A stretch of DNA of 64,000 nucleotides, taken from Actinomycetota bacterium. GTDB lineage: Bacteria > Actinomycetota > UBA4738 > HRBIN12. Where the stretch lies: contig JACQDK010000073.1 of assembly GCA_016201135.1 (NCBI GenBank), positions 2,416 through 66,415 of the forward strand. The letters run 5' to 3'. This document shows positions 1-64,000 of this stretch, one piece after another; within the stretch, counting starts at the first letter, position 1; each line of letters starts with the position of its first letter. The translations under genes were made by a program, and so were the position numbers. The notes under the pieces were generated by a model. It saw only the letters and a list, made by a program, of their open reading frames with translations, was not told the origin of the DNA and ran no database searches.

Positions 1-308
1 TTGCCAAGGCCGTCGATGACGGCGATGCCATGGTCCTGCAGAATCTCCCGGGCCTCTGCTGTGGTCTTGCCGGCGATGAGCAAGAGCGGCAGGTCCGGAC
101 GGGCTTGCGCGTAGTGGACGAGCTGCCACGCGGTGGCTGGGTTGGCGTCGCGTTTGAACTCGACGGCGACTGGGGCTCGGTTGTCGGCGAAGCGAAGGAT
201 CGCGTCGATGGCACGATCGGCCCCGCCCGGCTCGGCGATCACGGTCAGGCCCGGGATCTCCCGTAGGATGCGGAGGGCCTCCGCCTCGAAGGGACCCTCG
301 ATCTTCAC
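1..308 (-). CDS. hypothetical protein, 5' portion only (gene continues beyond window start); possible PD-(D/E)xK-like motif
   Basis: Minus-strand reading frame from a GTG near 306-308: VKIEGPFEAEALRILREIPGLTVIAEPGGADRAIDAILRFADNRAPVAVEFKRD...IAGKTTAEAREILQDHGIAVIDGLGN. G/C-rich third codon positions. Absent from the ORF track because it is truncated by the window edge. Confidence 0.4.
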   Translation of the reverse strand, partial: MKIEGPFEAEALRILREIPGLTVIAEPGGADRAIDAILRFADNRAPVAVEFKRDANPATAWQLVHYAQARPDLPLLLIAGKTTAEAREILQDHGIAVIDGLG

Positions 309-357
309 AAGTTCTCTCTTATTCACAACGACTGTGAATATAGCTGATTCTGTGAAT
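304..357. promoter_or_regulatory. nested inverted repeat operator candidate: TTCACA (304-309, 322-327) facing TGTGAA (333-338, 352-357)
   Basis: Seen directly: cTTCACAAgttctctcttaTTCACAAcgacTGTGAAtatagctgattcTGTGAAtc. The inner unit ATTCACA-ACGAC-TGTGAAT is a perfect 7-5-7 palindrome. It lies in the relatively AT-rich gap between the helicase stop (436) and the start of the next minus-strand gene (308) and overlaps a TATATT -10-like hexamer on the minus strand. Confidence 0.45.
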
Positions 358-435
358 CTTGACACGGGAAAGCATAGAGTCGCTCTGTCCAGGGCGTACC
401 TGCGGGGAGCCGGGCGGCACTCTGCAGGCCACAGG

Positions 436-2808
436 TCACACCGATCGCCCAGACCGGGTGGCTTTCGTGTCGAATCCGAGGCTCGCGAACCCGGGAAGAC
501 GCTTGGCATGCATGCGGGCGAGCACGGGCACACCCGCGTCGACGTAGTCGTGGACCTCGACCTTGGTCTTCTCGTCGGTCGGGCGCAGCACCCGTCCGAC
601 GTACTGGACGATCCTGCCCTTGAAGGCGATCGGGAAGGCGAGGAACAGCGTGTCGAGCGACGGGCAGTCGAATCCTTCGCCGAGGAAGCTGCCGGTGGCG
701 ATGAGGAGGAGGCCGCCGGCAGGGCCACGAGCCGTGAGCTCTGCGATCACCGCCGATCGGGCCTTCTTGCCCATCCCGCCCTGGAGCACGAGCGGCGAGA
801 GACCAAGCCGTCCGAGCTCGGCGACGATCAGGTCGATGTGCTCTGTCCACTGGGTGAGCACGAGGCAGTTCCGACCGTTGGCGACAGCAGCAGCGATGTC
901 CGCGCAGATCGCTCTTGTCCGTTCGGCGTCCGCCACGAGTGCGCGGAACAGCTCCTGGATGCCGAGGTCAGCGGCCTCGGGGATCGTGAGCTTCGTCCGA
1001 TGGACCACGAGCTCGAGCCTGTGAGGCATGGCCTCCGTCGCCGTCGTGATCCGGTGGCGGATCGGTCCGCAATACATGGTGATGAGCCCTTGGAGGCCGT
1101 CGCGCCGGTACGGCGTGGCGGTGAGCCCGAGCCATCGCCGGACCGGGATCTGGCGAACGCAGCGCTCGAAGGTGACCGCAGGCACATGGTGACATTCGTC
1201 GACGACCACCAGTCCGTAACCAGCGGTGAGCTCCGCGATGTCCTCCCGCCGGGCCAGGCTCTGCGCCATGGCGATGTCGACGATGCCTCTCGTTCGGTTG
1301 CGTCCCCCGCCGAGCTGACCGATCGCCTTCGGGTCGAGGCCCAGGTGGGTCGCGAGCCGATCGCGCCACTGCTCGACGAGGGGCTTGCGATCGACGATCA
1401 CCAGCGTCGGACGGTCGTAGTGGGCAATGAGCGCACACGCGATGACCGTCTTGCCGGTGCCGGGAGGAGCGACCAGGACCCCCTGGTCGTTGCAGGCGAT
1501 GGCATCACATGCCAGTTGCTGCTCGGCGGTGAGCCGCGCCCGGAGGCGGAAGCCGACCGGCTCCGGGTCGCGGCACTCGTCGTGGACGCCGAGCCGGCTC
1601 CCCGCCTCGGCGACGATCGAGGCGGCCTGTTCCCGAAGGCCCCTGGGCAACAGCAATCGGTCGAGGGTCTCGCCGTAGCAGCGGATGAACCGCGGGGTGT
1701 TCCAGGTGGAGAGGCGGAGCCGTTCCTTCTCGTAGTACTGGGGATTGTGCAGCGACGCCAGATGCTTGAGGGCCGACAGCAGGGCCGGCGGGATGCCGCT
1801 TCGCTCAACGGCCAGCATCGCACCGGCCCAGGCGTGAATCGTCTCGGGAGGCGCCGGAGCGGGCATCGACGATCGAGGTCGCCGATACGTGGCATCATCG
1901 GGCCCGGCGCCAACCGGCCCGATCGTCTCGACCATGTGCGCCAGCGTCTCCCGCGCCAGCCGCGGGAGGCCGGCGAGATACGCCCACTGGTCCTTGACGG
2001 GTTCGAGCGTCGTCGGGTCGAGGAAGACGGTGGTTCCTTTCTTGCGGCACTGGCCTTGCAGCGGCAGGGCGATGAGGTTGCCGAACGACCCTCTCGGCAT
2101 GAAGTCCTGAGTCGGAAACAGCCGATCGTAGCTAGCGAGGTCGAGCTCGCCGCGTTCGGTCATCGCCTCCCGGAGCAGGTGCACGCCGAGCTGGCGAGCT
2201 GAGGTCGCGGGCACCGGGCCGCTTAACAAGACCCAGACATGGGCACCCTCATCCGAGCGCGACCGCTCGAGTGCCGCAGGGACACCGGCGGCCCGAGCGG
2301 CATCGAGGTAGGCAAGGGCGTCGAGCACCCACCCGGTGCCGTCGAAGTCACACACCAGAAGACGGCAGGCATCGCCCCGGAGCAGCGGGTACAACCCGGC
2401 GTGAATCTCGCCGGCGAGATGGGATGCGATCACCTGGTCGGAGAAGGCCAGGTACTCGCGTCCTTGCTTGCGAGCATTGACCCAGCCACCTCGGACCGCC
2501 GGGCCCCAGCCGGCCTTGCCGGTGCGCTCGTTCTCCCACCTGAGCGCGTACACGTCCTCGCGCCCGGCAAACAGCGATCGGAACAGCGCCACCTTGGCTT
2601 GTTGAGACGACGCCTGGCCAACAGACGCCAACCTGACATCGGCGCCCGGCTCCTGGTCCGGGAACAGGCTGGGCTTCCATGGCTCCACCGGGGCGGTTCG
2701 GGCGGGGTCGTCAAGACCCAACAGGTCGCGCAAACGCCTGTTCTCGGCTTGAAGCGCCGCGAGTTGGCGGCCGAGCTCGGCGATCGAGGGAGAAGATGAC
2801 TCGCTCAC
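436..2808 (-). CDS. archaeo-eukaryotic primase-polymerase (PrimPol-like) domain fused to a DEAH-type SF2 helicase; architecture reminiscent of defence/conflict-system primase-helicase proteins (TOTE-like)
   Basis: 790 aa. N-terminal coiled coil IAELGRQLAALQAENRRLRDLL. PrimPol motifs LVCDFDG (DxD), GAHVWVLL (sxH-like) and GNLIALPLQG. Helicase Walker A LVAPPGTGKT, motif II VVVDECHH and TAT-like LGLTATP. GTG start preceded by GGGGAGA. Confidence 0.8.
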   Translation of the reverse strand: MSESSSPSIAELGRQLAALQAENRRLRDLLGLDDPARTAPVEPWKPSLFPDQEPGADVRLASVGQASSQQAKVALFRSLFAGREDVYALRWENERTGKAGWGPAVRGGWVNARKQGREYLAFSDQVIASHLAGEIHAGLYPLLRGDACRLLVCDFDGTGWVLDALAYLDAARAAGVPAALERSRSDEGAHVWVLLSGPVPATSARQLGVHLLREAMTERGELDLASYDRLFPTQDFMPRGSFGNLIALPLQGQCRKKGTTVFLDPTTLEPVKDQWAYLAGLPRLARETLAHMVETIGPVGAGPDDATYRRPRSSMPAPAPPETIHAWAGAMLAVERSGIPPALLSALKHLASLHNPQYYEKERLRLSTWNTPRFIRCYGETLDRLLLPRGLREQAASIVAEAGSRLGVHDECRDPEPVGFRLRARLTAEQQLACDAIACNDQGVLVAPPGTGKTVIACALIAHYDRPTLVIVDRKPLVEQWRDRLATHLGLDPKAIGQLGGGRNRTRGIVDIAMAQSLARREDIAELTAGYGLVVVDECHHVPAVTFERCVRQIPVRRWLGLTATPYRRDGLQGLITMYCGPIRHRITTATEAMPHRLELVVHRTKLTIPEAADLGIQELFRALVADAERTRAICADIAAAVANGRNCLVLTQWTEHIDLIVAELGRLGLSPLVLQGGMGKKARSAVIAELTARGPAGGLLLIATGSFLGEGFDCPSLDTLFLAFPIAFKGRIVQYVGRVLRPTDEKTKVEVHDYVDAGVPVLARMHAKRLPGFASLGFDTKATRSGRSV

Positions 2809-3086
2809 GTCGGTCTCCCCATGACATCCGGGTGATCGCGGTGTCCGGAGTCAGTCGTCATCCTGCATCTCCGCTTGCCCCTGGCCCCGGCGAACAGGTT
2901 GAGTATGCCGCCAAGGCGCTCCACCCTGTCCCTGAAGTACTCGTACATTGCCCGCAGGCGCTTTCGCAGGTGTTCGTCGTCGGGGGCGAACGTCGCTCGT
3001 CGCCGTTGGGTGGAGCGTGCCTGTCCGACCAGGGCGCAGGCCATTCTCTCTGAGACCCCGAAGCGCCGGCAAAGGTGGGGGGCCAC
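2805..3086 (-). pseudogene. IS3-family transposase OrfB, N-terminal 93-aa fragment only
   Basis: HTH_21-like N-terminus (RRFGVSERMACALVGQ), then the ORF terminates. No integrase/DDE region follows. Confidence 0.65.
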
Positions 3087-3174
3087 CCGTCTGCAGCGTT
3101 CGGGGCTCAGAAGTTTCCCCGAGCCACCTCCTTTAGCATGTCGATGTCAAGCGCCTGGTCGGCGACGATCTTCT

Positions 3175-3426
3175 TCAGGCGGGTGTTCTCTTCTGCAGGT
3201 TCTTCAGCACCACGACGTCTTCTGGGCGCATGGAGTGGTACTGGTGCTTCCAGCGATGGTAGGTCTGGACCGAGATCTCCAGGCGACGCATCACCTCGGG
3301 GAGCTCGATGCCCTCCTCGAGCAGGCACTCGGCCTCACGCAGCTTGCGGATGACCTGCTCGGGGGTGTGGCGCTTCCTCTTCATGAGGGTCACCTCCTGC
3401 CCCTTCGGGGCAGTCGTGACTCTCAT
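3175..3426 (-). CDS. IS3-family transposase OrfA (HTH)
   Basis: MKRKRHTPEQVIRKLREAE...LEISVQTYHRWK is typical of IS3 OrfA. Probable start at the internal M (MKRKRH). Confidence 0.7.
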   Translation of the reverse strand: MRVTTAPKGQEVTLMKRKRHTPEQVIRKLREAECLLEEGIELPEVMRRLEISVQTYHRWKHQYHSMRPEDVVVLKNLQKRTPA

Positions 3427-3724
3427 AGCACGCGTGGACTCGTTTACGGGGGTCAGTTACGGTCAGCCGGACCCCGGCGCGCAGAGTTTGGTAGGCGGGG
3501 GGCCGGGTGCCTCCGTTCGCCAGCCACGTTCCGGCCGTCTGCAGATCGCGGTACCCGAGGGCGGGTTAGATCGAACCTTTCAAGGCAGCGGTAGCCGCTG
3601 CCGGAGGCGCATCAGGCGTCGCAGGTCTGGTCCAAGGCCCCCTTGGGGCACGAACCTGCGCACCGTCGACGCGGCGCTCCCGTCGGCGCAAGGGGCCTCA
3701 GGCGACGCGACCCCACGCCCTCGC

Positions 3725-3787
3725 GCTCACCCAGACACGCGGGCCCGGCTCACCACGGTTCGTACGCTGGAACCTTCGCCTCCGCAA
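3725..3787. repeat. dispersed repeat, copy 1 (truncated relative to copy 2)
   Basis: GCTCACCCAGACACGCGGGCCCGGCTCACCACGGTTCGTACGCTGGAACCTTCGCCTCCGC matches 27666..27748 over about 60 nt. It is followed by unusually AT-rich AAATTACACGAATGTAGTTTAGATAGG. Lies about 125 nt downstream of the minus-strand gene ending at 3913. Confidence 0.6.
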
Positions 3788-3912
3788 ATTACACGAATGT
3801 AGTTTAGATAGGAGTGCCTGTACGCTGCGGCCGAACACCTCGTGGACGCCTGCCGTCGAACTCTCGGGTTGGCGCATGAAACGTCTCTCGGCCCGTACGC
3901 TCGACTTCTGGA

Positions 3913-4119
3913 TCAGGGAGTAGGCTGCTCCTGCGCAGCGGGACCCTCTTGGGAATGAAGGCGGCATCGCGTCACTATCAGGTTCCCCTCCCCCAGAAAC
4001 TCCCGGGGAAACACCCACTCGCACCGGATGCAGACCCGGTCGCCTGCTCTGAGCCACCCACGTGTCTCGGGGAGATCCCGGGCCCGGGCGAGCTCCGAAC
4101 CGCAGCACCCGCAGATCAT
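3913..4119 (-). CDS. small zinc-ribbon-like protein (CxxC...CxxC), hypothetical
   Basis: 68 aa, MICGCCGSELARARDLPETRGWLRAGDRVCIRCEW. G/C-rich third positions. Its ATG overlaps the stop of the upstream CBS-domain ORF (ATGA at 4116-4119). GGAGGAG about 12 nt upstream. Confidence 0.35.
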   Translation of the reverse strand: MICGCCGSELARARDLPETRGWLRAGDRVCIRCEWVFPREFLGEGNLIVTRCRLHSQEGPAAQEQPTP

Positions 4120-4796
4120 TTTCGGCTCGTCTCCTCCGCGTCGGATCGCCGGAACAAGCCGACCAAGCGTCCCTCGGACGTGGTAACGAGTGCTGTGGAG
4201 ATGTCGCGCTCGTCCATAAAGCGCGTCATCTCCTCCACGACGACGTTCGGACGGAACGTACTCGGACCCGAGCGCATCACATCTTCGGCTGCCGTGGAGC
4301 TATCGCTTGAGAGCTCGCTCGCGAAGAGCCGGCCGAGCACGACCCCTTCGTCGTTCACCACGATACAGGTGTCCCACCCGGCAGCCCGAACGCGCTCAGC
4401 CACGCCGGACACGGCTTCGTCCAGCCGGCAGGTCGGGACGTCGGACCTAGCGAGACTGCCGACCCGAGGGACCTCCGCCCGCTCGCCTTCGATCGGACGG
4501 CCACGGGCGAACCAGTCGGCCTTTCCCGCGGCGTAGTCGTACACCTTCCGAAACCCCAGGCTCTCGAGCCGCCACGCGGCTCGTGGACTCATGTCTCACT
4601 GGTAATCGTGGCAGTACACGATCACCGGCGCGTCGCGGTTCAGGCGAGCGACCCGCTCACGGTCCAGCTCTTTCAGAGGGAGGTTGATCGCCCCCGGGAG
4701 GTGTTCCTCCCGGTACTCGTCCACCGGAAGGACCTCGACCAGCTGGGCGCCCTCCGAGAGCAGCCCCACGACTTCGTCGGCGTCGATGGCTCTCAC
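4116..4796 (-). pseudogene. rhodanese-domain + CBS-pair protein interrupted by one in-frame TGA (4596..4598)
   Basis: ORFs 4596..4796 (…APVIVYCHDYQ*) and 4116..4592 (MSPRAAWRLESLGFRKVYDYAAGKADW… then two CBS motifs) are in the same frame, separated only by a TGA. The stop falls inside the rhodanese CX5R-type active-site loop, right after the catalytic Cys. Confidence 0.55.
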
Positions 4797-4943
4797 GTCC
4801 CGCCCTCCTTTCTCCTGTCTCCTGCTTCCTGGTGGACTCGCTGCTCGACGGAAAGACTCCTACCCGTTCATAGTAGAAGCCGTCGATGTGGGCAAATCGG
4901 CTTGCTGGGACCCTGGGCGCGTCAACGAGCGACTAAGAATCGG

Positions 4944-7061
4944 ATGTCTGAGGACCTGAGCGTCAACCCGTGGGCCGACGTTGCACGGGTCGGGATGGGC
5001 CCGGGCGGCACCGTCAGCTTGGTCGAGGGCTCCACGTTCCTCATCTCGGATGCGTGGGGCGACGTGCTGCCAGGCGGGGCTCAGGGGCTCTTTCATCGAG
5101 ACACGCGGTTCCTTTCCCGGCTCGAGCTGCTCGTTGACGGGCAGAGGCCAGAGGCCCTGGCGGCCCGGGCAGTCGACCCGTACTCCGCCCGGTTCGTCCT
5201 CCGTGTGCCGTTGGAGGGGCCTGGTGAGTCCCCCATCGTGGCGGTGCGGAACCGGTTCGTCGGTGATGGTCTTCATGAGGACCTGGACATCACGAACCAC
5301 GGGCTGGAGCCAGTCAAGCTCACCGTGGAGTTCCTGATCGAGGCCGACTTCGCCGACCTGTTCGAGGTGAAGGCCCTTGGTGGCGCGGGGACGGCGGACA
5401 TCACGCGCCGCGTCGTCCCGGAGGAACGCCTCCTAGAGCTCGAGTATGCGCACGACGGCTTCCGCCGCGCCACGGAGGTCCGCCTCACAGCCCGCCCTGA
5501 GGAGATCACGACGTCGGGAGCCCGGTTCCGTGTAACACTCTCGCCCGACGAGACGTGGCACACGTGCGTCGAGGTGTGCCTCAACCTAGGTGCGGCCCGG
5601 TGCCTCCCCAAGTGCAGGTGCGAGGCTTTTGGAAGTCTCGCCGTCCCCCTTGCGAAGCGGGCAGCGGTCTGGCGCGCGGCGTTCCCGGAGCTCCGGTCGG
5701 GCTGGGACGCCTTGAACCACCTGTACCGGCAGGGTGTGGGCGACCTCACCGCCCTACTCATGGAGGACCCGGACGGGCAGGGCGACCTCGTCGTGGCGGC
5801 CGGTCTCCCCTGGTTCATGACCCTCTTCGGACGCGACGCCATCCTCACCGCCTTTATGACACTCCCATTCGACCGCGAGCTGGCCGCTGGGGTGCTTCGC
5901 ACCCTCGCGCGACACCAGGGGGAGAAGGAGGACGAGACGTCAGAGGAGCAGCCCGGCAAGATCCTGCACGAGATTCGCTTCGGCGAGGTGGCCGTTCGCG
6001 GAGGTACGGACGTCTACTACGGCACCGTCGACGCCACACCCCTCTTCGTGATCCTCGTGGCGGAGGCGCATCGATGGGGACTTGCCTGGGACGAGGTGAA
6101 GGCCCTGCTGCCGAACGTGCGACGAGCGCTCGAGTGGATGCGGACGCACGGTGACCCCGACGGCGACGGCTACCTCGAGTACCCGGGGCGGACCGACCGG
6201 GGCCTGCGGAACCAGGGGTGGAAGGACTCTTGGGACGCGGTCCAGTTCGCCGACGGCGCCCTGGCGGAAGGCCCGATCGCCCTCGCCGAGGTTCAAGGCT
6301 ACAAGTACCGCGCGCTCCTGGATGCTGCGCAGCTGTTCGACGCGGCCGAGGAGGATGTGGAGGCCACGATCGCGCGCCGGGAGGCCGCCGCCTTGGCCGA
6401 GAGGTTCCGCCGCGACTTCTGGCTCGAGGAGGGCGGCTATCCGGCCCTGGCGCTGGACGGCAAGAAGCGGCGCGTCGATGCAGTGGCGTCCAACGCGGGA
6501 CATCTGCTCTGGACCGGGATCCTCTCGGCCGAGCAGGAGAAGGAGGTGGCCCGGCGGATCGTCTCCCCGGAACTCTTCAGCGGATGGGGCCTCCGCACGC
6601 TCGCGACGTCGAACCGCGGCTACAAACCCGTCTCCTACCACGTCGGCAGCGTGTGGCCGCACGATACTGCGATCGCCATCGCAGGCCTGGCTCGAGCGGG
6701 CTTCGTCGAGGAAGCCCTCACACTCGCGCAAGGGCTCTTGGACGCGGCTCCCCACTTCTCGTACCGGCTCCCGGAGCTTTTCTCGGGGTTCCCCCAGGAT
6801 AACTTCGGCTTCCCGGTCGGCTACCCGACGACATCGAGTCCCCAGGCATGGGCGGCTGCTTCAGTGCTGCTCGTGATCCGCGCCCTCTTGGGGCTCGAAC
6901 CGACCGAAGACGGGTTGAGCATCCGACCGGTCCTCCCGGCCAACGCTCTTCCGATCGGGCTGGAAGGGCTTCGCAGAGGCTCCGTGCGTCTCTCGATCAA
7001 CGCGGCCGTCGATGGATCGGTGGAGCTCACGGAGCTGGCCGAGACAAGACCCGTTGGCTGA
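4944..7061 (+). CDS. amylo-alpha-1,6-glucosidase / glycogen debranching enzyme (GDE) family protein
   Basis: About 705 aa from MSEDLSVNPWADV. Long (alpha/alpha)6-barrel-type C-terminal region (GWKDSWDAV, GYKPVSYHVGSVWPHDTA) typical of bacterial GDE_C-family proteins. Confidence 0.8.
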   Translation: MSEDLSVNPWADVARVGMGPGGTVSLVEGSTFLISDAWGDVLPGGAQGLFHRDTRFLSRLELLVDGQRPEALAARAVDPYSARFVLRVPLEGPGESPIVAVRNRFVGDGLHEDLDITNHGLEPVKLTVEFLIEADFADLFEVKALGGAGTADITRRVVPEERLLELEYAHDGFRRATEVRLTARPEEITTSGARFRVTLSPDETWHTCVEVCLNLGAARCLPKCRCEAFGSLAVPLAKRAAVWRAAFPELRSGWDALNHLYRQGVGDLTALLMEDPDGQGDLVVAAGLPWFMTLFGRDAILTAFMTLPFDRELAAGVLRTLARHQGEKEDETSEEQPGKILHEIRFGEVAVRGGTDVYYGTVDATPLFVILVAEAHRWGLAWDEVKALLPNVRRALEWMRTHGDPDGDGYLEYPGRTDRGLRNQGWKDSWDAVQFADGALAEGPIALAEVQGYKYRALLDAAQLFDAAEEDVEATIARREAAALAERFRRDFWLEEGGYPALALDGKKRRVDAVASNAGHLLWTGILSAEQEKEVARRIVSPELFSGWGLRTLATSNRGYKPVSYHVGSVWPHDTAIAIAGLARAGFVEEALTLAQGLLDAAPHFSYRLPELFSGFPQDNFGFPVGYPTTSSPQAWAAASVLLVIRALLGLEPTEDGLSIRPVLPANALPIGLEGLRRGSVRLSINAAVDGSVELTELAETRPVG

Positions 7062-7221
7062 GTGAGACTGTCGCCCTCCATGGAGCGGGAACCTCGCCGC
7101 TCTACATCACCAGGTCACAAGGCACGTGTCGCCCGGCCCGGGCCGAACGGAGCCTGCGAGACCGCGCATCCTCGCGCCCACCGGCATCGGAGATAGCCCG
7201 CTTCGCAGTTACGGCCGATCC

Positions 7222-7602
7222 CTACCCGGCTGCCTGCATCGACGCCATGACGTCTTGCCGGGCCTCATCGGGCAGGCCCTGCAACCCGGCCTGCGTGGCG
7301 CCCATCTCGCGCTGGCGCGCCTCTTCGGGCAGCTCGCCCAGGACCGATAGGTGGGTCCGGATCAAGCTCACCTGAGTCTCGCGAGGGAGCTCCGACAGTG
7401 CCCACGTCCGGCTCGCCACGAGCTTCTCGTGGTCGTCGTCGGAGAGCGCGTGGATCGCGTGGAGCATCTGCCCCATCGCCTGCCTGCGCTCCTCGTCACC
7501 CATGGCCGCGAACGCCTCGAGCCGAGACCGGAGCATCGTCCGGCGCGCGTTCTCGTCCAGGCTCGCCAGGGTCGCCGCCATATCCTCCATCCCCATCGAC
7601 AT
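7222..7602 (-). CDS. hypothetical soluble protein composed of ELPE(E/D)xR-type helical repeats
   Basis: Start MSMGMEDMAA with GGAAGGAGA RBS. Repeats LSELPRETQVSLIRTHL / LGELPEEARQREMGATQ / LQGLPDEARQDVMASMQ. Lies 5 nt after the stop of 7640..8962. Confidence 0.5.
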   Translation of the reverse strand: MSMGMEDMAATLASLDENARRTMLRSRLEAFAAMGDEERRQAMGQMLHAIHALSDDDHEKLVASRTWALSELPRETQVSLIRTHLSVLGELPEEARQREMGATQAGLQGLPDEARQDVMASMQAAG

Positions 7603-7639
7603 CGTTGTCTCCTTCCCCGCGCTTCTCGCGCGCACTTCC

Positions 7640-8962
7640 TCAGGCCGAGACGAGCCCGGCCATCGTCTCCATCACCGGCTGGCGTTTGTCCTCCGGCAGC
7701 TCGGATACGGACGTCATCATCGCCTTCATGACCTCCCGTCTTGCGTCCTCCGGAAGCTCGCCGAGACACGCCGCGTTCGAGCGCATCACCGCATCCCGAG
7801 ACTCGGCGGGCAACTCCGCAAGCACCCCAACCATCGACTCCAGGAAGCGGAGCCGGCGTGCTTCTCCGGCCCGCACCAGACCCTCCAGCATCCGGCGCAT
7901 GTTGCCGCGCCTCTGCGACTCGGGTTGTACCGCAAGGACTGCGACGCGCCGCCTTACGAACTCCCGTCGGCGGTCGTCCTCGAGGTCGCAAACCCGTCCT
8001 GTCATGATGCGCGCGGTCGCCCTCCACTCGTTGCGCACCGCCGCAGCCCGCAGCGGAACGGCCAGAAGGAAACCCGCCCCTACCAGCGAGAGCCCCATGG
8101 CGAACCCGGCCGGGTTCGAGCCGGGATGGAACCACAGCCATTGGTTCATGAACGAGGACGCGAGACCGTAGATCATCCCGACGAAGCTCGCGTAGAGCAG
8201 GAGCTGCTTCGCGATCGTCTGCCACCAGCGCTCGTCGCCCTCCCGGATCGCCACCTTGAGCAGCGGACGTGCGATCACGAGCAGGACGAAGGCTCCGCCG
8301 ACGATCGACCAGGTCACCCACAGCTTGGGATAGATCGTGGTGAACGGGATCGCACCCATGAACGCGTTGAGGAGCCCGTACATCAGGATCCCCAATCCCA
8401 GGAACAGGACGCTCTCCCGCAGGGCGATCGCCCACCACGAGGTCGCCCAGGGCTCCCCGAGGAGCCGGCCCCGGCGCATCAGCATCTTGAGCATGCCCCG
8501 TACCGGGATGATCGTGAGGATCCCCCAGAAGGCGAGCGTGAAGCCCCACCAGTTCCAGGCCGGAAGCCTGAATTCCGGCTGGAAGGCGAGCATCAGGCCG
8601 AGCCCGGTGAGGATGACGCCCTTCACCAGGTTCACGCCGCCGGGGAGGATCAGGTCGGGGCGGAAACCGAGCCCCGGTAGGTAGTCACCCTGCGCCTGCG
8701 GCAGGGCGAGAACGGCGGCGGAGAGCCAGAACAGCCCGAGGCCCACCAGCAGCAGGGTGGCCTGGGTCGAGAGGGGCTCGATGTTCGACGACAACACCGA
8801 GCCGATGTAGAGGAACAACGGCATGAACACGACGCCGGTGATGAACACCGGGGTCTTGTAGGCGAGGTAGGCCGGCCTTCCCGCCCACGGGTACAGCATC
8901 AACGCGACCACGGTGGACACCAGGACGACGTCCACGTAGGTGCCGATCGAAAGCGGCTGCAT
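7640..8962 (-). CDS. polytopic membrane protein with C-terminal ELPE(E/D)xR repeat region
   Basis: 440 aa. About 8 hydrophobic helices, then LAELPAESRDAVMRSNAAC / LGELPEDARREVMKAMMTS / VSELPEDKRQPVMETMAGL. Paralog at 23446..24459. Confidence 0.6.
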   Translation of the reverse strand: MQPLSIGTYVDVVLVSTVVALMLYPWAGRPAYLAYKTPVFITGVVFMPLFLYIGSVLSSNIEPLSTQATLLLVGLGLFWLSAAVLALPQAQGDYLPGLGFRPDLILPGGVNLVKGVILTGLGLMLAFQPEFRLPAWNWWGFTLAFWGILTIIPVRGMLKMLMRRGRLLGEPWATSWWAIALRESVLFLGLGILMYGLLNAFMGAIPFTTIYPKLWVTWSIVGGAFVLLVIARPLLKVAIREGDERWWQTIAKQLLLYASFVGMIYGLASSFMNQWLWFHPGSNPAGFAMGLSLVGAGFLLAVPLRAAAVRNEWRATARIMTGRVCDLEDDRRREFVRRRVAVLAVQPESQRRGNMRRMLEGLVRAGEARRLRFLESMVGVLAELPAESRDAVMRSNAACLGELPEDARREVMKAMMTSVSELPEDKRQPVMETMAGLVSA

Positions 8963-8974
8963 CCCCTCACCTCC

Positions 8975-9117
8975 TCAGAACGCTCGAAGCAGCCTGTACG
9001 CGAGGTACAGCCCTGCCGACGTGACGGCCACGCCGATGAGGGCCAGATACACGAACGCGAGGACCAGAACGGGCGCGCTCACGTCGAAACCGAAGGCAGC
9101 CAGGATGTTCACGATCC
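8975..9117 (-). CDS. small membrane peptide (putative)
   Basis: VNILAAFGFDVSAPVLVLAFVYLALIGVAVTSAGLYLAYRLLRAF. GTG start overlapping the end of the preceding small ORF. Weak support. Confidence 0.25.
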
Positions 9118-9315
9118 CTCCTCCGAACTCGTCCCCCAGGCCAGGAGCGAGACCAGGGTCGCGGCCGCCGGGAGGGCCAGCCCCACCGCGGCGCCGATGA
9201 CCGCCTGGCCTTCCTGGAACAGCCGGTACATGGCGAAGGTCCATCCGAGCAAGACGCCGATCACCGCGAGCCAGAGGGCCACGAGACCGACGGCGATGCG
9301 GCCGCTAGTCATCCT
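9109..9315 (-). CDS. small membrane protein (putative)
   Basis: MTSGRIAVGLVALWLAVIGVLLGWTFAMYRLFQEGQAVIGAAVGLALPAAATLVSLLAWG, two predicted TM helices. Confidence 0.3.
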   Translation of the reverse strand, partial: RMTSGRIAVGLVALWLAVIGVLLGWTFAMYRLFQEGQAVIGAAVGLALPAAATLVSLLAWGTSSEEGS

Positions 9316-9430
9316 TCCCTCCCTTCGCCCGAGCGACGTCCGCTCCCCTTCCCTCCCGCAAGCCCCACCAGAAGGCAAGGGAGAGAACGACGATGTTGAG
9401 CACGAGCCGAACCGCCTCGTTGTTGACCAT
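9305..9430 (-). CDS. small membrane peptide (putative)
   Basis: MVNNEAVRLVLNIVVLSLAFWWGLREGRGADVARAKGGKDD, 41 aa, directly downstream of the PIG-L gene. Weak support. Confidence 0.2.
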   Translation of the reverse strand: MVNNEAVRLVLNIVVLSLAFWWGLREGRGADVARAKGGKDD

Positions 9431-10215
9431 CAGGTCGCCTCCTTGATCGAGTTCGATGGGTTTAGTCGCGCCTCGCTCGAAGACGGGTCGCCGTGTGGGC
9501 TGCTGCCCCAGAGCTGCGGAGAGGTCAGGTAGTCGAACGGCCCGCAAAGCTCCAGCCGCAACGCGAACTGGGGCGAGAGGTCGCAAGATTGGCTGGCGTG
9601 CGCAGCGACCGCCCAGCGTTGACGTTCCCGAAACGGGCCGACATCCACCGGGATGAGCTCGGTGGCCGGCCGTCCCGCGTAGCACTCGGCAAGGGCGTCC
9701 TGCATCACAGCGGCGACATGGTCCGGGATCGTCCAGAAGAGCAGGGCCGGCGGGTTCGGCGTCCTGCCCCAAACCCGCATCACGGACTCGCCGACCGCGA
9801 CGTGGTCGGGGTGGCACGTCACTCCCAGCGGGTCGTACGCGAGCACGACGTCCGGCTGCCACCCGTGCATGTGCAGGCACTCGCGGTCGAGCGCTTCGGG
9901 ATCGGTCTCACTCAGCAGGCCGTCCGGATACTCGAGGGTGATCCTGCGGTGGACCCCGAGGATCTCCGCCGCGCGACCCAGCTCGCCTTCCCGTGTCGCG
10001 GCGAGCTCCTCCCGGCTCCCTCGCCAGGTTGGCGTGATCCCGGCCTCCCCGTGCGTGCATGTGAGCAGGCTGACGTGCTTGCCGAGGGAGACGGCGAGGG
10101 CGAGCACGGCCCCCAGGCCGCACGATTCGTCGTCGGGATGCGCGCAGACGGCGAGAACGGTTCCCGCCCGCTTGAAGGCCTCAAGGGGGTCGCCAGCGCC
10201 GCGGTTTGTCGCCAT
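9430..10215 (-). CDS. PIG-L family deacetylase (LmbE-like; MshB/BshB-type)
   Basis: VLAVCAHPDDESCGLGAVL and HPDH motifs. Start chosen at MATNRGAG; the ORF extends further upstream to 10557 with less convincing sequence. Confidence 0.7.
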   Translation of the reverse strand: MATNRGAGDPLEAFKRAGTVLAVCAHPDDESCGLGAVLALAVSLGKHVSLLTCTHGEAGITPTWRGSREELAATREGELGRAAEILGVHRRITLEYPDGLLSETDPEALDRECLHMHGWQPDVVLAYDPLGVTCHPDHVAVGESVMRVWGRTPNPPALLFWTIPDHVAAVMQDALAECYAGRPATELIPVDVGPFRERQRWAVAAHASQSCDLSPQFALRLELCGPFDYLTSPQLWGSSPHGDPSSSEARLNPSNSIKEAT

Positions 10216-10618
10216 GGGAGGTTGGTCGTTCCGGCCGGCGATCGGGGGCCGCGCGACCCTCCGGCGGACCTGCGTCGACCAAACAGCGGTATGGACGTAG
10301 ACGCGACCGTCGGCGATCCTTCTCGTGAGCTCGGAGAGCTCCTGAGGAGGGGCGCCGTGATCGTCGAGATGCACGATGCGGGGTGCCGAGCCCATACGGG
10401 CTCCTCCTGCCTCGTCGTCGTCGTGGACCGGGACGGGACCCGGCACACGTTCCGGGGCGAGGCGCTCGACCTGCTCGAGTCCACGGTGCGTTGCGTGTGT
10501 GCCGAATACCGTTGATCCGCGCGTGGTCCTTCGCTCGCCCCTCCTCGGTCGCTCCACCGACTAAGCAGATCGGAACCGGAACCTCAGAGGAGGCGGACAT
10601 GATGAGCAGGGTCCTGAA

Positions 10619-10993
10619 GTGGATCACGGGGCTGCTGGCCTTTGGCTGATCGTCGAGATCAGCGTTTTCGGCGCCGGCGTAGCGCTCTGGATCGCGTTCG
10701 CGACCGCGACCGCGATCGCGATCATCGGGGTCATCGACTTCGGCGCCGACGTCGCCCGCCGCGATCCCCTCGCGGCCACTGGAGCCGTGGCGACGGTCCT
10801 GCTGGCCTCGTTCCTCATCGTGGCGTCGCTCGTGTTCGAGGGTGCCTCGACGAGCTGGCTCATGGTCACGGCCGGTGGGGTGGTCCAGGTGTTCGCCCTC
10901 GGAGCGCTCGGCCTGTCGCGCCCGACAAGGGGTGTGAGGGCCGTGGCTGCTGCTGGATACGAGTCGCGCGAAGATATCCGTCAGGCGGCCTGA
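10619..10993 (+). CDS. hypothetical membrane protein
   Basis: 124 aa, 3-4 hydrophobic helices. A GGAGG-ATG at 10599 opens a 16-codon ORF in another frame, so the true start or a frameshift is uncertain. Confidence 0.4.
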   Translation: MDHGAAGLWLIVEISVFGAGVALWIAFATATAIAIIGVIDFGADVARRDPLAATGAVATVLLASFLIVASLVFEGASTSWLMVTAGGVVQVFALGALGLSRPTRGVRAVAAAGYESREDIRQAA

Positions 10994-11099
10994 AGACCCG
11001 GCGAACCGAGCGCCGCCGTGCGGGGCGGGGGCCGCGAAGGGCCCTCGCCCGGCACCACGTTTCTCCCCATCCTTGGATGAGCGCCGCAGCAGCGACCCG

Positions 11100-11735
11100 T
11101 CAGCGGATCTGAGGGCCTTCGAAGGTCGAGGCGCAGCAGACCCGGAGGCCGAGGCGGTCGGCCAGCCCTTGGAACTCCTTGACCAGCCACCGGCGCACGT
11201 CGCGCGGATCCCGGCGGCGGGCGATCGCATCCAGCAGGATGAGGTCGAGAGCCGCCGACTCCAGCCAGTTCACGTCCTGCGTGAACCCGATGACGCAGGG
11301 CGAGCCGCTGAGGTCGCAGAACGCGTCGAGGTCGCGCCCGGGGACGCGGAGCACCGAGCACGACCCGAAGTACAGGATCTTCTCGGACGAACCGCGAAGC
11401 GCCTCCCCGACCTCCTCGAGCGAGACGGAGCGGCGACCGACCTGGATCCGCCCCGGCTCACCGTGGAACGCGAGGTAGCCCAGGGAATAGCGAGCGTACT
11501 GCTTCTGCTTCCAGCGGCGGAGGGCGTCGAACAGGCCTTCGACGGTGTCGACAGGGTGATGGATGAAGGGGATCCCGTCCACCTTCTCCAGCAGCTCCAG
11601 CAGGTCCCTCACGCTCGCCTTGCTGGTCAGCTTCGGGGACCACGCTCCCTCCACGCAGAAGATCCCGAGCGGCCTCTCACGCGGCGGCCGTGAACGCGTC
11701 TCCGACGAGCCATCGGGCCGAGCCGCTGTGGCCAC
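11100..11735 (-). CDS. hypothetical protein, terminal gene of the mer operon (start uncertain)
   Basis: About 211 aa: GIFCVEGAWSPKLTSKASVRDLLELLEKVDGIPFIHHPVDTVEGLFDALRRW...KILYFGSCSV...SPCVIGFTQDV. alpha/beta-looking, no family recognised. No ATG is available; a candidate GTG sits just after the stop of 11747..12067. Confidence 0.5.
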   Translation of the reverse strand: MATAARPDGSSETRSRPPRERPLGIFCVEGAWSPKLTSKASVRDLLELLEKVDGIPFIHHPVDTVEGLFDALRRWKQKQYARYSLGYLAFHGEPGRIQVGRRSVSLEEVGEALRGSSEKILYFGSCSVLRVPGRDLDAFCDLSGSPCVIGFTQDVNWLESAALDLILLDAIARRRDPRDVRRWLVKEFQGLADRLGLRVCCASTFEGPQIR

Positions 11736-11746
11736 GAACGGGTCAC

Positions 11747-12067
11747 CTATTCCCGGACTTCCATTCCCGGCCAGGAGCCCACACCGCGGACGTCGATCCA
11801 CTTCTTCCGCCAGCCCGCAAGGGCGAGCTTGAGGGCGGCGGGCGATTCGAGCCCCTCGTCGCTGAAGAAGAGTTCGAAATCCTCGCCACCGAACCGCCGG
11901 AACTCGTGCGGGTCCTTGGGAGCGTCGACCGAGGTGGCGAGGAACGAGCACCTGGGCCCGGTGCAGCGCAGCAGGTCCGCCCACACGTAGAGCCGGCCAC
12001 CATGCTCCCGGATGAACCCCACCGCCTCCCGGGAGGCAATGACTTTCACGTTGCCACCGCCCCTCAC
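11747..12067 (-). CDS. small hypothetical protein (GGRLYVW family; paralog at 22173..22478), 5 nt downstream of merA
   Basis: MRGGGNVKVIASREAVGFIREHGGRLYVWADLLRCTGPRC...FRRFGGEDFELFF. Aligns with 22173..22478 (VRVVASPEASAFIHGRGGRLYVWVTRLTCCG...FRELNAGDFLLF). Confidence 0.6.
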   Translation of the reverse strand: MRGGGNVKVIASREAVGFIREHGGRLYVWADLLRCTGPRCSFLATSVDAPKDPHEFRRFGGEDFELFFSDEGLESPAALKLALAGWRKKWIDVRGVGSWPGMEVRE

Positions 12068-12071
12068 GGTC

Positions 12072-13715
12072 TCACGCGGCGCAGCACGAGAGCATGGCCA
12101 CGTCTTTGCTGAACGTCTGCGAAGCGAGCTTCAGACCTTCCGCGATCGTGAGGTACGGGTGGAAGGTCTCCGCCACTTCCTTCACCGTCAAGCGGAACTT
12201 GATCGCGAGCACTGCCGACTGGATCACCTCACCGGCGCTCTCGCCGAGGATCGAGACTCCGAGGATCTCTTCCGTCGATGCGTCTGCCACGACCTTGATC
12301 AACCCCCTCGTCTCGCGGTTCACGATCGCCCGCGGGACCGATGACAGCGGGAGGACCGACGTCTTCACAGCCCGGCCTTGCTCCTCGGCCTGCGCCTCCG
12401 TCAGACCCGCCGACGCGATCTGGGGGCTGGTGAACGTGACCCTGGGCAGGGCCCGGAGATCCACGGTTCGGGAGGCGCCCTTCAGGGCGTTCTCGGCCGC
12501 CAGGTTGCCCTCGTAGGCGGAGACGTAGACGAATTGGGGCGCGGGCGTGCAGTCGCCGGCGGCGAAGACCCGCGGGTTCGTGGTCCGCAGGTGCTCGTCC
12601 ACCACGATGGCCCTACGCGGATCGAGCTGCACACCGGCCTCCTCCAGGCCCATCCCGGCCGTGTTCGGGATGCGGCCCGTCGCCACCAGCACCTGGTCGA
12701 CGGGGAACTCCCGGAGGGCCCCATCCACCTCCGCGTACACGATCCGCTTCCCGTCAGTCGCCGTCACCTTCACGATCCTGGCCGGGGCGAGGACCTCCGC
12801 ACCCTGGTCGCGGAGGATCCCGGTGAAGGCCTCGGAGACCTCGGGCTCCTCGAAGGGAGCGATCCGCTCGAGGACGTCGAAGAAGAACACCTTCGTCCCG
12901 AGGTGAAGGAAGAACTGGCCGAGCTCGAGGCCGATGGCGTTTGCCCCGATCACCGCCATCGACCCGGGCAGCTCCTTCAGGTCGAGCGCCGTCGTGCTGG
13001 TGAGGTAGCCAGCGTCCTGCAGCCCCTCGATCGGCGGCACCGCGGGGGATGCGCCGGTCGCGACCAGGTACGCGCCGGCCGTGATGGTACGGCCGTCGAC
13101 CGAGAGCGTGTCCGGACCGACGAACTCGGCATGGCCCGGGATCAGCTCGAAGCCATAGGCGTCCACGAGGTCGATGTACTTCTCCTGCCGCATCACCTCG
13201 ACGAGCTCGTCCTTCTGGGCGACGAGCGCGGCGAGGTCCGCCTTGCCGGCGGAGGTCTCCACGCCCGCGAAGTCCTGGTGGCCTGCCTGGAAGCAGACCT
13301 CGCCCGCCCGAAGCAGCGCCTTGGAGGGCACGCATCCCACGTTAACGCAGGTGCCCCCCACGGTCCCGTGCTCGACGAGCGCCACCCGCGCGCCCTGATC
13401 GCGAGCCTTGATGGCAGCCGCGAACGCCGCCGAGCCGGCCCCGATGATGAGCAGGTCGTACTCGGAGGCGTCGACCCTGCCAGCCCTCGAGCCCTCCGTC
13501 TCGAGCGCCTCGACCTTGCCGGGGCCGTAGCCCGAGTCCCGCACGGCCTCGGCGAAGCGGTCGACGCTGATGTCCTCGCCGACAGCGAAGACGGCCTCGC
13601 CCTTCCGCCAGTCCGCCGCCACCTCGCGCGCTCCGGCCCACTCGAGCGCTCTCGCAACGTGAAGATTGCAGGAGTCACAGGTCATGCCGGCCACTTCCAT
13701 CCGAAGCTTCGTCAT
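12072..13715 (-). CDS. merA: mercuric reductase MerA (N-terminal HMA domain + FAD/NAD(P)H disulfide oxidoreductase)
   Basis: GMTCDSC HMA motif, GGTCVNVGCVPSK redox-active disulfide, and the C-terminal SCCAA Cys pair. Confidence 0.9.
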   Translation of the reverse strand: MTKLRMEVAGMTCDSCNLHVARALEWAGAREVAADWRKGEAVFAVGEDISVDRFAEAVRDSGYGPGKVEALETEGSRAGRVDASEYDLLIIGAGSAAFAAAIKARDQGARVALVEHGTVGGTCVNVGCVPSKALLRAGEVCFQAGHQDFAGVETSAGKADLAALVAQKDELVEVMRQEKYIDLVDAYGFELIPGHAEFVGPDTLSVDGRTITAGAYLVATGASPAVPPIEGLQDAGYLTSTTALDLKELPGSMAVIGANAIGLELGQFFLHLGTKVFFFDVLERIAPFEEPEVSEAFTGILRDQGAEVLAPARIVKVTATDGKRIVYAEVDGALREFPVDQVLVATGRIPNTAGMGLEEAGVQLDPRRAIVVDEHLRTTNPRVFAAGDCTPAPQFVYVSAYEGNLAAENALKGASRTVDLRALPRVTFTSPQIASAGLTEAQAEEQGRAVKTSVLPLSSVPRAIVNRETRGLIKVVADASTEEILGVSILGESAGEVIQSAVLAIKFRLTVKEVAETFHPYLTIAEGLKLASQTFSKDVAMLSCCAA

Positions 13716-13737
13716 CGGTCTCCTCCTTGTCGCTCGT

Positions 13738-14337
13738 TCACCGAAGGCTTCCCCAAGACTCGCGGCCGAGCGCCTCGACTTGGGACAGACTCAGCACCTC
13801 TCCCCGCGGGTCGCCTGAACCTGCTCGCCAGGACCTCAGGTGCTCCTCGTCACAGAACAGGTTCGCCTGCGGGCACAGCTCCTCCCGCACGTTGGAGCAC
13901 GGGTCGGTTGGGAGCCACGCCACGAACCCGGGCTCGGAGGCGGGGCGCCCGCGCTCGAACTCGATCCAAAGCTCGCGGCCGCACTGTGGACAGGAAGTCG
14001 TCGCGAGGGCGTCCTGATCGAGGGCCGCGGGGATGCCGATCGCATCGATCGCGCACCACGTGTACAGCGCAACGCCGCCGAGGGTCAGTCGGTGCGAGGT
14101 CGGAAGCAGCGTGAGGCCGGCCGAGCCTACGACTCGACCATCCGTGTCGAGCTCGACCTGCCCGCCCGAGGCCAGCGAACGAAGGGCATCATCCACCTCA
14201 CCTACGGAGAAGCCCGTACCCTTAGCGATGGCCGCGGAACTCGCTACCTCGCCTCGGCGCAGGATCCGGAAGGCCAGTCGCCGCACGGCCTCCTCGCGCG
14301 GACCCCGGACGCGCTCGAGCACGTTGAGATCACCCAT
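13738..14337 (-). CDS. merB: organomercurial lyase MerB
   Basis: GVALYTWCAIDAIGIP and TTSCPQCG match the MerB catalytic Cys/Asp/Cys region. Start taken at MGDLNVLERV. Confidence 0.8.
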   Translation of the reverse strand: MGDLNVLERVRGPREEAVRRLAFRILRRGEVASSAAIAKGTGFSVGEVDDALRSLASGGQVELDTDGRVVGSAGLTLLPTSHRLTLGGVALYTWCAIDAIGIPAALDQDALATTSCPQCGRELWIEFERGRPASEPGFVAWLPTDPCSNVREELCPQANLFCDEEHLRSWRAGSGDPRGEVLSLSQVEALGRESWGSLR

Positions 14338-14339
14338 GG

Positions 14340-14705
14340 CTAGATCCAGTCCGGTCCGATGCGGCGGCATGTCGCCAGGTGATCGCGGTGCTCACCGACC
14401 AGGGATCGTGCCATGCGCATCAGGTCTCTCACGCCAGGGTCGGCGATGCGGTAGACGACCTGGCGGCCGCGGCGCTCGGCATCGGCGAACCGGCACCACT
14501 TCAGGCAGGCCAGGTGGTTCGAGACGCGACTCTGGGGCGCCCCAACGAGGCTCACCAACTCCGACACCGTGCGCTCGCGCTCGAGCAGGGCTTCGATGAT
14601 CCGGAGTCTGGTGGGATCGCCGAGGGTCCGGAAGTAGCGCGCCAGCGCCTCCGGCCCGCATGCGTCTTGCGAACCCGACCGGCTTCTTGCTTGCCTCGCG
14701 CCCAT
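14340..14705 (-). CDS. ArsR/SmtB-family transcriptional regulator (ArsR-type mer operon regulator)
   Basis: PTRLRIIEALLERERTVSELVSLVGAPQSRVSNHLACL winged-HTH. ATG with GGGAGGAGAG RBS. The upstream GTG-initiated extension has AT-rich third positions and is probably non-coding. Confidence 0.75.
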   Translation of the reverse strand: MGARQARSRSGSQDACGPEALARYFRTLGDPTRLRIIEALLERERTVSELVSLVGAPQSRVSNHLACLKWCRFADAERRGRQVVYRIADPGVRDLMRMARSLVGEHRDHLATCRRIGPDWI

Positions 14706-14725
14706 CTCTCCTCCCGGCCCGGCCT

Positions 14726-14748
14726 TACAACAGGATATCCTGATTGTA
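14726..14748. promoter_or_regulatory. palindromic operator candidate TACAACAGGATATCCTGATTGTA in the mer promoter
   Basis: Core CAGGATATCCTG (14731-14742) is a perfect 12-bp palindrome flanked by ACAA/TTGT arms. It lies 21-43 nt upstream of the ArsR-family ATG, between the zwf stop and the mer operon. Confidence 0.5.
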
Positions 14749-14767
14749 TCCCTCGCTTGCGCTTCCG

Positions 14768-16288
14768 TCACCCGGGGTGGTTCCAGCGCCTCGGGGCGAT
14801 CAGCGCGTCGGCCTCCCTCGGTCCCCAGGAACCGGGGAGGTACCGGTGGGGCGAGGGCGGATCGGCGAGCGCTGGCTCCAGGATCTCCCAGGCGCGCTCC
14901 ACTCCGGCACCCCCCGTGAAGAGCGTGCGGTCTCCCTGCATCGCGTCGTATAGGAGCCGCTCATACGCCTCGACGAGCCGGGACTTGAACGTCGGCTCGT
15001 ACCAGAAGTCCAGGGCCGCCTCACCGAGCGCGAGGGCGGCGCCGGGACGCTTCGCCATGAACGAGAGGAAGATCCCCTCGTCGGGCTGGATCCGGACCGT
15101 GAGGTGGTTGCCGCCACGCCCGTCCGAACGCGCGGACCGGAACAGCTCTATCGCGGGCTCCCGGAAGGCGATCGTTATCTCGCTCGTTCGGCGCGCCAGA
15201 CTCTTGCCGGTCCGCACGAAGAACGGGACGCCCCGCCACCGATCGTTCTCTACCTCGAGCCGGAGGGCGACGAAGGTTTCCGCCTGCGACGCGGAAGCGA
15301 CCCCCGGCTCGGACCGGTAGCCGAGGTACTGGCCGCGCACCACGTGGGACGGCTCCACCGGCCGGATGGCTCTCAGCACCCTCAGCTTCTCCGCGAGGAG
15401 GGCATCAGCGTCGAGGGACCCGGGCGGCTCCATGGCCACGAACGTCAGAACCTGGAGGATGTGGGGCTGGACCATGTCCCGGAGGGCGCCGACCTCCTCG
15501 TAGAACGAGCCCCTCCCCTCGATCCCGATGTCTTCGGCGACGGTCATCTGGACATGGTCCACGTGGCGACGGTTCCAGAGGGGCTCGAGGATGGCGTTGG
15601 CGAAGCGGAGGACGAGGAGGTTCTGGACGGTTTCCTTGCCCAGGTAGTGGTCGATCCGGAACACACGGGTCTCGTCGAACACGGCCGCGATCGCCCGGTT
15701 AAGCGCCCCGGCACTCGCCGCGTCGTGCCCGAACGGCTTCTCCACGATGACCCTTGACCCAGCCGCGAGCCCCGACTCTGCGAGCCCCCTGATCACCTCC
15801 GCGAACGCGGAGGGAGGCGTGGCCAGGTAGAAGAGCCGGCGGCCCTCCGTCCCGTGCTCCCGGTCCATGCTGCCGAGGTGTTCTGCCAAGCGATCGAAGG
15901 TCGCGAGGTCACCGAGGTCTCCCGACAGATGAGACAGGCCGGCCTCGAACCGCCGCCAGTCCGGGGCGTCGACGTCGCACCGGCAGAAGCTCTCGCTCGA
16001 GGTGCGGGCCCACCGCCGGAATCCCCCTGGATCGAGCTCGCTCCGGGACACACCGACGACCGCGTAGCGCTCGGGGAGGAGGCCCGCCACGCCGAGGTGA
16101 TACAGAGCCGGCAGCAGCTTGCGCCTCGTGAGGTCGCCGGAGCCGCCGAGGATCACGATGCTCTGTGGAGGCGGACGCGACAACCCGCCAGATTCCCCCC
16201 CGAGTGCTCCCCCCACGACCGGACCCACGCCGATCCTCGTCAAGGCCATGACGCCCTTAGTCGATAGAGCCGCTGGTTTGGGTCCCAT
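14768..16288 (-). CDS. zwf: glucose-6-phosphate 1-dehydrogenase
   Basis: SIVILGGSGDLTRRKLLPALYHL, EKPFGHD and RIDHYLGKE motifs. N-terminal start uncertain (alternative MALTRIG). Confidence 0.85.
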   Translation of the reverse strand: MGPKPAALSTKGVMALTRIGVGPVVGGALGGESGGLSRPPPQSIVILGGSGDLTRRKLLPALYHLGVAGLLPERYAVVGVSRSELDPGGFRRWARTSSESFCRCDVDAPDWRRFEAGLSHLSGDLGDLATFDRLAEHLGSMDREHGTEGRRLFYLATPPSAFAEVIRGLAESGLAAGSRVIVEKPFGHDAASAGALNRAIAAVFDETRVFRIDHYLGKETVQNLLVLRFANAILEPLWNRRHVDHVQMTVAEDIGIEGRGSFYEEVGALRDMVQPHILQVLTFVAMEPPGSLDADALLAEKLRVLRAIRPVEPSHVVRGQYLGYRSEPGVASASQAETFVALRLEVENDRWRGVPFFVRTGKSLARRTSEITIAFREPAIELFRSARSDGRGGNHLTVRIQPDEGIFLSFMAKRPGAALALGEAALDFWYEPTFKSRLVEAYERLLYDAMQGDRTLFTGGAGVERAWEILEPALADPPSPHRYLPGSWGPREADALIAPRRWNHPG

Positions 16289-16376
16289 GCCCGCGGGTCG
16301 CGGCTGCCACGGGCACGATCGTCGTTGCCTCGGGTTGCCGGGGAGTGGGGCCCGTCGTGGCCCGGCGCCCGGTGAC

Positions 16377-17336
16377 CTATGCGCGGACGGAACGGAAGGG
16401 CCGGAGGCCGATCCAACCGAGGAGCGCCGAGCAAGCGACGACGCCCGTCCAGAGGGCGCCCGGGTGAAGCGCGCCGCACAGCGCGGCCACCACGCCGATC
16501 GCCAGGAGCCCCGTCAAGGCCAGAGCGACGGTCGCCCGCGTCCTCGATTCCGGGTACCGACCGAGCAGGCGACCCACGCGGTAGCCGAGATCAGCCTCGT
16601 CGGCCAAAGCAGCGCTCGGAGCGGGCGCCGCACTCGTAAGGCCCACCTTCGCGATGGCCCGGGCGACGACCTCTGGGTCCCCGACCGCCCTCGCCGCATG
16701 GTCGTCGGCCGCCGCCTCCAGCTCCCGCCGCAGCGACGCGAACGCGCGTCGGGCAGGCGGGAGCACTCCGAACGCTTGCGTCATCACGTGGCCGACGAGC
16801 AGGAGGCCAGGATGGCCCCCCTGGACGTGGGCGACCTCATGAGCGACGGCCGCCCGCCGTTCCTCCTCGCTCAGGAGGTCCATGAGGCCTTGGGAGACGA
16901 CCACCCGCGCCCGCCGGAGACCTACGGCGAAGGCCACGGGCCGCTCGACCGGCAGGATGTAGACAGGCACTCCCTCCGGCGTTGCGGTCGGCTCGCCGAC
17001 GCTCAACCGTCGAGGCCCGACGGCGAGCGTCGCGCGAAGCGTCCTGACGGTCGCTACCGCGAGCCACCCGAGGATCGCGCCCACGACCCCGAGGGCGACC
17101 CACGCGAGGATCTGCCTGTCGTGCTCATGAGCTCCGTGAGAAGTTCCGCGCAGCAGCGAACCGGGCCCGGCGAGACAGAGCAAGAACGCGATCGGTGCAA
17201 CGGCAATCCCGATCAGAGCCCAGAGATGGAGCGCCGCGGCCACCCGCGGCGATGCGCGTCGATCGGACACGACCCCGCCGAGGGCGGGAGCGGCAAGGGC
17301 GAGCGCCCCGACCAGCGCGATGCCGGCCGCGTTCAC
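16377..17336 (-). CDS. M56-family metallopeptidase, BlaR1-like membrane signal transducer
   Basis: Polytopic N-terminus plus HEVAHVQGGH zinc motif. Start overlaps the stop of the BlaI-family gene (ATGA). Confidence 0.7.
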   Translation of the reverse strand: MNAAGIALVGALALAAPALGGVVSDRRASPRVAAALHLWALIGIAVAPIAFLLCLAGPGSLLRGTSHGAHEHDRQILAWVALGVVGAILGWLAVATVRTLRATLAVGPRRLSVGEPTATPEGVPVYILPVERPVAFAVGLRRARVVVSQGLMDLLSEEERRAAVAHEVAHVQGGHPGLLLVGHVMTQAFGVLPPARRAFASLRRELEAAADDHAARAVGDPEVVARAIAKVGLTSAAPAPSAALADEADLGYRVGRLLGRYPESRTRATVALALTGLLAIGVVAALCGALHPGALWTGVVACSALLGWIGLRPFRSVRA

Positions 17337-17719
17337 CGTGCGCTCCGTCCCCTACGCAACCGGTCGAGCGTCCTGAGCAGTTCCGGGTCCTTCGCCAATT
17401 CCTCGACGAAGTGCGCCAACACAGCCTTCGGATCCTCCGACGCCGCCAGGAGATCCTGGATCCTCCGGGCCTCGATCTCAGCGGGCGTCCCCGACGCCCG
17501 ATAGAGGTAGGCCCTCCCGGAGAGGACGCGCTCCGCCAAGCCTTTCCCGTGCAGTCGGGTAAGGACGGTCATCACGGTGGTGTAGGCCCGCTTCCGACCC
17601 TTCAGCTTCGACGCGATGTCACGTACCGAGAGCGGCTCCGTCGCGTCCCAGAGGCACCCGAGCACCTGGGCCTCGAGGGCCCCGATGCGATGCCCGGCTA
17701 CGATGCGGCTTCGCGTCAT
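17333..17719 (-). CDS. BlaI/MecI/CopY-family transcriptional repressor
   Basis: LEAQVLGCLWDATEPLSVRDIASKL...YTTVMTVLTRLHGKGL winged helix. Start taken at MTRSRIVAG. Confidence 0.7.
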   Translation of the reverse strand: MTRSRIVAGHRIGALEAQVLGCLWDATEPLSVRDIASKLKGRKRAYTTVMTVLTRLHGKGLAERVLSGRAYLYRASGTPAEIEARRIQDLLAASEDPKAVLAHFVEELAKDPELLRTLDRLRRGRSAR

Positions 17720-17799
17720 GCCACCCGCATGCTGGCCGCCCCACGCCACGTTCGTCAACCGGGAGGCAGCCGGCACCAGTACATTCGGCCTCATGACGC

Positions 17800-17811
17800 C
17801 ACACTAGTGTG
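17800..17811. promoter_or_regulatory. perfect palindrome CACACTAGTGTG upstream of the BlaI/CopY-family gene
   Basis: Read directly. It contains ACA...TGT arms like the TACAnnTGTA boxes of CopY/BlaI-family repressors. Confidence 0.4.
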
Positions 17812-18199
17812 CGAACGCATCGGAGAGCTCTCGCGCCGCGATCCGCGCGGCGGTGACGACCGCAACGCTCACCAGCAGGTACGTGACGATCGCCGTGGCC
17901 CCGGCGACCGCCAGGGTCACCGCGATCGAGGGAGCGCGCTCCGGCGGCGGGAGGCAGCGCCGCGCCCGCCGCAACGTCAGCCACCCGCTTACGACGAGGA
18001 TTGTCACTCCGGCTACGACGAACGGCCACCGGGCAAGCCCGATACCGACGCCGGCCGCCGCGGCGCCGACGCCGGCGCACGCGGTGCACAGTGCCGCAAG
18101 GACGGGACCAAACGACGGTACCGAAGCGAGGAGTCCGCCGAGCGCCCCGCGGCCGGCGCCGCGGGCGCACCCGTCAGCGATCGGAGTTCTGGTGTCCAC
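17804..18199 (-). CDS. membrane protein with CxxC (LCTACAG) at the start of a TM helix
   Basis: Two hydrophobic helices. Start uncertain. Confidence 0.4.
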   Translation of the reverse strand: MDTRTPIADGCARGAGRGALGGLLASVPSFGPVLAALCTACAGVGAAAAGVGIGLARWPFVVAGVTILVVSGWLTLRRARRCLPPPERAPSIAVTLAVAGATAIVTYLLVSVAVVTAARIAARELSDAFAH

Positions 18200-18416
18200 G
18201 CAAAGCCCGACTCCGTGCCCGCTTGAGCCTGCCCAGCTTCAGGCCGGCCCACACAGCGACGACGATCCCGAGAACGGTGAGCGGCCAGTAACGCACGGCG
18301 AGTCCTCCGGCCGCGGCGACGGCCCCCCCGGCCGTGATGGCCAGCAGTGGCACCGCGCAGCAAGCGATCATCGCCACCACGGCAAGCACCGTCCCCGTTC
18401 CACTGCCCTTACTCAC
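18174..18416 (-). CDS. small two-TM membrane protein with CCxxP motif (MerF/MerT-like metal-thiol transporter candidate)
   Basis: VLAVVAMIACCAVPLLAITAG. The CCxxP in TM1 recalls MerT (CCLGP) and MerF (CCFTP). Confidence 0.45.
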   Translation of the reverse strand: MSKGSGTGTVLAVVAMIACCAVPLLAITAGGAVAAAGGLAVRYWPLTVLGIVVAVWAGLKLGRLKRARSRALRGHQNSDR

Positions 18417-18452
18417 TCCCGCCGTCCCTTCCCGTTCCCGGCCCCAGATCGC

Positions 18453-19118
18453 TCATCCTGTCCCTTGGACGGCCTGCTGGAGGAGGCTCAGGTAGGCGGG
18501 ATCGGCCTGCACGTCGTTCACATCCTCTAGGACCCCTCGGCCGTTCAGAAGGAACTTCGTGTCGAGCGCTCGAAGGCTCACGGCCCGGGCGAACGTGTCG
18601 TTCTGATCGAGCGCGACGATCCAGTCGGGCCTCGCGAACTTCTCTCTCCAGCCCCTGAGGGCAGCAGGTCCCTCGGTCGTGTCGACGAACATGACGAGGA
18701 CGTTGAAGGCGTTCCCACCCAGCTGGTCGTCGAGCCGGGAGACCAGCTTCGCGCCCTCCTGGCACGGGAGGCAGTACGACGTCGTGAACCAGATGATCGT
18801 TGGCTTGCCGCTGAGTGAGTCTTTCGTCACGACGCGGCCGTCGACGTCGGTAACGCTGAACGCCGGGAATGGCTTTCCGATCCGGATTGCGCCCGCATCG
18901 ACGCTGACCCTTGGCGCCGTCGACCGGGCTACCGCCCCCGATGCCCGGCTCGGCTGGGGACTTCCCCTCGCGAACACGAGCGCGGTGGCGATCACCGCCA
19001 CGAGCACCACAACGGCCGCCGTCCCAAGCGCGCGGATGCGCTGGTTCCGGCGAGCAGCCTTCCGGCGGGTCTCGTGGGCTCGCGCTCGTGCCGGCTTGAC
19101 ACGGGTCTTCCCGCTCAT
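18453..19118 (-). CDS. TlpA/ResA-like thiol-disulfide oxidoreductase, membrane-anchored
   Basis: N-terminal TM anchor, thioredoxin fold, WFTTSYCLPCQEG. ATGA overlap with ccdA. Confidence 0.75.
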   Translation of the reverse strand: MSGKTRVKPARARAHETRRKAARRNQRIRALGTAAVVVLVAVIATALVFARGSPQPSRASGAVARSTAPRVSVDAGAIRIGKPFPAFSVTDVDGRVVTKDSLSGKPTIIWFTTSYCLPCQEGAKLVSRLDDQLGGNAFNVLVMFVDTTEGPAALRGWREKFARPDWIVALDQNDTFARAVSLRALDTKFLLNGRGVLEDVNDVQADPAYLSLLQQAVQGTG

Positions 19119-20047
19119 AGCTCACTCCTGGATCCGGACGCGGACGCGTCCAACGTCTCTTCTTCCAGCTCGCCAACCTCTGTCGAGGGTTCCTCGTCCT
19201 CTGGCACCCGGTCCCGCATCCGCCGGCCGACCAGCACGATCGCCGCTGCGAAGAAGAGCGCGACGCCGACCGCGAACCAAGCGCGCTCCCCGACGCGGGT
19301 GATGAGGTTCTGGGCGTCATCCTGGAGGGTTTGCATGAACCGGACCGGGCCACTTTCCGCGTTGCCCGACAGGAGCGAGAGCCAGTAGTACGCGACGTAC
19401 GCGCCGCTCAGAACCAGCAGACCGCCGCTGATCCTGCTCATGTATGGCATCACCAGACGGGTCCTGCGGATGAGCACGTCTCGGAACCCCGCGGTGGCGA
19501 GGCACAGGAGCATGAGGACCGTTGCCATCCCCAGGCCGTAGGCTGCGAAGACCCCTAGGATCCCCGACGCCGACCCCTGTGCGAGACCGGCCCCGATCAC
19601 CACGAGAAAGATGGGCAGCGTGCACGAGAGCGAGCCAACACCGTAGGCCACCCCGAATGCGAAGATCGAGCGGTACCCGGCGCCCCCCGAGCCGTGCCGA
19701 AGACCTGGAAGACGAAGAGCCAGATGCCGTCCGGCGAGGAGCCACAGACCTAGCACCATAAGGACTAGGCCGATCACGACCGTGACCCACGGGAGGAACC
19801 GGAGGACCGCCCGCGCCCCCAACGAGAAGACCAATCCGACCGACGCGAAGACGAGCAGGAAGCCGGCCGTCAAGACCAGGCCGACGACGAGGCCGTCGCT
19901 TACATGACCGGGTCGATCATCCTGCGGTGATCCGGCCCCCAAGTAGTAGGAGATGAAAGAAGGAAGCAGCGCGAACCCGCACGGGTTCACCGTAGCGACG
20001 AGGCCCGCGGCGAATGCAAGAGCTAGAGGCACTCCTCCGACCGTCAC
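19115..20047 (-). CDS. ccdA: thiol-disulfide electron transporter CcdA (DsbD family)
   Basis: VNPCGFALLPSF and GSLSCTLPIF conserved Cys motifs in a 6-TM protein. Confidence 0.8.
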   Translation of the reverse strand: MTVGGVPLALAFAAGLVATVNPCGFALLPSFISYYLGAGSPQDDRPGHVSDGLVVGLVLTAGFLLVFASVGLVFSLGARAVLRFLPWVTVVIGLVLMVLGLWLLAGRHLALRLPGLRHGSGGAGYRSIFAFGVAYGVGSLSCTLPIFLVVIGAGLAQGSASGILGVFAAYGLGMATVLMLLCLATAGFRDVLIRRTRLVMPYMSRISGGLLVLSGAYVAYYWLSLLSGNAESGPVRFMQTLQDDAQNLITRVGERAWFAVGVALFFAAAIVLVGRRMRDRVPEDEEPSTEVGELEEETLDASASGSRSEL

Positions 20048-20124
20048 CTACGCCCCTCCTTCCCGGTGCCGCGCTGACGACGAATCCGACGACACCGTGG
20101 TAGCGCCGAGGGCGGAGACGGAGG

Positions 20125-20775
20125 TCATGCAAGAGACCTCCCGACTGCCGCCTGCAGGGTTGCCCGGGATGTGAACCCCGAGTCCCGGAAGGTCACCTTG
20201 CCACTCGGGTCGATGACGACCGTGGTGCTGACGTCGATGACCCCGTACGACTGCGCCACCCGGAAGCCCACATCCTCGCCATACGCCATGTCGCCGCCGC
20301 CGAGGCTCCGGTAGTAGTTCGCCGCCTGCTGAGGTGACATACCGCTGTCGTCGACGACGAGCACGACGAGTCCCTGGCCCTTGAGCGCTTCCCACGTTTT
20401 CGTAAGCGTCGCGATCTCTGCGGTGCAACTGACACAGCCCTGTGCCAAGAAGTCGACGACCACCGTTCGGCCACGGTAGGACGACAGCCGAAACGTCCCA
20501 CCATCAGCCGTCGGGATGGCGAAATCAGGCGCGGTCTCGCCCGGCCTGCTGCCGAGTGGGGCCCGCCCGACGGAGGGCCGCGGGGCCCCCGCCGCAACGA
20601 CTGGACGTGAAGCTGAGGAATGGTCGGGCTCCCTCGCGAGAGCGAGATCCCAAACGACGTAGACGCCGCCGATCACAAGCCCCGCGACGACGAGGAAGAA
20701 GCCGGCTCGACGAACGATGCCCTGCCGGACCCCCGGCTCGGGCGCGCGGGCTCCCTCACACCTGTTCCCTGTCAC
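20125..20775 (-). CDS. TlpA-like thioredoxin-family protein (CVSC active site)
   Basis: APDFAIPTADGGTFRLSSYRGRTVVVDFLAQGCVSCTAE. GTG start overlaps the upstream stop (GTGA). Confidence 0.7.
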   Translation of the reverse strand: MTGNRCEGARAPEPGVRQGIVRRAGFFLVVAGLVIGGVYVVWDLALAREPDHSSASRPVVAAGAPRPSVGRAPLGSRPGETAPDFAIPTADGGTFRLSSYRGRTVVVDFLAQGCVSCTAEIATLTKTWEALKGQGLVVLVVDDSGMSPQQAANYYRSLGGGDMAYGEDVGFRVAQSYGVIDVSTTVVIDPSGKVTFRDSGFTSRATLQAAVGRSLA

Positions 20776-21773
20776 CGCTGAGGTTCCCTGGACATGACCT
20801 TGCGAACTTCCCGCGTGCCGATCGCGGCCGGTGTTCGGTGGCTCGCACCCGAACGCCGGATCCTGCGATCCAGAAGGACCACGTTCAACCCAAGGAGGAT
20901 GAGGGAGAGCCCCATCAGCACGGGCGTCGACCGGTAGAGCGCGCCGACCGCCACGCCGCCCGCGACGGCGGCGACCGGCGCCCCACAGCAGACGGGGACC
21001 GTCGCGAGCGCGGGCAGTGCCGCGAACAGTCCGTGGCGTCGCACCGAGCAGCGCTCGACGGCCGGGAGCCGGAGAGACAGCGAGACGGTCCGAGCGACCA
21101 GGACCGACCCCAAGGCCAAGAACCCGATCGTCACCCAGGGGATGATCGCCGACCACCGCCCAGCAACGACGATCCAGATGCCGGTAAGCCGCCATGACGG
21201 AAGCGGATAGATGCGGAAGAGGAACGACGGCCCGGACCAGGTACCCGCCTGGATCGGGGTGACGACCCCGGACGCAATGACCACGAGGGAGGCGAAGCCG
21301 GCCCCGATGGCGGCCGCGATCACGCGCCTCGCGAGTCTGGACGGCGATGGACCCACCGAGGGAAGGTTCGAAGCGAGGGCCACGATCGCGGCGATCTCAA
21401 GCACCGTCGCGACCACGCCCCAAAGCTCCACGGGCTCGGGCCTCGGGGCTCCCGGGGGTGGGATCAATCGCGTAGTCATCCAGGTGGCTACTAGCACGGC
21501 GCCTCCCCACAGCCCGATCCGATACACGCGGGGGCTTGGCATCAGGAGCAAGGCGAACGCCAGCCACAGCTGGAACGCGTCCGCGGCCAGGAAGAACAGG
21601 CCGAACTGCGGTCCGTCGCGGAAGTGTTCCGGGGTCAGGAAGAGGTGGACGTTCGCTGCCCCCAGCACGAGGGCCACCGTTAGGAAGGTGGCCGACGGCG
21701 ATATGGCCCGCGCCCCCGAGGCCGGCTCCGGCCAGTTGCTCAACTCCACCTCGTGAACGTCATGGACCTTCAT
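20772..21773 (-). CDS. polytopic membrane protein with C-terminal VPVCCGAPV motif
   Basis: 333-aa ORF, at least 8 hydrophobic helices, Cys pair in the last TM region. First gene of the redox/metal cluster. Confidence 0.5.
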   Translation of the reverse strand: MKVHDVHEVELSNWPEPASGARAISPSATFLTVALVLGAANVHLFLTPEHFRDGPQFGLFFLAADAFQLWLAFALLLMPSPRVYRIGLWGGAVLVATWMTTRLIPPPGAPRPEPVELWGVVATVLEIAAIVALASNLPSVGPSPSRLARRVIAAAIGAGFASLVVIASGVVTPIQAGTWSGPSFLFRIYPLPSWRLTGIWIVVAGRWSAIIPWVTIGFLALGSVLVARTVSLSLRLPAVERCSVRRHGLFAALPALATVPVCCGAPVAAVAGGVAVGALYRSTPVLMGLSLILLGLNVVLLDRRIRRSGASHRTPAAIGTREVRKVMSREPQR

Positions 21774-21787
21774 CCAGGAAGGGATTC

Positions 21788-21805
21788 TACTACGAGCGCG
21801 TAGGA
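21788..21805. promoter_or_regulatory. palindrome family copy 1: CTACTACGAGCGCGTAGGA (imperfect)
   Basis: Abuts an ATG at 21809. Shares the half-sites CTACTACG/CGTAG with copies at 22107, 22569 and 23393. Confidence 0.4.
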
Positions 21806-22106
21806 CTCATGCTCGAGGCCCGAGCGCTCCACAAGCAACGACCGGGGGTGTCAAACGTTTGCGCCGAAGTCGCCATCTTCGCCTGCGGGGCATCCTCGGC
21901 TCGGGACGTCGGGGACGTGATGTAGCACTGGTCGAGGAACTCGCCACAATCACGATGTCTGGGTGACGAAGCCACCAGCGCCGTGCGGCCCCACTTCGCA
22001 AGCGGCCGACCCTCTCGCACCAGGACCTTGTGTCTTGCTCCGCTACTTCCTCGCGAAGTTCAGCAGCCGGACCCCCCAGCAGCCTCGTCTCGTCGTTGCT
22101 CCAATC

Positions 22107-22126
22107 CTACTACGTAGCCGTAGTAG
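22107..22126. promoter_or_regulatory. palindrome family copy 2: CTACTACG-TAGC-CGTAGTAG (perfect 8-4-8)
   Basis: Read directly. Lies 47 nt downstream of the minus-strand gene 22173..22478. Confidence 0.5.
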
Positions 22127-22172
22127 CCCGTCGGCGGACATCGACGCGTAGTTCTTCTCTTGGCGGAACGCT

Positions 22173-22478
22173 TCAGATCGGGCCGTCCCAAGACGTCCTG
22201 ATCCGTTGATGCCACCGGCCTCGCACGCTCACCTCCATCTCAGCCGGCGGGTCGCCGATCGATGGATGCACGAAGAGGAGGAAGTCACCGGCATTGAGTT
22301 CCCTGAAGTTCGAGAGGCGCGAGGGCGCCTCCGTGGAGGTGTGAACAGTTCTCACCGACGCCCCGCAGCAAGTGAGCCTAGTCACCCAAACGTAGAGGCG
22401 GCCGCCTCTCCCGTGTATGAACGCACTTGCCTCGGGGGAGGCCACTACGCGAACCGGGCTCAGTCCCTCCTCGGCCAC
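22173..22478 (-). CDS. small hypothetical protein (GGRLYVW family; paralog of 11747..12067)
   Basis: MAEEGLSPVRVVASPEASAFIHGRGGRLYVWVTRLTCCGASV...FRELNAGDFLLFVHP. Confidence 0.55.
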   Translation of the reverse strand: MAEEGLSPVRVVASPEASAFIHGRGGRLYVWVTRLTCCGASVRTVHTSTEAPSRLSNFRELNAGDFLLFVHPSIGDPPAEMEVSVRGRWHQRIRTSWDGPI

Positions 22479-23050
22479 CTCCGGCGTGCCGACCGGGTGG
22501 GCCAGATCGAGCGGTGTCTTGCTCGTTGCTTGCCACGGCCCGCCTCCATCCTCGACTTCGCGATCGATCTACTACTTGATTGTAGGAGCTGCCACCTGCG
22601 GCTGCGGGTCTCGCTGAACTGGCTCGTCGCGGAGCCGCAACAGCAACCCCGCGAGGCCAAGAGGTAGACCGTCGTCGCCAGGAGCGGAGACAGGAAGAAG
22701 TTCCAGCCGGCGCCGACCATCAGCCGGTCGATCGCCCACGTCCCGCCGACGGCGGGGACGGCGAAGGCGTTCTCCCAGAGTGCCGCCGGGGGCCGCGCCG
22801 CCCGAATCGTCCGACCACGAGTAACGAGGAGGGCGAGCCCAACGTACGCGAGGGTGCCGCCGGCCACGAAGAGGAAGACTTCAGCCTGGGACGGAAGGCC
22901 GAACCTACCCAGACACAGGGCACCCGTGGTCCAGATGGTGAGCGTATAGCCGTATGGAACGCCGGCCTTGCTCACCACCTCGGTGAGCGACTCCGAGATC
23001 TTCAGTCCCGGTACTCCTTCGTCGATGCCCAGGGATCGTTCTTGCAGCAC
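22460..23050 (-). CDS. hypothetical membrane protein (C-terminal tail low-complexity, possibly misframed)
   Basis: N-terminal 150 aa are protein-like with about 4 TM helices. The C-terminal 45 aa (GCCCGSATSQFSETRSRRWQ...) look non-protein. Confidence 0.45.
   Translation of the reverse strand: MLQERSLGIDEGVPGLKISESLTEVVSKAGVPYGYTLTIWTTGALCLGRFGLPSQAEVFLFVAGGTLAYVGLALLVTRGRTIRAARPPAALWENAFAVPAVGGTWAIDRLMVGAGWNFFLSPLLATTVYLLASRGCCCGSATSQFSETRSRRWQLLQSSSRSIAKSRMEAGRGKQRARHRSIWPTRSARRRWPRRD
22569..22588. promoter_or_regulatory. palindrome family copy 3: CTACTACT-TGAT-TGTAGGAG (two mismatches)
   Basis: Lies inside the low-complexity 3' tail of ORF 22460..23050. Confidence 0.4.
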
Positions 23051-23346
23051 TCGTCCTCATCGTCGTCGGGCTCAAGATCTGGGTCAGTGGCGGTCTCCGG
23101 CTCCGTGTCCGCGCTCCAATCGAGCCGCTGTGGGGCACACCAGCACATGCAAGCCTCCCTTCGGTCGTCATTCTCATTAGTCGTGCTTGACTCGATGCAG
23201 GGCGCGTTTTCGTGCGGCGGCTGGTAGGAACCTCGGGTGAGCCGAACGAGCTCCGCCCGCCGAGGTGTATCGGGCAAGAGAGCCTGTCGATGGGACTCAC
23301 CTACACACCCCTCGCAGGTCATGCCGTGGAACCGCATCCGCTTCAT
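23002..23346 (-). CDS. Cys-rich acidic protein with N-terminal GMTCxxC-like motif (metal-binding candidate)
   Basis: MKRMRFHGMTCEGCV... CMCWC ... DEDECC. 8 Cys in 114 aa, with a D/E-rich tail. Mixed codon third positions. Confidence 0.4.
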   Translation of the reverse strand: MKRMRFHGMTCEGCVGESHRQALLPDTPRRAELVRLTRGSYQPPHENAPCIESSTTNENDDRREACMCWCAPQRLDWSADTEPETATDPDLEPDDDEDECCKNDPWASTKEYRD

Positions 23347-23392
23347 GGGCCACCCCCTCGTCCTCCACCGGCGTCCGACGCTGCGCTCGAAT

Positions 23393-23416
23393 CTACTCCT
23401 ACCCGGCAGTAGTAGG
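23393..23416. promoter_or_regulatory. palindrome family copy 4: CTACTCCTACCCGGCAGTAGTAGG (same half-sites, longer spacer)
   Basis: About 45-70 nt upstream of the start (23346) of the Cys-rich protein gene. Confidence 0.4.
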
Positions 23417-23445
23417 CTGACGATGGCCCGTCGGCACGAGAAGGC

Positions 23446-24459
23446 TCAGAAGTGACGGAACAGGCTCGCCGCGTTCGCATCGGCCCGCGAGATCCAGGTC
23501 AGGGCGACCCAGCCGATCGGAAAGGCCATGACCAGATGGGCGAGGAGCGGCCAGAGCGGGAACCACTTCGGGAACCTGATGGCGGGCATCATCGGCGGCA
23601 TCACGACCATCATCGCCAGCCACACGAAGACGCCCCAGGCGAAGGCCAGCCCCCAGTTCCCGTCGCCGGCCAGCATCGTGTACATTATCCCGAAGCTCAC
23701 CCCGTTCAGCGCGTGCCAGGTGTAGCCCCAAAGTGTCACCTTGGCTCGGGAGGTCCCCGTCTCCTCGAGTGTGTCGGGAAGCGCCCTGGAGGCGAGGTGA
23801 CGAAACGTGTTCATCGGTATCTTGGGCAGACCGCGAGGCTGCGAGTATGGGAGCCCGTCCACCCCCTGGGCGGCCTCATCCATCGCCCGCATCAAGATCA
23901 GACGGGTCTCCTCCGGAAGCTCCGCCAGCACCGCCATCTGGGTGGCCATGACCTGCCGGCGAGGCGGATCCGGGAGGCGCCCCAGTCCGGCCATCATGGC
24001 CCCGACGACGGCTCGGCGCTTGGCGGGCTCCAATCTGGCGACGGCGGGGAGCCGAACGGCCATCATCCGCCGGCGTTCCTGTTCGGGGACCCGGGAAAGG
24101 TGCTCGACCAGGCGGCCGATCATGTTGCGCTGAAAACGCGGGGCATCTCCCAGGGCGATGACCCCGAACATCATGGGCATGTCCATGGGGAAGAGGCGCA
24201 GGCCCAGCCCGATGAGGCGGACGATGTCCAGGGCGATCGTGGCCAGGAGGCCGCCCAGGGCCCCCCAGGCAACCAGCTGGACCACCGGCTCGTCCTGCGC
24301 GATTCCGTAGATCATCAGCGCGGCGTAGGCGATCAGAGCGGGCACCCCCAGGTGCCGGATCACCTTCGGAGCGGGAACGCCGAGGATCCGGTCGGCGAGG
24401 AGCAGTGTGATGGGGCCGGCGGTGAGCGCGAACAGCGGGATCAAGAGCCACCAGTTCAT
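23446..24459 (-). CDS. membrane protein with central ELPE-type repeats (paralog of 7640..8962)
   Basis: Start MNWWLLIPLF with GGGAGG RBS. Repeats LPDPPRRQVMATQMAV / LAELPEETRLILMRAM, flanked by N- and C-terminal TM blocks. Confidence 0.6.
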   Translation of the reverse strand: MNWWLLIPLFALTAGPITLLLADRILGVPAPKVIRHLGVPALIAYAALMIYGIAQDEPVVQLVAWGALGGLLATIALDIVRLIGLGLRLFPMDMPMMFGVIALGDAPRFQRNMIGRLVEHLSRVPEQERRRMMAVRLPAVARLEPAKRRAVVGAMMAGLGRLPDPPRRQVMATQMAVLAELPEETRLILMRAMDEAAQGVDGLPYSQPRGLPKIPMNTFRHLASRALPDTLEETGTSRAKVTLWGYTWHALNGVSFGIMYTMLAGDGNWGLAFAWGVFVWLAMMVVMPPMMPAIRFPKWFPLWPLLAHLVMAFPIGWVALTWISRADANAASLFRHF

Positions 24460-24491
24460 GACGAACCTCCCAGAGAGCGTTTCTCCAGTGA

Positions 24492-24924
24492 TTTGGTCGA
24501 GGAGGAGGCGACATCGGGTCCCCGGTTCCGCCTCCTGTACGACGGGCGCTGCGGGTTGTGCGGCCGGTTCGCCGGGCCCGCCGGGCGGCTGGACCGACAG
24601 GGTCGGCTCGCCCTCCTGCCCTTCGACGATCCGCTCGCGGCAGTAGATCTGGCCCGCCTCCCAGACGAGAAGCGCTACTCGGCGTTCCACCTGGTGGCTC
24701 CGGCCGGAAGAATCCGGAGCGGAGAGGAGGCGGTGCTTCCCACCCTGGACCTGCTCGCCGGCGGGAAGGAGCTCGCGGCCGTCCTCCGCCTGGCTCCCGG
24801 CGGCGAGCTAGCGGTGCGGGGAGCGTACCGGTGGGTGGCCCGGAATCGCACGACCCTGGAGCGGTTGTTTCCGGATAGCAGGGATCGCAGGAAATCCTGT
24901 GACGTTGAACGAGATGGAGGGTGA
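24492..24924 (+). CDS. DCC1-like thiol-disulfide oxidoreductase family protein (DUF393)
   Basis: RFRLLYDGRCGLCGRF...RLALLPF. Hidden inside the long spurious ORF 23452..24924. TTG/alternative start uncertain. Its end overlaps the sigma-factor start. Confidence 0.5.
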
Positions 24925-24928
24925 GCGC

Positions 24929-25579
24929 CGCATGGTGAGCCGGACCGATTGGGCCGAACTGACGGACGAGGAGCTCGCGATCCGGTGCTCGGAGCACGTC
25001 GCCGGCTGCATGGACGAGCTCGTCGGCCGGTACGAGCAGCGGGTGCGGGACTGCGCCCAGCGGATGAGCCTGGATCGGCAGGACGCCGAAGACGCGGTGC
25101 AGGAGATCTTCCTCCGCATGGTGAGCTCGCTGCCTCGGTTCCAGGGGAAGTCGGCCTTCGCCACCTGGATGTACCGCCTCTCCCACAACACGTGCATCGA
25201 CGCGTTCCGCAAGGGCACCCGAGACAAAGAGCACCGGCTCACGACGGTTCCCAAAGACGAAGAGGGGGATCCGCTGGATCGCGTCGCGGCGAAGTTCGGA
25301 GACCCCGAGGCGGAACTCGACGCCACGATCCAGGAGTGCTACCTGGGGCAAGCCCTAGCCGGCCTCCCGGAGAGTTATCGGGACATCGTCCGCCTGCGCC
25401 TCGGGGAGGGGCGATCGAACGGGGAGGTCGCCCAGCTCCTCGGGACGACCGTCGACTCGGTGAAGTCGAAGCTGCGGCGCGCGCGCAAGCTCCTGCAGGA
25501 GCGCCTGCTCGAGCGGCGATCCTGCCCGATCTGCAAACAGATGGGCCCCTTCAGGCTGGAGGCATCGGGGGTCGACTGA
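24929..25579 (+). CDS. ECF-type (sigma-70 family) RNA polymerase sigma factor
   Basis: Region 2 (DAEDAVQEIFLRMV, FATWMYRLSHNTCIDAFR) and region 4 (YRDIVRLRLGEGRSNGEVAQLLGTTVDSVKSKLRRAR). ATG preceded by GGAGGG. Confidence 0.75.
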   Translation, partial: RMVSRTDWAELTDEELAIRCSEHVAGCMDELVGRYEQRVRDCAQRMSLDRQDAEDAVQEIFLRMVSSLPRFQGKSAFATWMYRLSHNTCIDAFRKGTRDKEHRLTTVPKDEEGDPLDRVAAKFGDPEAELDATIQECYLGQALAGLPESYRDIVRLRLGEGRSNGEVAQLLGTTVDSVKSKLRRARKLLQERLLERRSCPICKQMGPFRLEASGVD

Positions 25580-26051
25580 GCAGGCGGCCCGTGCCGTCTT
25601 GCTCGATCGAGGCATCGCAGCACCATTCGGCGGAACGTCCGAAGCGCGCCTCGCATCGCGCGCGTTGCCGCGCGACCGCCTCGTCCACGCCACACGCAGG
25701 ATCGCCCCCTGAGGGTTCAAGAGTCACGTCTGGTGTGCGCGCAGCCGCGCCCGCGATCCGGCGGCGGACGAGCGTGAACGCGATCAGCACGTTCGGCACG
25801 AATGCCACAGGCACTGAGACGATCGTGACCGTGTCGTGGATCTCGACCGCGTGGGCCAGGTACAGGGACATCGAGACCAGCAGGAGCGCGTACGTCAACA
25901 GCGAAACGCCGCTCCCCGGCTCGCGACGGAGCTTCAGCACCTGCGGCCACGCCACGCCCTGGCCCAACACCAGCCCGATCCAACCGTAGACGTCGCCCAC
26001 GTTGTTCTCCTCGTGATGGTGTTGGTCGCAGCTGAGCCGGACGCGAGCCAC
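25551..26051 (-). CDS. SemiSWEET/PQ-loop family membrane protein with C-terminal extension
   Basis: GWIGLVLGQGVAWPQVLKLRR PQ-loop and three TM helices. The 70-aa tail is non-descript. Confidence 0.45.
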   Translation of the reverse strand: MARVRLSCDQHHHEENNVGDVYGWIGLVLGQGVAWPQVLKLRREPGSGVSLLTYALLLVSMSLYLAHAVEIHDTVTIVSVPVAFVPNVLIAFTLVRRRIAGAAARTPDVTLEPSGGDPACGVDEAVARQRARCEARFGRSAEWCCDASIEQDGTGRLLSRPPMPPA

Positions 26052-26096
26052 TCACCGACGCGAATCCCGACTAAACCATGCAGGAGGACACAGGCG

Positions 26097-26465
26097 ATGT
26101 TGACGATCCAGTGCCCGGAGTGTGGCGAGAAGGTCCCGGTGCCGCCTCAGGAGGTCGGTCTCTGGAAGCGCCCGGATGGGTGCAACCTGCTTCGCTTCAC
26201 GTGTCCGGTATGCGGTCGCGGAAGCGGCGGGTGTCTCGGAGAGGACGCTTTGGAGCTTCTGCGATCCGAAGGCGTGATGGGGATTGACGTGCCGGCCGAG
26301 GTCCTGGAGTCGCACGACGGGCCGCCGCTAACGCTGGACGACCTCATCGATTTGCACTTCCTGCTGGAGTCGGACGGCTGGAAGAGGCAGCTCGCGGAGA
26401 CGACGGGCGAAGGCTGGGTGCGCCGTCTCGCTCGGGTGGCGAACAAGCGCAAGGCCGCCGTGTGA
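26097..26465 (+). CDS. zinc-ribbon protein (CPECG...CPVCG), hypothetical
   Basis: AGGAGGA RBS plus ATG. MLTIQCPECGEKVPV...FTCPVCGRGSGGC. Confidence 0.5.
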   Translation: MLTIQCPECGEKVPVPPQEVGLWKRPDGCNLLRFTCPVCGRGSGGCLGEDALELLRSEGVMGIDVPAEVLESHDGPPLTLDDLIDLHFLLESDGWKRQLAETTGEGWVRRLARVANKRKAAV

Positions 26466-27054
26466 CGATCGGTGGATGGCGAGCAATGAAGCAGATCAGG
26501 ATCCAGAAGAAGGTCCCCCGTCCGAGACGGGACCGGTACGAGGTGCTGCCGTTGGACCCGCGGGACCCCGACATCGTTCGTGCGAAACGGGGCGGGACCC
26601 GGCTCACCCACGACGCGACTGGCAGGCGAGCTGCCTGACGTCCGTGCTGCTGGCATAGGATCGCGGCGTTAGTTCGCGCGCTGGAGCAGTGCGGGCGGCT
26701 CGGGCCGCGTCCGCGGCCCGGGCCAGCGACTCGGCCGGCAAGGCGCTGGATCATGGCGGCCTGGTCCACAGACTCGATCGCCTCCTCGCAGTAGGTGCGC
26801 CGAACCCGGCGGATCGCTTCTCGTGGCGAGAGCCCCTGGAGCACGAGAAGCCCAGCGAGGGTTGAGCCCGTCCGGCCGTGGCCTCCGGCGCAGCCGATCT
26901 CCGCCCGGCGACCTTCGGACTCCTGCTCGAGCAGCCACCGGAGTGCCAGCTTGAAGCGGCTGGAGTCTTGAGGAACCCCGAGATCGGGCCACGGTAGACG
27001 ACGATCTGGCCCCTCGGCCTTCGGGCTAACGGCGGTCGGAGCCCGGGCGAGCAC
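26344..27054 (-). pseudogene. protein-tyrosine/dual-specificity phosphatase remnant
   Basis: A CAGGHGRTGS (HCxxGxxR) P-loop survives, but the N-terminal catalytic domain is missing from the frame and the C-terminal 150 aa are low-complexity. Surrounding 26.65-27.6 kb has no convincing ORF. Confidence 0.4.
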
Positions 27055-27665
27055 ACCAGCCCCGCCGACGCCCAGCTCCCGCTGGTGGAGGATGGAGAAC
27101 GAGGGTCGAGTCTCACAAGTGGTGGGCCGATGAGAGTGGCCGAGTCACGTGCAGGGCGCGAGGAGGCCGGGAAGTTGAGCCCACCCTCGAGGACATCGCC
27201 AAGCTCGGGCCGACTGCGCCTCTTCCCGTGGCTCCATGCGGTCTCCTCGATGACCGTCCATCGGCTCCTGTACGAGCGCTTTCCGCCAGATCGCCCCGGT
27301 GTCTCCGACATCGTCGAGGCCGACGACGGTCACCGCGGGAGCCTGCTGTCATGGCTGGTCTGGCCGTACGGTATCGGGCTCGTGCAGATTCTCGAACTCG
27401 AATCCACCGAGCTGGCCATCCGTATGAACCAGGCTGTCAACGCGATCGTTCTCCGATCCACTCCTCGGCAGAATCATCGGCGCGGGCTGAATCTCTCGGC
27501 GCCCGCGCCGTGTTCCATGCAACTGGGCGCCAGACACCCGTTATATGAACGGGTCCCACAACGAAACGTCCCATCAGACCTGATGGAAATCTGATGGGCT
27601 CGCTCTGCCCAGGGGATCGGCTGTTGGCCGGCCTTGGCTCAGGCAACTCGGCCCCAGGAACGGCT

Positions 27666-27748
27666 GCTCACCCAGAGCTCTGGGCCGGGCTCACCCCGGT
27701 TCGTACGCTGTAACCTTCGCCTCCGCGAAGGTTCCAGCCTGCGAACCG
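27666..27748. repeat. dispersed repeat, copy 2 (complete, with extended hairpin)
   Basis: GCTCACCCCAGAGCTCTGGGCCGGGCTCACCCCGGTTCGTACGCTGTAACCTTCGCCTCCGCGAAGGTTCCAGCCTGCGAACC. Contains a 9-bp perfect stem AACCTTCGC-CTCC-GCGAAGGTT nested in a GGTTCG...CGAACC outer stem, plus the palindrome CCCAGAGCTCTGGG. Lies about 130 nt downstream of the minus-strand gene ending at 27877. Confidence 0.6.
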
Positions 27749-27876
27749 CGGGCGCGACGAAGTACTGCTGGATCGATGCCCCAGACCCTCGACGATCCGC
27801 AGATAGGGGACGTGGGAGATCTGGTCGGCGCAGGTGAGACGGCGGTGCACGCTTCGAACCATCCGGCGCGGAGGAT

Positions 27877-28926
27877 CTATGCGCCGTCCGCGTGGCCGAG
27901 CGCAGCCTTCGTGCGCGCGTGCTCCTCGGGATCCAGGATCTCGAAGTAGCCACGCCCTATCGCCAGCACCGCGCGCGCCGACACTGGGATGTCCCCGATG
28001 CGGGGCGTCTCCCGGCTCCGGATGATGTGGCCGAGATCGACGCCGTCGAACTCGGCCCGCGACCAGACGACGGGGTACATGCGGCGCGGGGAGAGCACGC
28101 CGTACTGACCGTTCGGCATCGTGCCGGACATGCGGACGGATCCGAGCCGCAGGAACGTCTTGGCGGCCCGTTCCATCACGCGATGTAGGGACCGGGAGCG
28201 CCATGTTCGCTCCGGGATCCTCGATCCCATGGCGCTCATGACCGTGAACATCGGCGAGGTCGCCATCTCCATCTCCCAACGACACCGGGGCCGATCCATC
28301 TCGACGGTAAGGTTCATCGGTCCCGTCCAGATCAGGTCGAGCCGACACGGGGTGTTCGCACGAGCTGCCGCACCGTAGTACCGGGGGCAGGTCGTCTCGG
28401 CGAGGGGGCCGTCGTAGTGGATCGACCAATCGCCCTCGGGCGTTCGATGCCAGAGGGTCCGGAACGGAGCGAAGTCGTTCTGCGGGAACACGCGCAGGGC
28501 GAGCACATGTCCCGACGAGAACGGCGCGCCGAAGATCCCCCAGCCGCGAACGTGCTCGAACCCCTTCCAGGGGGACGGCACGACCCCAGGCGTTATCGCG
28601 TTGACCTCCGCGGCCAGATCCACGGGCTCATCTTGGTCTCTGGGTGCCGCGAGGGCAAACGGACTCGCCGGCTCCTCGGGGCGGCTCTGATCGAGATGCG
28701 TCAGGCACGTCGAGGCTCCAACGCTCGGCGTCACCGGGCTGCGAGGTGATGACTTACCTCTGATCGCGCGGCACGGCCTCGAGCGAGTCCAGAAGTCCGT
28801 GCTGCAGGGCGAAGAGGGTGGCGGTCGATCGGGTCGACGCGCCGATCTTGGCGTAGATGCGCTCGATGTGAGTGCCGGCGGTCTTGGCCGTGATGCCCAA
28901 CGCCTGGGCGACCTGGCGATCCACAT
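27877..28926 (-). CDS. hypothetical protein
   Basis: Protein-like over about 270 aa (GVVPSPWKGFEHVRGWGIFGAPF...YDGPLAETTCPRYYG...). No family recognised; start unclear. Confidence 0.45.
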   Translation of the reverse strand: MWIARSPRRWASRPRPPALTSSASTPRSARRPDRPPPSSPCSTDFWTRSRPCRAIRGKSSPRSPVTPSVGASTCLTHLDQSRPEEPASPFALAAPRDQDEPVDLAAEVNAITPGVVPSPWKGFEHVRGWGIFGAPFSSGHVLALRVFPQNDFAPFRTLWHRTPEGDWSIHYDGPLAETTCPRYYGAAARANTPCRLDLIWTGPMNLTVEMDRPRCRWEMEMATSPMFTVMSAMGSRIPERTWRSRSLHRVMERAAKTFLRLGSVRMSGTMPNGQYGVLSPRRMYPVVWSRAEFDGVDLGHIIRSRETPRIGDIPVSARAVLAIGRGYFEILDPEEHARTKAALGHADGA

Positions 28927-29098
28927 CGGTACTCCGGTTCCCAGGCGGCGAACGGTGCGCGCCAGAAGATGCCGCTGAAGGTGTGCACGCTTTGGCGCGA
29001 TACGCCGAGGCGCCGAGCGACCTCAGAGACCTGCCAGCGATCCTGCACCACCGCCAGCACCGCCTGACACCGCTGCTCCATGACACACCGAGCTCCAC
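28731..29098 (-). pseudogene. gene fragments: LuxR-type HTH C-terminal fragment (28754..29098 frame) and IS-type transposase N-terminal HTH fragment (28731..29081 frame)
   Basis: VAQALGITAKTAGTHIERIYAKIGASTRSTA (LuxR HTH) and MEQRCQAVLAVVQDRWQVSEVARRLGVSRQSVHTF (IS3/IS481-type HTH) occur in overlapping frames. Neither continues into a full domain. Confidence 0.4.
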
Positions 29099-29333
29099 CC
29101 GGATCCGAGCATCACGTCACGCGGCTCCACGCCGCCCGACCCCAGCGGCGAGCATCCACCCGGACACTCGGACATGGAGCGTCGTGGTTCTCACTGCGTT
29201 CCCTTCGCCTCCACCACGAGGCGGTTGGTCGATCGGGCCGGCCACGGCTGCTGCCGTTCGCCCGGTCACCCCAGATGCGCCCTGGAGATCCGCTGCCCAG
29301 ACGTTCACCCGGCGTCGGGGCTAGGATGCCCGA

Positions 29334-29822
29334 GTGGATGCAGACAGCCTGCTCGCCCTCGTCCGGTTCCACGCGTGGGCGAACGACCGGATCCTGACGA
29401 CGGCGGCCGGCCTGTCGGATGAGGAGTTCCGGAGGACGGCGGATCTCGACCACGGCAGCGCCCTCCAGACGCTCCGGCACGTCGTCGACGTCGACTGGAG
29501 CTGGCGCGAGTTCTGCATCGGGAACGACGTTGGAGATACCTACGTGTGGGACCACGGGTATGCGCTAGACGACCTCCCGGCCATCCACGCGTTCTGCCTC
29601 GAAGAGGACAACCGCCTGCGGAGCTACGTGGAGTCCCTCGACGATGCGGCGCTGACCGAGTCGCTGGTGGGGAGCGCGGACTTCGCGAGGCCACGATGGC
29701 TGATCGTCGCCCACGTCGTGAACCACGGAACGCAGCATCGCAGCGAGCTCGCTCGCTACCTCACAGAGTGCGGCCACTCACCGGGCGAACTCGACCTCCT
29801 GGACGCGCTCGAGCTGCAGTGA
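29334..29822 (+). CDS. DinB-family protein
   Basis: LVRFHAWANDRIL...HVVNHGTQHRSELARYL. Confidence 0.75.
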   Translation: MDADSLLALVRFHAWANDRILTTAAGLSDEEFRRTADLDHGSALQTLRHVVDVDWSWREFCIGNDVGDTYVWDHGYALDDLPAIHAFCLEEDNRLRSYVESLDDAALTESLVGSADFARPRWLIVAHVVNHGTQHRSELARYLTECGHSPGELDLLDALELQ

Positions 29823-29942
29823 CCGGGCGACCCCGGTGGGCCGGCTGACCGATGAGGAGCGGATGTCCGGCGGGAGCCTGACCGATACTCTTCCGGCAAG
29901 CCCTCGATCTCCGCGAGCGAGCGAACAGGATGGGAGCTGCGG

Positions 29943-30503
29943 ATGGGCAAGCTGATCTACTCGATGAACGTGTCGCTCGACGGCTACGTCGAGACCCCCG
30001 ACCACGCTCTCGACTGGGCGAACGTTGACGATGAGCTGCACACGTGGTTCAACGATCGCGCGCGCGAGTCGGACGCGTTCCTCTACGGTCGACGGCTGTA
30101 CGAGGTGATGACCGCGTACTGGCCGACCGCGGAGTCCGACCCATCGGCAACGGACGCCATGCTCGACTTCGCCCGGATCTGGAACGAGAAGCTGAAGGTC
30201 GTCTTCTCGTCGACCCTCGCCACCGTCGATCGGAACAGCCGGCTCGTGAGCGGCGACGTCGGCGACGAGCTCGCGCGGCTCCGGACCGAGTTCGACGGCG
30301 ATCTCGACGTCGGTGGCCCGACACTGGCCTCGGCGTTCATCCGCCAGGGCCTGGTCGACGAATATCGGCTTCTCGTCCACCCGATCGTCCTGGGAGCCGG
30401 GACCCCATTCTTCCCGAAGCTCGAGACCCCTATCCGCCTCCGGCGGTCGGAGACCCGGACGTTCGACTCCGGAGTGATGTATCTGGGCTACGCCCCGCGA
30501 TAG
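29943..30503 (+). CDS. dihydrofolate reductase family protein (RibD C-terminal-like)
   Basis: MGKLIYSMNVSLDGYVETPDH...VHPIVLGAGTPFF. Confidence 0.75.
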   Translation: MGKLIYSMNVSLDGYVETPDHALDWANVDDELHTWFNDRARESDAFLYGRRLYEVMTAYWPTAESDPSATDAMLDFARIWNEKLKVVFSSTLATVDRNSRLVSGDVGDELARLRTEFDGDLDVGGPTLASAFIRQGLVDEYRLLVHPIVLGAGTPFFPKLETPIRLRRSETRTFDSGVMYLGYAPR

Positions 30504-30842
30504 CGAGAGTCGTGCTCGGTCGACAGCCACGATCTCCTTGTCGTGTGAGTTCGCGCTTTCGGCCGGGTGAACACAAGGGGAGAAGGTATGGACGACGCTC
30601 ACCCACTGTGGCCTCCCCCCCAGACTCTTTGGCCCGCGATCCTACAACGCGCCCTTGCCAGGATTCTCCTCGGTCGGCAAGCCCATCTCATGGCCGCGAT
30701 CAGATGACCCCGCCCACCTACGAGCATCGACCCACACTCTTTGACCTGAGGCTTTGCCGGCTCGTCGAGCATCGCAGCCGCGATGACCGGTTGACCTCCC
30801 GTTGCGATCGGGAGGACCCGACGGTTCGCATAGGATGCGTTC

Positions 30843-31571
30843 GTGACCGACTTCCATGAGGAGGCCCTCGCGGCGTTCCGCTCGGGCGACGACGAGCGCA
30901 CTCGGGAGCTGAGCGAAGAGGCGCTCGCCGCGGCGCGAGCCTCGGGGGCGGTGGAGGCCGAAGTGGACGCGCTGTGCTGGCTGGCGCGCGTTGCGCTCCG
31001 GGACGGTGACGTGCGGCGAGTGCGGGCCCTGGCCGAGGAGGCAGAGGCCATGGCTCGCGGGCAGGGCGATGAGCGGCTCGGGCAGATGCCTCTTCACATG
31101 CGGGCTGTCGCCGCGCGTATGGACGGCGACCACGCGGTCGCCCGCCGCCTCTACGAAAGAAGCATCGAGCTGAACCGGCGACTGGGTGACGAACGGATGG
31201 TCGCTGGTGAGCTCAGCAACCTCGCGTACGTCGAACTGCACGACGGGCGAGCCGCGCGTGCGAAGGAGTTGTTCGCAGAGGCTCTTGAGGAGGCGCGAAG
31301 GCTCACCTACGACGCGTTCCTCCCCTATCTGGTGGGAGACGCCGCGGTGGTCGCCGCGGAGGAAGGAGACGCCGAGCGGGCAGCCCGTCTGGCCGGTGCG
31401 GCGAGCGCGGCGTTCCTCGCCGCCGGCCAGGTCCTCGATCCGGACGATGCGGCCGAGCAGGATCGGCTCCTGACGAAGTTGGCCGGCAGCTTGGGAGAGG
31501 AGCGCTTCAGGGCCGCCTACGACGAGGGAGCGCGGCTGACGATCGACGAGGCGCTCGCCACAGGCATGTAG
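30843..31571 (+). CDS. TPR-like helical repeat protein, hypothetical
   Basis: Ala/Glu/Arg-rich helical repeats (LSNLAYVELHDGRAARAKELFAEALEEARR). GTG start. Confidence 0.5.
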   Translation: MTDFHEEALAAFRSGDDERTRELSEEALAAARASGAVEAEVDALCWLARVALRDGDVRRVRALAEEAEAMARGQGDERLGQMPLHMRAVAARMDGDHAVARRLYERSIELNRRLGDERMVAGELSNLAYVELHDGRAARAKELFAEALEEARRLTYDAFLPYLVGDAAVVAAEEGDAERAARLAGAASAAFLAAGQVLDPDDAAEQDRLLTKLAGSLGEERFRAAYDEGARLTIDEALATGM

Positions 31572-31673
31572 AGCCACGACGTCCTCGACGTTCCGGCCCA
31601 CGTCCTCGAAGCCTTGCCCCCGGGTCTTCTCGCCGGCGTGGAGTAGGCCCTTCCCGGCGAGCGCCGAGGTCAC

Positions 31674-32012
31674 ATGCTTGCCGGGCCCTCCTCGGCGAAG
31701 TGTAATCACCTCATGGTCGATCCCCGCCCTCCTGTCACTGTGCCACCCAGGCGGTCACCGCTCGTGATGGTCGCGGTCGTGACGCTCGTCGCGGCCCTCC
31801 TGCTGGCGTTCACCCTGCCCGATCGCGAGCCGAAGATCATCCCGTGCCCGCCATCGCTCGCGGGCCAGGGGCTCGCCGGGTGCGACATCCGGGTGGACCA
31901 CCGCATGCCCGAGCGGATCGCGATCGTCGCGGTCGGCGCCGGCGTCGCCGTCCTGCTGATCGCGGCCTCGCGGCGCATGAGCCGCCGGGCGGGAGAGACT
32001 CCTCCCTCATAG
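31674..32012 (+). CDS. small membrane protein (putative)
   Basis: Two hydrophobic helices. Weak support. Confidence 0.3.
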   Translation: MLAGPSSAKCNHLMVDPRPPVTVPPRRSPLVMVAVVTLVAALLLAFTLPDREPKIIPCPPSLAGQGLAGCDIRVDHRMPERIAIVAVGAGVAVLLIAASRRMSRRAGETPPS

Positions 32013-32074
32013 CGAGCCAAAGCCGAGCCCCCAGGGCTTACGATGCCTGAGTCAGGTCAGGCAGAGGGGAACCC

Positions 32075-32914
32075 GTGGACGTCTTCATCTCGATCGACAT
32101 GGAGGGGATCGCCGGCATCACCACGATCCGGCAGACCTACCGCGGCACCGACGACTACTCGTGGGCGCGGGAGCTGATGACCGAGGAGGCCAACGCCGCC
32201 ACAGGGGGGGCGTTCGATGCCGGGGCCGACCGGGTCGTGGTCTCGGACTCGCACGGCGACATGGCGAACCTGCTGCCCCACAAGCTGGACCAGCGCGCCG
32301 AGCTGGTCCAGGGCACGCCCAAGCTCCCGCACAGCATGATGACCGGCATCGAGGTCGGGTACGACTGCGCGCTCTTCCTCGGCTACCACGCCGGAGCAGG
32401 GACCCAGGCCGCGATCCTCGACCACACCTACGCGGGCTTCTTCACCGACGTGCGGGTGAACGGGGAATCATGGAACGAGACCGTGCTGAACGCCGCGCTC
32501 GCGGGGACGTTCGGCGTTCCCGTTGCGCTCGTCGTCGGCGACCGGGCGTGCTGCCAGCAGGCGGAGGCGGCGCTGCCCGGCGTGCGAACCGTCGCCGTTA
32601 AGGAGGCCTTCGGGCAGCGCGTGGGGCGCTCGCTCTCCCCCGAGTGGGCGCGCACGGTGATCCGGAGCGCCGCGGAGCAGGCGGTGGCCGCCGCGGGGTC
32701 GCTGCGGCCGTTCCGCCCCAAGCCCCCCTACACGTTCGAGGTCGATGGCATCTCGACAGCGATAGCCGACATGGGGATGCTCGTGCCGCGCACCGAGCGG
32801 CCTGCCGGGCGCACGCTGCGCTACGAGACGGACGACATGCGGGAGCTGTATCAGGTGCTGCTCGCGTGGATGAGCCTCGGGGCACGGGTGGCGCCCCGCT
32901 ACCAGATCGACTGA
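32075..32914 (+). CDS. M55-family D-aminopeptidase (DppA-like)
   Basis: MDVFISIDMEGIAGIT N-terminus characteristic of DppA/M55. Confidence 0.8.
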   Translation: MDVFISIDMEGIAGITTIRQTYRGTDDYSWARELMTEEANAATGGAFDAGADRVVVSDSHGDMANLLPHKLDQRAELVQGTPKLPHSMMTGIEVGYDCALFLGYHAGAGTQAAILDHTYAGFFTDVRVNGESWNETVLNAALAGTFGVPVALVVGDRACCQQAEAALPGVRTVAVKEAFGQRVGRSLSPEWARTVIRSAAEQAVAAAGSLRPFRPKPPYTFEVDGISTAIADMGMLVPRTERPAGRTLRYETDDMRELYQVLLAWMSLGARVAPRYQID

Positions 32915-32931
32915 ACGGGCGCCCCAGTCCC

Positions 32932-34050
32932 TCAGGGAACCGGCTGGCTCTCCTCGGCTTGCTCCATGGGAAGCCAGCACTCGAGCGTCGTCCCCGAGCC
33001 GGGCGAGCTGTGAACGCGCGCCCAGCCGCCGGCGATCTCCGCCCGCTCGATCGTGGTCGCCAGACCGAGATGCCCGGGAGTCGCGCGGGTGAGGGCCAGC
33101 GGATCGAACCCCTTCCCGTCGTCGCGCACCCGCAGGATCACGCCGGTGCCGGCCGTGGCCACCGTGACGTCCATCTCCGAGGCCGCCGCGTGCTTGCGCA
33201 CGTTCATCACCGCCTCCTGGGCGATGCGGTAGATCACTGCCCGCAGATCGGGCGCGGGCTCCTCGAGGAGCCCGTCCGCGTCGAGCATCCACGAGAGCCC
33301 CGTGCGCGCCGCCGTGTGCTCCAGGAACTGACGCAGGGCCACAGCGAGCCCCTCCTGGTCGAGGGAGAAGGGCCGGAGCTGGAAGAGCAGGTGGCGCAAC
33401 CGCTCGATCGCATCCTGCACGATCCCGTGGAGCTCCAGCAGGGAGGCGGCGTTGGCGCCTCCCTCCAGCGCGAGGGTCTGAAGGCGCATGTCGACCGCGC
33501 TCATCACCTGGATCGAGTCGTCGTGGATGTCGGAGGCGATCCGGCGCCGCTCCTGCTCCTGCGCGTTCTCCAGGCGCTCCATCAGCTCGCGACGCTGCTG
33601 GCTGGTGCGGCGAAGGACCTCCAGGCTCCAGCGGAGCTTCTCCTCCGCCTCCTTCTCGTTGGTGATGTCGAGCATGATCCCGCGCCAGTGCAGCGGCTCG
33701 CCGTCCTCGTCGCGGACGAGGACGGCCTCGTCCCGGAGCCACACGACCCGCCCGTCCTTCGCAATCATCCGGTACTCGGACAGGAACCGATCGCTCGTCT
33801 GGTTCGTCCGGCGGTTCTCCTCGATCACGCGCTGGACGTCGTCCGGATGGATCTGCTGGAGCCAGAGCTCGGGCGTGCTCCCCCACTCCTCCTGGGTGAA
33901 CCCGAGCAGGTCCACGGCCTGGGGGCTCGTGTAGAAGTTCGTGGAGTACTCGTCGGGCTTGTCGATGTACAGGATCGCCGGGATGCCCTCGACGAGAGCG
34001 CGGTGGAGGTCCAGATCCTCCAGCTCCCGCGGTCGATCGACCTCGCTCAC
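32932..34050 (-). CDS. PAS-domain sensor histidine kinase (HisKA_3 / NarL-partner type)
   Basis: PAS (IPAILYID...GRVVWLRDEAVLVRDEDGEPLHWRGIMLDITNEKEAE). H-box RRRIASDIHDDSIQ. HATPase_c (VRDDGKGF...GHLGL). GTG start overlapping the M20 stop (GTGA). No response regulator is adjacent. Confidence 0.75.
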   Translation of the reverse strand: MSEVDRPRELEDLDLHRALVEGIPAILYIDKPDEYSTNFYTSPQAVDLLGFTQEEWGSTPELWLQQIHPDDVQRVIEENRRTNQTSDRFLSEYRMIAKDGRVVWLRDEAVLVRDEDGEPLHWRGIMLDITNEKEAEEKLRWSLEVLRRTSQQRRELMERLENAQEQERRRIASDIHDDSIQVMSAVDMRLQTLALEGGANAASLLELHGIVQDAIERLRHLLFQLRPFSLDQEGLAVALRQFLEHTAARTGLSWMLDADGLLEEPAPDLRAVIYRIAQEAVMNVRKHAAASEMDVTVATAGTGVILRVRDDGKGFDPLALTRATPGHLGLATTIERAEIAGGWARVHSSPGSGTTLECWLPMEQAEESQPVP

Positions 34051-35288
34051 AGCCGAGAGACTATCCCGGCGAGCAGCGCCACGCGCGGCACCACGCTCTC
34101 CAGGTCGATCCACTCGGCGGGCGCGTGATCGTCCCCGCCGATCGGGCCGAGGCCGTCGATCGTGGGAGTGCCGGCAGCGCTCGTCGTGTTCGCGTCCGAA
34201 GCTCCGCCCGTGGCAGCGTCGCGGAGCTCGAACCCGAGCTCCGACGCTACGCGGACCGCGATCGCGACCAGGCGCTCGCCGCCTTCCTTCTTCTCCATCG
34301 GCCGGTGCCAGCCGTTGCCGACCACCTCGACCGTCACGTCGGGCACGACGGCCTCAGCGCAGATCCGCCGGATCTCCTCGTCGGCCCCGTCGAGCATCTC
34401 CGCGAGCGCCGAGCGCAGGTCGACTTGCAGCTCGCAGTGCTGCGGGACGACGTTCGTGCGGGTGCCGCCTCGGGCGACACCGACGTTCACCGTCACGCCG
34501 GGCCACCGGCCGTTCAGGGCCTGCAACGCGAGGATCTTGTGCGCCGCCTCGAGCAGGGCGCTCCGGCCCTTCTCCGGCTCGACGCCCGCGTGGGCGGCTC
34601 GGCCGCGGATAGTGATCAGATAGTCGGTGACGCCCTTTCGCGCGGACACGATGTCGCCGTTCGCGCGCGCCCCCTCCAGGACGAGCGCGGCGTCGTTCGC
34701 GGGAGCGAGGTCGCGGATCACCGGGCCCGAGAACGGGGACCCGATCTCCTCGTCCGGGTTGCAGACGAAGGTGATGGTCCCGAACCCGTCGAACCCCGCG
34801 TCCTGAAGCACCTCGACGGCGAAGAACCCGGTGAGCAGGCCGCCCTTCATGTCCGAGACCCCGGGCCCGTAAGCGGTGGTGCCCTCGATCCGGAAGGGGC
34901 GCTCGGCCACGGTCCCGGCGTCGAAGACCGTGTCCATGTGGCCGACGAGCAGCACGTTCGGTCCGCCGGCGCCCTCCAGGCGGCCTATCACAAGGTCCCC
35001 CAGTTGCTGCTCGCCCTCCCCAGGAACGTGGGGGCGGCGCTCCACCTTCCAGCCGCGGGCTTCGAAGCGCTGCTCGCACAGGTCGGCGATCCGGTTCACG
35101 CCGGCGGGCGTGTACGAGCCGCAGTCGACGTTCACCATCTGCTCGAGCGCCGACACGAAGTCCTCGTAACGGCTGAAGGCAAGGTCCCGGATCGTCGTCG
35201 CGTCCACGCGTCGCAGTATATGGAGGCGAGCGCCCGAGCCGGCCGGACGAGATCCCTTCTGCGTCCAAGCGCGGCGGCGGGTTAGCAT
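34047..35288 (-). CDS. M20-family metallopeptidase
   Basis: LVGHMDTV, GVSDMKGG and NPDEEIGS metal-ligand motifs. N-terminal start uncertain. Confidence 0.8.
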   Translation of the reverse strand: MLTRRRAWTQKGSRPAGSGARLHILRRVDATTIRDLAFSRYEDFVSALEQMVNVDCGSYTPAGVNRIADLCEQRFEARGWKVERRPHVPGEGEQQLGDLVIGRLEGAGGPNVLLVGHMDTVFDAGTVAERPFRIEGTTAYGPGVSDMKGGLLTGFFAVEVLQDAGFDGFGTITFVCNPDEEIGSPFSGPVIRDLAPANDAALVLEGARANGDIVSARKGVTDYLITIRGRAAHAGVEPEKGRSALLEAAHKILALQALNGRWPGVTVNVGVARGGTRTNVVPQHCELQVDLRSALAEMLDGADEEIRRICAEAVVPDVTVEVVGNGWHRPMEKKEGGERLVAIAVRVASELGFELRDAATGGASDANTTSAAGTPTIDGLGPIGGDDHAPAEWIDLESVVPRVALLAGIVSRL

Positions 35289-35296
35289 CCCGGTCG

Positions 35297-35971
35297 GTGC
35301 CGGGGAGCGATCTGAACGGCTGGTGGAAGCTGGGGCTCCTGATCTTCGCTCCCTTCGCGCGGCTGCTGCTCCGGCTCCGCGTCGAGGGGATCGAGCGCGT
35401 CCCCCTCCAGGGCCCGGCGATCCTTGCCTTCAACCACGTGAGCGTGCTGGACGGGCCGGTGATCGCCATCGAGACCGGGCGCCGTGTTCGCCGGCAGATC
35501 AGGTTCCTGGTGGCCTCCGAGGTCTTCGACCAGCGGGTGGCCGGGTGGATCCTGCGCCGTTTGGTCCAGATCCCGATCCGTCGCGGGGAGGGGGACGAGG
35601 GAGCGCTCGACGAGGCAATCAGGACCGTGCGCTCCGGCGCGCTCGCTGCGGTCGCGCCCGAGGGCCGGGTGAGCGACGACCCGGAGGCCGGACTCCAGCG
35701 CGTCCGGACCGGGGTGGCGAGGATCGCCGTGCCGACCGGGGCCTGCGTCGTCCCCATAGGCATCTGGGGCACTCAGGCGCGGTGGGGACACACTGGCTTC
35801 CGCTGGGGCCGCCCCCTGCGCCCGCACGTGGGGATCTCGGTCGGCGGACCGATCCTCGGGGCCGGCGACGCCGACGACCCGAGCGTGGTGGAGGCGTTCA
35901 CCGAACGGCTCCGCGTGGCTCTGGAACAGCAGGTGGCCGAGGCGCGCCGGCTCGCGCGCGCGAGCGGATGA
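35297..35971 (+). CDS. 1-acyl-sn-glycerol-3-phosphate acyltransferase (PlsC family)
   Basis: FNHVSVLDGP (NHxxxxD) and VPEGRVS motifs. Confidence 0.75.
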   Translation: MPGSDLNGWWKLGLLIFAPFARLLLRLRVEGIERVPLQGPAILAFNHVSVLDGPVIAIETGRRVRRQIRFLVASEVFDQRVAGWILRRLVQIPIRRGEGDEGALDEAIRTVRSGALAAVAPEGRVSDDPEAGLQRVRTGVARIAVPTGACVVPIGIWGTQARWGHTGFRWGRPLRPHVGISVGGPILGAGDADDPSVVEAFTERLRVALEQQVAEARRLARASG

Positions 35972-37239
35972 CGACCGCCGTCCCGGACAGGGATTCCCGC
36001 TACAGGCGGAAGCTGCTCTTCCTGCTCTCGTCGGCCACGTTCTTCGAGGGCTACGACAACTTCGTGCTGTCGTTCGTGCTCGCGCTCGTGCTGGGAGACC
36101 TCGGGGGCAGCGAGTCCCAGGCGGGATTGATCCGCGCGATCACGTCGGTGGGAACGGTCGTGGCCTTCCTGCTCGCCGCTCAGGCCGACCGGATCGGCCG
36201 CAAGCGCCTGCTGCTCGTCACGATCGTGGGTTACACGGCGAGCGGGCTCTTGACCGCCCTTTCCCCGAACCTCGTCTGGCTCACCGCCGCCCAGTTCCTG
36301 GCGCAGGTGTTCCTGGGCGCCGAGTGGGCCGTCGCGATCACCATCGTCGTCGAGGACTTCCCGAAGGAGGGGCGCGGCCGCGCGCTCGGCATCGTGACCT
36401 CGATGAACACGCTCGGCGGGATCTTCGTCGGCGTGCTCGCGTTCGTCGGGCTTCAGGACCTCACCCCCCTTTCGTGGAGGGCGTTCTACGTCGTCGGCCT
36501 GGTCCCGCTGGTGCTCGTCGGGATCGGGCGGCGCGGGATGCTCGAGACCGAGCGCTATTCGGCCGTGCGAGCCGACCCCGCGGCGGAGCGCCTCGACCAC
36601 ACGAGCATCTGGGAGCCGTGGAAGAAGCCATACCGCGCGAACGTGCTCGGCGTGGGCCTGATGCACTTCTTCCGGTACGCGGCGGTCTCGGCGGGGGCCT
36701 TCTGGTGGGCGTACTACGCGCAGCGGGAGGTGGGGATGTCGGTGTCGCTCTCGGGCCTTTACCTCGCGGCGTCGGGCGTCCTGGGCGCGGCCGGCTTCAT
36801 CGTCGCGGGGAGGCTGATCGACCGCTGGGGCCGGCGACCCACCTTCGTCGTCTACATGGCCGGCGCGATGGTCTTCGGGGCGTGGCTGTTCCAGATCCAC
36901 TCGCAGCTGATGATGCTGCCGGTGCTCTGCGCCACGATCTTCTTCGGGCTCGGGTCCTCGTGCATCACGAGCGCGTTCGCCACGGAGCTCTTCCCGACGT
37001 ACGTGCGGAGCCGCGCCGCCGCGTGGTGCCGCAACGCGTTCGAGATCCCTGGAGGTATCGTCGGGCCCCTCGTGGTCGGGATCCTCGGCGATCACGTGAG
37101 CGGGCCGATCGGCTCGATCGGCGATGCGATGTCGCTGACGCTGGTCGCGTGCATCCCGGCCGCGATCGTGCTCTGCCTCCTCCACGTGCCCGAGACGCGC
37201 GGGGCGGACCTCGTGGCGCTGGACGAGGTGCCCGCATGA
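35968..37239 (+). CDS. MFS transporter
   Basis: 12 TM helices, GRKRLLL-type loop motifs. ATGA overlap with the plsC-like stop. Confidence 0.8.
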   Translation: MTTAVPDRDSRYRRKLLFLLSSATFFEGYDNFVLSFVLALVLGDLGGSESQAGLIRAITSVGTVVAFLLAAQADRIGRKRLLLVTIVGYTASGLLTALSPNLVWLTAAQFLAQVFLGAEWAVAITIVVEDFPKEGRGRALGIVTSMNTLGGIFVGVLAFVGLQDLTPLSWRAFYVVGLVPLVLVGIGRRGMLETERYSAVRADPAAERLDHTSIWEPWKKPYRANVLGVGLMHFFRYAAVSAGAFWWAYYAQREVGMSVSLSGLYLAASGVLGAAGFIVAGRLIDRWGRRPTFVVYMAGAMVFGAWLFQIHSQLMMLPVLCATIFFGLGSSCITSAFATELFPTYVRSRAAAWCRNAFEIPGGIVGPLVVGILGDHVSGPIGSIGDAMSLTLVACIPAAIVLCLLHVPETRGADLVALDEVPA

Positions 37240-37766
37240 GGCCGCTCCGCCTGGCCGGGCCTGCCGTGCTGATCGGGCTGCTGGCGCTCACGCTCACCGC
37301 GTGCGCCCGAACCGACCGGCCCGAAGGCGTGGTCGAGAGATGGCTGAGCTCCCTCAACCAGGGCGCAGCCGGTGAGCCCGGCAGGTACGCCGCGGGTGGG
37401 GTCTCCGAGCAGGTGCTGCCGGGCTGGAGCGCGCTCGACCCCGGAGAGCTGGACGTGATCGAGGTCGGACTCGGACGCCCGACCGGGGCGGCTGGGGAGC
37501 CGTCCTACGTGGTCCCCTTCAGGGTCGTCACGAGCACCGGCCAGACGCGCCGGCTGGACGCCCTGCTCACTTCCCAGGAGGGGACATGGCGTATCGAGGC
37601 CCTCCGCGACCCGGGGAACCCGCCGGATCCCAAGCTCCCTTCGGAGGGCGGGCCGAGGATCGAGACGGCGCATGCGGCCCTGTGGGTTGCGGCAGCCGCC
37701 GCGGCCGCCGCGTTCATGGTCGTGTCGCTGGGCCTGATGGCGCTGGTGAGGAAGGGGTCCGGATAG
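37236..37766 (+). CDS. lipoprotein, hypothetical
   Basis: Signal peptide with lipobox LTLTAC. ATGA overlap with the MFS stop. Confidence 0.55.
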   Translation: MRPLRLAGPAVLIGLLALTLTACARTDRPEGVVERWLSSLNQGAAGEPGRYAAGGVSEQVLPGWSALDPGELDVIEVGLGRPTGAAGEPSYVVPFRVVTSTGQTRRLDALLTSQEGTWRIEALRDPGNPPDPKLPSEGGPRIETAHAALWVAAAAAAAAFMVVSLGLMALVRKGSG

Positions 37767-37821
37767 CGAGAGGCCGGGCCCGAAGGCCCGGCCTCTCGGC
37801 GGTTCCGCAGGTCGCTCGCCG

Positions 37822-38754
37822 CTATCCGAGGGCAACCGCGCTGATCAGGTTCGAGTCGCGCAGCTTGCGCAGCGCCTCGCGCTCGATCAGGCGCACCCGC
37901 TCTCCGGAGAGCCCGAGCACCTTGCCGGTCTCGCGGAGCGAGAGCGGCTGGCCGTTCTCCAACCCGTAGCGTAGGGCCACCACGTGGCGCTCGCGCTCGT
38001 CCAGCACTCGGTCGACGGCGTCCCCGATCTCCTCGCGGAGCAGGGCGTCCTCCACCTCGTTGAACGCGGCGTCGGAGTCGACCTCCTCGATCAGGTCGCC
38101 GAGCTCGGTGTCCTCGCCCACCGGCGACTGCAGGGATAGCGGCTCACGACGACCCATCTCGGTGAGATCGTCGATCTCCTCAACGGTGGTGTCGAGGGCC
38201 TTCGCGAGCTCCTCGCGCGAGGGCTCGCGGCCCATCGACTGCGCGAACTGGAACCGCGTTCGGTTCAGCTTCCGCAGCCGGTCGTGGATGTGCACCGGCA
38301 GACGGATCGACCGCGAACGGTCGGCGATCGCCCGGGTGATGCCCTGGCGGATCCACCACGTGGCGTATGTCGAGAACTTGAACCCTCGGCGCCAGTCGAA
38401 CAGCTCGACCGCGCGCATCAGCCCGATGTTGCCCTCCTGGATCAGGTCGAGCAGCGGCAGCCCCTGGCCCTGGTACTTGCGGGCCACGGAGACCACCAGG
38501 CGCAGGTTCGCCATGATGAAGCGCTGGCGGGCCGCCTCGGCCTGCCGGACGTCCAACCGCGCCTTCGCGATGGACTTCTCAGACCGCAGCCGGCCGGCTC
38601 GGAGGCGATCCTCGCCCTCCTTGCCGCGCTCGATCGTCATGGCTAGCTCCACCTCCTCCTCCTTGGTGAGGAGGGGCTCCCGCGCCGCCGCCTCGAGGTA
38701 CAGGCGGAGATCGTCGGCGTCATCGGTGCCCAAGGGGCGCGCTGGCTCCGGCAT
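37822..38754 (-). CDS. RNA polymerase sigma-70 factor (group 1/2, SigA/SigB-like)
   Basis: FSTYATWWIRQGITRAIADRSRSIRLPVH (region 2.4/3) and region 4 LSLRETGKVLGLSGERVRLIEREALRKLR. Confidence 0.85.
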   Translation of the reverse strand: MPEPARPLGTDDADDLRLYLEAAAREPLLTKEEEVELAMTIERGKEGEDRLRAGRLRSEKSIAKARLDVRQAEAARQRFIMANLRLVVSVARKYQGQGLPLLDLIQEGNIGLMRAVELFDWRRGFKFSTYATWWIRQGITRAIADRSRSIRLPVHIHDRLRKLNRTRFQFAQSMGREPSREELAKALDTTVEEIDDLTEMGRREPLSLQSPVGEDTELGDLIEEVDSDAAFNEVEDALLREEIGDAVDRVLDERERHVVALRYGLENGQPLSLRETGKVLGLSGERVRLIEREALRKLRDSNLISAVALG

Positions 38755-39127
38755 CTACGTATCACTCTCCCCCTCGAAGCCGCTCGGCGCGTTCGCGCGC
38801 CTGGCCGGTCTTCGGGACTCGGTCATCAGGACGGGCCGTGGACGTGCAGGGACAGACGCCTTCTCGGCCGCTCCTGTGCATGGTAGGCGGGCAGACTTAC
38901 TCTGTAAAGAGGAAGAAACATGAAGGTCGTGTGAAGACCCGACGCCCCACCCCCTCGTACGCACGGCTCCTACTTGGGAAACACCCGCTCCGGGCGGGGT
39001 GTTCCCGCTCCTCCCGGCGTTCGACGCCGCGTCGCCGCGGGTTCGGCGGAGCGGGCAAGAAGTGCGAGAGATGCAGGCGATCCCGGTGCCGAGGCGCTCT
39101 CCCGGCGGGGTATAGGCTCGGACGAGG

Positions 39128-40018
39128 ATGCCTCTGGAACTCCCCGATCTCGAGGAGATCGACCTTGGCGGCCCGGTCCGCTACCGCCTTTGGGACGGGC
39201 CCGGAGAGGCGACCTTCGTGCTGGTGCACGGCCTCGGCGGCTCCTCCATCTCGTGGATGGCGGTGGCGCCGGACCTGGCGGGGCTCGGCCGGGTCCTGGC
39301 GATCGACCTCGTGGGGTTCGGAGAGACGCCTCGCGCGGGCCGGGACACCTCCTTGATGGCCCAGCGGCGGATCCTCTCCAGGTTCGTTTCCGAGCTCGCG
39401 ACCGGACGCGTGGTGCTCTGCGGTAACTCGATGGGGGGTCTGCTCTGCGTGCTGCAGGCCTCGGTGGAGCCGGCGTCGGCGGCTGCGCTGGTGCTCACTT
39501 GCTCCGTGTACCCGCCGGCGCACCGCACCCTGCCGCATCCGCTGGTCACGGGCGCTTTCTCGGCCTACGCGACCCCCCGGGTCGGCGAGTGGTTCGTGGG
39601 CGCGCGCTACCGCGCCCCCGACCTGGACAGGCTCGTGCGGATCGGGTTCGGCGTGATCGCCGCCGACGCCGGAACGATCCCGGAAGAGGCGGTGCGGGCG
39701 ACGATCGACCAGGAGCGCAGACGTCGCGACGATCCGGAGGCGGCGTCCGCCTTCCTGGATGCGGCGCGGTCGATGCTCCGGCTCGGGCGCAGGCCGGACG
39801 TGGCGCGACGCGCCTTCGACGGCCTCAGGTGCCCGGTGCTCGTGATCCATGGGCATCGAGACCGGCTCGTCCCGATCGCCTGGGCACGGGCCCAGATCGA
39901 GCGACACCCCACGTGGCGGTTCCGCTTCTTCCCAGACGTGGGGCACGTGCCTCAGCTCGAGGCGCCGGGGCGCTGGCTCGCCGCGGTGGCCGACTGGCAG
40001 TCCGACGTGCTCGGCTAG
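39128..40018 (+). CDS. alpha/beta hydrolase
   Basis: VLVHGLGGS, GNSMGG nucleophile elbow, HVPQLEAP. Confidence 0.7.
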   Translation: MPLELPDLEEIDLGGPVRYRLWDGPGEATFVLVHGLGGSSISWMAVAPDLAGLGRVLAIDLVGFGETPRAGRDTSLMAQRRILSRFVSELATGRVVLCGNSMGGLLCVLQASVEPASAAALVLTCSVYPPAHRTLPHPLVTGAFSAYATPRVGEWFVGARYRAPDLDRLVRIGFGVIAADAGTIPEEAVRATIDQERRRRDDPEAASAFLDAARSMLRLGRRPDVARRAFDGLRCPVLVIHGHRDRLVPIAWARAQIERHPTWRFRFFPDVGHVPQLEAPGRWLAAVADWQSDVLG

Positions 40019-40028
40019 AGCCGGATGG

Positions 40029-41414
40029 CTAGATCCCCGCCGCCTTCTCGAGGCCCGCGAAGGCCGCCTCGATGCCGCGCGTCAAGACGTCCAGATCCGG
40101 AACCGCGTCCCAGTCCGCGGTGAGACCGAAGGCCATCGTGCCGGCCAGCGACGAGCACGCGATCGAGAGCGCGGTGTTCACGTTCAGCGGCGTCGACGGG
40201 TAGCTCGCCACCAGACGAGCGCCGGAGAGGTAGAGCGGGACCTGCGGCGCGGGGATGTTGGAGACGACCAGGTTGAACCAGCGGCCGCGCGACGCGAGTC
40301 GCGCGGCCGCTGCGTGCAGCGCTGGGGGCGCGTACGCCCCCAGCGCGATGATCGAGTCGGCGCCCTCCGCCATCGCCGAGCCCCTGAGCACGGAGGTGGC
40401 CTCGCGGACCTCGGCCAGGCGGCGCTTCGGCGACATCGCGCCGACCGGAACGTCCACGAACGCGGGCGCCACGCGGTTGCCGATCGTGCCGAGCTCGTCC
40501 TTCGCGCGCACGCTCACCGGCACCATGACCCGGAGCGTCCGGCCACGGGTCGGCTCCCTTCGCGCCTTCAGCAGCGCGTGCAGACCGCCGGCGACCGTCG
40601 CGAGCACCACGTCGTTCACGGTGCCGCCCAGCTCGCGCTTCACCGCGCGGAAACGCTCGAACGGCGCCTCGGTCATGGCGAACCTGCGGTTCGGTCCGAT
40701 CTCGGCGTCGAACGGACCGGAGGGCGTGCGGCCCATGCCGAGGATGTCCCGAGCGCTGGCGAACGCCCCGCCGACGATCTCGGCAGCCCGCGCCGGAGCC
40801 TCGGCAGCCCGAAGGAGCGCCTCCACGGGATGCTCCACCTGGTCGAGCAGGGCCTGCCGGACGAGCTCGGCTGGTGGCGGCATGGTCTCGGGACGCCATC
40901 GCGCGGCGGGGGGCGCAGGCGGAGACGCGTCGGGCGCGAGGTCGAATAGCGCCGAAGCGATCAGCATCCCGGAGATGCCGTCGGTCATCGCGTGATGCAT
41001 CTTCAGCAGGAGCGCCGTCCGGCCGTCCTCGAGCTCCTCGAACACGTAGACCTTCCAGAGAGGCCGCGACCGGTCGAGCGGGCGAGAGAGGATGCGCCCG
41101 ACCGCCCGCTCGAGCTGCGCGCGGTCGTGGGGGCGAGGCACCGCGGTCCGTTGCACGTGGAACTCCAGCTCGAACCGATCGTCGTCCATCCAGACGGGGC
41201 GTCCGAGGGCGAACGGGACCGTGACGACCTTCTGGCGCAGGCGCGGCGCGAGGTGGATCCGCTCACGGAGGGTCCGCTCCACGTCCTCGTGTCGAAGGGT
41301 CGTGCCGTCCGGCCGCGGGTCGAACACCGACAGGCCGGCGACGTGCATGTGCATGGACGGGCGTTCGAGGTAGAGGAAGCTGGCGTCCAGGCTCGAGAGC
41401 CGTTCGGGGACCAT
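40029..41414 (-). CDS. wax ester synthase / diacylglycerol acyltransferase (WS/DGAT)
   Basis: HHAMTDG active-site motif and WS/DGAT C-terminal region. Confidence 0.8.
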   Translation of the reverse strand: MVPERLSSLDASFLYLERPSMHMHVAGLSVFDPRPDGTTLRHEDVERTLRERIHLAPRLRQKVVTVPFALGRPVWMDDDRFELEFHVQRTAVPRPHDRAQLERAVGRILSRPLDRSRPLWKVYVFEELEDGRTALLLKMHHAMTDGISGMLIASALFDLAPDASPPAPPAARWRPETMPPPAELVRQALLDQVEHPVEALLRAAEAPARAAEIVGGAFASARDILGMGRTPSGPFDAEIGPNRRFAMTEAPFERFRAVKRELGGTVNDVVLATVAGGLHALLKARREPTRGRTLRVMVPVSVRAKDELGTIGNRVAPAFVDVPVGAMSPKRRLAEVREATSVLRGSAMAEGADSIIALGAYAPPALHAAAARLASRGRWFNLVVSNIPAPQVPLYLSGARLVASYPSTPLNVNTALSIACSSLAGTMAFGLTADWDAVPDLDVLTRGIEAAFAGLEKAAGI

Positions 41415-41431
41415 CTCCGGTCCATGCTAGG

Positions 41432-42289
41432 TTGCGGGCCATGAGCCGACCAGTCCGGATCGGGTTCGTGCAGATGGCGATGACCGACTCGCGCACCGAG
41501 AACGTGCGCAAGGCCTCCTCTCTCGTCGCCGACGCCGCCTCGCAGGGGGCCCGGGTCGTCGTGCTCCCGGAACTCTTCGCCGACCGCTACTTCCCTCAGA
41601 AGATGGAGCAGGCTCGCTACGAGCTGGCCGAGCCGGTTGGCGGCGAGCTCACCGCAGCCCTCCGGGAGATGGCTCGGGCGAACGGCGTCACGCTGGTGGG
41701 CGGCCTGTACGAACGCGCGAGAGAGGGATTGCTGTACAACACCGCGCTCTGCATCGGGCCCGATGGGGAGGTTCTCGGACGGTACCGGAAGGTCCACATC
41801 CCCCATGGGCCCGGATACGAGGAGAAGTTCTACTTCGCGCCGGGCGACCTGGGATTCACCGTGGCGGATGCGCCCGATCTCCGGGTGGGCCTGGCGATCT
41901 GCTGGGACCAGTGGTTCCCCGAGACCGGGCGGGCGCTCGGCCTCGGCGGCGCCGAGCTGATCGTCTTTCCCACCGCTATCGGGGACGAGCCGACGGAGCC
42001 CGGGTTCTCCTCGCTCGAGGCCTGGCAGACGGCCTGCCGCGCGCAGGCCCTGTTCAACCAGACGTTCGTCGCGGCGGTGAACCGGATCGGCGGCGAGGAG
42101 GTCCTCACGTTCTACGGCGGGAGCTTCATCTGCGACCCGTGGGGCCGCGTGCTGGTGGAAGCGGGGAAGGAGGAGGGCGCGTTCGTGGCCGGATGCGATC
42201 TCGACCTCATCCGCGAGACCCGAGGGCTCTTCCAGTTCTATCGGGACAGGCGACCGGAGACCTACGGCCCGCTGGTTGGGCCCGTGTAG
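41432..42289 (+). CDS. carbon-nitrogen hydrolase family protein (N-carbamoylputrescine amidase-like)
   Basis: VVLPELF (Glu), RKVHIP (Lys), GLAICWDQWFPE (Cys) catalytic triad. Confidence 0.75.
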   Translation: MRAMSRPVRIGFVQMAMTDSRTENVRKASSLVADAASQGARVVVLPELFADRYFPQKMEQARYELAEPVGGELTAALREMARANGVTLVGGLYERAREGLLYNTALCIGPDGEVLGRYRKVHIPHGPGYEEKFYFAPGDLGFTVADAPDLRVGLAICWDQWFPETGRALGLGGAELIVFPTAIGDEPTEPGFSSLEAWQTACRAQALFNQTFVAAVNRIGGEEVLTFYGGSFICDPWGRVLVEAGKEEGAFVAGCDLDLIRETRGLFQFYRDRRPETYGPLVGPV

Positions 42290-43143
42290 AGGCCGGACCT
42301 ACACGTCCGGCTCGCGGACGCGCGTCGTGCGCCCGAGCGTCGCGAGCCCCGCCGATCACGCCGAGGATGCCATTGCGCACAGCCCCGATCCGCTGGAGGC
42401 TCGCGAGCATCGCCACGAACGCCCCCAGGGTGAACGCCGACATGCCGGCGACGCTCCACCACTGCGCGCCGTGCGGCACGAGGTTCCCACCGAAGCCGGC
42501 CGCGAACGCCGCGTTCGATGCCGCAGCGCCGGCCGCCAGCCAGAGCGCCGCCGTCATCGGGCTCGTGCGCTTGAGGACGCGGTCGATGCCGACCAGGTAG
42601 CCGCTGTAGGCGGCGGCGCAGCCCAGGACCAGGACGATGCCGACCGCCTGTATCTCGACGCCGGAGCCGCCCACCACGACGATCGAGGCCCCGCCGAGCG
42701 CGAGCGCGAGCGCGGCGCCGAGCTTGCGGTCGGGAGGGCGCCGGTCGATCGCGATCGTGGCCAGCATCACGAGCACGGGGTAGACGTAGAAGAGGAGCGT
42801 GACGGCCCCGGCGCTCCCATGCCCGAGAGCTGCGAAGTAAAGCGCCGACTCCGTGCCGTACCCGAGGGTTCCCGCCAGCATGACCCCGAGGCGTTCTCCC
42901 CGCTCGGGCAGGAGCGGTCGTCCTGAGAGCGCCACGAGGACCGCGAGCGCGGCCGCGGTGCCCGCGAATCTGGCGGCCAGCACGACGAACGGGTGCCCCG
43001 AGTCCCTCAGGATGTCCTTGCCGAGGATGACGACCATCGAGAACTGGATGCCCATCAGGACGCCGAAGGACGAGCCGATCAGCTCTCCGCGCCGGTCCGT
43101 GGCTCGCCGCGAGGCGGGGGTTCCTGCCGCCCCTTCGCTCACG
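42207..43143 (-). CDS. EamA/DMT-family transporter
   Basis: 10 TM helices with two EamA halves. GTG start. The 3' end overlaps the convergent C-N hydrolase gene by about 80 nt. Confidence 0.6.
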
Positions 43144-43909
43144 ACAGGAACCCGGCGACCTTCTCGACCAGCACGGGGATCGAGGCCAGCAGCTCCTCCT
43201 CGGAGTCCAGCACGATCAGCTCCGACCGCGGCATCAGCCCGGCCAGCGCGCGGCCGACCTCGGCGGGGTGGATCGAGTCGCCCTCGTGGCTGATGATGAG
43301 CGTGGGCGCCTCGACGACCCGCAGGGCCTCCCGGTCCCTCACCGCCCGGTCCTGCACCACCTCGCGGATCGCGCGGGCGACCCCGACGGGGTTCATGTCC
43401 TGCCACAGGAGCAGGTCGAACTCGCGCAGCCACGGCCGTTCCTCGTACCGTTCGGCGCCCCGCGAGAGGATGCGCTCGATCGCCTCGTCCTTCGGGTAGG
43501 TCTCCAGGATCTCGGCGGTGCGCAGGAACATGTCCTCGTGCTGGAAGGGTAGGTCCAGCGCGGCCGGCAGGAGGAACACGAGACGCTCGAACCGGGCGGG
43601 CTCCCTGGTGAGCAGGTTGCAGATCGCCCCGGCGCCCAGCGAGGTCCCCACGGCGCGGGTGGCGCCGTACTCGTCGGCCACCTTCTCGAGGTCGCGGGCG
43701 AAGTCGGCGAACAGGTAACCGCGCTCGGGAGCGGACGAGTGCCCGTGCCCCCGGAAGCAGAACCTCACCTTCGTGCCGGCAAGGGCCGGGGTGAAGGCCG
43801 CGAGCTCCTTGCAGGAGTTCGTGAGGCCGTGGGCGAACACCGTGACGGGAGCTCCCTCGCCGTCGAGCTCCACGTGCAGGGTGACGTCGGCGGCTTCGAC
43901 CTCGGGCAT
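43139..43909 (-). CDS. alpha/beta hydrolase
   Basis: VFAHGL, GTSLGAG nucleophile elbow. Start at MPEVEAADV. Confidence 0.6.
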   Translation of the reverse strand: MPEVEAADVTLHVELDGEGAPVTVFAHGLTNSCKELAAFTPALAGTKVRFCFRGHGHSSAPERGYLFADFARDLEKVADEYGATRAVGTSLGAGAICNLLTREPARFERLVFLLPAALDLPFQHEDMFLRTAEILETYPKDEAIERILSRGAERYEERPWLREFDLLLWQDMNPVGVARAIREVVQDRAVRDREALRVVEAPTLIISHEGDSIHPAEVGRALAGLMPRSELIVLDSEEELLASIPVLVEKVAGFLS

Positions 43910-43970
43910 CCTTCGCTCCCCCACGACTTTCCCGTACGCTTCCAGTCTGTCAGCCCAGGAAGGATCCGAG

Positions 43971-44255
43971 GTGCAGATAGAGGTCAGCCGGTCCGACGTG
44001 GAGCAGTTCCTCTCCAGGTTCACCGTCCGGGTCTCCGACGAGGAAGGCGCGTCCGAGCACGAGGTCACTCTGTCGGGGGCCGACTGGGACCGCCTGGGCC
44101 GGCACTACCGCTCGCCCGAGGAGCTGGTCCGGGCGAGCTTCGCGTTCCTCCTGGAGCGGGAGCCGAGGCAGAGCATCCTGCCCTCCTTCGACGTCTCGCA
44201 GATCCAGGACCACTTCCCCGAGTTCGACCAGGTGATCGACCGGCCGCCGGCGTGA
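43971..44255 (+). CDS. hypothetical protein
   Basis: GTG start after AGGAAGGA. 94 aa, acidic, no family recognised. Confidence 0.4.
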   Translation: MQIEVSRSDVEQFLSRFTVRVSDEEGASEHEVTLSGADWDRLGRHYRSPEELVRASFAFLLEREPRQSILPSFDVSQIQDHFPEFDQVIDRPPA

Positions 44256-44264
44256 GGCCCGCGG

Positions 44265-47200
44265 CTAAACCGTTGCGTCCTCGGTGAGCTCGTCCTGCGG
44301 CGCGAAGCGCTCGCGCATCCGCCCGGCCCAGACGGCGACCAGGGCCGTCAGCCCGAGGAACACCACCCCCGAGCCGATCAGGATGAGGCGCGTGCGCGTG
44401 GCGCTCCCCTCGATCCATATGAAGGAGAGGATCAGCGCGGGCACTATGAACCCGAGGTTGTAGGCGATGTCGAACAGGGCGAACGCACGGCCCCGGAAGT
44501 CGTCGGGCATCGCCTGCTGCACGATCGTGTCGACCGAGATCTTCCCGAGGAAGAACGCGAAGAAGCCGAGGAAGAGCATCACCGCGAAGCCGGGGGTCGA
44601 GACGAGCCCGCCGAACAGGAGCGTTCCGGCTCCCAGGAGCGCCATCGACGCGAGCAGCAGCCGGATCGGCGGGATCCTGTCCTTCCACTTCTGGGCGAGG
44701 ACCATCCCCAGGACGCCGCCGAAGAGCCCCCCCACGCCGGACAGGACGAGCGACAACGTGTCGGCGCTGTTGCCTTGAACCAGGTTCTTCGCGTAGAGCG
44801 CGAAGACGAACAGGCCGAACCCCCAGAACTGGTAGCGCAGCATCTGGAAGGCCGACAGCCCGAGCGCGGCAGCCGGGCGGGCGGCCACCTCCTTGATGCC
44901 GTCCACGATCGTCCGGATCACCCTCGACGCCTCCTGAGCGAAGGTCGCCTGATGCGGATGGGCCTCGACGCGCTGCATCCGCATCGCGACGAAGGCCGCG
45001 ATCACGAGCACGGCGGCGCCCCCGACGACCGCGATCCACGATCCCAGGAGGCCTGCCGCGACGGTCCCGAACGCGATCCCGATGATCTGGAAGAGACCCC
45101 CTCCGGCCTGCGACAGTCCGTTGCCCTGCATCAGGTCCTTGCCCGAGAGCACGTCGGGGATCGCCGCCGACTTGACGGCCAGCACCACCCGCACCACGGC
45201 CTGTGCCGCAAGGAGCGCGACCACGAGCCCGGCGGTGGCGCCCACCCTGCCCTCGGTGGTCCGATCACCGAGAGGGAGCAGGACGGTAACGGCGAGGACC
45301 GCCACGATCGCCGCGGCGACCAGGTTCGCCCACCACACCACGCGGCGCCTGGCGAACCTGTCGATGAACACGCCGATGAACGGCGACAGCAGCGTGTACG
45401 GGACGTACAGAGCCAACACCACCTTCAGCAGGTAGTCGGCGGACGGGACGTTCGAGACGTCGAACCCCTTCTGGCCCCCGAATGCGATCGACTTCCCGAT
45501 CGCCCCCTGCACGACGCCCTGGCCGGTCTGCGCCAGGAACTGGACCCCCATCAGCACGGCGAAGGCCGGGTTCGAGAAGACCCCGAACATCTTGTTGAAG
45601 AACCCACCGAAGCTCGCGAGCTTCTCCGTGAGCGGCGCGCGCGCGGCGCGGAGCCCGGCGGCCACGCCGGTGGCCACGGCCACCACCACCCACGCCTTGG
45701 CCGTCGTGAGCGAGCCGCGCCAGATCGCTAGGACCGCGATGCCGGACAGCAGGGTCAGCACGATCGACATCCCCGGGATCAGGGCCAGCCTGCTGGGGAG
45801 GTCCTCGGCCTCGAAGAACGACGACGCGACGAGCCCGGGCAGCACCGCCAGGAAGAACAGGCCCGCAAGGACCCTAAGCAAGTGGAGCGGGTCGCCGAAC
45901 GGACCGGGGTGATCGTCGAGAGACGCCTTCTCCAGGGCCGCCGCCGCCTGCGCCCTCTGCACCACGTCGGCCGGAGGCTGGTAGAGCCCGTTCCCTTCCA
46001 CCACGACCACGCCCGGCCCGATCTCGGTGCCCTGGGCGAGGGCCGCCGCCGCGTCGACGTCTCCCTTGTAGAAGTCGCCGTACAGGAAGACGACCGGGTC
46101 CTGCGGGAATTGAGCCTCGCGCAGCTTCACCTCGTCGAAGTACTGCTTCGCGATCGTGTCGTAGCCCCGGCTCCCCGAGGCCGACGTCGTCGGGCGGCCT
46201 GCGAGGAAGTTCTCGAGCGTGCCGAGGTAGGTCGCGGAACGGACGTCGGCGGTGCCGGGGAGCCCGGTGCGGAAGACGTTCGTGTACGTCTTCGCCCATC
46301 CGTAGGCGACGTTCGTCTGCGTCGAGGCGTCGTTGCGGTCCGAGTAGTTCACGATCAGGATGCTGGGGCGCTCACCGGCTCCGGCCACGACCTCATGCAC
46401 GGCGGCGAGAGCGACCCGGACGTTCTCGTCCGCCCACTGGTTCCCCTCTGTGACCCATCTGTGACGAAGGCCGTCCTGAAGGACCCATCCGAGCGAGCCG
46501 ATCACGAGGACCCCCACGAGGATGCCGGCGATCCTCGCCGCGCCCGAGCGCCCGAGGAGCCACCGGATCGCGATCACGGCCCCGAGCGCGGTGAGGGGCA
46601 TGATGGCCGCCGTCGCGTTCATGAACCGGTAGTAGGGGACGACCGGAGAGCCCGGGTCGCCGGCCACCTGGAACTTCGTGCCGGCGAAGAAGGTGAGCGA
46701 GCCCAGCAGCGGCAGGAGCCACCACATCGAGACGATCTCGTACTGGCCCACCGGCTCGCGCGAGCGCCTCGTCCGAAGGACGGTGGCGACGATCGCGATG
46801 AGCACCAGCGGTCCGATGACGATCGGCTGAAGCGACAGGAACCATTGGGAGAGCCGTGCGAGGAAGAACGCCTTCGTGTACGGAGGCGGCACGGCCGCGT
46901 CGTTGAAGTTGCCCGCCGAACCCCATATCCCGAACCACGTGGAGAGCCCGAAGATCATGCCGAGCCCGATGGACCAGAGCATCGGGGCGTCGGACCGGAG
47001 CGCGTCGCCGAACCGGAAGCGGCTGGTCAGCACGTGCCAGCCGAAGACGGCCATCAGGGACAGACCGAAGAGCACGCAGGTCGTCGGATGGGTGAACGCG
47101 GCCGCGATCCCGATAAGGAAGAGCGCGACCCGCGCCGGCCACGAGGTCCGGGCCGCCGGGATGAACGGCAGAGTCAGGCAGAGCAGGAAGATCATGAGCG

Positions 47201-47690
47201 TGTTGTCGAGGTAGCCGACGTACGGCGTGGTGAGGAAGAGGGCCGCCGCGGCGAGCATCGAGAGCAGCACCAGGAGCGGATCGCGCCGCGCCCGGTATCC
47301 CGCTGCCCCCAGCGCGAGGCCGGCAAGGACGGGGATCCCGACCATCAGGAAGGCGCTGAAGCTGTACTGGTCGATACCGGCGACGCGCTGGAGCAGGGCG
47401 CCGGCAAGAGGTGACGTGACCCGGTACCCGCCTGCGAACACACCCGACGGACCCCACTCCCTGGCCAGCAGTCCCGGGGTCGACTGCAGGATCACGTTCG
47501 CGCGCCACGTGTACCAGGCGGGGTCGCGAGTGGGGGCGGTCCAGGTGGGATGGAGGATCAGCTGCCACCCGAGGGTGAGCAGCAACAACAGCGCCAACCC
47601 CGCGATCGCGGGCCAGCTGCCGAAGAGCTTGTTCCCGTCCGCGTTCGGAACCCGGACGACCTCGCCGGTCCGGCTCTCGGTCAGCGCCAT
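44265..47690 (-). CDS. 1141-aa membrane protein: N-terminal ~700-aa polytopic domain fused to a C-terminal ~440-aa MFS-transporter domain
   Basis: Single uninterrupted ORF. The MFS-like part begins MFGVFSNPAFAVLMGVQFLAQTGQG (ATG at 45588-45590). Confidence 0.6.
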   Translation of the reverse strand: MALTESRTGEVVRVPNADGNKLFGSWPAIAGLALLLLLTLGWQLILHPTWTAPTRDPAWYTWRANVILQSTPGLLAREWGPSGVFAGGYRVTSPLAGALLQRVAGIDQYSFSAFLMVGIPVLAGLALGAAGYRARRDPLLVLLSMLAAAALFLTTPYVGYLDNTLMIFLLCLTLPFIPAARTSWPARVALFLIGIAAAFTHPTTCVLFGLSLMAVFGWHVLTSRFRFGDALRSDAPMLWSIGLGMIFGLSTWFGIWGSAGNFNDAAVPPPYTKAFFLARLSQWFLSLQPIVIGPLVLIAIVATVLRTRRSREPVGQYEIVSMWWLLPLLGSLTFFAGTKFQVAGDPGSPVVPYYRFMNATAAIMPLTALGAVIAIRWLLGRSGAARIAGILVGVLVIGSLGWVLQDGLRHRWVTEGNQWADENVRVALAAVHEVVAGAGERPSILIVNYSDRNDASTQTNVAYGWAKTYTNVFRTGLPGTADVRSATYLGTLENFLAGRPTTSASGSRGYDTIAKQYFDEVKLREAQFPQDPVVFLYGDFYKGDVDAAAALAQGTEIGPGVVVVEGNGLYQPPADVVQRAQAAAALEKASLDDHPGPFGDPLHLLRVLAGLFFLAVLPGLVASSFFEAEDLPSRLALIPGMSIVLTLLSGIAVLAIWRGSLTTAKAWVVVAVATGVAAGLRAARAPLTEKLASFGGFFNKMFGVFSNPAFAVLMGVQFLAQTGQGVVQGAIGKSIAFGGQKGFDVSNVPSADYLLKVVLALYVPYTLLSPFIGVFIDRFARRRVVWWANLVAAAIVAVLAVTVLLPLGDRTTEGRVGATAGLVVALLAAQAVVRVVLAVKSAAIPDVLSGKDLMQGNGLSQAGGGLFQIIGIAFGTVAAGLLGSWIAVVGGAAVLVIAAFVAMRMQRVEAHPHQATFAQEASRVIRTIVDGIKEVAARPAAALGLSAFQMLRYQFWGFGLFVFALYAKNLVQGNSADTLSLVLSGVGGLFGGVLGMVLAQKWKDRIPPIRLLLASMALLGAGTLLFGGLVSTPGFAVMLFLGFFAFFLGKISVDTIVQQAMPDDFRGRAFALFDIAYNLGFIVPALILSFIWIEGSATRTRLILIGSGVVFLGLTALVAVWAGRMRERFAPQDELTEDATV

Positions 47691-47706
47691 CGCCCGGCTG
47701 CCACGG

Positions 47707-49503
47707 TCAGGGAGCCTGCTGCGCTTCGGGCAGACACGGCAGCTGCGAGAACATGGCCGTCGGCAACACCGAGGCGAAGACCGGGTCGCCGGCGGTCGCC
47801 GGGTTGGGCACGGACCCGCTCGCGATCGTCTGGGCCTGCGTGAGCCCGAGGATGAAGTGCGAGATGTCGACCGCGGTCACGTGGTTCCGCGCGAGCTCTT
47901 GAGGGTCGAGCCAGATCTGCGTGGGCCGGAGCTTCTCGATCAGCGGGATCTTGTCGCCGTCGTGATCGAACTGAGCGTTGATGGCCTTCTCCAGCCTGCC
48001 GACGTCGATCAGGAACGCGCCACTCACCGCCGGCGAGTATTGGGTGCCGTGGTCGGCGGTCAGGGTCATGACCCACTTGCCGGCGCCCACGGTCTGGTTG
48101 AGGAACCCGACGAGCTGGCGCAGGGCCTGGTCCTGGATCGAGACGGTGTCGGACATCTCGGGGCTGTTGAGGCTGAACAGGTGCCCGATCGTGTCGATCG
48201 CCTTGTAGTTGAGGTAGAGGAGGTCTGGAACGGCGTCCTTGCCGAACCCCTCGCGCTGGATCACGGTCTCGACCAGCTTCGTCTGGAACGGCGTCCTTGC
48301 CGGTGTGTCGAACCCGCCCTTCAACTGCTGGATCGAGCTGCCGCGCCACAGGCCGTCCAGCTTGCCGTCGAGGGCATCGATCTGACGCGTGTAGCTCGAG
48401 AGCGGCGGGAGCGAGTTCGCGTACGCAGGGAACGTGTAGTAGGGCCGGAGCGACTGGCTCAGGACCCACTTCGGAGCCTCGAGGCCGGAGGTCACCGCTC
48501 CGCCGAACTGGCGGGTGAGCGCGAGGTCGCGGTCTCCGCCCTGCCAGAAGGAGCCGTGGCTCATCATCATCACGTGGCTCGAGAGGGTCGCCACGATCCC
48601 GACCAGCGGGCGATTGTGCATCGCGCGGTCGTACAGATCCCCGAGCGTCGGGAGGACGAGCAGGCCGGGCCCCATGTCCGTCGGTTGCGCGATCCGGTCC
48701 CCGATCCGGACGAAGTCGTCGACGAAGCCGTTGTGCATCGGGAACGCCCCGGTGCCGATCTCGGAGTGCCCAGGCGGGGTGTTCGAGGGCGACGCGCCGA
48801 CCGACGCGTGAGTGAACCACGCCCCTCGAGATCGGAGCGAGTTCAGGTACGGCGTGTCCTGCTGCCACGTGTCGAGCACGTCGTTGCCGCCCGAATCCCA
48901 CACGAGCGTGACGACGAGCCTCGGGAGCGGGCGCTGCGACGCCGGAAGGAGCGCCTGCGTCTGAGCCGAGCCGTCGGGAGCGTTGAAGGGGAACTTGAGG
49001 AGCGCGCCTTCCGTCGGGGCTATGTCCGTGAGGTAGACGGGCTTCGTATACACGCCCGGTCGCACGAAACCGGGTCCGTAAATGAAGATCGGAACGTTCT
49101 GCGTGTAGTCGTAGGGGGTGGCATGCGAGAGACCGGAGTTCACGAAGTTCGGGAACTTCGGGATCATGGAGATGTCCCCGGAGCGACCCGGCATGATGCC
49201 GTGCCAGGTGCGCAGCAGCACCTCGTGCGTATCGTTCGCGCAGGCGGCCTTGACGAGCGCCGCGGCGCCCTGCCCGGTCACCTGCACCAGCGTCTGGGTC
49301 GGCGAGGTCGGTGCGGCAGCGGACACCGACGAGGTGGTCGCTGCGGCGGGGGAGGACGGGCTCCCGCCCGACGCCCCGGTGGCGGCGCTGCACGCCCCGG
49401 CCACGAGCGTGGCCACCGTCAACATGACGAGGGTCCGGCGCCGGCCCCTCCAGGGCGGCCGGGCCGCCCCAGTGCCTCCGCGCGCGATCGATCCCATGAT
49501 CAC
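47707..49503 (-). CDS. alkaline phosphatase superfamily protein (phosphodiesterase/nucleotide pyrophosphatase-like), secreted
   Basis: N-terminal signal/TM, TADHGTQ metal-ligand motif. Confidence 0.75.
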   Translation of the reverse strand: MIMGSIARGGTGAARPPWRGRRRTLVMLTVATLVAGACSAATGASGGSPSSPAAATTSSVSAAAPTSPTQTLVQVTGQGAAALVKAACANDTHEVLLRTWHGIMPGRSGDISMIPKFPNFVNSGLSHATPYDYTQNVPIFIYGPGFVRPGVYTKPVYLTDIAPTEGALLKFPFNAPDGSAQTQALLPASQRPLPRLVVTLVWDSGGNDVLDTWQQDTPYLNSLRSRGAWFTHASVGASPSNTPPGHSEIGTGAFPMHNGFVDDFVRIGDRIAQPTDMGPGLLVLPTLGDLYDRAMHNRPLVGIVATLSSHVMMMSHGSFWQGGDRDLALTRQFGGAVTSGLEAPKWVLSQSLRPYYTFPAYANSLPPLSSYTRQIDALDGKLDGLWRGSSIQQLKGGFDTPARTPFQTKLVETVIQREGFGKDAVPDLLYLNYKAIDTIGHLFSLNSPEMSDTVSIQDQALRQLVGFLNQTVGAGKWVMTLTADHGTQYSPAVSGAFLIDVGRLEKAINAQFDHDGDKIPLIEKLRPTQIWLDPQELARNHVTAVDISHFILGLTQAQTIASGSVPNPATAGDPVFASVLPTAMFSQLPCLPEAQQAP

Positions 49504-49719
49504 CTCGACGTCCTCGGCTCCGGAGCGCGATCTCGCGCCCCGCGTCGTGATCCAGCCACCACCGACGACCCGGTCCCCCTGGTCCGCGGTGGTGTCTGCC
49601 GCGAGACCCGCGGCGACCGCACATACTACCGTCCTGTGGGACCGGCGCCGGAGGCCCGGGGGGCCGCTGGGGACCGGCTCCGGGGCCCGCTGCGCAAGAA
49701 CGTGCGGTAGCCTCGTGCG

Positions 49720-51033
49720 GTGAGTCCCGGACGACGTCTGAGTTTCCTGCTCGTCGTCCTCCTGCTAGCAGGCCTGCCGCCGGTCGTTCTCCGCGCCCTG
49801 TGCGTGGGAAAGACGTGCGGCAGCTCATCGTCGGTCTCCGCCCGCGTACCCTTCTGCCCACTTCCGGACGCGATCAAGACCCTGGTGGCGGCCGGCTACC
49901 GGAGCGGGCGCTCGCCCGACGTGCTGGGGGTGACCGTCTCGACCACGCTGGCGAGCCGCGACGGCGTGGCGTGGCCGACGACCACACCTCTGCCCGACAC
50001 CCGGGTGCCGATCGCGCTGTTCGGCGCCGGGATCGCGCCGCGAGTGCCCCTGCCGGAAGGGACCGGCCTCGATCAGATCGCACCCACGCTCGCGGACGCG
50101 CTGCACTTCCGACGGGACCACCCGGAGGTGCGCGCGGGAACGGCGGTCCCCGGTGTCGCCTCCGGAGCCGCGCCCCGTCTGGTCGTGGAGATCGTGTGGA
50201 AGGGCGTCGGGACCGCGGACCTGAAGGCCGCGCCGGGCGAGTGGCCCTACCTCCGGAGGCTCACCAGCGGCGCAGCCGACGCGACGCTCGACGGCACCAC
50301 CGGCTCGGTGCCTATGGAGCCGGCGGCGACCCTCACCACGATCGGGACGGGTGGTCTGCCCTCCCAGCACGGCATCACCGGGCCCATCGTGCGCAACGAC
50401 TCCGGCGACATCGTGCCGGCTTGGGGGCCCGGCGCCCCGGCCTCGATCATCTCGACGCTCCCCGACGACCTCGACTTCAAGCTCGGAGAAGCCCCGAGGA
50501 TCGGCCTGGTCGCGCCCGACGCCACGGACAGAGGCCTGATCGGCGGGAACTGGTACGTTCCGCACGACCGGGACGACGTCGTGATCGGTCGGGGCGATCC
50601 GATGACTGCGGTTCGGAGGCTGCTGGCATCCGGGTACGGCGCCGACGGGGTCCCCGATCTGCTGGGAGTCGTGCTGGGCGGCTCCATCCCTTCGATGGAC
50701 CGGATCACGCGCGAGGTCGTGGCGGCCGCGGAAGCGCTGCACGTTCCGGCCGCCTTCGTGGTGACCGCGACTGGCACCTTGGCTCCGGCAACGGCGATGG
50801 ACGCCGCGAGCGTCGTCGCCGGCGTTGACGCGGCCGTGCCCTCCGGCCGCGCGGTCGTGGCGGGCGCCGTTGCCGGCGGGGTCTTCCTCGACCAGGACGT
50901 GCTGGCCCAGAGCGGCCTCTCGTCGAACGCGGCGGTCGACGCGATGCTGAAGCTCCGCTCTCCAGGCGGGGATGAGAGGCTGTTCACGGACGCCTTCCCC
51001 GGGTTCGCCGTCTCCTTCGCGAGGTACTGCTGA
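49720..51033 (+). CDS. secreted AlkP-like paralog, hypothetical
   Basis: Signal peptide. VWKGVGTADLKAAPGEWPYLRRL parallels TLVWDSGGNDVLDTWQQDTPYLNSL of the neighbour. Confidence 0.55.
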   Translation: MSPGRRLSFLLVVLLLAGLPPVVLRALCVGKTCGSSSSVSARVPFCPLPDAIKTLVAAGYRSGRSPDVLGVTVSTTLASRDGVAWPTTTPLPDTRVPIALFGAGIAPRVPLPEGTGLDQIAPTLADALHFRRDHPEVRAGTAVPGVASGAAPRLVVEIVWKGVGTADLKAAPGEWPYLRRLTSGAADATLDGTTGSVPMEPAATLTTIGTGGLPSQHGITGPIVRNDSGDIVPAWGPGAPASIISTLPDDLDFKLGEAPRIGLVAPDATDRGLIGGNWYVPHDRDDVVIGRGDPMTAVRRLLASGYGADGVPDLLGVVLGGSIPSMDRITREVVAAAEALHVPAAFVVTATGTLAPATAMDAASVVAGVDAAVPSGRAVVAGAVAGGVFLDQDVLAQSGLSSNAAVDAMLKLRSPGGDERLFTDAFPGFAVSFARYC

Positions 51034-52043
51034 TGGCCGGCATCGCATCTCCGGCGCGGCGAGACGTGGCCACGGCCAGAACGGCCGCGATCCTCGTCGG
51101 CGGGCTCGCGGCGATCGCCGCCGCGCTCCGCCTGATCGAGCCGGGTCGGGTAGCGTGGATCCAGGCCGCGCTGATCGTGTTCGGCGGGCTCGTGATCCAG
51201 GCTCTCCCGTTCGTGCTGATCGGCGCGCTCGCTTCGGCGGCGATCGAGGTGTTCGTTCCGCCGACGGCCCTCGACAGGCTCGCCGACCTCCCGCGCGCGT
51301 TGCAGCTCCCGGCGGCGGGGCTGGCGGGGATCGCGTTCCCGATCTGCGAGTGCGGTTCGGTTCCGGTGGCGCGCCGCCTGATGGCCAAGGGCCTGCTGCC
51401 GTCGGCGGCGATCACCTTCATGCTCGCGGCGCCCGTGCTGAATCCAGTCGTGATCGCCTCGACTTTCGTCGCGTACCGGGGCCGGAGCGCCCTCTGGACG
51501 ATGGTGATAGGCCGGTTCAGCCTGGGTCTCGTGGTCGCGATCCTGGTGGGTTGGGTCCTCGGCGGCCGGTCGAAGGCCGAGCTGCTCCGGCCGAGCGGGC
51601 ACCACGAGAAGCACGAGCACGTGGAGCTCGGCCGCCCGGAGCCGAGGTGGCGCACCTTCTTCGTTCACATGGGGAACGACTTCCTGTTCATGGGACGGTT
51701 CCTTCTGCTCGGCGCCACCGTGGCGGCGCTCGTGCAGACGTTCATGCCCCAGGGGATCGTCTCGCGCGTGGCCGGGGTGCCGATCCTCGACATCGTCGTG
51801 ATGATGGGACTCGCGGCCGTGCTCTCCCTCTGCTCTGAGTCCGACGCGTTCATCGCGGCGTCGTTCGTGCAGTTCGGGCCCGCTGCGCAGCTCGCGTTCC
51901 TCGTGTTCGGGCCGATGGTGGACTTCAAGCTCGGCGCGCTCTACGCGGGAACGTTCGGAAAGGCGACGCTCCGCACGATCGTGATCTCGGTGGGCGCGGC
52001 GACGCTGGTGGGGGCGCTCTGGGTGAAGGTGTTGACAGGATGA
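51033..52043 (+). CDS. permease (DUF318 family) with CECGSVP motif
   Basis: 8 TM helices. Known partner of TIGR03943-type proteins. Confidence 0.7.
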   Translation: MAGIASPARRDVATARTAAILVGGLAAIAAALRLIEPGRVAWIQAALIVFGGLVIQALPFVLIGALASAAIEVFVPPTALDRLADLPRALQLPAAGLAGIAFPICECGSVPVARRLMAKGLLPSAAITFMLAAPVLNPVVIASTFVAYRGRSALWTMVIGRFSLGLVVAILVGWVLGGRSKAELLRPSGHHEKHEHVELGRPEPRWRTFFVHMGNDFLFMGRFLLLGATVAALVQTFMPQGIVSRVAGVPILDIVVMMGLAAVLSLCSESDAFIAASFVQFGPAAQLAFLVFGPMVDFKLGALYAGTFGKATLRTIVISVGAATLVGALWVKVLTG

Positions 52044-52807
52044 GGGAGACGGTCCCCGCGTCGGCGCCCAACGGGAAACCCGAGGCGGAGCCGACCGCGT
52101 GGAGCCCGTCCCGGTTGGCCGGCGGCCTCGTGCTCGCCGCGTGGGCGTTCCTGTTCTGGTTCCTGTTCTTCACCGGCCGCGTGAACCTGTACCTGTCGAC
52201 GCGGACCTCGTGGGTGGTGCCGGTGGGCGCGGTCCTGCTTACCCTGGCGGCGGCCGGGCGCCTGATCGCCGCACGCGTGAGGCGGCCCGAGCCGGTGCGA
52301 CGGCGCGAGGCCGCGGTGATGGCGCTGATGGTGCTGCCGGTCGTGGTCGTGCTCGCGCTGCCGACGGCCACCCTCGGCTCGTTCAGCGCATCGAAGAAGA
52401 CCACGTTCACCTCGGCCGCCTTCTCGAGCGTGTACGGACAGATCACCGCGACAAGCGAGATCACCCTGCTTTCCGTGGCTGCGGCGCAGACGACATCCAA
52501 CGGCGCTCAGGCCCTGGCCAAGCGCGCCGGCAGCGAGGTCGACTTCGTCGGGTTCGTGACGCGCTACGCGGACACGCCGGCCGGCGAGTTCCTGCTCACG
52601 CGTTACGTGATCACCTGCTGCGTGGCCGACGCGACGGTCGTGCAGGTCCTCGTCGTGAACGTGGTGCCCGGGCGGTTCCAGACCAACGACTGGGTCGAGG
52701 TGAAGGGCCCGATCTACCCGATCGGGCGCGAGGTGATCCTGAACGCCGGGTCTGCAGACTCGATAGTGAAGATCCCTCGCCCGGCCAAGCCCTACCTCAC
52801 GCCCTAG
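52040..52807 (+). CDS. TIGR03943/DUF1980-family protein
   Basis: N-terminal TM plus YVITCCVADA Cys-pair motif. ATGA overlap with the permease. Confidence 0.7.
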   Translation: MRETVPASAPNGKPEAEPTAWSPSRLAGGLVLAAWAFLFWFLFFTGRVNLYLSTRTSWVVPVGAVLLTLAAAGRLIAARVRRPEPVRRREAAVMALMVLPVVVVLALPTATLGSFSASKKTTFTSAAFSSVYGQITATSEITLLSVAAAQTTSNGAQALAKRAGSEVDFVGFVTRYADTPAGEFLLTRYVITCCVADATVVQVLVVNVVPGRFQTNDWVEVKGPIYPIGREVILNAGSADSIVKIPRPAKPYLTP

Positions 52808-53255
52808 CCGCGGTTCCCCTGGTTGCGCAGCGGCCGCAGCGGCCTATCAGGTCGAGCCGGTGGGCGACGCTCGCGAAGCCGGCGCGGCGAGCCAGCCGGT
52901 CCAGGGTGCGGTCGACCTCGCGCTCGAGGTCCTCGGGGACCTCGACGTCCTGGACGCGGCCGCAGCTCGAGCAGATGAGGTGGTGGTGGTGCTCCGTGAG
53001 GTCCTCGGTGAGCTCGTAGCGCCCGAAGCCCTCGTCGGCCGGAACCCGGCGCACCACGCCGGCCCGCTCGAGTGCAGCGAGGTTCCGGTACACGGAACTC
53101 TGCGCGAGGTTGCGGCGACCCCTCAGGATGTCGGGGATCGCGAGCGGCATGCCCGCTCGCTCGAGTATCTCGACCAGGTGGCGGCGCTGTCGCGTGTAGC
53201 GCCCGCCAGACTCTCCGAGCCGCACGGCGGTCACCTCGTGCAAATCGGCGCCCAT
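52797..53255 (-). CDS. zur: Fur-family metalloregulator, probable Zur
   Basis: HHHHLICSSCG...CGRC metal sites. Last gene after znuC-znuB. Confidence 0.75.
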   Translation of the reverse strand: MGADLHEVTAVRLGESGGRYTRQRRHLVEILERAGMPLAIPDILRGRRNLAQSSVYRNLAALERAGVVRRVPADEGFGRYELTEDLTEHHHHLICSSCGRVQDVEVPEDLEREVDRTLDRLARRAGFASVAHRLDLIGRCGRCATRGTAARA

Positions 53256-53257
53256 GG

Positions 53258-54121
53258 TCAGTGGGCCCCCTGGAGCAGCGGGACCGTGCGCTTGGCCACG
53301 GCCACCACCGCGAACAGCGCCGCGGCGACCATGACTATCGCTCCCCCGGGCGAGAGGTTCAGAGGCCGCGAAAGCGCGAGTCCGATCACCGCCGAGCCGG
53401 CTCCGATCGCGACGCCCAGCCGCATCGTGTCGCGGAACGAGCGCGCGAGCAGCTGCGCCGTTGCGACCGGCAGCGCCATCAGCGCGGCCACAAGAAGGAT
53501 CCCCACGATCTTCATCGCCGCCACGATCGCGGCCGCGGTGAGCGCCGCCAGCGCGGCGTTCATCGCATCCACCGGAAGGCCCGCCACGCGCGCCCAGTCC
53601 TCGTCGGTGACGATCGCGAACAGCACGCGGCGAAGGGCCCAGACCCCGGCCGTGATCCCCGTCCCGAGAAGGATCACCGCCCCGACCCCAGCGTCACTCA
53701 CCCTGAAAGGGTCGCCGAACAGGTACGGCAGCGTCTCGAAGTCGATCGAGCCGTTGCCCGCGCGGCTCGCGAACACCACTCCGAGCGCGATGCCGGCGTA
53801 GAAGAAGAGTGCGAGCGCCAGGTCGCCCGAGGCCTTCTTGCGCATCCGCAGGTACTCGACGCCGACCGCTCCAGCGACGGCGAACGCGAGCGCAGTCCAC
53901 ACCGGCCACACGCCGGCGAGCAGCCCCGCGCCGACCCCGGCGAAGGCCACGTGCCCTATGCCGTCGCCCACCAGTGACAGCCGCCGCTGCACCAGGAACG
54001 TCCCGATCACGGGGGCGAACACGCCCACCACGACGCACGCGGCGAGGGCCCGCTGCATGAACGCCGCGTCGAACGGATACGGGAGCGGGATCGCGCCTAT
54101 CACCGCAGCCCCTCCAGCCAC
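53258..54121 (-). CDS. znuB: metal (Zn/Mn) ABC transporter permease
   Basis: ABC-3 family, 8 TM. Confidence 0.8.
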   Translation of the reverse strand: MAGGAAVIGAIPLPYPFDAAFMQRALAACVVVGVFAPVIGTFLVQRRLSLVGDGIGHVAFAGVGAGLLAGVWPVWTALAFAVAGAVGVEYLRMRKKASGDLALALFFYAGIALGVVFASRAGNGSIDFETLPYLFGDPFRVSDAGVGAVILLGTGITAGVWALRRVLFAIVTDEDWARVAGLPVDAMNAALAALTAAAIVAAMKIVGILLVAALMALPVATAQLLARSFRDTMRLGVAIGAGSAVIGLALSRPLNLSPGGAIVMVAAALFAVVAVAKRTVPLLQGAH

Positions 54122-54879
54122 AGCGGGAGGTCGTCGCGGTGCACGCCGAGGGAGACTCCCGAAGCGGCGAGCTCGTCCGGCGTTCCGTCGAACAGAACGT
54201 GCCGTTTCAGCACGACGACGCGGTCGAGGTCGCGCGCGACCGCGGCCAGCTCGTGCGAGACGAGCAACACCCCGGATCCGTGCTCCTGGATCAGGTGCAC
54301 GAGCGAATCGCGGAACTTCCTCTGCGACTCACCGTCGACGCCGGCGATCGGCTCGTCAAGGACCAGCAGATCCGGCCCGCTCGCGAACGCGCGCGCGATG
54401 AACGCGCGCTGCTGCTGGCCTCCGGAGAGCTCGTTCAGCGGCGTGTGGGCGAGGTCGCCCAGGCCCACCGAGGCGAGAGCGTGGTGCACGGCGTCGTGGT
54501 CCTCGGGGCGGAGCGTCCTCCACCAGCCGCGCTGGCGGAGCCGGCCGGCCGACACGATCTCTTCGACCGTGGCCGGCAGCTCGGAAGAGAGGATGGGCCG
54601 TTGCGGCACGTACCCCAGACGCCACCGGTCGTGCACGTCCTCGGGCGCCGCGCCGAACAGCCGAACCGAGCCGAGCGACGCGGGCAGCGAGCCCAGGAGG
54701 ATCTTCAGCAGCGTGGACTTGCCCGCGCCGTTCGGCCCGACGAGCGCAACGAACTCGCCCGGATGAACGGCGAGCGAGACCTCGTCCAGCACGGACCCGC
54801 GCCCGAAGGAGAACGAGACCCCGCGGGCTTCCAGGAGCGGCACGCCGGGGGCCGGACCGGGCTCCGTCGCCGCGGTCAT
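54100..54879 (-). CDS. znuC: metal ABC transporter ATP-binding protein
   Basis: Walker A GPNGAGKST, LSGGQQQR, Walker B LLVLDEP. Start at MTAATEPGP. Confidence 0.8.
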   Translation of the reverse strand: MTAATEPGPAPGVPLLEARGVSFSFGRGSVLDEVSLAVHPGEFVALVGPNGAGKSTLLKILLGSLPASLGSVRLFGAAPEDVHDRWRLGYVPQRPILSSELPATVEEIVSAGRLRQRGWWRTLRPEDHDAVHHALASVGLGDLAHTPLNELSGGQQQRAFIARAFASGPDLLVLDEPIAGVDGESQRKFRDSLVHLIQEHGSGVLLVSHELAAVARDLDRVVVLKRHVLFDGTPDELAASGVSLGVHRDDLPLWLEGLR

Positions 54880-54897
54880 CCGGCCCGGCTCCAGGAC

Positions 54898-54914
54898 ATG
54901 AGAATGGTTCTCAT
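54898..54914. promoter_or_regulatory. Zur-box-like perfect palindrome ATGAGAA-TGG-TTCTCAT
   Basis: Read directly, 19 nt upstream of the znuC ATG. AT-rich 7-3-7 inverted repeat. Confidence 0.55.
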
Positions 54915-55082
54915 CATCATTTCCTGAAGCGTACGGCGCCGAGTGGCCCAGCGTCAATCGGATGGCCGCTTCGCGCAGAGCGGGTAGAGGACCTGCGTGA
55001 ACCATCGCACCTCAGCGGCCTCCACGGCCCGGTTCACGGCCCTTGCGGACCGTGAACCGGGCCGTGCCGCAGCCCTTGGCCA

Positions 55083-55427
55083 CTACTCCCCCGACTTCAC
55101 GATCCCGATCACGTTTCCCTCAGGGTCGGCGAACTCCGCGAACACGACCATGCCCATGTCCGTCACAGGTGTCACGGTCTTGCCGCCCGCCTGCTCGATC
55201 TCGGCGAGCTTGGCCTCGAGGTCGGGGACCTCGATCACGATGTTCACCCGGGAAGCTCCCTGCGTTATGCCGCCGCCGATCCCCTTCTCCTGGGCGTTGG
55301 TGTGGACCATCCCGTACCCCATGTTCTCCGGGTCGTGGATCTCCCACCCGAACGCCTTCGCGTAGAACTCGTTCAGAGCGGTCGGGTTGCTCCCGTAGAT
55401 CTCGAAGTGCACGACGGGGTTGCCCAC
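55083..55427 (-). CDS. VOC-family (glyoxalase/bleomycin-resistance fold) protein
   Basis: HFEIYGSNP...GGKTVTPVTDMGMVVFAEFADPEGNVIG. Confidence 0.75.
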   Translation of the reverse strand: MGNPVVHFEIYGSNPTALNEFYAKAFGWEIHDPENMGYGMVHTNAQEKGIGGGITQGASRVNIVIEVPDLEAKLAEIEQAGGKTVTPVTDMGMVVFAEFADPEGNVIGIVKSGE

Positions 55428-55428
55428 G

Positions 55429-55920
55429 TCACATCCCTCCTTCCGTCTCGACCCAGGGATCGGGCCCCGGGTCTCGTCCCTCCGCGGCCTCCACCAGGCG
55501 CGGCAAGAAGTGCTCCCAGCCCTCGGCGTGACCAGGCCCTGCGGCCTCGGGCAGGTCGCGGTGGGTCAGCGTCACGACGGTCTCATCGCCCTCGGGCGTG
55601 AGCGTGATCTCCACGGTGCTGGAGCCGGGCGGCACGTTCGGGTCGCCCTCCCAGCCCCACGTGAAGACGACTCGCCGAGGCGGCTCCACCAGGACGTACT
55701 CGCCCGCGACCACGGCCTTTCCCGTCACGTTCACCCGGTACTTCCCACCGGGCTTCGGCTCGAGCGTGGCCTCGACCCCCTTCCACCTCATCATCTTCTC
55801 CGGATCGACGAGGAAGCCGAAGATCGTCTCCGGCGTCGCCTTGATCCGGACCTCACGCGTGACGACGACGGTCCCCTGCGCTTGCACGGGCCTTCCTCCT
55901 CTCCTCTTTCTCCGCTGCAC
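55429..55920 (-). CDS. SRPBCC-domain protein (AHSA1-like)
   Basis: IKATPETIFGFLVDPEKMMRW...VVFTWGW. Confidence 0.65.
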   Translation of the reverse strand: MQRRKRRGGRPVQAQGTVVVTREVRIKATPETIFGFLVDPEKMMRWKGVEATLEPKPGGKYRVNVTGKAVVAGEYVLVEPPRRVVFTWGWEGDPNVPPGSSTVEITLTPEGDETVVTLTHRDLPEAAGPGHAEGWEHFLPRLVEAAEGRDPGPDPWVETEGGM

Positions 55921-56194
55921 GCTTCAGCGCGGAGAGGTTCTCCTCCCAGAAGCCCTCCAGGAACTCCCGGAGCTCCTCGAGGCCCTCGGGGTGGGCGCGG
56001 TAGTAGCGCCTGGTGCCCTCCCTCCGCTCGAAGATCAAGTCGGCCTCCTTCAGGACGCGGAGGTGCTGCGAGATCGCTGGCCGGCTGACGTCGAAGTGGG
56101 CGGCTATGTCGCCGGCCGAGCGCTCGGCGTCCCAGACGAGACGCAGGATCTCCCGACGGCGGGGCTCGGCGATCGCCTTCAGCGCGGCTTCCAC
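55853..56194 (-). CDS. ArsR/SmtB-family transcriptional regulator
   Basis: RRREILRLVWDAERSAGDIAAHFDVSRPAISQHLRVLKEADLI. Typical partner of SRPBCC genes. Confidence 0.7.
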   Translation of the reverse strand: MEAALKAIAEPRRREILRLVWDAERSAGDIAAHFDVSRPAISQHLRVLKEADLIFERREGTRRYYRAHPEGLEELREFLEGFWEENLSALKRAAEKEERRKARASAGDRRRHA

Positions 56195-56326
56195 GGTCAG
56201 ATATTTAAGGCTTAGCTTACGTAAGTGTCAACTTAAGGATTCTTGCCCCGCGGGTGCCCACGTGCGCGGGCTTGACCCGCGGGGCTTCCCGCGCGCTAGC
56301 CCCACGGGCTACGCTCCGAAGGGAAG

Positions 56327-56692
56327 ATGGCGACCGTCCGGGAGATCATGAGCACGGAGCTCGTCTCCGTCGAGACCACCTCGACGGTGGCCGAGGCCGC
56401 GACCGTCATGGGCGGACGTCACGTGGGCTCCGCCCTCGTGATGGAGGGCGGCCGGCTCGCCGGCATCTTCACGGAGCGAGACATCCTCAGGGCACTCGCG
56501 TCGGACTTCGACGCGGCGCACCACGGCGTGGCCCAGTGGATGACGAGCGGGCCGGTGAGCGTGTCTCCTGACACGCCCATCTCCGAGGCGCGCGACCTGA
56601 TGCTCGCGCAGGGCTTCCGGCACCTTCCCGTCGTCGAGGACGGCCGGGTGCTGGGGATCGTGTCGCTGCGCGACGTCACCGCTCGCGACTAG
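56327..56692 (+). CDS. CBS-pair domain protein
   Basis: Two CBS motifs (ALVMEGGRLAGIFTERDILRA; HLPVVEDGRVLGIVSLRDV). Confidence 0.75.
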   Translation: MATVREIMSTELVSVETTSTVAEAATVMGGRHVGSALVMEGGRLAGIFTERDILRALASDFDAAHHGVAQWMTSGPVSVSPDTPISEARDLMLAQGFRHLPVVEDGRVLGIVSLRDVTARD

Positions 56693-56904
56693 AACCCGGC
56701 CTTACCGCTCCGATCGGGCAGCGCGTCGGCGACCTCCTTCAGGGCCTTGAACACCTCGCGGAACACCTCGGCCACGAACGGGGGAGGCTGGCTGCCCGCG
56801 CCCCCCACCGCGCCCCGTAGGGCCGAAGCCGTGAGCTCCACGGACTTCTCGAACACCATCCAGTCGTGCTCGCGCGACATCTGAACCTCCATCCGATCCC
56901 CCAA
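56689..56904 (-). CDS. small hypothetical protein
   Basis: 71-aa ORF. Weak support. Confidence 0.3.
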   Translation of the reverse strand: MGDRMEVQMSREHDWMVFEKSVELTASALRGAVGGAGSQPPPFVAEVFREVFKALKEVADALPDRSGKAGF

Positions 56905-56987
56905 GCTCGATCCGTGACGACAGGCTACCGGACCGCCGCAGGTTGACCCGGCGCGGACCCGGCCCGCGTGTTGCGACCCGCGGCGCC

Positions 56988-58151
56988 CTATTCGTAGGCG
57001 CGGAGGCCGGTGAGGGCCTCACCGACGATCAGCGTGTGGATCTCGTTGGTGCCCTCGTACGTGAGGACCGACTCGAGGTTGTTCATGTGGCGGATCACCG
57101 GGTACTCGAGCGTTATGCCCGAGGCACCAAGGATCGAGCGGGCCTCGCGGGCGATCTTCAGGGCTTCCCGCACGTTGTTGAGCTTGCCGTAGCTCACCTG
57201 CTGGGGCTGGAGCCGGCCCTCGTCCTTGAGCCGGCCCAGGTGCAGCGCGAGCAGGAGGCCCTTCTCAAGCTCGACCGACATGGCGGCGAGCTTGCGCTGC
57301 GTGAGCTGGAACGCGCCTATCGGCTTGCCCCACTGCACCCGGGTCTTGGAGTACTCGAGCGCGCACTCGAAGCACGCCCGCGCCGCGCCCAGAGCCCCCC
57401 AGACGATCCCGAAGCGCGCCTCGGTCAGGCACGACAGCGTCCCCTTCATGCCGGTGACGCCCGGCAGGACCGCCTCCTGCGGCAGGCGGACGTCGTCGAG
57501 CACCAGCTCGCTCGTCACGCTCGCGCGGAGCGAGAGCTTGCGGTGGATGTCGTTCGCGGCGAAGCCGGGGGAATCGGTGGGCACCAAGAACCCGCGGATC
57601 CCCTCGCCGGTCTGCGCCCACACGATCGCGAGGTCGGCGATCCCGCCGTTGGTGATCCACATCTTCGTGCCGGACACGATCCAGTCCGAGCCGTCGCGCC
57701 GGGCCGAGGTCCTCATGTTCGCAGGGTCGCTCCCGAAGTCCGGCTCCGTCAGGCCGAAGCAGCCGATCGCCTCGCCGGCCGCCATGCGAGGCAGCCACTC
57801 CTTCTTCTGCTCCTCGCTGCCGTGCTTCCAGATCGGGAACATTGAGAGCGAGCCCTGGACCGAGACGAACGAGCGGAATCCTGAGTCCCCGGCCTCGAGC
57901 TCCAGGCACGCGAGGCCGTAGCTCACCGCGTCCGCGCCCAGGCACCCGTAGCCTGAGAGGTGCATCCCGAGCAGCCCGAGCGCCCCGAGCTCCTTCGCGA
58001 TCTCCTTCGGGAACTCGCCGCGCTCGAACCAACCTTCGATGCCCGGCAGGACGTTCGCGTCGACCCACTCGCGCACGAGGTCGCGGATCTGGCGCTGCTC
58101 GTCCGAGAGCAGACGGTCGACGTCCAGCGGGTCGCGCGGGTCGATCGGCAT
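56988..58151 (-). CDS. acyl-CoA dehydrogenase (glutaryl-CoA dehydrogenase-like)
   Basis: CFGLTEPDFGSDP, WITNGGIADLAIVWA, YEGTNEIHTLIVG. Confidence 0.85.
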   Translation of the reverse strand: MPIDPRDPLDVDRLLSDEQRQIRDLVREWVDANVLPGIEGWFERGEFPKEIAKELGALGLLGMHLSGYGCLGADAVSYGLACLELEAGDSGFRSFVSVQGSLSMFPIWKHGSEEQKKEWLPRMAAGEAIGCFGLTEPDFGSDPANMRTSARRDGSDWIVSGTKMWITNGGIADLAIVWAQTGEGIRGFLVPTDSPGFAANDIHRKLSLRASVTSELVLDDVRLPQEAVLPGVTGMKGTLSCLTEARFGIVWGALGAARACFECALEYSKTRVQWGKPIGAFQLTQRKLAAMSVELEKGLLLALHLGRLKDEGRLQPQQVSYGKLNNVREALKIAREARSILGASGITLEYPVIRHMNNLESVLTYEGTNEIHTLIVGEALTGLRAYE

Positions 58152-58205
58152 CGCCCGAAAGCCTAGCGGGTGGATCGGCCGGTGCGATCGCGGTGCGGGC
58201 GCCGA

Positions 58206-59591
58206 TCAGCCCGGGAGAGGCACCTCCGGCACGCCGGCCATGCTCTCGGCGACGTCCTCCTCGCGGAACTCGACCTCGGGCAGGCGGCCGTTCAGGTAGT
58301 CGTCGTAGGCCTGCATGTCGAAGTTCCCATGGCCCGACAGGCCGAACAGGATCACGCGCTCCTCTCCCGCCTCGCGCGCCGCGATCGCCTCGTCGATCGC
58401 GCCCTTCACGGCATGGGCCGACTCCGGCGCCGGAACGATGCCCTCGGTGTGAGCGAACCTGAGCGCTGCCTCGAACACGGCGTTCTGGGTGTAGGCCGCG
58501 GCCTGCATGTGGCCGTGCTTGACCAGGAGCGAGAGCGACGGCGAGTCGCCGTGGTAGCGAAGGCCCCCGGCGTGCACCGGGGCGGGCACGAACCCATGAC
58601 CGAGCGTGTACATCGGCATCAGCGGGGTCATCTTCCCGGTGTCGGCGAAGTCGTAGCGGAACTCGCCCCTCGTGAGCGTGGGACAGGCCGCGGGCTCGGT
58701 CGCGAGGAACCGCATGTTCGGCGTGACCCCGCGCAGGCGATCTGCCATGAACGGGTAGGCAAGGCCGGCGTAGTTCGACCCGCCACCCACGCAGCCGATC
58801 ACGACGTCGGGCACGTCGCCGGCAAGCTCCATCTGGGCCTTGGCCTCCAGCCCGATCACCGTCTGGTGCAGCAGCACGTGGTTCAGCACCGAGCCGAGCG
58901 AGTACCGCACGGCCCCGCCAGAGGTCGCCGCCACCTCGACGGCCTCGCTGATCGCGATGCCGAGCGAGCCGGTGGAGTCCGGGTGGGCCTCGAGGACCGC
59001 CTTGCCCGCCTGCGTGGTGGCAGAGGGCGAGGGGATCACCTCTGCGCCGAAGGTCTCCATGAAGATCCGCCGATAGGGCTTCTGCTCGTACGAGGCCTTC
59101 ACCATGAAGACCTGGCAGTCGATCCCGAAGAACTTGCACGCCATCGAGAGCGCGGAGCCCCACTGGCCCGCGCCGGTCTCGGTCGCGATGCGCTTGGTGC
59201 CGGCCTCCTTGTTGTAGTAGGCCTGCGCGACCGCGGTGTTCGGCTTGTGCGATCCGGCCGGCGAGACTCCCTCGTACTTGAAGTAGATCCGCGCCGGCGT
59301 CCCCAGCGCCTGCTCCAGGCGGGCCGCGCGGTGAAGCGGCGAGGGCCTCCACAGGCGGTAGACGTCGAGCACGCCGCCCGGGATGTCGATCCACTCGTCG
59401 GTGGAGACCTCCTGCATGATCAGCGACTCGGGGAAGAGCGCCGAAAGCAGGTCGGGCGTGACCGGCTCGAGGGTGCCCGGGTGAAGGGGCGGCAGCGCCT
59501 GGATCCCGGAGCCGGCGATCGCCGGCATCAGGTTGAACCACGCGGTGGGGAGCTGCTCCTGAGTGAGGTCGAAGCGGGTGCGGTCGCTCAT
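58206..59591 (-). CDS. TrpB-like pyridoxal-phosphate-dependent enzyme (tryptophan synthase beta-like, TrpB2 type)
   Basis: [21 protein letters not shown]-lysine region, [12 protein letters not shown]. Confidence 0.85.
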
Positions 59592-59648
59592 GGGAAGGCC
59601 CTCCTGGGATGGTGAGGGCGCGAGCCTACCGGGAAGCCGGACCGCTGG

Positions 59649-60973
59649 CTAGACCCCGTGATCGTCTGCCGACAGGTGCCAGCGGCGCGGCGCGATCAGG
59701 GCATCGGCCTCCGGCGGCCCCCAGGAACCGAAACCGTAAGGGACCACCTGCCCCGGATGATCGAGCACGGGCTCCAATACCTCCCAGGCCCGCTCCACGC
59801 CGTCCTGGCGGATGAAGAGGGTGCGGTCGCCTCGCATCACCTCGAGGAGGAGCGTCTCGTAGGCCTCCATCAGCCCGGAGCCGAACTCCTCCTCGTAGTC
59901 GAAGTCCATCGTGACCCGGCCGAGCTCGAGCCCGAGCCCGGGTCGCTTCGCGTTCATCGCGATCGTGATCCCCTCGTTCGGCTGGATGCGGATCGTGAGG
60001 TGGTCCCTCCGGGGCAGACCCGCCTCGGTGCCGCGGAAGACGTTGAAGGGAACCTTCCGAAACTTGAGGGTGATCTCGGATGCCTTGGCGCCCAGACCCT
60101 TGCCCGTGCGCAGGAAGAAAGGCACCCCGGCCCAGCGCCAGTTGTCGATCTCGAGCTCGAGCGCCGCGAAGGTCTCGACGTTCGAGTCGCCGGAAACCCC
60201 TTGCTCCTGCCGGTATCCCTCGTACTGCCCCCGGACCAGTCGTGCGGGATCGCACAGCTGCGCCGCGCGGAGCACCTTGACGGTCTCGTCGCGCAGCCGG
60301 TCCGGCTCGAACGAGACCGGCGGCTCCATCGCGAGGAACGTCAGCATCTGGAAGAGGTGCGTCGAGACCATGTCTCGGATCGTGCCGGTCTGCTCGTAGA
60401 ACGCGCCGCGGCCCTCGATGCCTATCGACTCCGCCACCGTGATCTGAACGTGGTCGAATCGAACACCTCGTGGATCTGGGCGTTCAGCTCGCGCGCCGTC
60501 GCCGTGTCCCGGCCGAACGGCTTCTCGAAGACGATCCGCGAACCCTCGGCCAGCCCGGTCTCCCCGATCCGCGCCACGATGTCGGGGTAAGCGGCCGGAG
60601 GCGTGGCGGCGTAGAAGAGCCGGTTGCCCGACGTGCCGTGCCGGGCATCGGTCTCCTCCAGCACCGCGACGATGTGGTCCATGGCTCCGGGGTCGGAGAA
60701 CTCCCCCGGCACGTACCTCAGGCGCCGGGAGAACTCCGCCCACGCCTCGGCCTCGGGCGCCCCCCGGCCGAACGTGCGCAGGTCCTCGTGCGCCGCCTCG
60801 CGGAACCCGTCGTCGCTCTCGGCGGTGCGCGAGTACCCGATGATCGAGAACCCGTCTGCCAGCAGTCCCTCCAGGAAAAGGTTGTAGAAGGCCGGTAGCA
60901 GCTTGCGCCGGGTGAGGTCGCCGGAGGCGCCGAAGATCACGATCGCCTGGGGCGGCACCTTGGGGGCGGCCAT
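59649..60973 (-). pseudogene. second glucose-6-phosphate dehydrogenase copy, disrupted by an internal ~40-codon out-of-frame deletion
   Basis: N-terminal part (60422..60973 frame: AIVIFGASGDLTRRKLLPAFYNL...EKPFGRD...EVFDSTTFRSRWRSR*) and C-terminal part (59649.. frame: RFDHVQITVAESIGIEGRG...) are in different frames. The RIDHYLGKE region present in the 14768..16288 copy is missing at the junction (~60430-60470). Confidence 0.6.
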
Positions 60974-61308
60974 CAGCCCTCCCCGGCCGGCTCGGTCGTG
61001 ACCTCGATCCAGCCGCCTTCCTCTCGTGCGACGAACACCGGCAGGGGATCCGCGGCCGGGCCCTCGACGGGCTCGCCCGTCTCCACGTCGAAGACGCTCG
61101 CGTGACAGGGACATTCCACGGTGGCCTTCCTGTCGTCGAGCTTGCCCTCGGCCAGGGAGCATCCCGAGTGCGTGCACTCGTCACCGAACGCGAAGAGCCG
61201 GTGCTCGATGTGAGCGATTGCGACGCGACCCGAAGGCGTGTCGTAGGCGCGAACCTCGCCCTCGGGGATCTCGGCGAGCGCCGCGATCCGGATGAACTCC
61301 ACGGGCAC
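60973..61308 (-). CDS. Rieske [2Fe-2S] domain protein
   Basis: CTHSGCS...CPCH ligand pattern. Stop overlaps the zwf-like ATG (ATGA). Confidence 0.7.
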   Translation of the reverse strand: MPVEFIRIAALAEIPEGEVRAYDTPSGRVAIAHIEHRLFAFGDECTHSGCSLAEGKLDDRKATVECPCHASVFDVETGEPVEGPAADPLPVFVAREEGGWIEVTTEPAGEG

Positions 61309-61374
61309 CTCCCGGCGGGACGGACCCCTAACGGTACCCTTCCCGGCGCCATCGGGCGGCGAGGTCTGGGCCGG

Positions 61375-62037
61375 TCAGGCGGGTCGGTGCAGCGCCGACC
61401 AACCTCGCTGGAGCGCCGTGATCCCACCGAGCGCCGCGAGCAACACGAGAGCCGGCAGCATGGCCCCCGGCACGGCGAGGCCCAGGATCAGGGCTATGAA
61501 CCGCTCGAGCCTCTGGAAGAGCCCCTCCGAGAGCGCCATGCCCGCGGCCTCTGCCTCGGCGCGGACGTGGCTCACCAGCAGGCTCACCACCAGCGTCGCC
61601 AGCGCGAGCGCGGCTTCGAGCTCGCGGCCAGTTCCGGCCAGGTACCAGAACAGGCAGGAGAACAGGATCGTGTCCGATACCCGGTCGAGCACGGAGTCCA
61701 GGAACGCTCCAGATCGCTTCGACTCGCCCCGGTGACGCGCGACCGAGCCGTCGAACACGTCGGCCATGCCGGCGCCGAGCAGCAGCACCGCGGCCGCGAA
61801 CCAGTTGCCCTCGAGGATCTGCCACCCGGTGAGCACGTTGAGGAGCAACGAGATCAGGGTGAGCTGCCATGCGCGGACGCCCGTCCAAAGGAGGAGGGCG
61901 AGGAGCGCCCGGTAGGGCCAGGCGAAGAGCCGCTGCATCGTTCCGCCGGTCGCGCTCTCGCTCCTCCGCGGGGCCGGCATGTCGCGGACCCGTGGCAGCT
62001 CGCGCTCCTCGTGACCGGGTCCGGTCGCGTCGCTCAT
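61375..62037 (-). CDS. CDP-alcohol phosphatidyltransferase
   Basis: DVFDGSVARHRGESKRSGAFLDSVLDRVSD (D-x2-DG-x2-AR...G-x3-D-x3-D). Confidence 0.75.
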   Translation of the reverse strand: MSDATGPGHEERELPRVRDMPAPRRSESATGGTMQRLFAWPYRALLALLLWTGVRAWQLTLISLLLNVLTGWQILEGNWFAAAVLLLGAGMADVFDGSVARHRGESKRSGAFLDSVLDRVSDTILFSCLFWYLAGTGRELEAALALATLVVSLLVSHVRAEAEAAGMALSEGLFQRLERFIALILGLAVPGAMLPALVLLAALGGITALQRGWSALHRPA

Positions 62038-62044
62038 CGGAGCC

Positions 62045-62587
62045 TCACCCGGTCGCGCGGGGCTCGAAACCGACCACCACGTAGCGGAAGCTGCCGCCGG
62101 GCGCCTCGTACAGGACCTCGTCGCCGACGGCGGCGCCCAGCAGGGCCGAGCCGAGGGGCGAGGACGTGGTTATCGTGCGCGCGTTCGGAGCCCTCTCCTC
62201 CGCGTGCTCGGCGAGCAGGTAGGCCTCGTCGTCTGGATCGTCCTCGTCGAGCGGGCGGATCGTCACAAGCATGCCTGGGCCGACCGCATCCGCCGCCGCC
62301 GGCGCCTCGACGATGTCGGGGTCCCGCAGCATGTGCTGGAGCTTGCGGATCCTGGACTCCATCAATCCCTGCTCGTTCTTCGCGGCGTCGTACTCCGCGT
62401 TCTCGCGGATGTCGCCGTGCTCGCGAGCCGCCTTCAGGCGCTCGGAGATGTGCTGGCGGCCCGCGGTGGTGAGCTCATCGAGCTCGGCCTTCAGCCGCAG
62501 ATAGGCGTCGAGCGTGAGCGTGGCCGTCGGGTCGTGGCCGGGCTTTCGTTCCGGACGGTTCCGCAGCTCTTCGGGCAGATCCACCAT
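62045..62587 (-). CDS. greA: transcription elongation factor GreA
   Basis: N-terminal coiled coil (AAREHGDIRENAEYDAAK) plus C-terminal FKBP-like domain. Confidence 0.85.
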   Translation of the reverse strand: MVDLPEELRNRPERKPGHDPTATLTLDAYLRLKAELDELTTAGRQHISERLKAAREHGDIRENAEYDAAKNEQGLMESRIRKLQHMLRDPDIVEAPAAADAVGPGMLVTIRPLDEDDPDDEAYLLAEHAEERAPNARTITTSSPLGSALLGAAVGDEVLYEAPGGSFRYVVVGFEPRATG

Positions 62588-62810
62588 GATCGCGAGTGTA
62601 CCCAGGCGCCGGGGCGCGACGCGCGGGGGCGATCCGCCCGGCCGATGCTAAAGGTCGCCGCGGGCATGCCGAACCCCTCAGGAGGAAGGGCGCCCAGAGC
62701 GCCCTCCCGGTTCCGGAGGTCCGGCGGCGCCGGAAGAGAGACCACCAGGTCTCCGGATCCCATGGGAAGGACCGGGCAAAGAGCCCGGAGTCGAAGGGAG
62801 GGCCTTCGCC

Positions 62811-64000
62811 ATGTTCCGTTCGATCCCCGGCGCGCTCCGCCGCGCCATCATCCTCGTGACGGTCGGGGCGCTCTCGACCGTCCTCGCCGCTCCCGCAGCG
62901 ATGGCAGCCGGCGGCTCCCCGACCGCGCCCGAGCGGGCGATCACCCTCGCGAGCCCGGGGGTGGTGTTCCTCGACACGGCCGTGTCGGTGAAGGTCGTGC
63001 TCACGTACTCGAAGTCCAGCAACCTGTCGGGTCTCGGGCACGCGAACGGGCGGTACTCGTTCGACTACGCGACCGGAAGCGGGTTCGTCGTGAACCCCGA
63101 CGGCGTCGTCGTGACGGCCAGCCACGTCGTCGAGCCCGACGAGCAACAGATGCGGAACTACGCCGCGAACCAGCTCATCCTGAAGGGGCTCGGTTACAGC
63201 TACCCGGGAAACGGCAGCCCGTTCGAGCAGTACACGCTGCCGGTGAGCTTCTTCAACGTCTTGCTGCAGCAGTGCTACAAGGGCGTCGTGTGCGACTTCA
63301 CGATCACGCCCAGCGTGACCGTGTACTCCGCGGTCGACATCGCACAGACCCAGCTGCCGAGCGGCGCGCCGGCACGGATCCTCACCTCGACCGGGTTCCA
63401 GAACACGGACGTGGCGGTGCTCCAGGTCAACGGTTCGAACATGCCCACGGTGCCGCTCGCAGGGACCGCGGCGGACCTCACCAGCGGCGACGAGATCACG
63501 GCGCTCGGATTCCCCGGCTCATCGCGGGACGCTCTCGAGACGGGCGTCACGCAGCCGACGAAGGTCTTCGGCCACGTGAGCGACATCCGGCCCCAGGGCA
63601 CGAGCGACCTCATCGAGGTGGACGCGAACATCCAGCCCGGCATGAGCGGCGGTCCGGTGATCGACGCCCGGGGTGATGTGGTCGGGCTCGTCTCGTTCGC
63701 CCTCCTACAGTCGAGCGGAGCGGCAGGCTCGAAGTACCTGCGCACCGTGGACGACATCAAGGCCGCCCTGTCGGCCGCCGGCGTCACGGCCGCTCGCGGG
63801 CCAACGGACACCGCCTTCTCGAAGGCGATGAACCTGTTCTGGGCCCATCACTACACGGCCTCGATCCCCGAGTTGAATCGGGTGCTGGGCCTGTACGACG
63901 GACAACCCCTCGCGAAGGAGTACCTGGCCCAGGCGGAGGCCAAGCGTGGAACGGTGGCCGACGTCCCGCTCGCCTCGGGCGGAGGGTTCCCGATCTGGAT
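62811..64000 (+). CDS. secreted trypsin-like serine protease (S1 family), 3' end beyond window
   Basis: GGAGG RBS plus ATG at 62811, signal peptide. Catalytic His (TASHVV), Asp (DVAVLQV) and Ser (GMSGGPV) regions. No stop before the window end. Confidence 0.7.
   Translation, partial: MFRSIPGALRRAIILVTVGALSTVLAAPAAMAAGGSPTAPERAITLASPGVVFLDTAVSVKVVLTYSKSSNLSGLGHANGRYSFDYATGSGFVVNPDGVVVTASHVVEPDEQQMRNYAANQLILKGLGYSYPGNGSPFEQYTLPVSFFNVLLQQCYKGVVCDFTITPSVTVYSAVDIAQTQLPSGAPARILTSTGFQNTDVAVLQVNGSNMPTVPLAGTAADLTSGDEITALGFPGSSRDALETGVTQPTKVFGHVSDIRPQGTSDLIEVDANIQPGMSGGPVIDARGDVVGLVSFALLQSSGAAGSKYLRTVDDIKAALSAAGVTAARGPTDTAFSKAMNLFWAHHYTASIPELNRVLGLYDGQPLAKEYLAQAEAKRGTVADVPLASGGGFPIW

Follow-up and report, generated by a model that had tools for sequence, protein, structure and literature searches.

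A probable IS-excision enhancer relative, solitary on horizontally mobile DNA, in an Actinomycetota bacterium

The IS-excision enhancer (IEE) of Escherichia coli O157:H7 (ECs1305; UniProt A0A0H3JF09; Kusumoto 2011; Calvo 2023, PMC9943667) is the sole experimentally studied member of its family and acts on insertion sequences (ISs), not on phages. Biochemical and genetic work (PMC9943667; bioRxiv 10.1101/2023.06.07.543989) describes it as a DNA-dependent ATPase with no unwinding activity and a Mn2+-dependent polymerase capable of microhomology end-joining, with a helicase domain reported to resemble XPB II, UvsW and RadD. In vitro, 3′ overhangs are joined without a transposase; in vivo, the phenotype requires an active one. 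The in vivo mechanism is disputed between end-joining after a break and strand switching during copy-out, and IEE homologues in Actinobacteria have already been noted in the literature. TOTE conflict systems take their name from TPR, OB, TBP and Effector (Aravind, Iyer & Burroughs 2022, cited via PMC12458937). PMC9943667 and the bioRxiv preprint on IEE do not mention TOTE, nor does PMC12458937 mention IEE.

We analysed a 64-kb stretch of DNA from an Actinomycetota bacterium (hereafter the window), where an ORF on the minus strand at 436..2808, with a GTG start, encodes a 790-aa protein. A sequence-only reading had proposed a primase-polymerase joined to an SF2 DEAH helicase; Pfam confirms this architecture, and the four motifs cited are all present (LVCDFDG, aa 151-157; GAHVWVLL, 188-195; LVAPPGTGKT, 445-454; VVVDECHH, 534-541). 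The AEP (PrimPol-type) polymerase domain at aa 72-290 (1939..2595, minus strand) matches PF22548, AEP-TOTE (E 1.1e-74; 251 bits, where the cut-off is 27) and lies inside the AEP superfamily. It also matches the PADLOC PrimPol model PDLC01465 (E 4e-84) and PDB entries 7nqd and 7nqf (E 7e-5 and 1e-4), to which 7NQE, a Prim-Pol AEP (Chandler et al.), is a related entry. Its metal ligands are D154, D156 and D228, with H190 and Y140 as further active-site positions identified by mapping onto IEE. The SF2 helicase-like ATPase core at aa 426-760 (529..1533, minus) carries the Walker A lysine K453, a DEAH box at 537-540 that reads D537-E538-C539-H540, and the arginine finger R739. Here Pfam reports ResIII (aa 426-568, E 8.6e-23), with DEAD also matching, and Helicase_C (aa 641-742); sequence matches in the PDB are XPBII (2e-20), Rad25 and RadD, and fold matches found by Foldseek are XPB, UvsW and RadD.

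Foldseek aligned ~480-500 columns with the whole of archaeal XPB II (435-442 aa) and T4 UvsW. Together with conservation among homologues, this suggests that the middle domain at aa ~320-425 (1534..1851, minus) probably corresponds to the domain found N-terminal to the motor in XPB and UvsW. The coiled coil anticipated at the N-terminus appears in the AlphaFold2 model as a leucine-zipper-like helix at aa 9-30 (2719..2784, minus), in which L19, E22, N23 and L26 are invariant across 64 homologues. This helix is probably an oligomerisation element.

BLASTP against the IEE of E. coli O157:H7 EDL933 (WP_000233452.1, 786 aa) gave 38% identity over query residues 15-779 and subject residues 9-775 (E 2e-164). 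We took WP_000233452.1 to be IEE because it bears Y128, D142, D144, H178, D216, K451 and R735 at exactly the published IEE positions. Y140, D154, D156, H190 and D228 of the 790-aa protein map, in order, to IEE Y128, D142, D144, H178 and D216, and K453, D537-E538-C539-H540 and R739 to IEE K451, DECH 534-537 and R735; all of these positions in the 790-aa protein are invariant in 123 homologues. E. coli IEE itself matches PF22548 with an E-value of 1.7e-98. The 790-aa protein is a full-length relative of IEE, and we consider it fairly likely to be a member of the IEE family with an IEE-like role. One argument against is that function would have to be carried over across phyla at 38% identity. The clade of the 790-aa protein is Actinobacterial/Chloroflexota and, unlike IEE, has no 4-Cys insertion between AEP strands (the Cys count in that region is 0 in 121 of 123 sequences), so that its AEP region contains no Cys-cluster zinc-binding element.

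Fusions of an AEP to a helicase are common replicases of mobile elements, and this general point would favour a role as the primase-helicase that replicates an integrated plasmid or phage. However, replicative primase-helicases join an AEP to a hexameric helicase of the SF3, DnaB or MCM type, and the 790-aa protein has an XPB-like SF2 domain instead. The absence of unwinding activity in IEE, the missing zinc-binding element and the failure to find conserved replication, partition or structural genes near members of the family all argue in the same direction, and we regard this alternative as extremely unlikely. The sequence-only reading had likewise set a replicative role aside, which agrees with the patchy distribution and mobile contexts of the family.

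The neighbourhoods of 81 homologue loci were surveyed by ORF-similarity clustering, Pfam counts on 150 random flank ORFs (69 loci) and inspection of gene-called loci; two GC3-based gene callers were noisy, and the flank survey therefore relied on these three sources. No conserved partner emerged, with no neighbour family present in more than 9 of 81 loci. The biggest neighbour cluster, a tyrosine integrase, was found in 9/81 at scattered positions, and no Pfam family occurred more than three times among the 150 sampled genes. Homologues sit on plasmids or near integrases, excisionase-type HTH proteins, toxin-antitoxin genes, HNH, Fic and IS elements. The gene family is thus patchily distributed and travels alone in variable contexts. 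Only 7 of the 81 loci (0.98 Mb of flank) have an IS3-type transposase less than 10 kb from the homologue, so there is no specific co-localisation with ISs, and IS3 enrichment is not supported. In the 64-kb window itself we found no tRNA, Rfam match or GC anomaly, and nine tblastn queries, two tyrosine recombinases and seven transposases (two IS3, IS30, IS630, IS5, IS66, IS110), gave no match; an IS3 remnant, described below, is the only sign of mobile DNA there.

An independent downstream gene is represented by its 5′ part, 102 codons long, on the minus strand at 1..308. An alpha-beta-beta-beta-alpha-beta core with D...(D/E)xK assigns its N-domain to the PD-(D/E)xK superfamily, as had been suspected from its motif, and the complete product is a probable ~345-aa winged-helix DNA-binding protein with a nuclease-fold N-domain. 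Identity as an AbiEi-type antitoxin was rejected for want of evidence (BLASTP against an AbiEi_1 protein, E 1.3; no Pfam match). The four-half-site operator that had been described as guarding its promoter is present at 304..356 (no strand assigned), with half-sites TTCACA at 304 and 322 and TGTGAA at 333 and 351, arranged concentrically around position 330. The 64-kb window has 12 TTCACA/TGTGAA hexamers, four of which cluster here. The operator overlaps a sigma-70-like promoter at 337..365 (minus strand; -35 GTGTCA at 365-360, 17-nt spacer, -10 TATATT at 342-337), the sole such site in 1..4000, where 0.2 would be expected by chance. The layout TTCACA-N11-ATTCACA-N5-TGTGAAT-N11-nGTGAA recurs, with different spacers, upstream of homologues of the downstream gene in three other loci (L019, L084 and L085). 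An RNA hairpin or terminator was considered for this element and rejected: its spacers lack complementarity, and the z-score of -1.4 for the fold is not significant. The operator belongs to the downstream gene's own promoter and is conserved together with that gene, whose product likely represses it. This downstream family adjoins an IEE-like gene in only one of 81 other loci and is also found without one; gene and operator are a unit separate from the 790-aa gene.

These observations bear on a second reading, in which the 790-aa protein serves as effector in a system for defence or conflict, whether of TOTE type or as a stand-alone anti-phage gene, directing its AEP-helicase against invading nucleic acid with the adjacent PD-(D/E)xK gene as nuclease partner. 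The TOTE label that had been given to the protein is correct as a name: PF22548 is so called, as are homologues P0036, P0052 and P0111 in NCBI. PADLOC returned a strong match to its CRISPR-associated PrimPol model, the closest one, together with matches to helicase components of restriction systems; homologues occur among HipA, PIN, PemK, HNH, Fic, AbiE and integrase genes, and the downstream gene does have a nuclease fold. Yet PADLOC matched this PrimPol component without matching any whole-system model, and the nuclease-fold gene is a rare neighbour. Neither a TPR-OB (cold-shock domain) fusion gene nor a TBP-domain gene was present at 3.4-12 kb of the window, in gene-called loci L001 and L088-L092 or among the top flank families of the 81 loci, and TPR, cold-shock and TBP were likewise missing from the 25 families listed for the 150 sampled flank genes, a list that may leave out families matched by one gene only. 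The only family member studied experimentally targets ISs rather than phages, and we consider a defence effector unlikely. The sequence-only reading had joined gene, partner, operator and IS3 copy into a single candidate defence module that looked horizontally acquired. Horizontal mobility and variable presence of the 790-aa gene hold up; the module does not, as its supposed parts do not travel together, and an anti-phage role sits poorly with the homology to IEE. The gene is horizontally mobile and most likely acts in conflict between host and transposons, not in defence against phages; a host-transposon conflict or end-joining enzyme is the better founded proposal because the characterised homologue is IEE.

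The truncated IS3 copy noticed upstream of the gene is real. The remnant spans 2901..3470 on the minus strand, its outer (left) end near 3470 being approximate, and was delimited by HTH_Tnp_1, tblastn and direct reading of a frameshift. Its orfA (3175..3426) matches HTH_Tnp_1 (Pfam, E 9e-9) and, as read from the sequence, is frameshifted and continues to 3107 in another frame; the first ~50-60 codons of orfB remain inside ORF 2805..3086. The 5′ end is retained, and the DDE catalytic domain and right end are missing. In tblastn against IS3 transposases, matches to the conceptual OrfAB fragment start at residue 2 and stop at residue 147-162, so that IS homology ends at ~2946-2901, 93-138 bp upstream of the 790-aa gene. 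No second copy of the remnant exists in the 64-kb window. The closest homologues of the 790-aa gene share no DNA homology with it upstream of the start codon and do not place the junction between native and IS sequence. The IS3 remnant is a dead insertion that may now supply transcription into the 790-aa gene, since the stop codon of its truncated ORF and the GTG start of that gene overlap (GTGA).

Analogy with E. coli IEE would make the AEP domain an error-prone, Mn2+-dependent DNA polymerase extending 3′ ends that pair over a few bases of microhomology, and the XPB/UvsW-like SF2 domain a DNA-dependent ATPase that helps to bring two 3′ ends together rather than to unwind duplex. The N-terminal helix could plausibly dimerise the enzyme and so keep the two ends side by side. 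In the cell, the enzyme would partner transposases of copy-out-paste-in families (IS3, IS1, IS30); donor DNA would then be resealed or re-templated and the IS lost, sometimes with flanking DNA. We infer these activities, and a role in IS excision in this organism, from the characterised homologue. A more speculative extension, which we think quite improbable, is that the zipper-like helix (L-x2-E-N-x2-L), not mentioned in the two IEE sources, couples the enzyme to IS3-type transposases through the OrfA/OrfAB leucine zipper, and that the 790-aa gene is transcribed and translationally coupled from the IS-derived unit, possibly as a fossil of an IEE-type deletion or of operon formation. Such pairing, if true, would explain the transposase requirement of IEE. 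Conversely, the enzyme might have no particular transposase link and serve host or island in general break repair or damage tolerance, by microhomology-mediated end joining or gap filling. Transposase-independent end joining by IEE in vitro, the resemblance of the helicase domain to the repair enzymes XPB, RadD and UvsW and the ordinary metabolic genes in many homologue flanks are consistent with this. A patchy, island-associated rather than core-genome distribution and the need for active transposase in vivo argue against it, and general repair is in our view not likely.

The comparison with IEE amounts mainly to a correction of annotation: the proteins that NCBI and Pfam label "TOTE conflict system AEP domain" or just "DEAD/DEAH box helicase" include the IEE family, for which experimental data exist. 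A domain-only AEP search returned ~3,000 clusters (50% identity, E <= 1e-10), the full-length proteins among its best matches being mostly ~780-960 aa, and a full-length search with the 790-aa protein returned more than 6,000 relatives. If IS pruning is general among these enzymes, they would commonly regulate IS load and the formation of deletions far outside E. coli. Nothing in this window suggests a new mechanism.

Among known systems, DNA polymerase theta, a microhomology-using polymerase with a helicase-like ATPase, and bacterial LigD, which uses microhomology with an AEP polymerase domain, are functional analogies only: the former belongs to a different polymerase family, the latter has no ATPase and carries extra ligase and phosphoesterase domains, and neither is homologous to the 790-aa protein as a whole. 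CRISPR-associated primase-polymerases (CAPPs; NF040561; PDB 7nqd/7nqf) share a related PrimPol-type AEP fold but lack a fused XPB-like ATPase, and the 790-aa protein scores 53.8 bits on NCBIfam NF040561 against a cut-off of 200. The window held no CRISPR-like tandem array, and none of ten ORFs scanned at 3.9-12 kb had a Cas-family Pfam match. TOTE systems share the AEP domain, which falls in the Pfam family named after them, but no TPR-cold-shock fusion or TBP gene lies beside the 790-aa gene or its relatives within the loci surveyed. For aa ~320-790, the best sequence and fold matches are the SF2 repair translocases archaeal XPB-Bax1, T4 UvsW and E. coli RadD. IEE differs in having a shorter counterpart of the Pro/Ala-rich linker at aa ~295-320, besides its Cys insertion and its demonstrated activities. 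The two nevertheless align end to end with the same AEP and helicase architecture and nearly equal lengths (790 and 786 aa), share the N-terminal helix motif LRAENxRL and an XPB/UvsW/RadD-like DEAH ATPase with identical Walker A lysine and arginine finger, and are encoded by solitary genes on horizontally mobile DNA, an SpLE1-like element in the case of E. coli iee.

The minus-strand ORF at 436..2808 encodes a 790-amino-acid protein and carries every motif cited for it in the sequence-only reading. Pfam assigns residues 72-290 to PF22548, "AEP-TOTE" (E 1.1e-74), so the TOTE annotation suggested in that reading was correct, and several homologues carry TOTE-type naming at NCBI as well. ResIII and Helicase_C matches follow at residues 426-568 and 641-742. 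NCBIfam gave only partial, sub-threshold matches (XPB, RadD and the CRISPR-associated PrimPol_Msp, the last scoring 53.8 bits where the cut-off is 200), and PADLOC returned a strong match to its single-protein CRISPR-associated PrimPol model (4e-84), with weaker ones to restriction-system helicase subunits. The AEP domain matches PDB 7nqd/7nqf, whose relative 7NQE is described as a Prim-Pol AEP in the available text of Chandler et al. The C-terminal ~470 residues resemble archaeal XPB II, Rad25, RadD and T4 UvsW, both in sequence and in an AF2 model (pLDDT 75; Foldseek E ~1e-18 to 1e-19).

Searching a plasmid collection with the window protein identified a match in E. coli O157:H7 EDL933, annotated as a 786-aa "DEAD/DEAH box helicase family protein" and encoded after integrase, AlpA and YfjI genes and before ISEc8. 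The protein encoded there is the IS-excision enhancer, IEE: its length is that published for IEE, and Y128, D142, D144, H178, D216, K451 and R735 fall at exactly the published positions. IEE itself matches PF22548 at 1.7e-98. By BLASTP, the window protein is 38% identical to IEE (39% in the plasmid-collection search) over residues 15-779 of the query and 9-775 of the subject (E 2e-164), an alignment that spans the protein from N-terminal helix to C-terminal tail. Aligning 123 homologues showed all residues named catalytic for IEE to be invariant; numbered as in the window protein, they are Y140, D154, D156, H190, D228, K453, D537/E538/H540 and R739. By homology, the window gene almost certainly belongs to the known IEE family. 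The main value of this assignment is that it ties the "TOTE AEP" database label to IEE, which has been studied experimentally.

In the available text of PMC9943667 and bioRxiv 10.1101/2023.06.07.543989, IEE promotes the transposase-dependent excision of IS629 and other IS3, IS1 and IS30 family members; its ATPase activity is DNA-dependent and lost in the K451A variant, with no unwinding seen; and two cellular models are offered, microhomology end-joining of the donor following transposase cleavage, and primer/template switching in the copy-out step. Published accounts of IEE, in the portions available, also place it on an SpLE1-like integrative element and its homologues in many phyla, Actinobacteria included. 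In vitro, they describe the AEP domain as a Mn2+-dependent, error-prone DNA polymerase and the whole protein as joining 3′ overhangs with 4 bp or more of shared homology, for which both domains are required. We think it fairly likely that the window protein works as an IS-excision or microhomology end-joining enzyme.

The full-length window protein has more than 6,000 relatives, and a search with the AEP domain alone yielded 3,026 clusters (50% identity, E <= 1e-10). We examined 81 IEE-type loci, 80 of them in species-representative genomes (Acidimicrobiia, Chloroflexota and Actinomycetes) and one in a metagenome. No ORF family beyond the IEE-like gene was present in more than 9 of them; the commonest neighbour was a tyrosine integrase, with AbiEii/AbiEi and excisionase-type HTH genes next in frequency. 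Among 150 random flank ORFs from 69 loci, 114 different Pfam families were matched, each at most three times, and TPR, cold-shock and TBP families were absent from the 25 listed for this sample. Gene-called loci with Pfam matches contain integrase, HipA/HTH, HNH, Fic, PIN, PemK, HicB, IS110 and arsenic-resistance genes, while plasmid-borne copies lie amid IS30, IS3, IS630 and IS5 elements or beside recombinase trios. On one Burkholderia plasmid (L086) the IEE-like gene is reduced to its AEP half, with IS66 downstream. The earlier view of the gene as horizontally acquired and conflict-related rather than replicative agrees with our own: we judge it non-replicative, horizontally mobile and conflict-related.

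A TOTE system, as defined by Aravind et al. 2022 in the passage quoted in the available text of PMC12458937, combines a TPR-OB protein with a TBP protein and an effector. None of these companions was found beside the window gene or its relatives in the loci examined; thus the TOTE-named domain is present and the other defining features are not, and a TOTE system at the window locus was rejected on these data. Separately, in eight Pseudonocardiales loci (L038, L040, L041, L049, L050, L057, L069 and L076) a conserved gene of ~390-416 aa adjoins the IEE-like gene, lying directly upstream in six (e.g. L057:229-1916; five on the same strand) and elsewhere in two. In four loci it is preceded on the same strand by a ~170-aa gene. 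Neither has a match in Pfam or NCBIfam, and both may be lineage-specific partners.

The window's left end falls within the downstream gene, leaving a fragment of 102 codons (1..308) that is unmatched in the Pfam, NCBIfam and PADLOC profile libraries and represents a rare family (10 matches in a large protein database). Four TTCACA/TGTGAA half-sites at 304-356 cover the spacer and -10 element of a sigma-70-like promoter, the only one in the first 4 kb of the window, and the last half-site overlaps the gene's GTG start. The same layout, TTCACA-N11-ATTCACA-N5-TGTGAAT-N11-nGTGAA, precedes the partner-gene homologues in three further loci (L019, L084 and L085), with differing spacers; of these, L084 and L085 have no IEE-like gene in the vicinity. 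The four-half-site operator is therefore real, as had been proposed, and belongs to the downstream gene, for which it is most simply a predicted autorepression site. The gene pair does not travel together: the partner occurs in just one of the 81 IEE-type loci, L019, with an Mrr-type endonuclease gene in between. The idea that the fusion gene, partner, operator and IS remnant form one module was thus not borne out. In L019 the conserved operator sits in the intergenic region between the partner homologue and this divergent Mrr_cat restriction-endonuclease gene (12584-13660; E 6e-8), and an intact IS3 follows the partner homologue. The L084 homologue (8001-9040, on a 498-kb long-read contig) is broken across three frames, reflecting either a pseudogene or indel errors; given this split, many of the 63-178-aa database homologues are probably pieces of a ~345-aa protein.

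The truncated IS3 copy reported near the start of the IEE-like gene is genuine. Its orfA (3175..3426) encodes an IS3-type HTH recognised by Pfam and, as read from the sequence, is frameshifted just ahead of the conserved ENTRLKK zipper segment, the other frame running on to 3107; an orfB-like frame continues in the ORF at 2805..3086. The conceptual OrfAB is up to 56% identical to IS3 transposases, only through residue 147-162. Homology stops at ~2946-2901, leaving 93-138 bp before the IEE-like start codon, and the remnant lacks the DDE domain and right end. No further IS3 copy was found within the window, nor any GC shift, tRNA or Rfam match, and to the right of the remnant lie ordinary chromosomal genes (CBS, rhodanese, glycogen-debranching-type hydrolase and PIG-L). 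The TGA ending the truncated IS3-derived ORF shares bases with the GTG that starts the IEE-like gene (GTGA, 2805-2810), an overlap that would permit translational coupling as well as read-through from the remnant; a Shine-Dalgarno sequence, GGGGAG, lies 7 nt upstream of this start. An IS3 scrap beside an IS3-excision gene is suggestive, but the adjacency is probably incidental, since IS3-type transposases lie within 10 kb of the homologue in only 7 of the 81 loci. In a Limnocylindrales MAG (L022:8806-11198), the IEE-like gene matches residues 1-715 only and an IS3-type transposase ORF starts 3 bp further on, so an IS3 element seems to have truncated this family member.

E. coli IEE differs from the window-protein clade in carrying a four-cysteine insertion (PACANEWQARICGKPRIKCGDC) that the clade lacks; 121 of the 123 homologues, the window protein included, are Cys-free in this region. 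The insertion (aa ~84-103 of the protein encoded at L082:7866-10226) lies inside the AEP domain, may be a zinc knuckle and is not mentioned in the available text of the IEE papers. The N-terminal helix of the window protein (2719-2784; aa 9-30), with invariant L19, E22, N23 and L26, resembles, over a very short stretch, the leucine-zipper heptads found in IS3 OrfA; the available text of PMC9943667 and bioRxiv 10.1101/2023.06.07.543989 mentions no coiled coil, dimer or, for IEE itself, leucine zipper. The helix motif L-[RQ]-A-E-N-x-R-L is common to E. coli IEE and the window-protein clade, and the XPB/RadD/UvsW-like resemblance of the C-terminal part, reported for IEE in the text available, is likewise found in the window protein.

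Follow-up and report, generated by a model that had tools for sequence, protein, structure and literature searches.

CcdA and TlpA form an established pathway for the export of reductant, and the maturation of cytochrome c and CuA is their normal job. A TlpA-type protein and CcdA are, however, also encoded inside the mer operons of plasmids from Mycobacterium, Rhodococcus, Arthrobacter and Streptomyces, beside merA and merB; the partner of CcdA is a thioredoxin-like protein on the Streptomyces plasmid, a small CCxxP/MerT-like membrane protein is present alongside in three of the four operons, and Tn3-family transposase genes neighbour the compact operons in two cases. Actinomycete proteins with TrxA and CcdA domains are named “mercury transporter” or “Mercury resistance operon ORF3” in the table of a review (PMC12195606). 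Loci of this type, referred to here as S. lividans 1326-type, comprise merAB plus merR (ArsR-type), merT and merP, and in S. lividans the merAB and merRTP operons are divergent (PMC5312570).

The locus considered here lies in a window of 64,000 nucleotides (the whole stretch of DNA that was analysed) from the metagenome-assembled genome of an uncultured Actinomycetota bacterium. The open reading frame check found all eight minus-strand genes of the preliminary description (P1 to P8, 16377-21773) at the coordinates given there, and the stop/start overlaps it had mentioned can be read at P1/P2 (GTGA), P3/P4 (ATGA) and P7/P8 (GTGA). The cluster does adjoin merA and merB as had been described, but it is not a separate island, since it belongs to a single tight, co-directional array of 14 genes (11747-21773) in which neighbours are joined by 4-nt overlaps or short gaps. 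Terminator-like sites show no excess over chance (5 observed against 4.3 expected). Beyond P8, the array continues on the same strand with a dedicated paralogue of glucose-6-phosphate dehydrogenase (G6PD, 14768-16288), which comes after the protease gene in L001, L005 and L025 as well, an ArsR/SmtB-family metalloregulator (14340-14771), which overlaps the G6PD stop by 4 nt and occupies the position of MerR in actinobacterial mer operons, the organomercurial lyase MerB (13738-14370) and the mercuric reductase MerA (12072-13715). The latter has an HMA domain at its N-terminus and a CC pair at its C-terminus; with a TIGR02053 score of 555.8 (cut-off 454.45) it is a true equivalog. A small Cys protein resembling the CC/Se-motif family follows merA after 4 nt (11747-12067, minus strand); its paralogue (TRLTCCGAS, 22173-22478, minus strand), with a sub-threshold match to NF041239 of the same family, is located upstream of P1. 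Next to this paralogue is a 196-aa membrane protein of no family (22460-23050, minus strand), which can be regarded as a conserved companion of the locus because its homologues follow G6PD or merA in L005, L024 and L025.

The order P1-P8 is kept in related metagenome-assembled genomes. It recurs in five independent contigs (L001, L005, L006, L024 and L025) with P1 identities of 57-77%, and the arrangement is therefore not due to chance. The locus shares with the S. lividans 1326-type an ArsR-family regulator, MerA, MerB, a small two-helix Cys-pair protein, a thioredoxin-fold CxxC protein (membrane-anchored or a lipoprotein) and a homologue of CcdA carrying the motifs VNPCGFA(L/M)LP and SL(S/A)C. 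It differs in being a single co-directional array, in the additional P1, 131-aa CxxC protein and second TlpA, in the dedicated G6PD, in the lack of a C-terminal CC pair in CcdA, and in that its transport part is predicted to be under a BlaI/M48 pair with its own candidate operator. Judged by sequence, P1-P8 make up the membrane/transport and thiol section of a mer locus of the actinobacterial type.

P5 (18174-18416, minus strand) is an 80-aa, two-helix CCxxP protein (IACCAVP) of the MerT/MerF/MerE type, and its hairpin is built like that of the small membrane proteins which cultured actinobacteria encode in their mer operons. P6 (17804-18199, minus strand) is a distantly MerT-like CxxC membrane protein of 131 aa (LCTACAG); of its 10 homologues, the one furthest removed matches the Pfam MerT model. 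P1 (20772-21773, minus strand; 333 aa, 8 predicted helices) consists of an N-terminal four-helix His/Glu domain carrying HLxLTPEHFxE, a small beta domain and a C-terminal Cys-pair hairpin (PVCCGAP, with VCCGAP at residues 261-266), and its CC pair is invariant among relatives down to 27% identity. The P1 C-terminus, P5 and P6 have one common hairpin architecture, which resembles MerT, MerF, MerC, MerE and MerH in having a vicinal or CxxC pair in the first helix (CCxxP in P5 and P1). MerT (best 1.7e-6), MerC and MerE are the only metal families that recur among them, although all scores are below the family thresholds (13.7-16 bits for P5 and P6, against 27.6-32.9). Unlike the Mer proteins, neither P5 nor P6 has a second Cys pair on the cytoplasmic side, and the P1 hairpin is fused to unrelated domains. 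No Pfam, NCBIfam or Mer family model matched P1, which by these searches is a new protein family.

The genes between P1 and P5 encode the thiol pathway. P2 (20125-20775, minus strand), the GTG start of which overlaps the P1 stop, is a membrane-anchored TlpA/ResA-like thioredoxin-fold protein with CVSC (AhpC-TSA, 2.7e-16), and P4 (18453-19118, minus strand), overlapping ccdA, is a second such redoxin with CLPC (Redoxin, 4.9e-9). P3 (19115-20047, minus strand) has no Pfam match at E<=0.1; its assignment as a CcdA-family membrane thiol protein (VNPCGFALLP and SLSCTLP) comes from the full-length alignment with Thermus CcdA (5VKV, E 0.042), in which both catalytic Cys are in register, and from homologues at 37-49% identity annotated as CcdA by PGAP. 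As in CcdA-TlpA/ResA export systems, there are two membrane Cys in CcdA and CxxC partners anchored outside the membrane, whereas the context here is merA/merB rather than ccm, res or cta genes, and the equivalog thresholds are far off (48.8 against 170 for ResA, 30-34 against 230 for TlpA). The combination of a CcdA and TlpA pathway with Cys-pair membrane proteins that would handle thiophilic metals, as had been suggested, is supported by the sequences. The same genes could instead serve the protection and repair of the envelope, the exported reductant re-reducing or de-metallating Hg(II)-damaged thiols of extracytoplasmic proteins, the Cys-pair proteins sequestering Hg(II) at the membrane, and MerA acting only on Hg that has leaked in. 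Reductant export is what CcdA and TlpA are known for, the locus has two distinct CxxC redoxins that face outwards, and G6PD would provide NADPH. Moreover, a relay to MerA would be expected to have a CC pair on the cytoplasmic side; the mer-linked CcdA of cultured actinobacteria end in such a pair, as do Mer transporters, but P3 does not. On the other hand, the CCxxP hairpins are of the Mer importer type, sequestration without reduction would saturate, and the module is taken to be co-transcribed directly after merA in L003 and L009. We consider this explanation unlikely.

In 12 of the 13 assessable loci, P1, TlpA and CcdA are no more than 10 kb away from merA, despite rearrangements and in several gene orders: the full order is retained in L001, it is ArsR-MerB-MerA-P1-Tlp-CcdA-CCxxP in L003, merA is directly before P1 in L005 and L011, and the link is retained in L013, L014 and L016, whose identity is only about 35%. 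The exception is the distant locus L015, where P1, TlpA, CcdA and small CC proteins are present with no merA within 10 kb, and in L025 about 9 kb separate arsR-merA from the module. These two loci are compatible with a general system for extracytoplasmic thiol, disulfide or copper stress (for instance one that matures cytochromes or CuA or handles copper) under BlaI/M48 regulation, for which the proximity of mer would reflect a shared metal island and not function. The usual role of TlpA and CcdA agrees with this, and a copper role stays among the readings because the P1-type N-terminal domain is elsewhere fused to multicopper oxidase, cupredoxin, CopC and DUF305. Such a system is nevertheless quite improbable given the merA linkage, the pairing of TlpA and CcdA inside the compact plasmid mer operons, and the family searches of the cluster, in which no cytochrome c maturation, Sco, CopA or CopC genes were found. 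Of the stresses initially proposed (Hg, Cu or oxidants), Hg is thus far better supported than the other two by the 12 of 13 linkage and by the known actinobacterial mer operons.

P7 (17333-17719, minus strand) is a BlaI/MecI-family winged-helix repressor (PF03965, 70.3 bits against a cut-off of 22.6, E 2.2e-19), with M. tuberculosis BlaI (2G9W, E 6.9e-14) as best solved relative; the ORF is open to 17794, and the protein is probably 128 aa with its start at 17719. An HF pair in P7 aligns with the cleavage site in S. aureus, N101-F102. The CopY-like label initially given to P7 was rejected: NCBIfam CopY_TcrY scores 25.3 against a cut-off of 121.95, and the C-terminal CxCxxxxCxC metal site is missing, the single Cys being in the DNA-binding domain. 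P7 and CopY/TcrY do belong to the same repressor family, and both would control a metal-related operon, but P7 has a partner protease, which implies that BlaI may be inactivated by proteolysis rather than by metal binding. This partner, P8 (16377-17336, minus strand; GTGA overlap with blaI), is a membrane zinc metalloprotease of the M48/M56 type (HEVAH, E207), with C54, C287, H291 and C302 specific to its subfamily. It had been described as a BlaR1-like M56 peptidase, which agrees with its fold similarity to S. aureus BlaR1 (probability 0.94-0.99, E 0.08-0.3) and with the NCBI name of an identical protein (“M56 family metallopeptidase”), while the Pfam threshold is passed for M48 (45.4, cut-off 20.3) and missed for M56 (18, cut-off 31).

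A PF03965 repressor, a stop/start overlap and a membrane HExxH protease are also the layout of BlaI-BlaR1 and MecI-MecR1 of the Firmicutes and of M. tuberculosis BlaI (Rv1846c). The family of P7 and the BlaR1-like fold of P8 could indicate a classical sensing system for beta-lactams or cell-wall antibiotics, here by accident of position. This is extremely improbable, since P8 (319 aa) ends past the last membrane helices without a penicillin-binding sensor domain, neither the cluster nor any of the related loci was found to have a beta-lactamase or PBP gene, and thiol or metal membrane protein genes, which form the predicted regulon, lie behind all operator sites. In the related loci the BlaI-M48 pair always adjoins the redoxin/CcdA/P1 module, which it accompanies in one lineage. 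That such a pair is an unusual partner for a thiol/metal module, as first remarked, is in line with a literature search that combined BlaI and BlaR1 with mercuric reductase and found no related study. It is not an oddity at the end of an operon, having its own conserved promoter (17729-17758, minus strand; TTGACG and CAGCAT separated by 18 nt, with 9 nt from its end to the ATG at 17719) and a conserved operator candidate elsewhere. The blaI promoter is without operator box in the loci compared, L022 excepted.

The palindrome CACACTAGTGTG (17800-17811), which overlaps the P6 stop codon and had been put forward as the BlaI-family box, is missing from the orthologous loci and was rejected. The candidate is instead a conserved palindrome, TCCTAC-N6-GTAGTAG, which precedes P1 and some of the genes upstream of it, at positions beyond 16377-21773. 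Exact CTAC-N6-GTAG cores occur 4 times in the window (0.11 expected, matched by none of 100 shuffles), all within 21790-23412, and the 18-mer CCTAC-N6-GTAGTAG has three perfect copies there. The first (23398-23415) is just past the stop of a 414-aa membrane protein gene and about 50 nt upstream of the ORF 23002-23346 and the 196-aa membrane protein gene; the second (22569-22586) precedes the CC/Se-motif gene by about 90 nt; the third (21787-21804) overlaps the -10-like TAGAAT of the P1 promoter, which ends about 10 nt ahead of the ATG and would imply a near-leaderless P1 mRNA. An operator-like palindrome with 8+8 bp arms (CTACTACG-GCTA-CGTAGTAG, 22107-22126) sits in a 400-bp spacer that also has a short relic of a ClpP-like gene, and in L001 and L025 a ClpP-like protease gene is found behind the same operator candidate, which would fit a damage response and hence envelope repair. 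A degenerate site with two mismatches (20086-20103) lies within the 77-nt gap before ccdA, at a position where orthologous loci have an exact box. The box precedes ccdA in 6 loci, and upstream of P1 in 7 loci it stands as a footprint amid otherwise unconserved DNA. Exact cores are present in 10 loci, each of which is of the blaI type, whereas loci without blaI have none, nor has the short blaI-bearing contig L023. TCCTAC-N6-GTAGTAG is thus probably a newly identified operator candidate of the BlaI/protease pair. It is palindromic with TAC...GTA half-sites and overlaps the P1 promoter, as in the BlaI and MecI systems, but its CTAC-N6-GTAG core differs from the operator TACANNTGTA of those systems (PMC7253601).

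The reading we favour, at slightly better than even confidence, is that P1-P8 constitute the envelope half of an extended Hg-resistance locus of the actinobacterial type, a BlaI-repressed operon for Hg(II) uptake and thiol relay. What its proteins do chemically, which way Hg moves and what induces the operon would be as follows. Hg(II) would be taken up at the membrane by the three paralogous hairpins (the P1 C-terminus, the 80-aa CCxxP and the 131-aa CxxC protein), and the two outward TlpA-like proteins and CcdA would relay it from dithiol to dithiol or, alternatively, keep outward thiols reduced via cytoplasmic thioredoxin. Hg(II) would then be handed to cytoplasmic MerA and organomercurials to MerB, with the dedicated G6PD regenerating the NADPH used by the thioredoxin pathway and MerA. 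A BlaI-family dimer would bind the TCCTAC-N6-GTAGTAG operators at P1, before ccdA, and at the genes of the ClpP-like protein (in relatives), the small CC protein and the 196-aa membrane protein, until the sensor-less M48/M56 protease inactivates it on an envelope signal, Hg(II) or thiol damage being the best guess. After derepression, transcription could read through G6PD-arsR-merB-merA, and the ArsR-type regulator would add cytoplasmic control by Hg(II). The envelope half of this locus would then probably be switched by a BlaI-type repressor and a membrane protease in place of the usual mercury sensor.

The eight minus-strand ORFs (P1 to P8, 16377–21773) were all recovered where the preliminary description had placed them, with the Cys motifs it had ascribed to them, and the stop/start overlaps (GTGA for P1/P2, ATGA for P3/P4, GTGA for P7/P8) are visible in the sequence itself, the best start for P2 being 20775. 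The source contig has a GC content of about 69% and belongs to an uncultured 'Actinobacteria bacterium' MAG, in which P1 has the locus tag HY240_07855. What had been seen as an island next to a mer operon is better described as a single co-directional 14-gene array (11747–21773) including G6PD, ArsR, MerB and MerA, since the genes share one direction and terminator-like sites in the region are at chance level (5 against 4.3 expected). As the scan for sigma-70 consensus sequences and terminators gave no signal above chance, operon boundaries are based on spacing and on conserved promoters read by eye. The G6PD gene (14768–16288) lies on the same minus strand downstream of P8, and its stop overlaps by 4 nt with the gene of an ArsR-family regulator (14340–14771, minus; HTH_5 2.3e-14, NF033788 84.3 against 55). 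MerB (13738–14370, minus; PF03243, 2.9e-25) adjoins merA, as the ArsR/SmtB-type regulator does, and a small Cys protein (11747–12067, minus) follows MerA at the end of the array. MerA itself (12072–13715, minus) exceeds the cut-off of the equivalog TIGR02053 (555.8 bits against 454.45), has an HMA match and ends in ...SCCAA, so that the redox-active disulfide, the C-terminal Cys pair and the NmerA/HMA domain of an S. lividans-type mer locus are all present. A second G6PD paralogue is encoded elsewhere in the window (around 59676–60955, 46–57% identity to the cluster copy), which argues for the copy in the mer array being an extra, dedicated one. Elsewhere in the window (436–2850, minus), a large protein combines an archaeo-eukaryotic primase domain of the TOTE conflict-system kind (PF22548, 1.2e-74) with a ResIII/DEAD helicase; its gene is a candidate for an anti-phage or conflict-system function.

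To our knowledge, the passage of Hg(II) across the membrane of high-GC Gram-positive bacteria is poorly characterised. Plasmid mer operons from cultured actinobacteria (L019, L020, L021 and L026) were taken from Mycobacterium pSMC-4_3, Rhodococcus pCP2, Arthrobacter pJ340-69 and a Streptomyces longwoodensis plasmid, and all of them encode a TlpA-type or thioredoxin-like protein and CcdA beside merA and merB. A small hypothetical membrane protein belongs to the same operon in L019, L020 and L026; it is of the CCxxP type in the first two, and the Streptomyces one is a weak MerT match. The S. longwoodensis operon (L026) also contains a gene for a VKOR-family protein after the thioredoxin-like and CcdA genes (5030–5665), with a second mercuric reductase gene further downstream. 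The transport genes of an S. lividans-type locus are likewise represented in the window, by a small Cys-pair protein, a thioredoxin-fold CxxC protein and a CcdA homologue. S. lividans has divergent merAB and merRTP operons, and the arrangement of the plasmid operons matches it (PMC5312570), while TrxA- and CcdA-domain proteins of actinomycetes have been annotated as 'mercury transporter' and 'Mercury resistance operon ORF3' (PMC12195606, Table 4). Since the plasmid operons, the S. lividans arrangement and the annotation names agree, the core of the finding is a known actinobacterial mer transport module. Literature searches returned nothing relevant on merA together with CcdA and thioredoxin or on BlaI/BlaR1 together with mercuric reductase, and no biochemical study of the CcdA/thioredoxin-like 'mer transport' genes.

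Both redoxins have a TlpA/ResA-like thioredoxin fold, P2 (20125–20775) matching AhpC-TSA (2.7e-16) and carrying CVSC, P4 (18453–19118) matching Redoxin (4.9e-9) and carrying CLPC; because equivalog cut-offs were not reached, they are assigned to TlpA/ResA at the family level only. Each has a basic N-terminus followed by a hydrophobic helix, that is, a membrane anchor with the domain outside the membrane. The CcdA candidate P3 (19115–20047) gave no Pfam matches at E ≤ 0.1. It can be aligned from end to end with Thermus CcdA (5VKV; phmmer E 0.042, which is weak) with both Cys in register, these being the Cys of VNPCGFALLP and SLSCTLP in helices 1 and 4, and with PGAP-annotated plasmid CcdA genes at tblastn E-values of 2e-41 to 1e-20 and 37–49% identity. 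The motifs VNPCGFA(L/M)LP and SL(S/A)C are common to all mer-linked CcdA proteins compared. Those of the cultured actinobacteria end in a CC pair, whereas the CcdA of the window and its MAG relatives do not. The pairs of the plasmid operons L019, L020, L021 and L026 (DCCTP, SCCAPD, SCCGPE and DCCAPQ) resemble the cytoplasmic Cys pairs found in MerT/MerF and the C-terminus of MerA.

The first gene of the set, P1 (20772–21773, 333 aa), gave no family match in Pfam and NCBIfam searches. Only 43 close homologues were found. With few exceptions they come from MAGs of Actinomycetota and from metagenome contigs, and no Pfam domain is present in any of them. Its AlphaFold model (pLDDT 77.8, pTM 0.68) consists of eight helices and a small beta domain and has no significant structural neighbour in the PDB. 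A profile search against 1.84 billion representatives returned 2785 proteins at E ≤ 1e-3; among the best 150 of these matches, the full-length architecture occurs in only about 30 clusters, and most of the others cover just the N-terminal 4-helix domain (HLxLTPEHFxE), for which there is no Pfam model. In longer proteins this domain is fused to DUF305, multicopper oxidase, cupredoxin/plastocyanin or CopC. The CC pair of P1 (VCCGAP) is strictly invariant in full-length members, down to 27% identity, while the single Cys of its cytoplasmic loop (ERCS) is conserved in part only. When the positive-inside rule is applied to the helices of the model, the His/Glu motif and the CC pair would both face outward.

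A Cys pair in the first helix, as in MerT, MerF, MerC and MerE, is found in P5 (18174–18416, 80 aa; IACCAVP), in P1 (VCCGAP) and in P6 (17804–18199, 131 aa; LCTACAG). P5, P6 and the C-terminus of P1 can be placed in one hairpin alignment comprising the Cys-pair helix, a Gly-rich turn, an (R)(Y/x)WP or TP motif, the second helix and a basic tail, which suggests that they are three related hairpins. In the HMM classification of the CC-motif proteins that the preliminary description had called for, MerT (3, best 1.7e-6), MerC (3) and MerE (2) were the only recurrent metal families among 16 hairpin relatives, all matches were below threshold, and P1 and P6 stayed without a MerT, MerF, MerC or MerE match. 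For P5, MerC reached 16 bits (gathering threshold 27.6) and MerT 13.7 (32.9), and the MerE match was faint. P6 had no family match in Pfam and NCBIfam searches; the most distant of its homologues is annotated with Pfam MerT. The Cys-pair hairpins would act with TlpA and CcdA to bring Hg(II) into the cytoplasm or to keep outward-facing thiols reduced. The rival explanation is that the set serves envelope repair or sequestration; the likeness to the first helix of Mer transporters bears on the transport reading, and the second cytoplasmic Cys pair, which would serve the hand-off to MerA, is absent from P5 and P6.

The composition of related loci bears on whether the set is linked to mercury. In L001 and L005 (73–77% P1 identity), the order P1-Tlp-CcdA-Tlp-80aa-131aa-BlaI-M48-G6PD is kept, with ArsR-MerB-MerA after G6PD in L001 and merA directly upstream of P1 in L005. 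At 56% identity (L003, L004 and L008), the order is ArsR-MerB-MerA-P1-Tlp-CcdA-CCxxP, and BlaI/M48 is absent. P1, a CCxxP protein and CcdA come directly after merA in L009, and the loci at about 35% identity (L013, L014 and L016) lie beside merA with TlpA, CcdA and small CC proteins close by. When contexts were collected with the protease instead (L022–L025), BlaI-M48 always adjoined the redoxin/CcdA/P1 module, and merA was present on every contig. Overall, merA lies no more than 10 kb away in 12 of the 13 loci with enough flanking sequence, the exception being L015. These comparisons point to P1 as a new membrane protein family with an invariant CC and tight linkage to merA. The rival here is a generic thiol or copper stress system, and an exclusively Hg role is opposed mainly by the occurrence of the P1 N-terminal domain in copper-related proteins and by L015, where merA is lacking. 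Of the initial reading as thiol-redox and Cys-pair handling of metal stress, the observation is confirmed and the interpretation is supported in part.

Several further genes accompany these loci. A rhodanese (66–67 aa) and a CBS-pair protein, located after merA in L001 (19969–20640) and after the P1 module in L003 (12818–13510), are a recurrent companion of these mer loci. A 414-aa polytopic protein without family (23446–24690, minus) is divergent from an ECF sigma factor gene (24899–25579, plus); L001 and L025 keep this pair upstream of their P1 module, L005 and L011 only the 414-aa protein. The small Cys proteins at 22173–22478 and 11747–12067 (both minus) are paralogues (38% identity) that bracket the island; a BlaI-type box precedes the first, and the second begins 4 nt past merA. 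Their scores for NF041239, the CC/Se motif (seleno)protein family, are 27 and 23 bits (threshold 40), and both may be carriers of Hg or thiols in the cytoplasm. The 400-bp spacer before P1 contains (around 21900–21950) EFLDQCYITSPTSRAE, 16 aa left over from the C-terminal end of a ClpP-like protease, the gene of which is intact behind a BlaI-type box in L001 (9239–9925) and is present in L025 as well. About 50 nt downstream of the box at 23398–23415, a low-GC3 ORF (23002–23346, minus) starts with MKRMRFHGMTCEGCV, containing an HMA-like GMTCxxC motif (GMTCEGC). It has no Pfam match at E ≤ 1, and we do not present it as a real gene; a metallochaperone gene in decay and an ORF arisen by chance are both conceivable.

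The regulator P7 (17333–17719, or from 17794) is a BlaI repressor (PF03965, 70.3 bits against 22.6) with a Penicillinase_R winged helix and a C-terminal dimerisation domain. Full-length alignments were obtained with BlaI of M. tuberculosis (2G9W, the best at 6.9e-14) and of S. aureus (1SD4). In the S. aureus protein, the dipeptide opposite HF of P7 is NF, which we take to be the N101-F102 cleavage site. The designation 'BlaI/CopY-family' does not hold for the CopY part: the C-terminal CxCxxxxCxC site is absent, CopY_TcrY scores 25.3 against 121.95, and the sole Cys is in GCLW, inside the DNA-binding domain, so direct metal sensing of the CopY kind was rejected. The blaI-M48 pair has a conserved promoter of its own (TTGACG-N18-CAGCAT). 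Only 9 nt separate its end from the ATG at 17719, which implies that BlaI is 128 aa long and that its mRNA is nearly leaderless.

The box earlier suggested for a BlaI-family regulon, CACACTAGTGTG, had to be abandoned, as it occurs once, overlaps the P6 stop codon and is replaced by GCGCACTGAGGTCG or similar in orthologous loci. The conserved palindrome is instead TCCTAC-N6-GTAGTAG, which differs from the classical BlaI/MecI operator TACANNTGTA in spacing and shares its TAC/GTA half-sites, a comparison made against TACANNTGTA alone. Upstream of P1 (21787–21804) it forms a footprint in the window and six other loci, in otherwise unconserved DNA, and overlaps a TANNNT -10 hexamer (TAGAAT in the window) ending about 10 nt before the start codon. 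The window has three perfect copies of the 18-mer (the others at 22569–22586 and 23398–23415) and one 8+8 palindrome. The CTAC-N6-GTAG core is found 4 times in the 64 kb, all at 21790–23412, against 0.11 expected, a number matched by 0 of 100 shuffles. Related loci also carry the box before ccdA (six loci), before the ClpP-like gene (L001) and at a divergent blaI/P1-like promoter (L022). The 10 loci with exact cores all belong to the blaI type, and loci that lack blaI, plasmid operons included, have no such core; the short blaI-bearing contig L023, on which the P1 upstream region is missing, has no box. This distribution defines an 18-bp candidate operator for the BlaI-family repressor.

The gene of P8 (16377–17336, 319 aa) overlaps blaI by GTGA and encodes an HExxH membrane protease which passes the Pfam threshold for M48 (45.4 against 20.3) and not that for M56 (18 against 31); H166, E167, H170 and E207 are invariant. 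A sequence-profile search of the PDB returned HtpX only. With the model, which is confident (pLDDT 82.7, pTM 0.83), Foldseek gave weak matches to the Ste24-type M48 protease ZMPSTE24 (E 0.042) and to the transmembrane/protease part of S. aureus BlaR1 (8EXS/8EXR; probability 0.94–0.99, E 0.08–0.3, TM 0.36–0.45). The fold resemblance to BlaR1 raises beta-lactam sensing as an explanation, which we reject: the protein stops after its last membrane helices and has no penicillin-binding (class D beta-lactamase-like) sensor domain, a search of it for transpeptidase or beta-lactamase domains gave no match, and the cluster and the related loci contain no bla or PBP genes. C54, C287, H291 and C302 are invariant in the protease subfamily and missing from more distant M56-like proteins, a pattern compatible with thiol or metal sensing by the protease.

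In the proposed mechanism, BlaI would repress the P1-led transport/thiol operon and neighbouring genes until an envelope signal activates the membrane protease and BlaI is inactivated. Read-through, together with the ArsR-type regulator, would drive merB and merA, and G6PD would supply NADPH. We describe the locus, with its function predicted from sequence, as an actinobacterial mer locus with a new CC-protein family, a BlaI/M48 regulatory tier with a defined candidate operator, and a dedicated G6PD. A bolder proposal, which we put forward tentatively and consider rather unlikely as a whole, is that the M48/M56 protease, which has no sensor domain, itself senses Hg(II) or other thiol-reactive agents from within the membrane (through C54, C287, H291 and C302) and then cleaves BlaI, or that P1, combining a copper-associated His/Glu 4-helix domain with a Mer-type Cys-pair hairpin, is a new class of Hg(II) transporter.

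The locus would represent a richer, well-delimited mer transport module with a new invariant-CC family and a dedicated NADPH source, and its regulatory circuit is concrete and testable, consisting of a candidate operator, a BlaI-family repressor and a sensor-less protease with subfamily-specific Cys/His residues. It is relevant to specialists in metal resistance and in BlaR1-type signalling, and the P1 profile and the operator could sharpen mer annotation in environmental Actinomycetota of Hg-relevant sites. Were the protease to act as the sensor, BlaR1-type signal transduction would have its first metal-responsive member, and mer regulation a second tier at the level of the envelope; if it answers Hg or thiol damage, beta-lactams would no longer be the limit of BlaR1-type signalling, nor MerR and ArsR that of mer regulation.

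Follow-up and report, generated by a model that had tools for sequence, protein, structure and literature searches.

A BlaI-family repressor gene and candidate operator dyads in a mercury-resistance and thiol-redox locus of an uncultured actinobacterium

What controls a group of minus-strand genes that are preceded by copies of one inverted repeat, and is the regulator encoded within reach of them? The question is raised by a 64,000-nt stretch of DNA from an uncultured actinobacterium (the window), in which an earlier note on the sequence had picked out four copies of a CTACTACG-N4-CGTAGTAG dyad, and had taken them to be the likely binding sites of a dedicated regulator, which might act in trans.

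Four clustered dyads and the genes that follow them

A search of the 64-kb window for CTACTACG-N4-CGTAGTAG, allowing up to 3 mismatches, returns 6 matches compared with 0.05 expected from shuffled sequence, and four of the six, at 21787-21806 (S1), 22107-22126 (S2), 22569-22588 (S3) and 23396-23415 (S4), cluster within 1.7 kb and share one polarity; the four repeated dyads are thus real. The start of 23393 first given for the last site is in a register shifted by 3 nt. We find that the repeat unit is a 7-6-7 dyad, CTmCTAC-N6-GTAGkAG, with an invariant core, CTAC-N6-GTAG, and that S2 alone among the four copies is a perfect 8-4-8 palindrome. A minus-strand gene or gene remnant lies downstream of every one of the four, the dyads are found 14-91 nt ahead of start codons, and the gene-proximal half of the dyad overlaps or abuts a -10-like TAnnnT hexamer at three or four of the four sites, where these hexamers were assigned by eye and the promoter elements are inferred, not mapped. 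A scan for E. coli-type promoters detects nothing, as expected for an actinobacterium of 69% GC, and a clean TAnnnT is missing at a few orthologous sites in related loci, e.g., L002 9116 and L008 7243. Searching the literature with the motif string returned nothing relevant.

The placement of S1 to S4 relative to the surrounding genes is as originally described. Putative operator S1 (21787..21806, minus strand) reads GTCCTACGCGCTCGTAGTAG then AAT, giving TAGAAT, and lies 14 nt before the ATG of a 333-aa membrane protein gene (20772..21773, minus strand); orthologous dyads are present in eight other loci, and in the nine-locus upstream alignment T-CTAC..GTAGTA..T is the sole invariant block, with the surrounding DNA diverged. 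Putative operator S2 (22107..22126, minus strand) is the palindrome CTACTACGGCTACGTAGTAG then GAT, giving TAGGAT; it lies 47 nt past the stop of a small-protein gene, within a 205-bp segment that has no counterpart in L001. S2 is similar to the putative operator at L002 9116, which precedes a ClpP-like gene, and appears to be an orphan promoter/operator ahead of a ClpP-like gene remnant, of which the last ~12 codons (EFLDQCYITSP; 21902..21944, minus strand) survive inside an ORF-free stretch. By its sequence, this stretch is the leftover of a ClpP-like gene deletion. In related loci, the ClpP-like gene is also part of the apparent regulon.

Putative operator S3 (22569..22588, minus strand; CTCCTACAATCAAGTAGTAG then ATC) is found 91 nt before the small-protein gene (22173..22478, minus strand), which encodes a 'GGRLYVW' protein; of five locus proteins run against Pfam and NCBIfam, this one alone was matched, weakly, to the CC/Se motif family, and a paralog (11747-12067) follows merA. 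S3 falls within the 3' tail of ORF 22460-23050; in L001 its ortholog at 3646, which has a 1-nt difference, lies between genes. The tail of this ORF (22460-22640) is former intergenic DNA with atypical codon-position GC, and the membrane-protein gene itself (22641..23005, minus strand) encodes a product that shares 61% identity with an L010 protein of 146 aa. Putative operator S4, together with its adjacent TAGATT, occupies 23390..23415 (minus strand; CTACTACTGCCGGGTAGGAG), 44 nt before an ORF that opens with the first 13 codons of merA, the dyad itself being 50 nt upstream. In this 'Cys-rich' ORF (23002..23346, minus strand), codons 1-13 derive from the HMA domain of merA (MKRMRFHGMTCEGC), and what follows codon 13 is unrelated sequence beyond a recombination junction near 23306. 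Sites orthologous to S4 precede full-length merA in L001, L010 and L012, and L008, where genes were not called, has a site at the corresponding position.

Elsewhere in the window, a candidate fifth operator, S0 (4857..4876, minus strand; CTCCTACCCGTTCATAGTAG), precedes a rhodanese-CBS gene pair by 60 nt and is divergent from a glycogen-debranching gene. Its intergenic position before the rhodanese gene and its PWM score of 21.4, equal to that of S4, make S0 probably a fifth site, an assignment kept tentative because S0 is not conserved in L002. A decayed putative operator, S5 (20084..20103, minus strand; CTACCACGGTGTCGTCGGAT), precedes a CcdA-like gene and has the core GTAG changed to GTCG; intact orthologs, CTACTACG-N4-TGTAGGAT, are present in L001, L002/L003, L007, L010 and L012. 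The match at 6014 was rejected as chance, as it falls within the glycogen-debranching gene at Tyr-Tyr codons and has a PWM score below threshold. Likewise set aside as a signal was CAAACGTTTG, to which the earlier note had drawn attention: it is indeed present at 21852, but the window contains 137 perfect 10-bp palindromes vs ~121 in shuffles, which places it at background level, and it is conserved in the closest locus only. The locus of the window is rearranged, with merA replaced and one operator decayed, and since it is partly degenerate, some sites, S2 above all, may no longer control anything useful.

A repressor-protease pair that tracks the dyad

Two genes ~4 kb downstream of the dyads close the same co-directional gene array. 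The first (17333..17719, minus strand) encodes a BlaI-family winged-helix repressor of 128 aa, as judged from its match to Pfam Penicillinase_R (PF03965; E = 2.2e-19; 70 bits, cutoff 22.6); its start is the conserved M26 of ORF 17333-17794, its orthologs are 59-88% identical, and among solved structures it is closest to 2G9W, M. tuberculosis Rv1846c/BlaI (1e-13), with a further match to PDB 1SD4 (5e-3). The second (16377..17336, minus strand), whose start (17336) overlaps the blaI stop (17333), encodes a 319-aa HExxH membrane metalloprotease of the M48/M56 type (Peptidase_M48, 1e-11; Peptidase_M56, 0.0017, below its cutoff), in which the HExxH motif, three Cys (C54, C287 and C302) and three other His, H67 and H291 among them, are all invariant. 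The M48/M56 match is the only one in this protein, with no additional domain and no penicillin-binding sensor domain, and on the basis of its sequence we propose that it is a BlaR1-like partner of the repressor that lacks this sensor domain. The idea that no regulator is encoded nearby therefore does not hold, and control in trans is not supported.

Between the dyads and the pair, a co-directional series of genes (17804..20700, minus strand) runs up to blaI and encodes a redoxin, a CcdA-like protein, a TlpA-like redoxin and a pair of small membrane proteins that contain Cys. L002, L010 and L014 share this gene order, and L011 and L012 share part of it. The 333-aa membrane protein has an invariant VPVCCG motif and belongs to a family confined to uncultured Actinomycetota; six of the seven locus types for which genes were called have a member beside mer genes, and a metagenome scan with an alignment of this protein returned three loci only. 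It is possibly an Hg(II) transporter.

Ten related metagenomic loci (L001, L002/L003, L007, L008 and L010-L014) have the dyad at promoter positions orthologous to those of the window, and the genes that it precedes are merA and those for the CC/Se protein, the ClpP-like protein, the 333-aa membrane protein and the CcdA-like protein. All seven loci with the BlaI pair (the window, L002, L010, L011, L012, L013 and L014) have the dyad, and L004, L005 and L006, with ArsR, MerB, MerA, the 333-aa membrane gene and a redoxin, have no BlaI and no site with a PWM score of at least 14. In L002 and L010, the dyad precedes an operon that ends in blaI-protease; in L012, site 8291 probably does the same, and a further site lies before a 123aa-blaI unit. 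In L015, L016 and L017, which are 50-60% identical, the dyad is found 10-30 bp before blaI itself. Over 80 actinobacterial blaI loci, 26 dyads fall in the 22.3 kb of sequence from -250 to +30 and 42 in the other 1129 kb, a ~31-fold enrichment of the dyad class just upstream of blaI; three loci (L033, L038 and L085) have triple dyads ahead of blaI, and the dyad-positive loci include ones with no other gene in common with the window. We infer that in the orthologous loci blaI-protease is transcribed from a promoter bearing the dyad, and that the repressor would be autoregulated in these relatives. In the window, there is no intact dyad directly before blaI and S5 is decayed, so that autoregulation there would need read-through from S1.

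Taken as a whole, the dyads appear to act like the sites of a dedicated dimeric regulator, as had been supposed, in having a conserved sequence and promoter positions without RNA-type covariation. We consider it very probable that they are operators for the product of 17333-17719, a dimeric winged-helix repressor of the BlaI family (Penicillinase_R, Rv1846c-like).

Other readings of the dyads

A regulator encoded elsewhere in the genome, and thus truly acting in trans, would account for the lack of an intact dyad right before blaI in the window, and the view here is limited to 64 kb of a fragmentary MAG; such a regulator is nonetheless unlikely, given that the dyad tracks blaI over the 80 loci, with its enrichment upstream of the gene extending to loci that otherwise have nothing in common with the window. 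Closer at hand is the gene for an ArsR/SmtB-family metalloregulator (14340-14771), which neighbors merB-merA in the window as well as in most related loci. Actinobacterial mer genes are usually regulated by proteins of this family, and ArsR repressors also use promoter-overlapping dyads. The ArsR-only loci L004, L005 and L006, however, have no dyad, and on this ground ArsR was rejected as the dyad regulator; moreover, L013, L014 and L015 have the dyad with no ArsR homolog detected in the available DNA of these loci, as do many distant loci with dyads before blaI and no ArsR nearby. We therefore regard ArsR operators as very unlikely. A sigma-factor gene (24899-25579) was considered as the source of an ECF sigma promoter and set aside by reasoning, as the dyad is symmetric and is also found before blaI in loci with no detected homolog of this factor.

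That the dyads are recombination or mobile-element sequences at cassette boundaries might be suspected from the gene content between them, which differs among loci, and from the replacement of merA near S4 and the ClpP-like deletion near S2. The homology breakpoints (~23306, 22640, 22150 and 21944), however, lie 24-180 nt off the dyads, no recombinase gene accompanies the dyads in the syntenic loci, and a fixed spot just ahead of start codons, and ahead of blaI where the surroundings are unrelated, suits operators, which together render this explanation highly improbable. Least probable of all, and hardly credible in our judgment, is that the dyads are RNA hairpins (terminators or attenuators), or that the ORF-free stretch is a small RNA gene, as had also been suggested. 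S2, which lies 47 nt past a stop codon, can form an 8-bp hairpin (-14.9 kcal/mol, z = -2.6), but three of the four dyads (S1, S3 and S4) fold at the level of shuffled sequence, neither a U-tract nor an Rfam match is present, and positions 3/18 are Watson-Crick in 6/30 sites and non-complementary in 24/30, with no compensatory change. The origin of the ORF-free stretch as a remnant of the ClpP-like deletion likewise argues against a small RNA.

A proposed switch and its relatives

In the BlaI-type mechanism that we favor, each 20-bp dyad would precede a minus-strand transcription unit, and repressor bound to the dyad would block RNA polymerase at four tandem promoters, given the overlap of the dyad half with the -10-like hexamer. 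The CC/Se small protein would be expressed from the S3 promoter, and the 333-aa membrane protein, along with a redoxin and the genes that come next, from S1; S4 and S2 would serve the merA and ClpP-like positions, respectively. Upon a signal, the co-transcribed zinc protease would cleave and inactivate the repressor, by analogy with BlaI/BlaR1. The inducing signal may be Hg(II) or envelope thiol stress, a guess that derives from a protease without a penicillin-binding domain and from an apparent regulon of merA, a putative Hg transporter, redoxins and CcdA. It is conceivable, if doubtful, that this sensor-less BlaI/BlaR switch constitutes an unrecognised third form of mer and envelope thiol-redox control besides MerR and ArsR, in which the protease itself senses Hg(II) or thiol stress via its invariant Cys and His residues embedded in the membrane and then cleaves the repressor.

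The nearest precedent is M. tuberculosis BlaI (Rv1846c)/BlaR (Rv1845c), the former being the closest solved homolog of the window repressor, which likewise pairs a winged-helix repressor with a ~320-aa zinc metalloprotease without a penicillin-binding sensor domain. Like the window system with its putative operators, M. tuberculosis BlaI reportedly has multiple palindromic operators at several units, its own operon included. Its regulon is said to comprise blaC, ATP synthase and membrane proteins; the apparent targets in the window are instead the merA position, the CC/Se protein, the ClpP-like gene, the putative Hg transporter, redoxins and CcdA. For M. tuberculosis BlaI, the operator is reportedly of the TAC[G/T]AC type. 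The spacer is N6 in the window vs N5, which dominates in most cultivated actinobacterial relatives.

BlaI-BlaR1 and MecI-MecR1 of S. aureus and B. licheniformis belong to the same repressor family (1SD4/1XSD match) and feature tandem, promoter-overlapping TAC../..GTA dyads with derepression via a membrane metalloprotease. The window dyads have the trait common to the BlaI/MecI/CopY family, i.e., palindromic TAC../..GTA half-sites at or over the promoter, but the half-site is CTACTAC in the window vs TACA/TGTA in BlaI/MecI; BlaR1 and MecR1 bear an extracellular penicillin-binding sensor domain that the 319-aa protease lacks, and their systems target beta-lactam resistance genes, unlike that of the window. 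CopY/TcrY (cop box TACAnnTGTA) has the fold family and TAC half-site core in common with the window repressor, and a similar thiophilic-metal theme. CopY, however, senses metal directly and has no protease partner, whereas the window repressor has a protease and lacks the CxCxxxxCxC (CxCx4CxC) metal-binding site, with no Cys in its C-terminal half and 25.3 bits against the CopY_TcrY model TIGR02698 (cutoff 121.95).

MerR- or ArsR-regulated mer operons share with the window their target class (merA and Hg transport) and a dyad at the promoter. The MerR-type merO is centred in a 19-20-bp -35/-10 spacer, whereas the window dyad overlaps the -10-like hexamer, and no MerR-family protein is among the precomputed Pfam matches of the syntenic loci L001, L002, L010, L011 and L012. 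A survey of mer gene diversity names MerR and MerD as the only mer regulators (PMC8261052).

A BlaI/BlaR-type pair is thus the apparent regulator of genes for mercury resistance and thiol redox in this uncultured actinobacterium, a gene set not known to have been linked before to the BlaI/BlaR family, although the type of regulator and operator is itself known. This suggests a route to mer control besides MerR or ArsR. With the consensus CTmCTACG-N4-yGTAGkAG, or CTACTA[CT]-N5-[GA]TAGTAG for other genera, BlaI regulons can be predicted throughout Actinomycetota. Most BlaI/BlaR-family systems have no beta-lactam sensor domain, and little is known of what they respond to or do in the cell; the apparent regulon described here (merA, a CC-motif membrane protein, redoxins, CcdA and the CC/Se protein) leads to a testable guess, mercury or thiol-reactive stress. 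If true, Hg(II)/thiol sensing would be the first physiological signal for a large class of sensor-less BlaR proteases.

Dyad sequence, promoter context and conservation

With up to three mismatches tolerated, CTACTACG-N4-CGTAGTAG matches the window (69% GC) six times versus 0.05 expected, and we recover the cluster of four copies, one of them perfect, that an earlier note had described: S1 (21787-21806), S2 (22107-22126; perfect), S3 (22569-22588), and S4 (23396-23415). One protein encoded in the window matches, at 100% identity, a hypothetical protein from the MAG of an uncultured "Actinobacteria bacterium". All four sites have the same polarity; on the minus strand, which carries every gene there, each ends in or precedes a -10-like hexamer, TAGAAT for S1, TAGGAT for S2, TAGATT for S4, and TAGATC, which is without the final T of TAnnnT, for S3. 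What repeats is in fact a 7-6-7 dyad, CTmCTAC-N6-GTAGkAG, in which the core CTAC-N6-GTAG is invariant. The match at 4857 (S0, 4857-4876) is intergenic, lies 60 nt upstream of a rhodanese gene with a position weight matrix score like that of S4, and may be a fifth site; the match at 6014 falls at Tyr-Tyr codons within a glycogen-debranching gene and was rejected as chance. The rhodanese gene is paired with a CBS-domain gene (4593-4797 and 4116-4592), and this pair, which in the window has the candidate operator S0 in front of it, also borders the related mer/thiol clusters of L002 (19969-20640) and L004 (12818-13510).

The window was compared with 13 related loci. In the syntenic L001, the dyad is found upstream of a full-length merA, the CC/Se gene, the membrane gene (where it is identical to S1), and the CcdA-like gene, and it occupies corresponding positions in L002/L003, L007, L008, L010, L011, L012, L013, and L014. 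When the sequences 5' of the membrane gene are aligned across nine loci, T-CTAC...GTAGTA..T is the only invariant stretch amid diverged flanks, a classic phylogenetic footprint whose final T is also where the -10-like hexamer ends.

An RNA element, for which the better-than-shuffled folding of the perfect dyad S2 might speak, is rejected: S2 alone folds in this way, Rfam returns no match, and the 30 sites collected conserve their half-sites as sequence with no compensatory change, positions 3 and 18 forming a Watson-Crick pair in only 6 (A/G in 13, C/T in 9). These 30 dyads are also systematically asymmetric: CTACTAC in one half nearly always faces CTCCTAC in the other (which reads GTAGGAG), identical halves are rare, and position 3/18 is either A/G or C/T in 22; a -10 constraint or asymmetric binding may be the cause.

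A BlaI-family repressor in the same gene array

The dyads are part of a long co-directional minus-strand array that starts with a 337/414-aa membrane protein, S4, an ORF with a merA-like beginning, a membrane protein, S3, the "GGRLYVW" small protein, S2, an ORF-free stretch, and S1, continues with a 333-aa VPVCCG membrane protein, a redoxin, a CcdA-like protein, a TlpA-like redoxin, two small Cys-containing membrane proteins, a BlaI-family repressor, and an M48/M56 protease, and ends with G6PD, ArsR, MerB, MerA, and a second CC/Se paralog. The array thus encodes a regulator, which the earlier note had thought absent from the locus. The repressor ORF (17333-17794), with a conserved start at M26 (position 17719), encodes a Penicillinase_R (BlaI/MecI/CopY) winged-helix protein (E = 2e-19) that, among solved structures, comes closest to M. 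tuberculosis BlaI (2G9W, 1e-13). The stop of this ORF overlaps the start of the 319-aa HExxH protease gene (16377-17336), the product of which contains no penicillin-binding domain; HExxH, three Cys (C54, C287, C302), and three other His (H67, H175, H291) are invariant in the alignment, and these Cys and His residues, judged by eye to be in or close to hydrophobic segments, might serve to sense metals or thiols. A 10-bp palindrome, ACACTAGTGT (17801-17810), one of only six AT-rich ones in the window, spans the stop of the membrane gene upstream of blaI, ≈80 nt 5' of the conserved blaI start.

Among the compared loci, the dyad is present in every one with a BlaI-protease pair; L004, L005, and L006 contain ArsR, MerB, MerA, the 333-aa membrane protein gene, and a redoxin, with no BlaI and no dyad. 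In L002 and L010, and probably in L012, the operon that closes with blaI-protease is headed by the dyad upstream of the CcdA-like gene; L012 has an additional dyad upstream of its 123aa-blaI unit. A BlaI-alignment scan of the genome collection gave 80 actinobacterial loci, and in the nearest of these, L015, L016, and L017 (50-60% identity), a dyad lies 10-30 bp upstream of blaI. Across the 80 loci, the CTACTAC-N5/6-GTAGTAG class, of which the window dyads are the N6 variant, occurs 26 times in the 22.3 kb from -250 to +30 around blaI versus 42 times in the remaining 1129 kb, a ≈31-fold enrichment just upstream of blaI, with triple dyads in Aeromicrobium-type loci (L033, L085) and actinobacterium LLX17 (L038). 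Co-occurrence, placement on the repressor's own operon, apparent direct autoregulation in distant relatives, and enrichment all tie the dyad to the repressor-protease pair, and this class appears to be the generic operator of actinobacterial BlaI-family repressors. MerA or redoxin genes are neighbors only of the closer homologs (≥50% identity; L014, L016, L017), and the mercury/thiol gene link is therefore specific to this clade.

Rearrangement of the locus and neighboring families

Homology to L001 spans the end of the 337-aa gene, S4, and merA to codon 13, stops near 23306, and restarts at 22640. Past codon 13, merA is replaced by 665 bp of unrelated DNA (22641-23305), giving a chimeric "Cys-rich" ORF (23002-23346) in which an HMA start, MKRMRFHGMTCEGC, is fused to a tail that is acidic and rich in Cys; after this ORF comes a membrane gene whose product shares 61% identity with a 146-aa protein encoded between G6PD and ArsR in L010. 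Since homology resumes at 22640, the "dubious" tail of ORF 22460-23050, which contains S3, is former intergenic promoter DNA; its codon-position GC is atypical as well. The 205 bp past the CC/Se gene (22149-21945, S2 included) have no aligned counterpart in L001, and of the ClpP-like gene found in L001, L002, L011, and L012 the window keeps only the last ≈12 codons (EFLDQCYITSP, 21944-21902). The ORF-free stretch (21775-22170), for which the earlier note had offered a small RNA as an alternative, is thus a deletion scar, and S2 is probably the orphaned promoter/operator of the ClpP-like gene. The site before the CcdA-like gene (S5, 20084-20103) is decayed in the window, its core GTAG changed to GTCG, and is intact in five other loci.

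All homologs of the 333-aa polytopic membrane protein (20772-21773) and of the CC/Se small protein come from uncultured Actinomycetota. The membrane protein, in which VPVCCG and a number of His, Trp, and Arg residues are invariant, matches no Pfam or NCBIfam model, is found beside mer genes in all gene-called locus types except L013, and may be a new Hg(II) transporter. The "GGRLYVW" protein belongs to the CC/Se motif family of (seleno)proteins (PF28096/NF041239), with two window paralogs, one directly 3' of merA (11747-12067) and one with its own candidate BlaI-type operator (22173-22478), and further members in L011 (9914-10216) and L012 (10420-10791); its repeated association with merA suggests a part in Hg or thiol handling for this uncharacterized family. 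The 337/414-aa gene (23446-24690) has weaker paralogous matches at 7219-7936 (region 7640-8962 / 7222-7635) and is transcribed divergently from the gene for an ECF sigma factor (24899-25579), a pairing kept in L002, L010, and L012 that could be an anti-sigma or sensor module. A helicase-like large ORF (790 aa, 436-2808) adjoins a small ORF (3175-3426; region 436-3456) judged by eye to be IS3-family transposase orfA-like, which hints that the metal-resistance region adjoins mobile DNA.

Proposed mechanism and signal, and relation to known systems

The comparison shows that the dyads are conserved DNA sites of the dimer type, close to promoters, and that they go with a BlaI-family gene. By analogy with established BlaI/MecI/CopY biology, a repressor dimer on the dyad would occlude the -10 region, and a signal would cause the partner protease to cut the repressor. 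The regulon content, and a repressor with no CopY-type Cys motif, suggest that it is the protease that senses; that the signal is Hg(II) or thiol stress is a guess, and a rather doubtful one. Which signals sensor-less BlaR proteases respond to is an open question in the literature (PMC13492132).

Both the element and the regulator fit the BlaI/BlaR kind, with the M. tuberculosis Rv1846c/Rv1845c type as their nearest counterpart. They match neither CopY nor, in the sensor domain, canonical BlaR1, and they are distinct from ArsR- or MerR-type mer control. In a recent survey of mer gene diversity (PMC8261052), MerR and MerD are the only mer regulators named, and our full-text literature search turned up no publication that connects BlaI with merA. 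The system is thus of a known type with an unusual apparent regulon.
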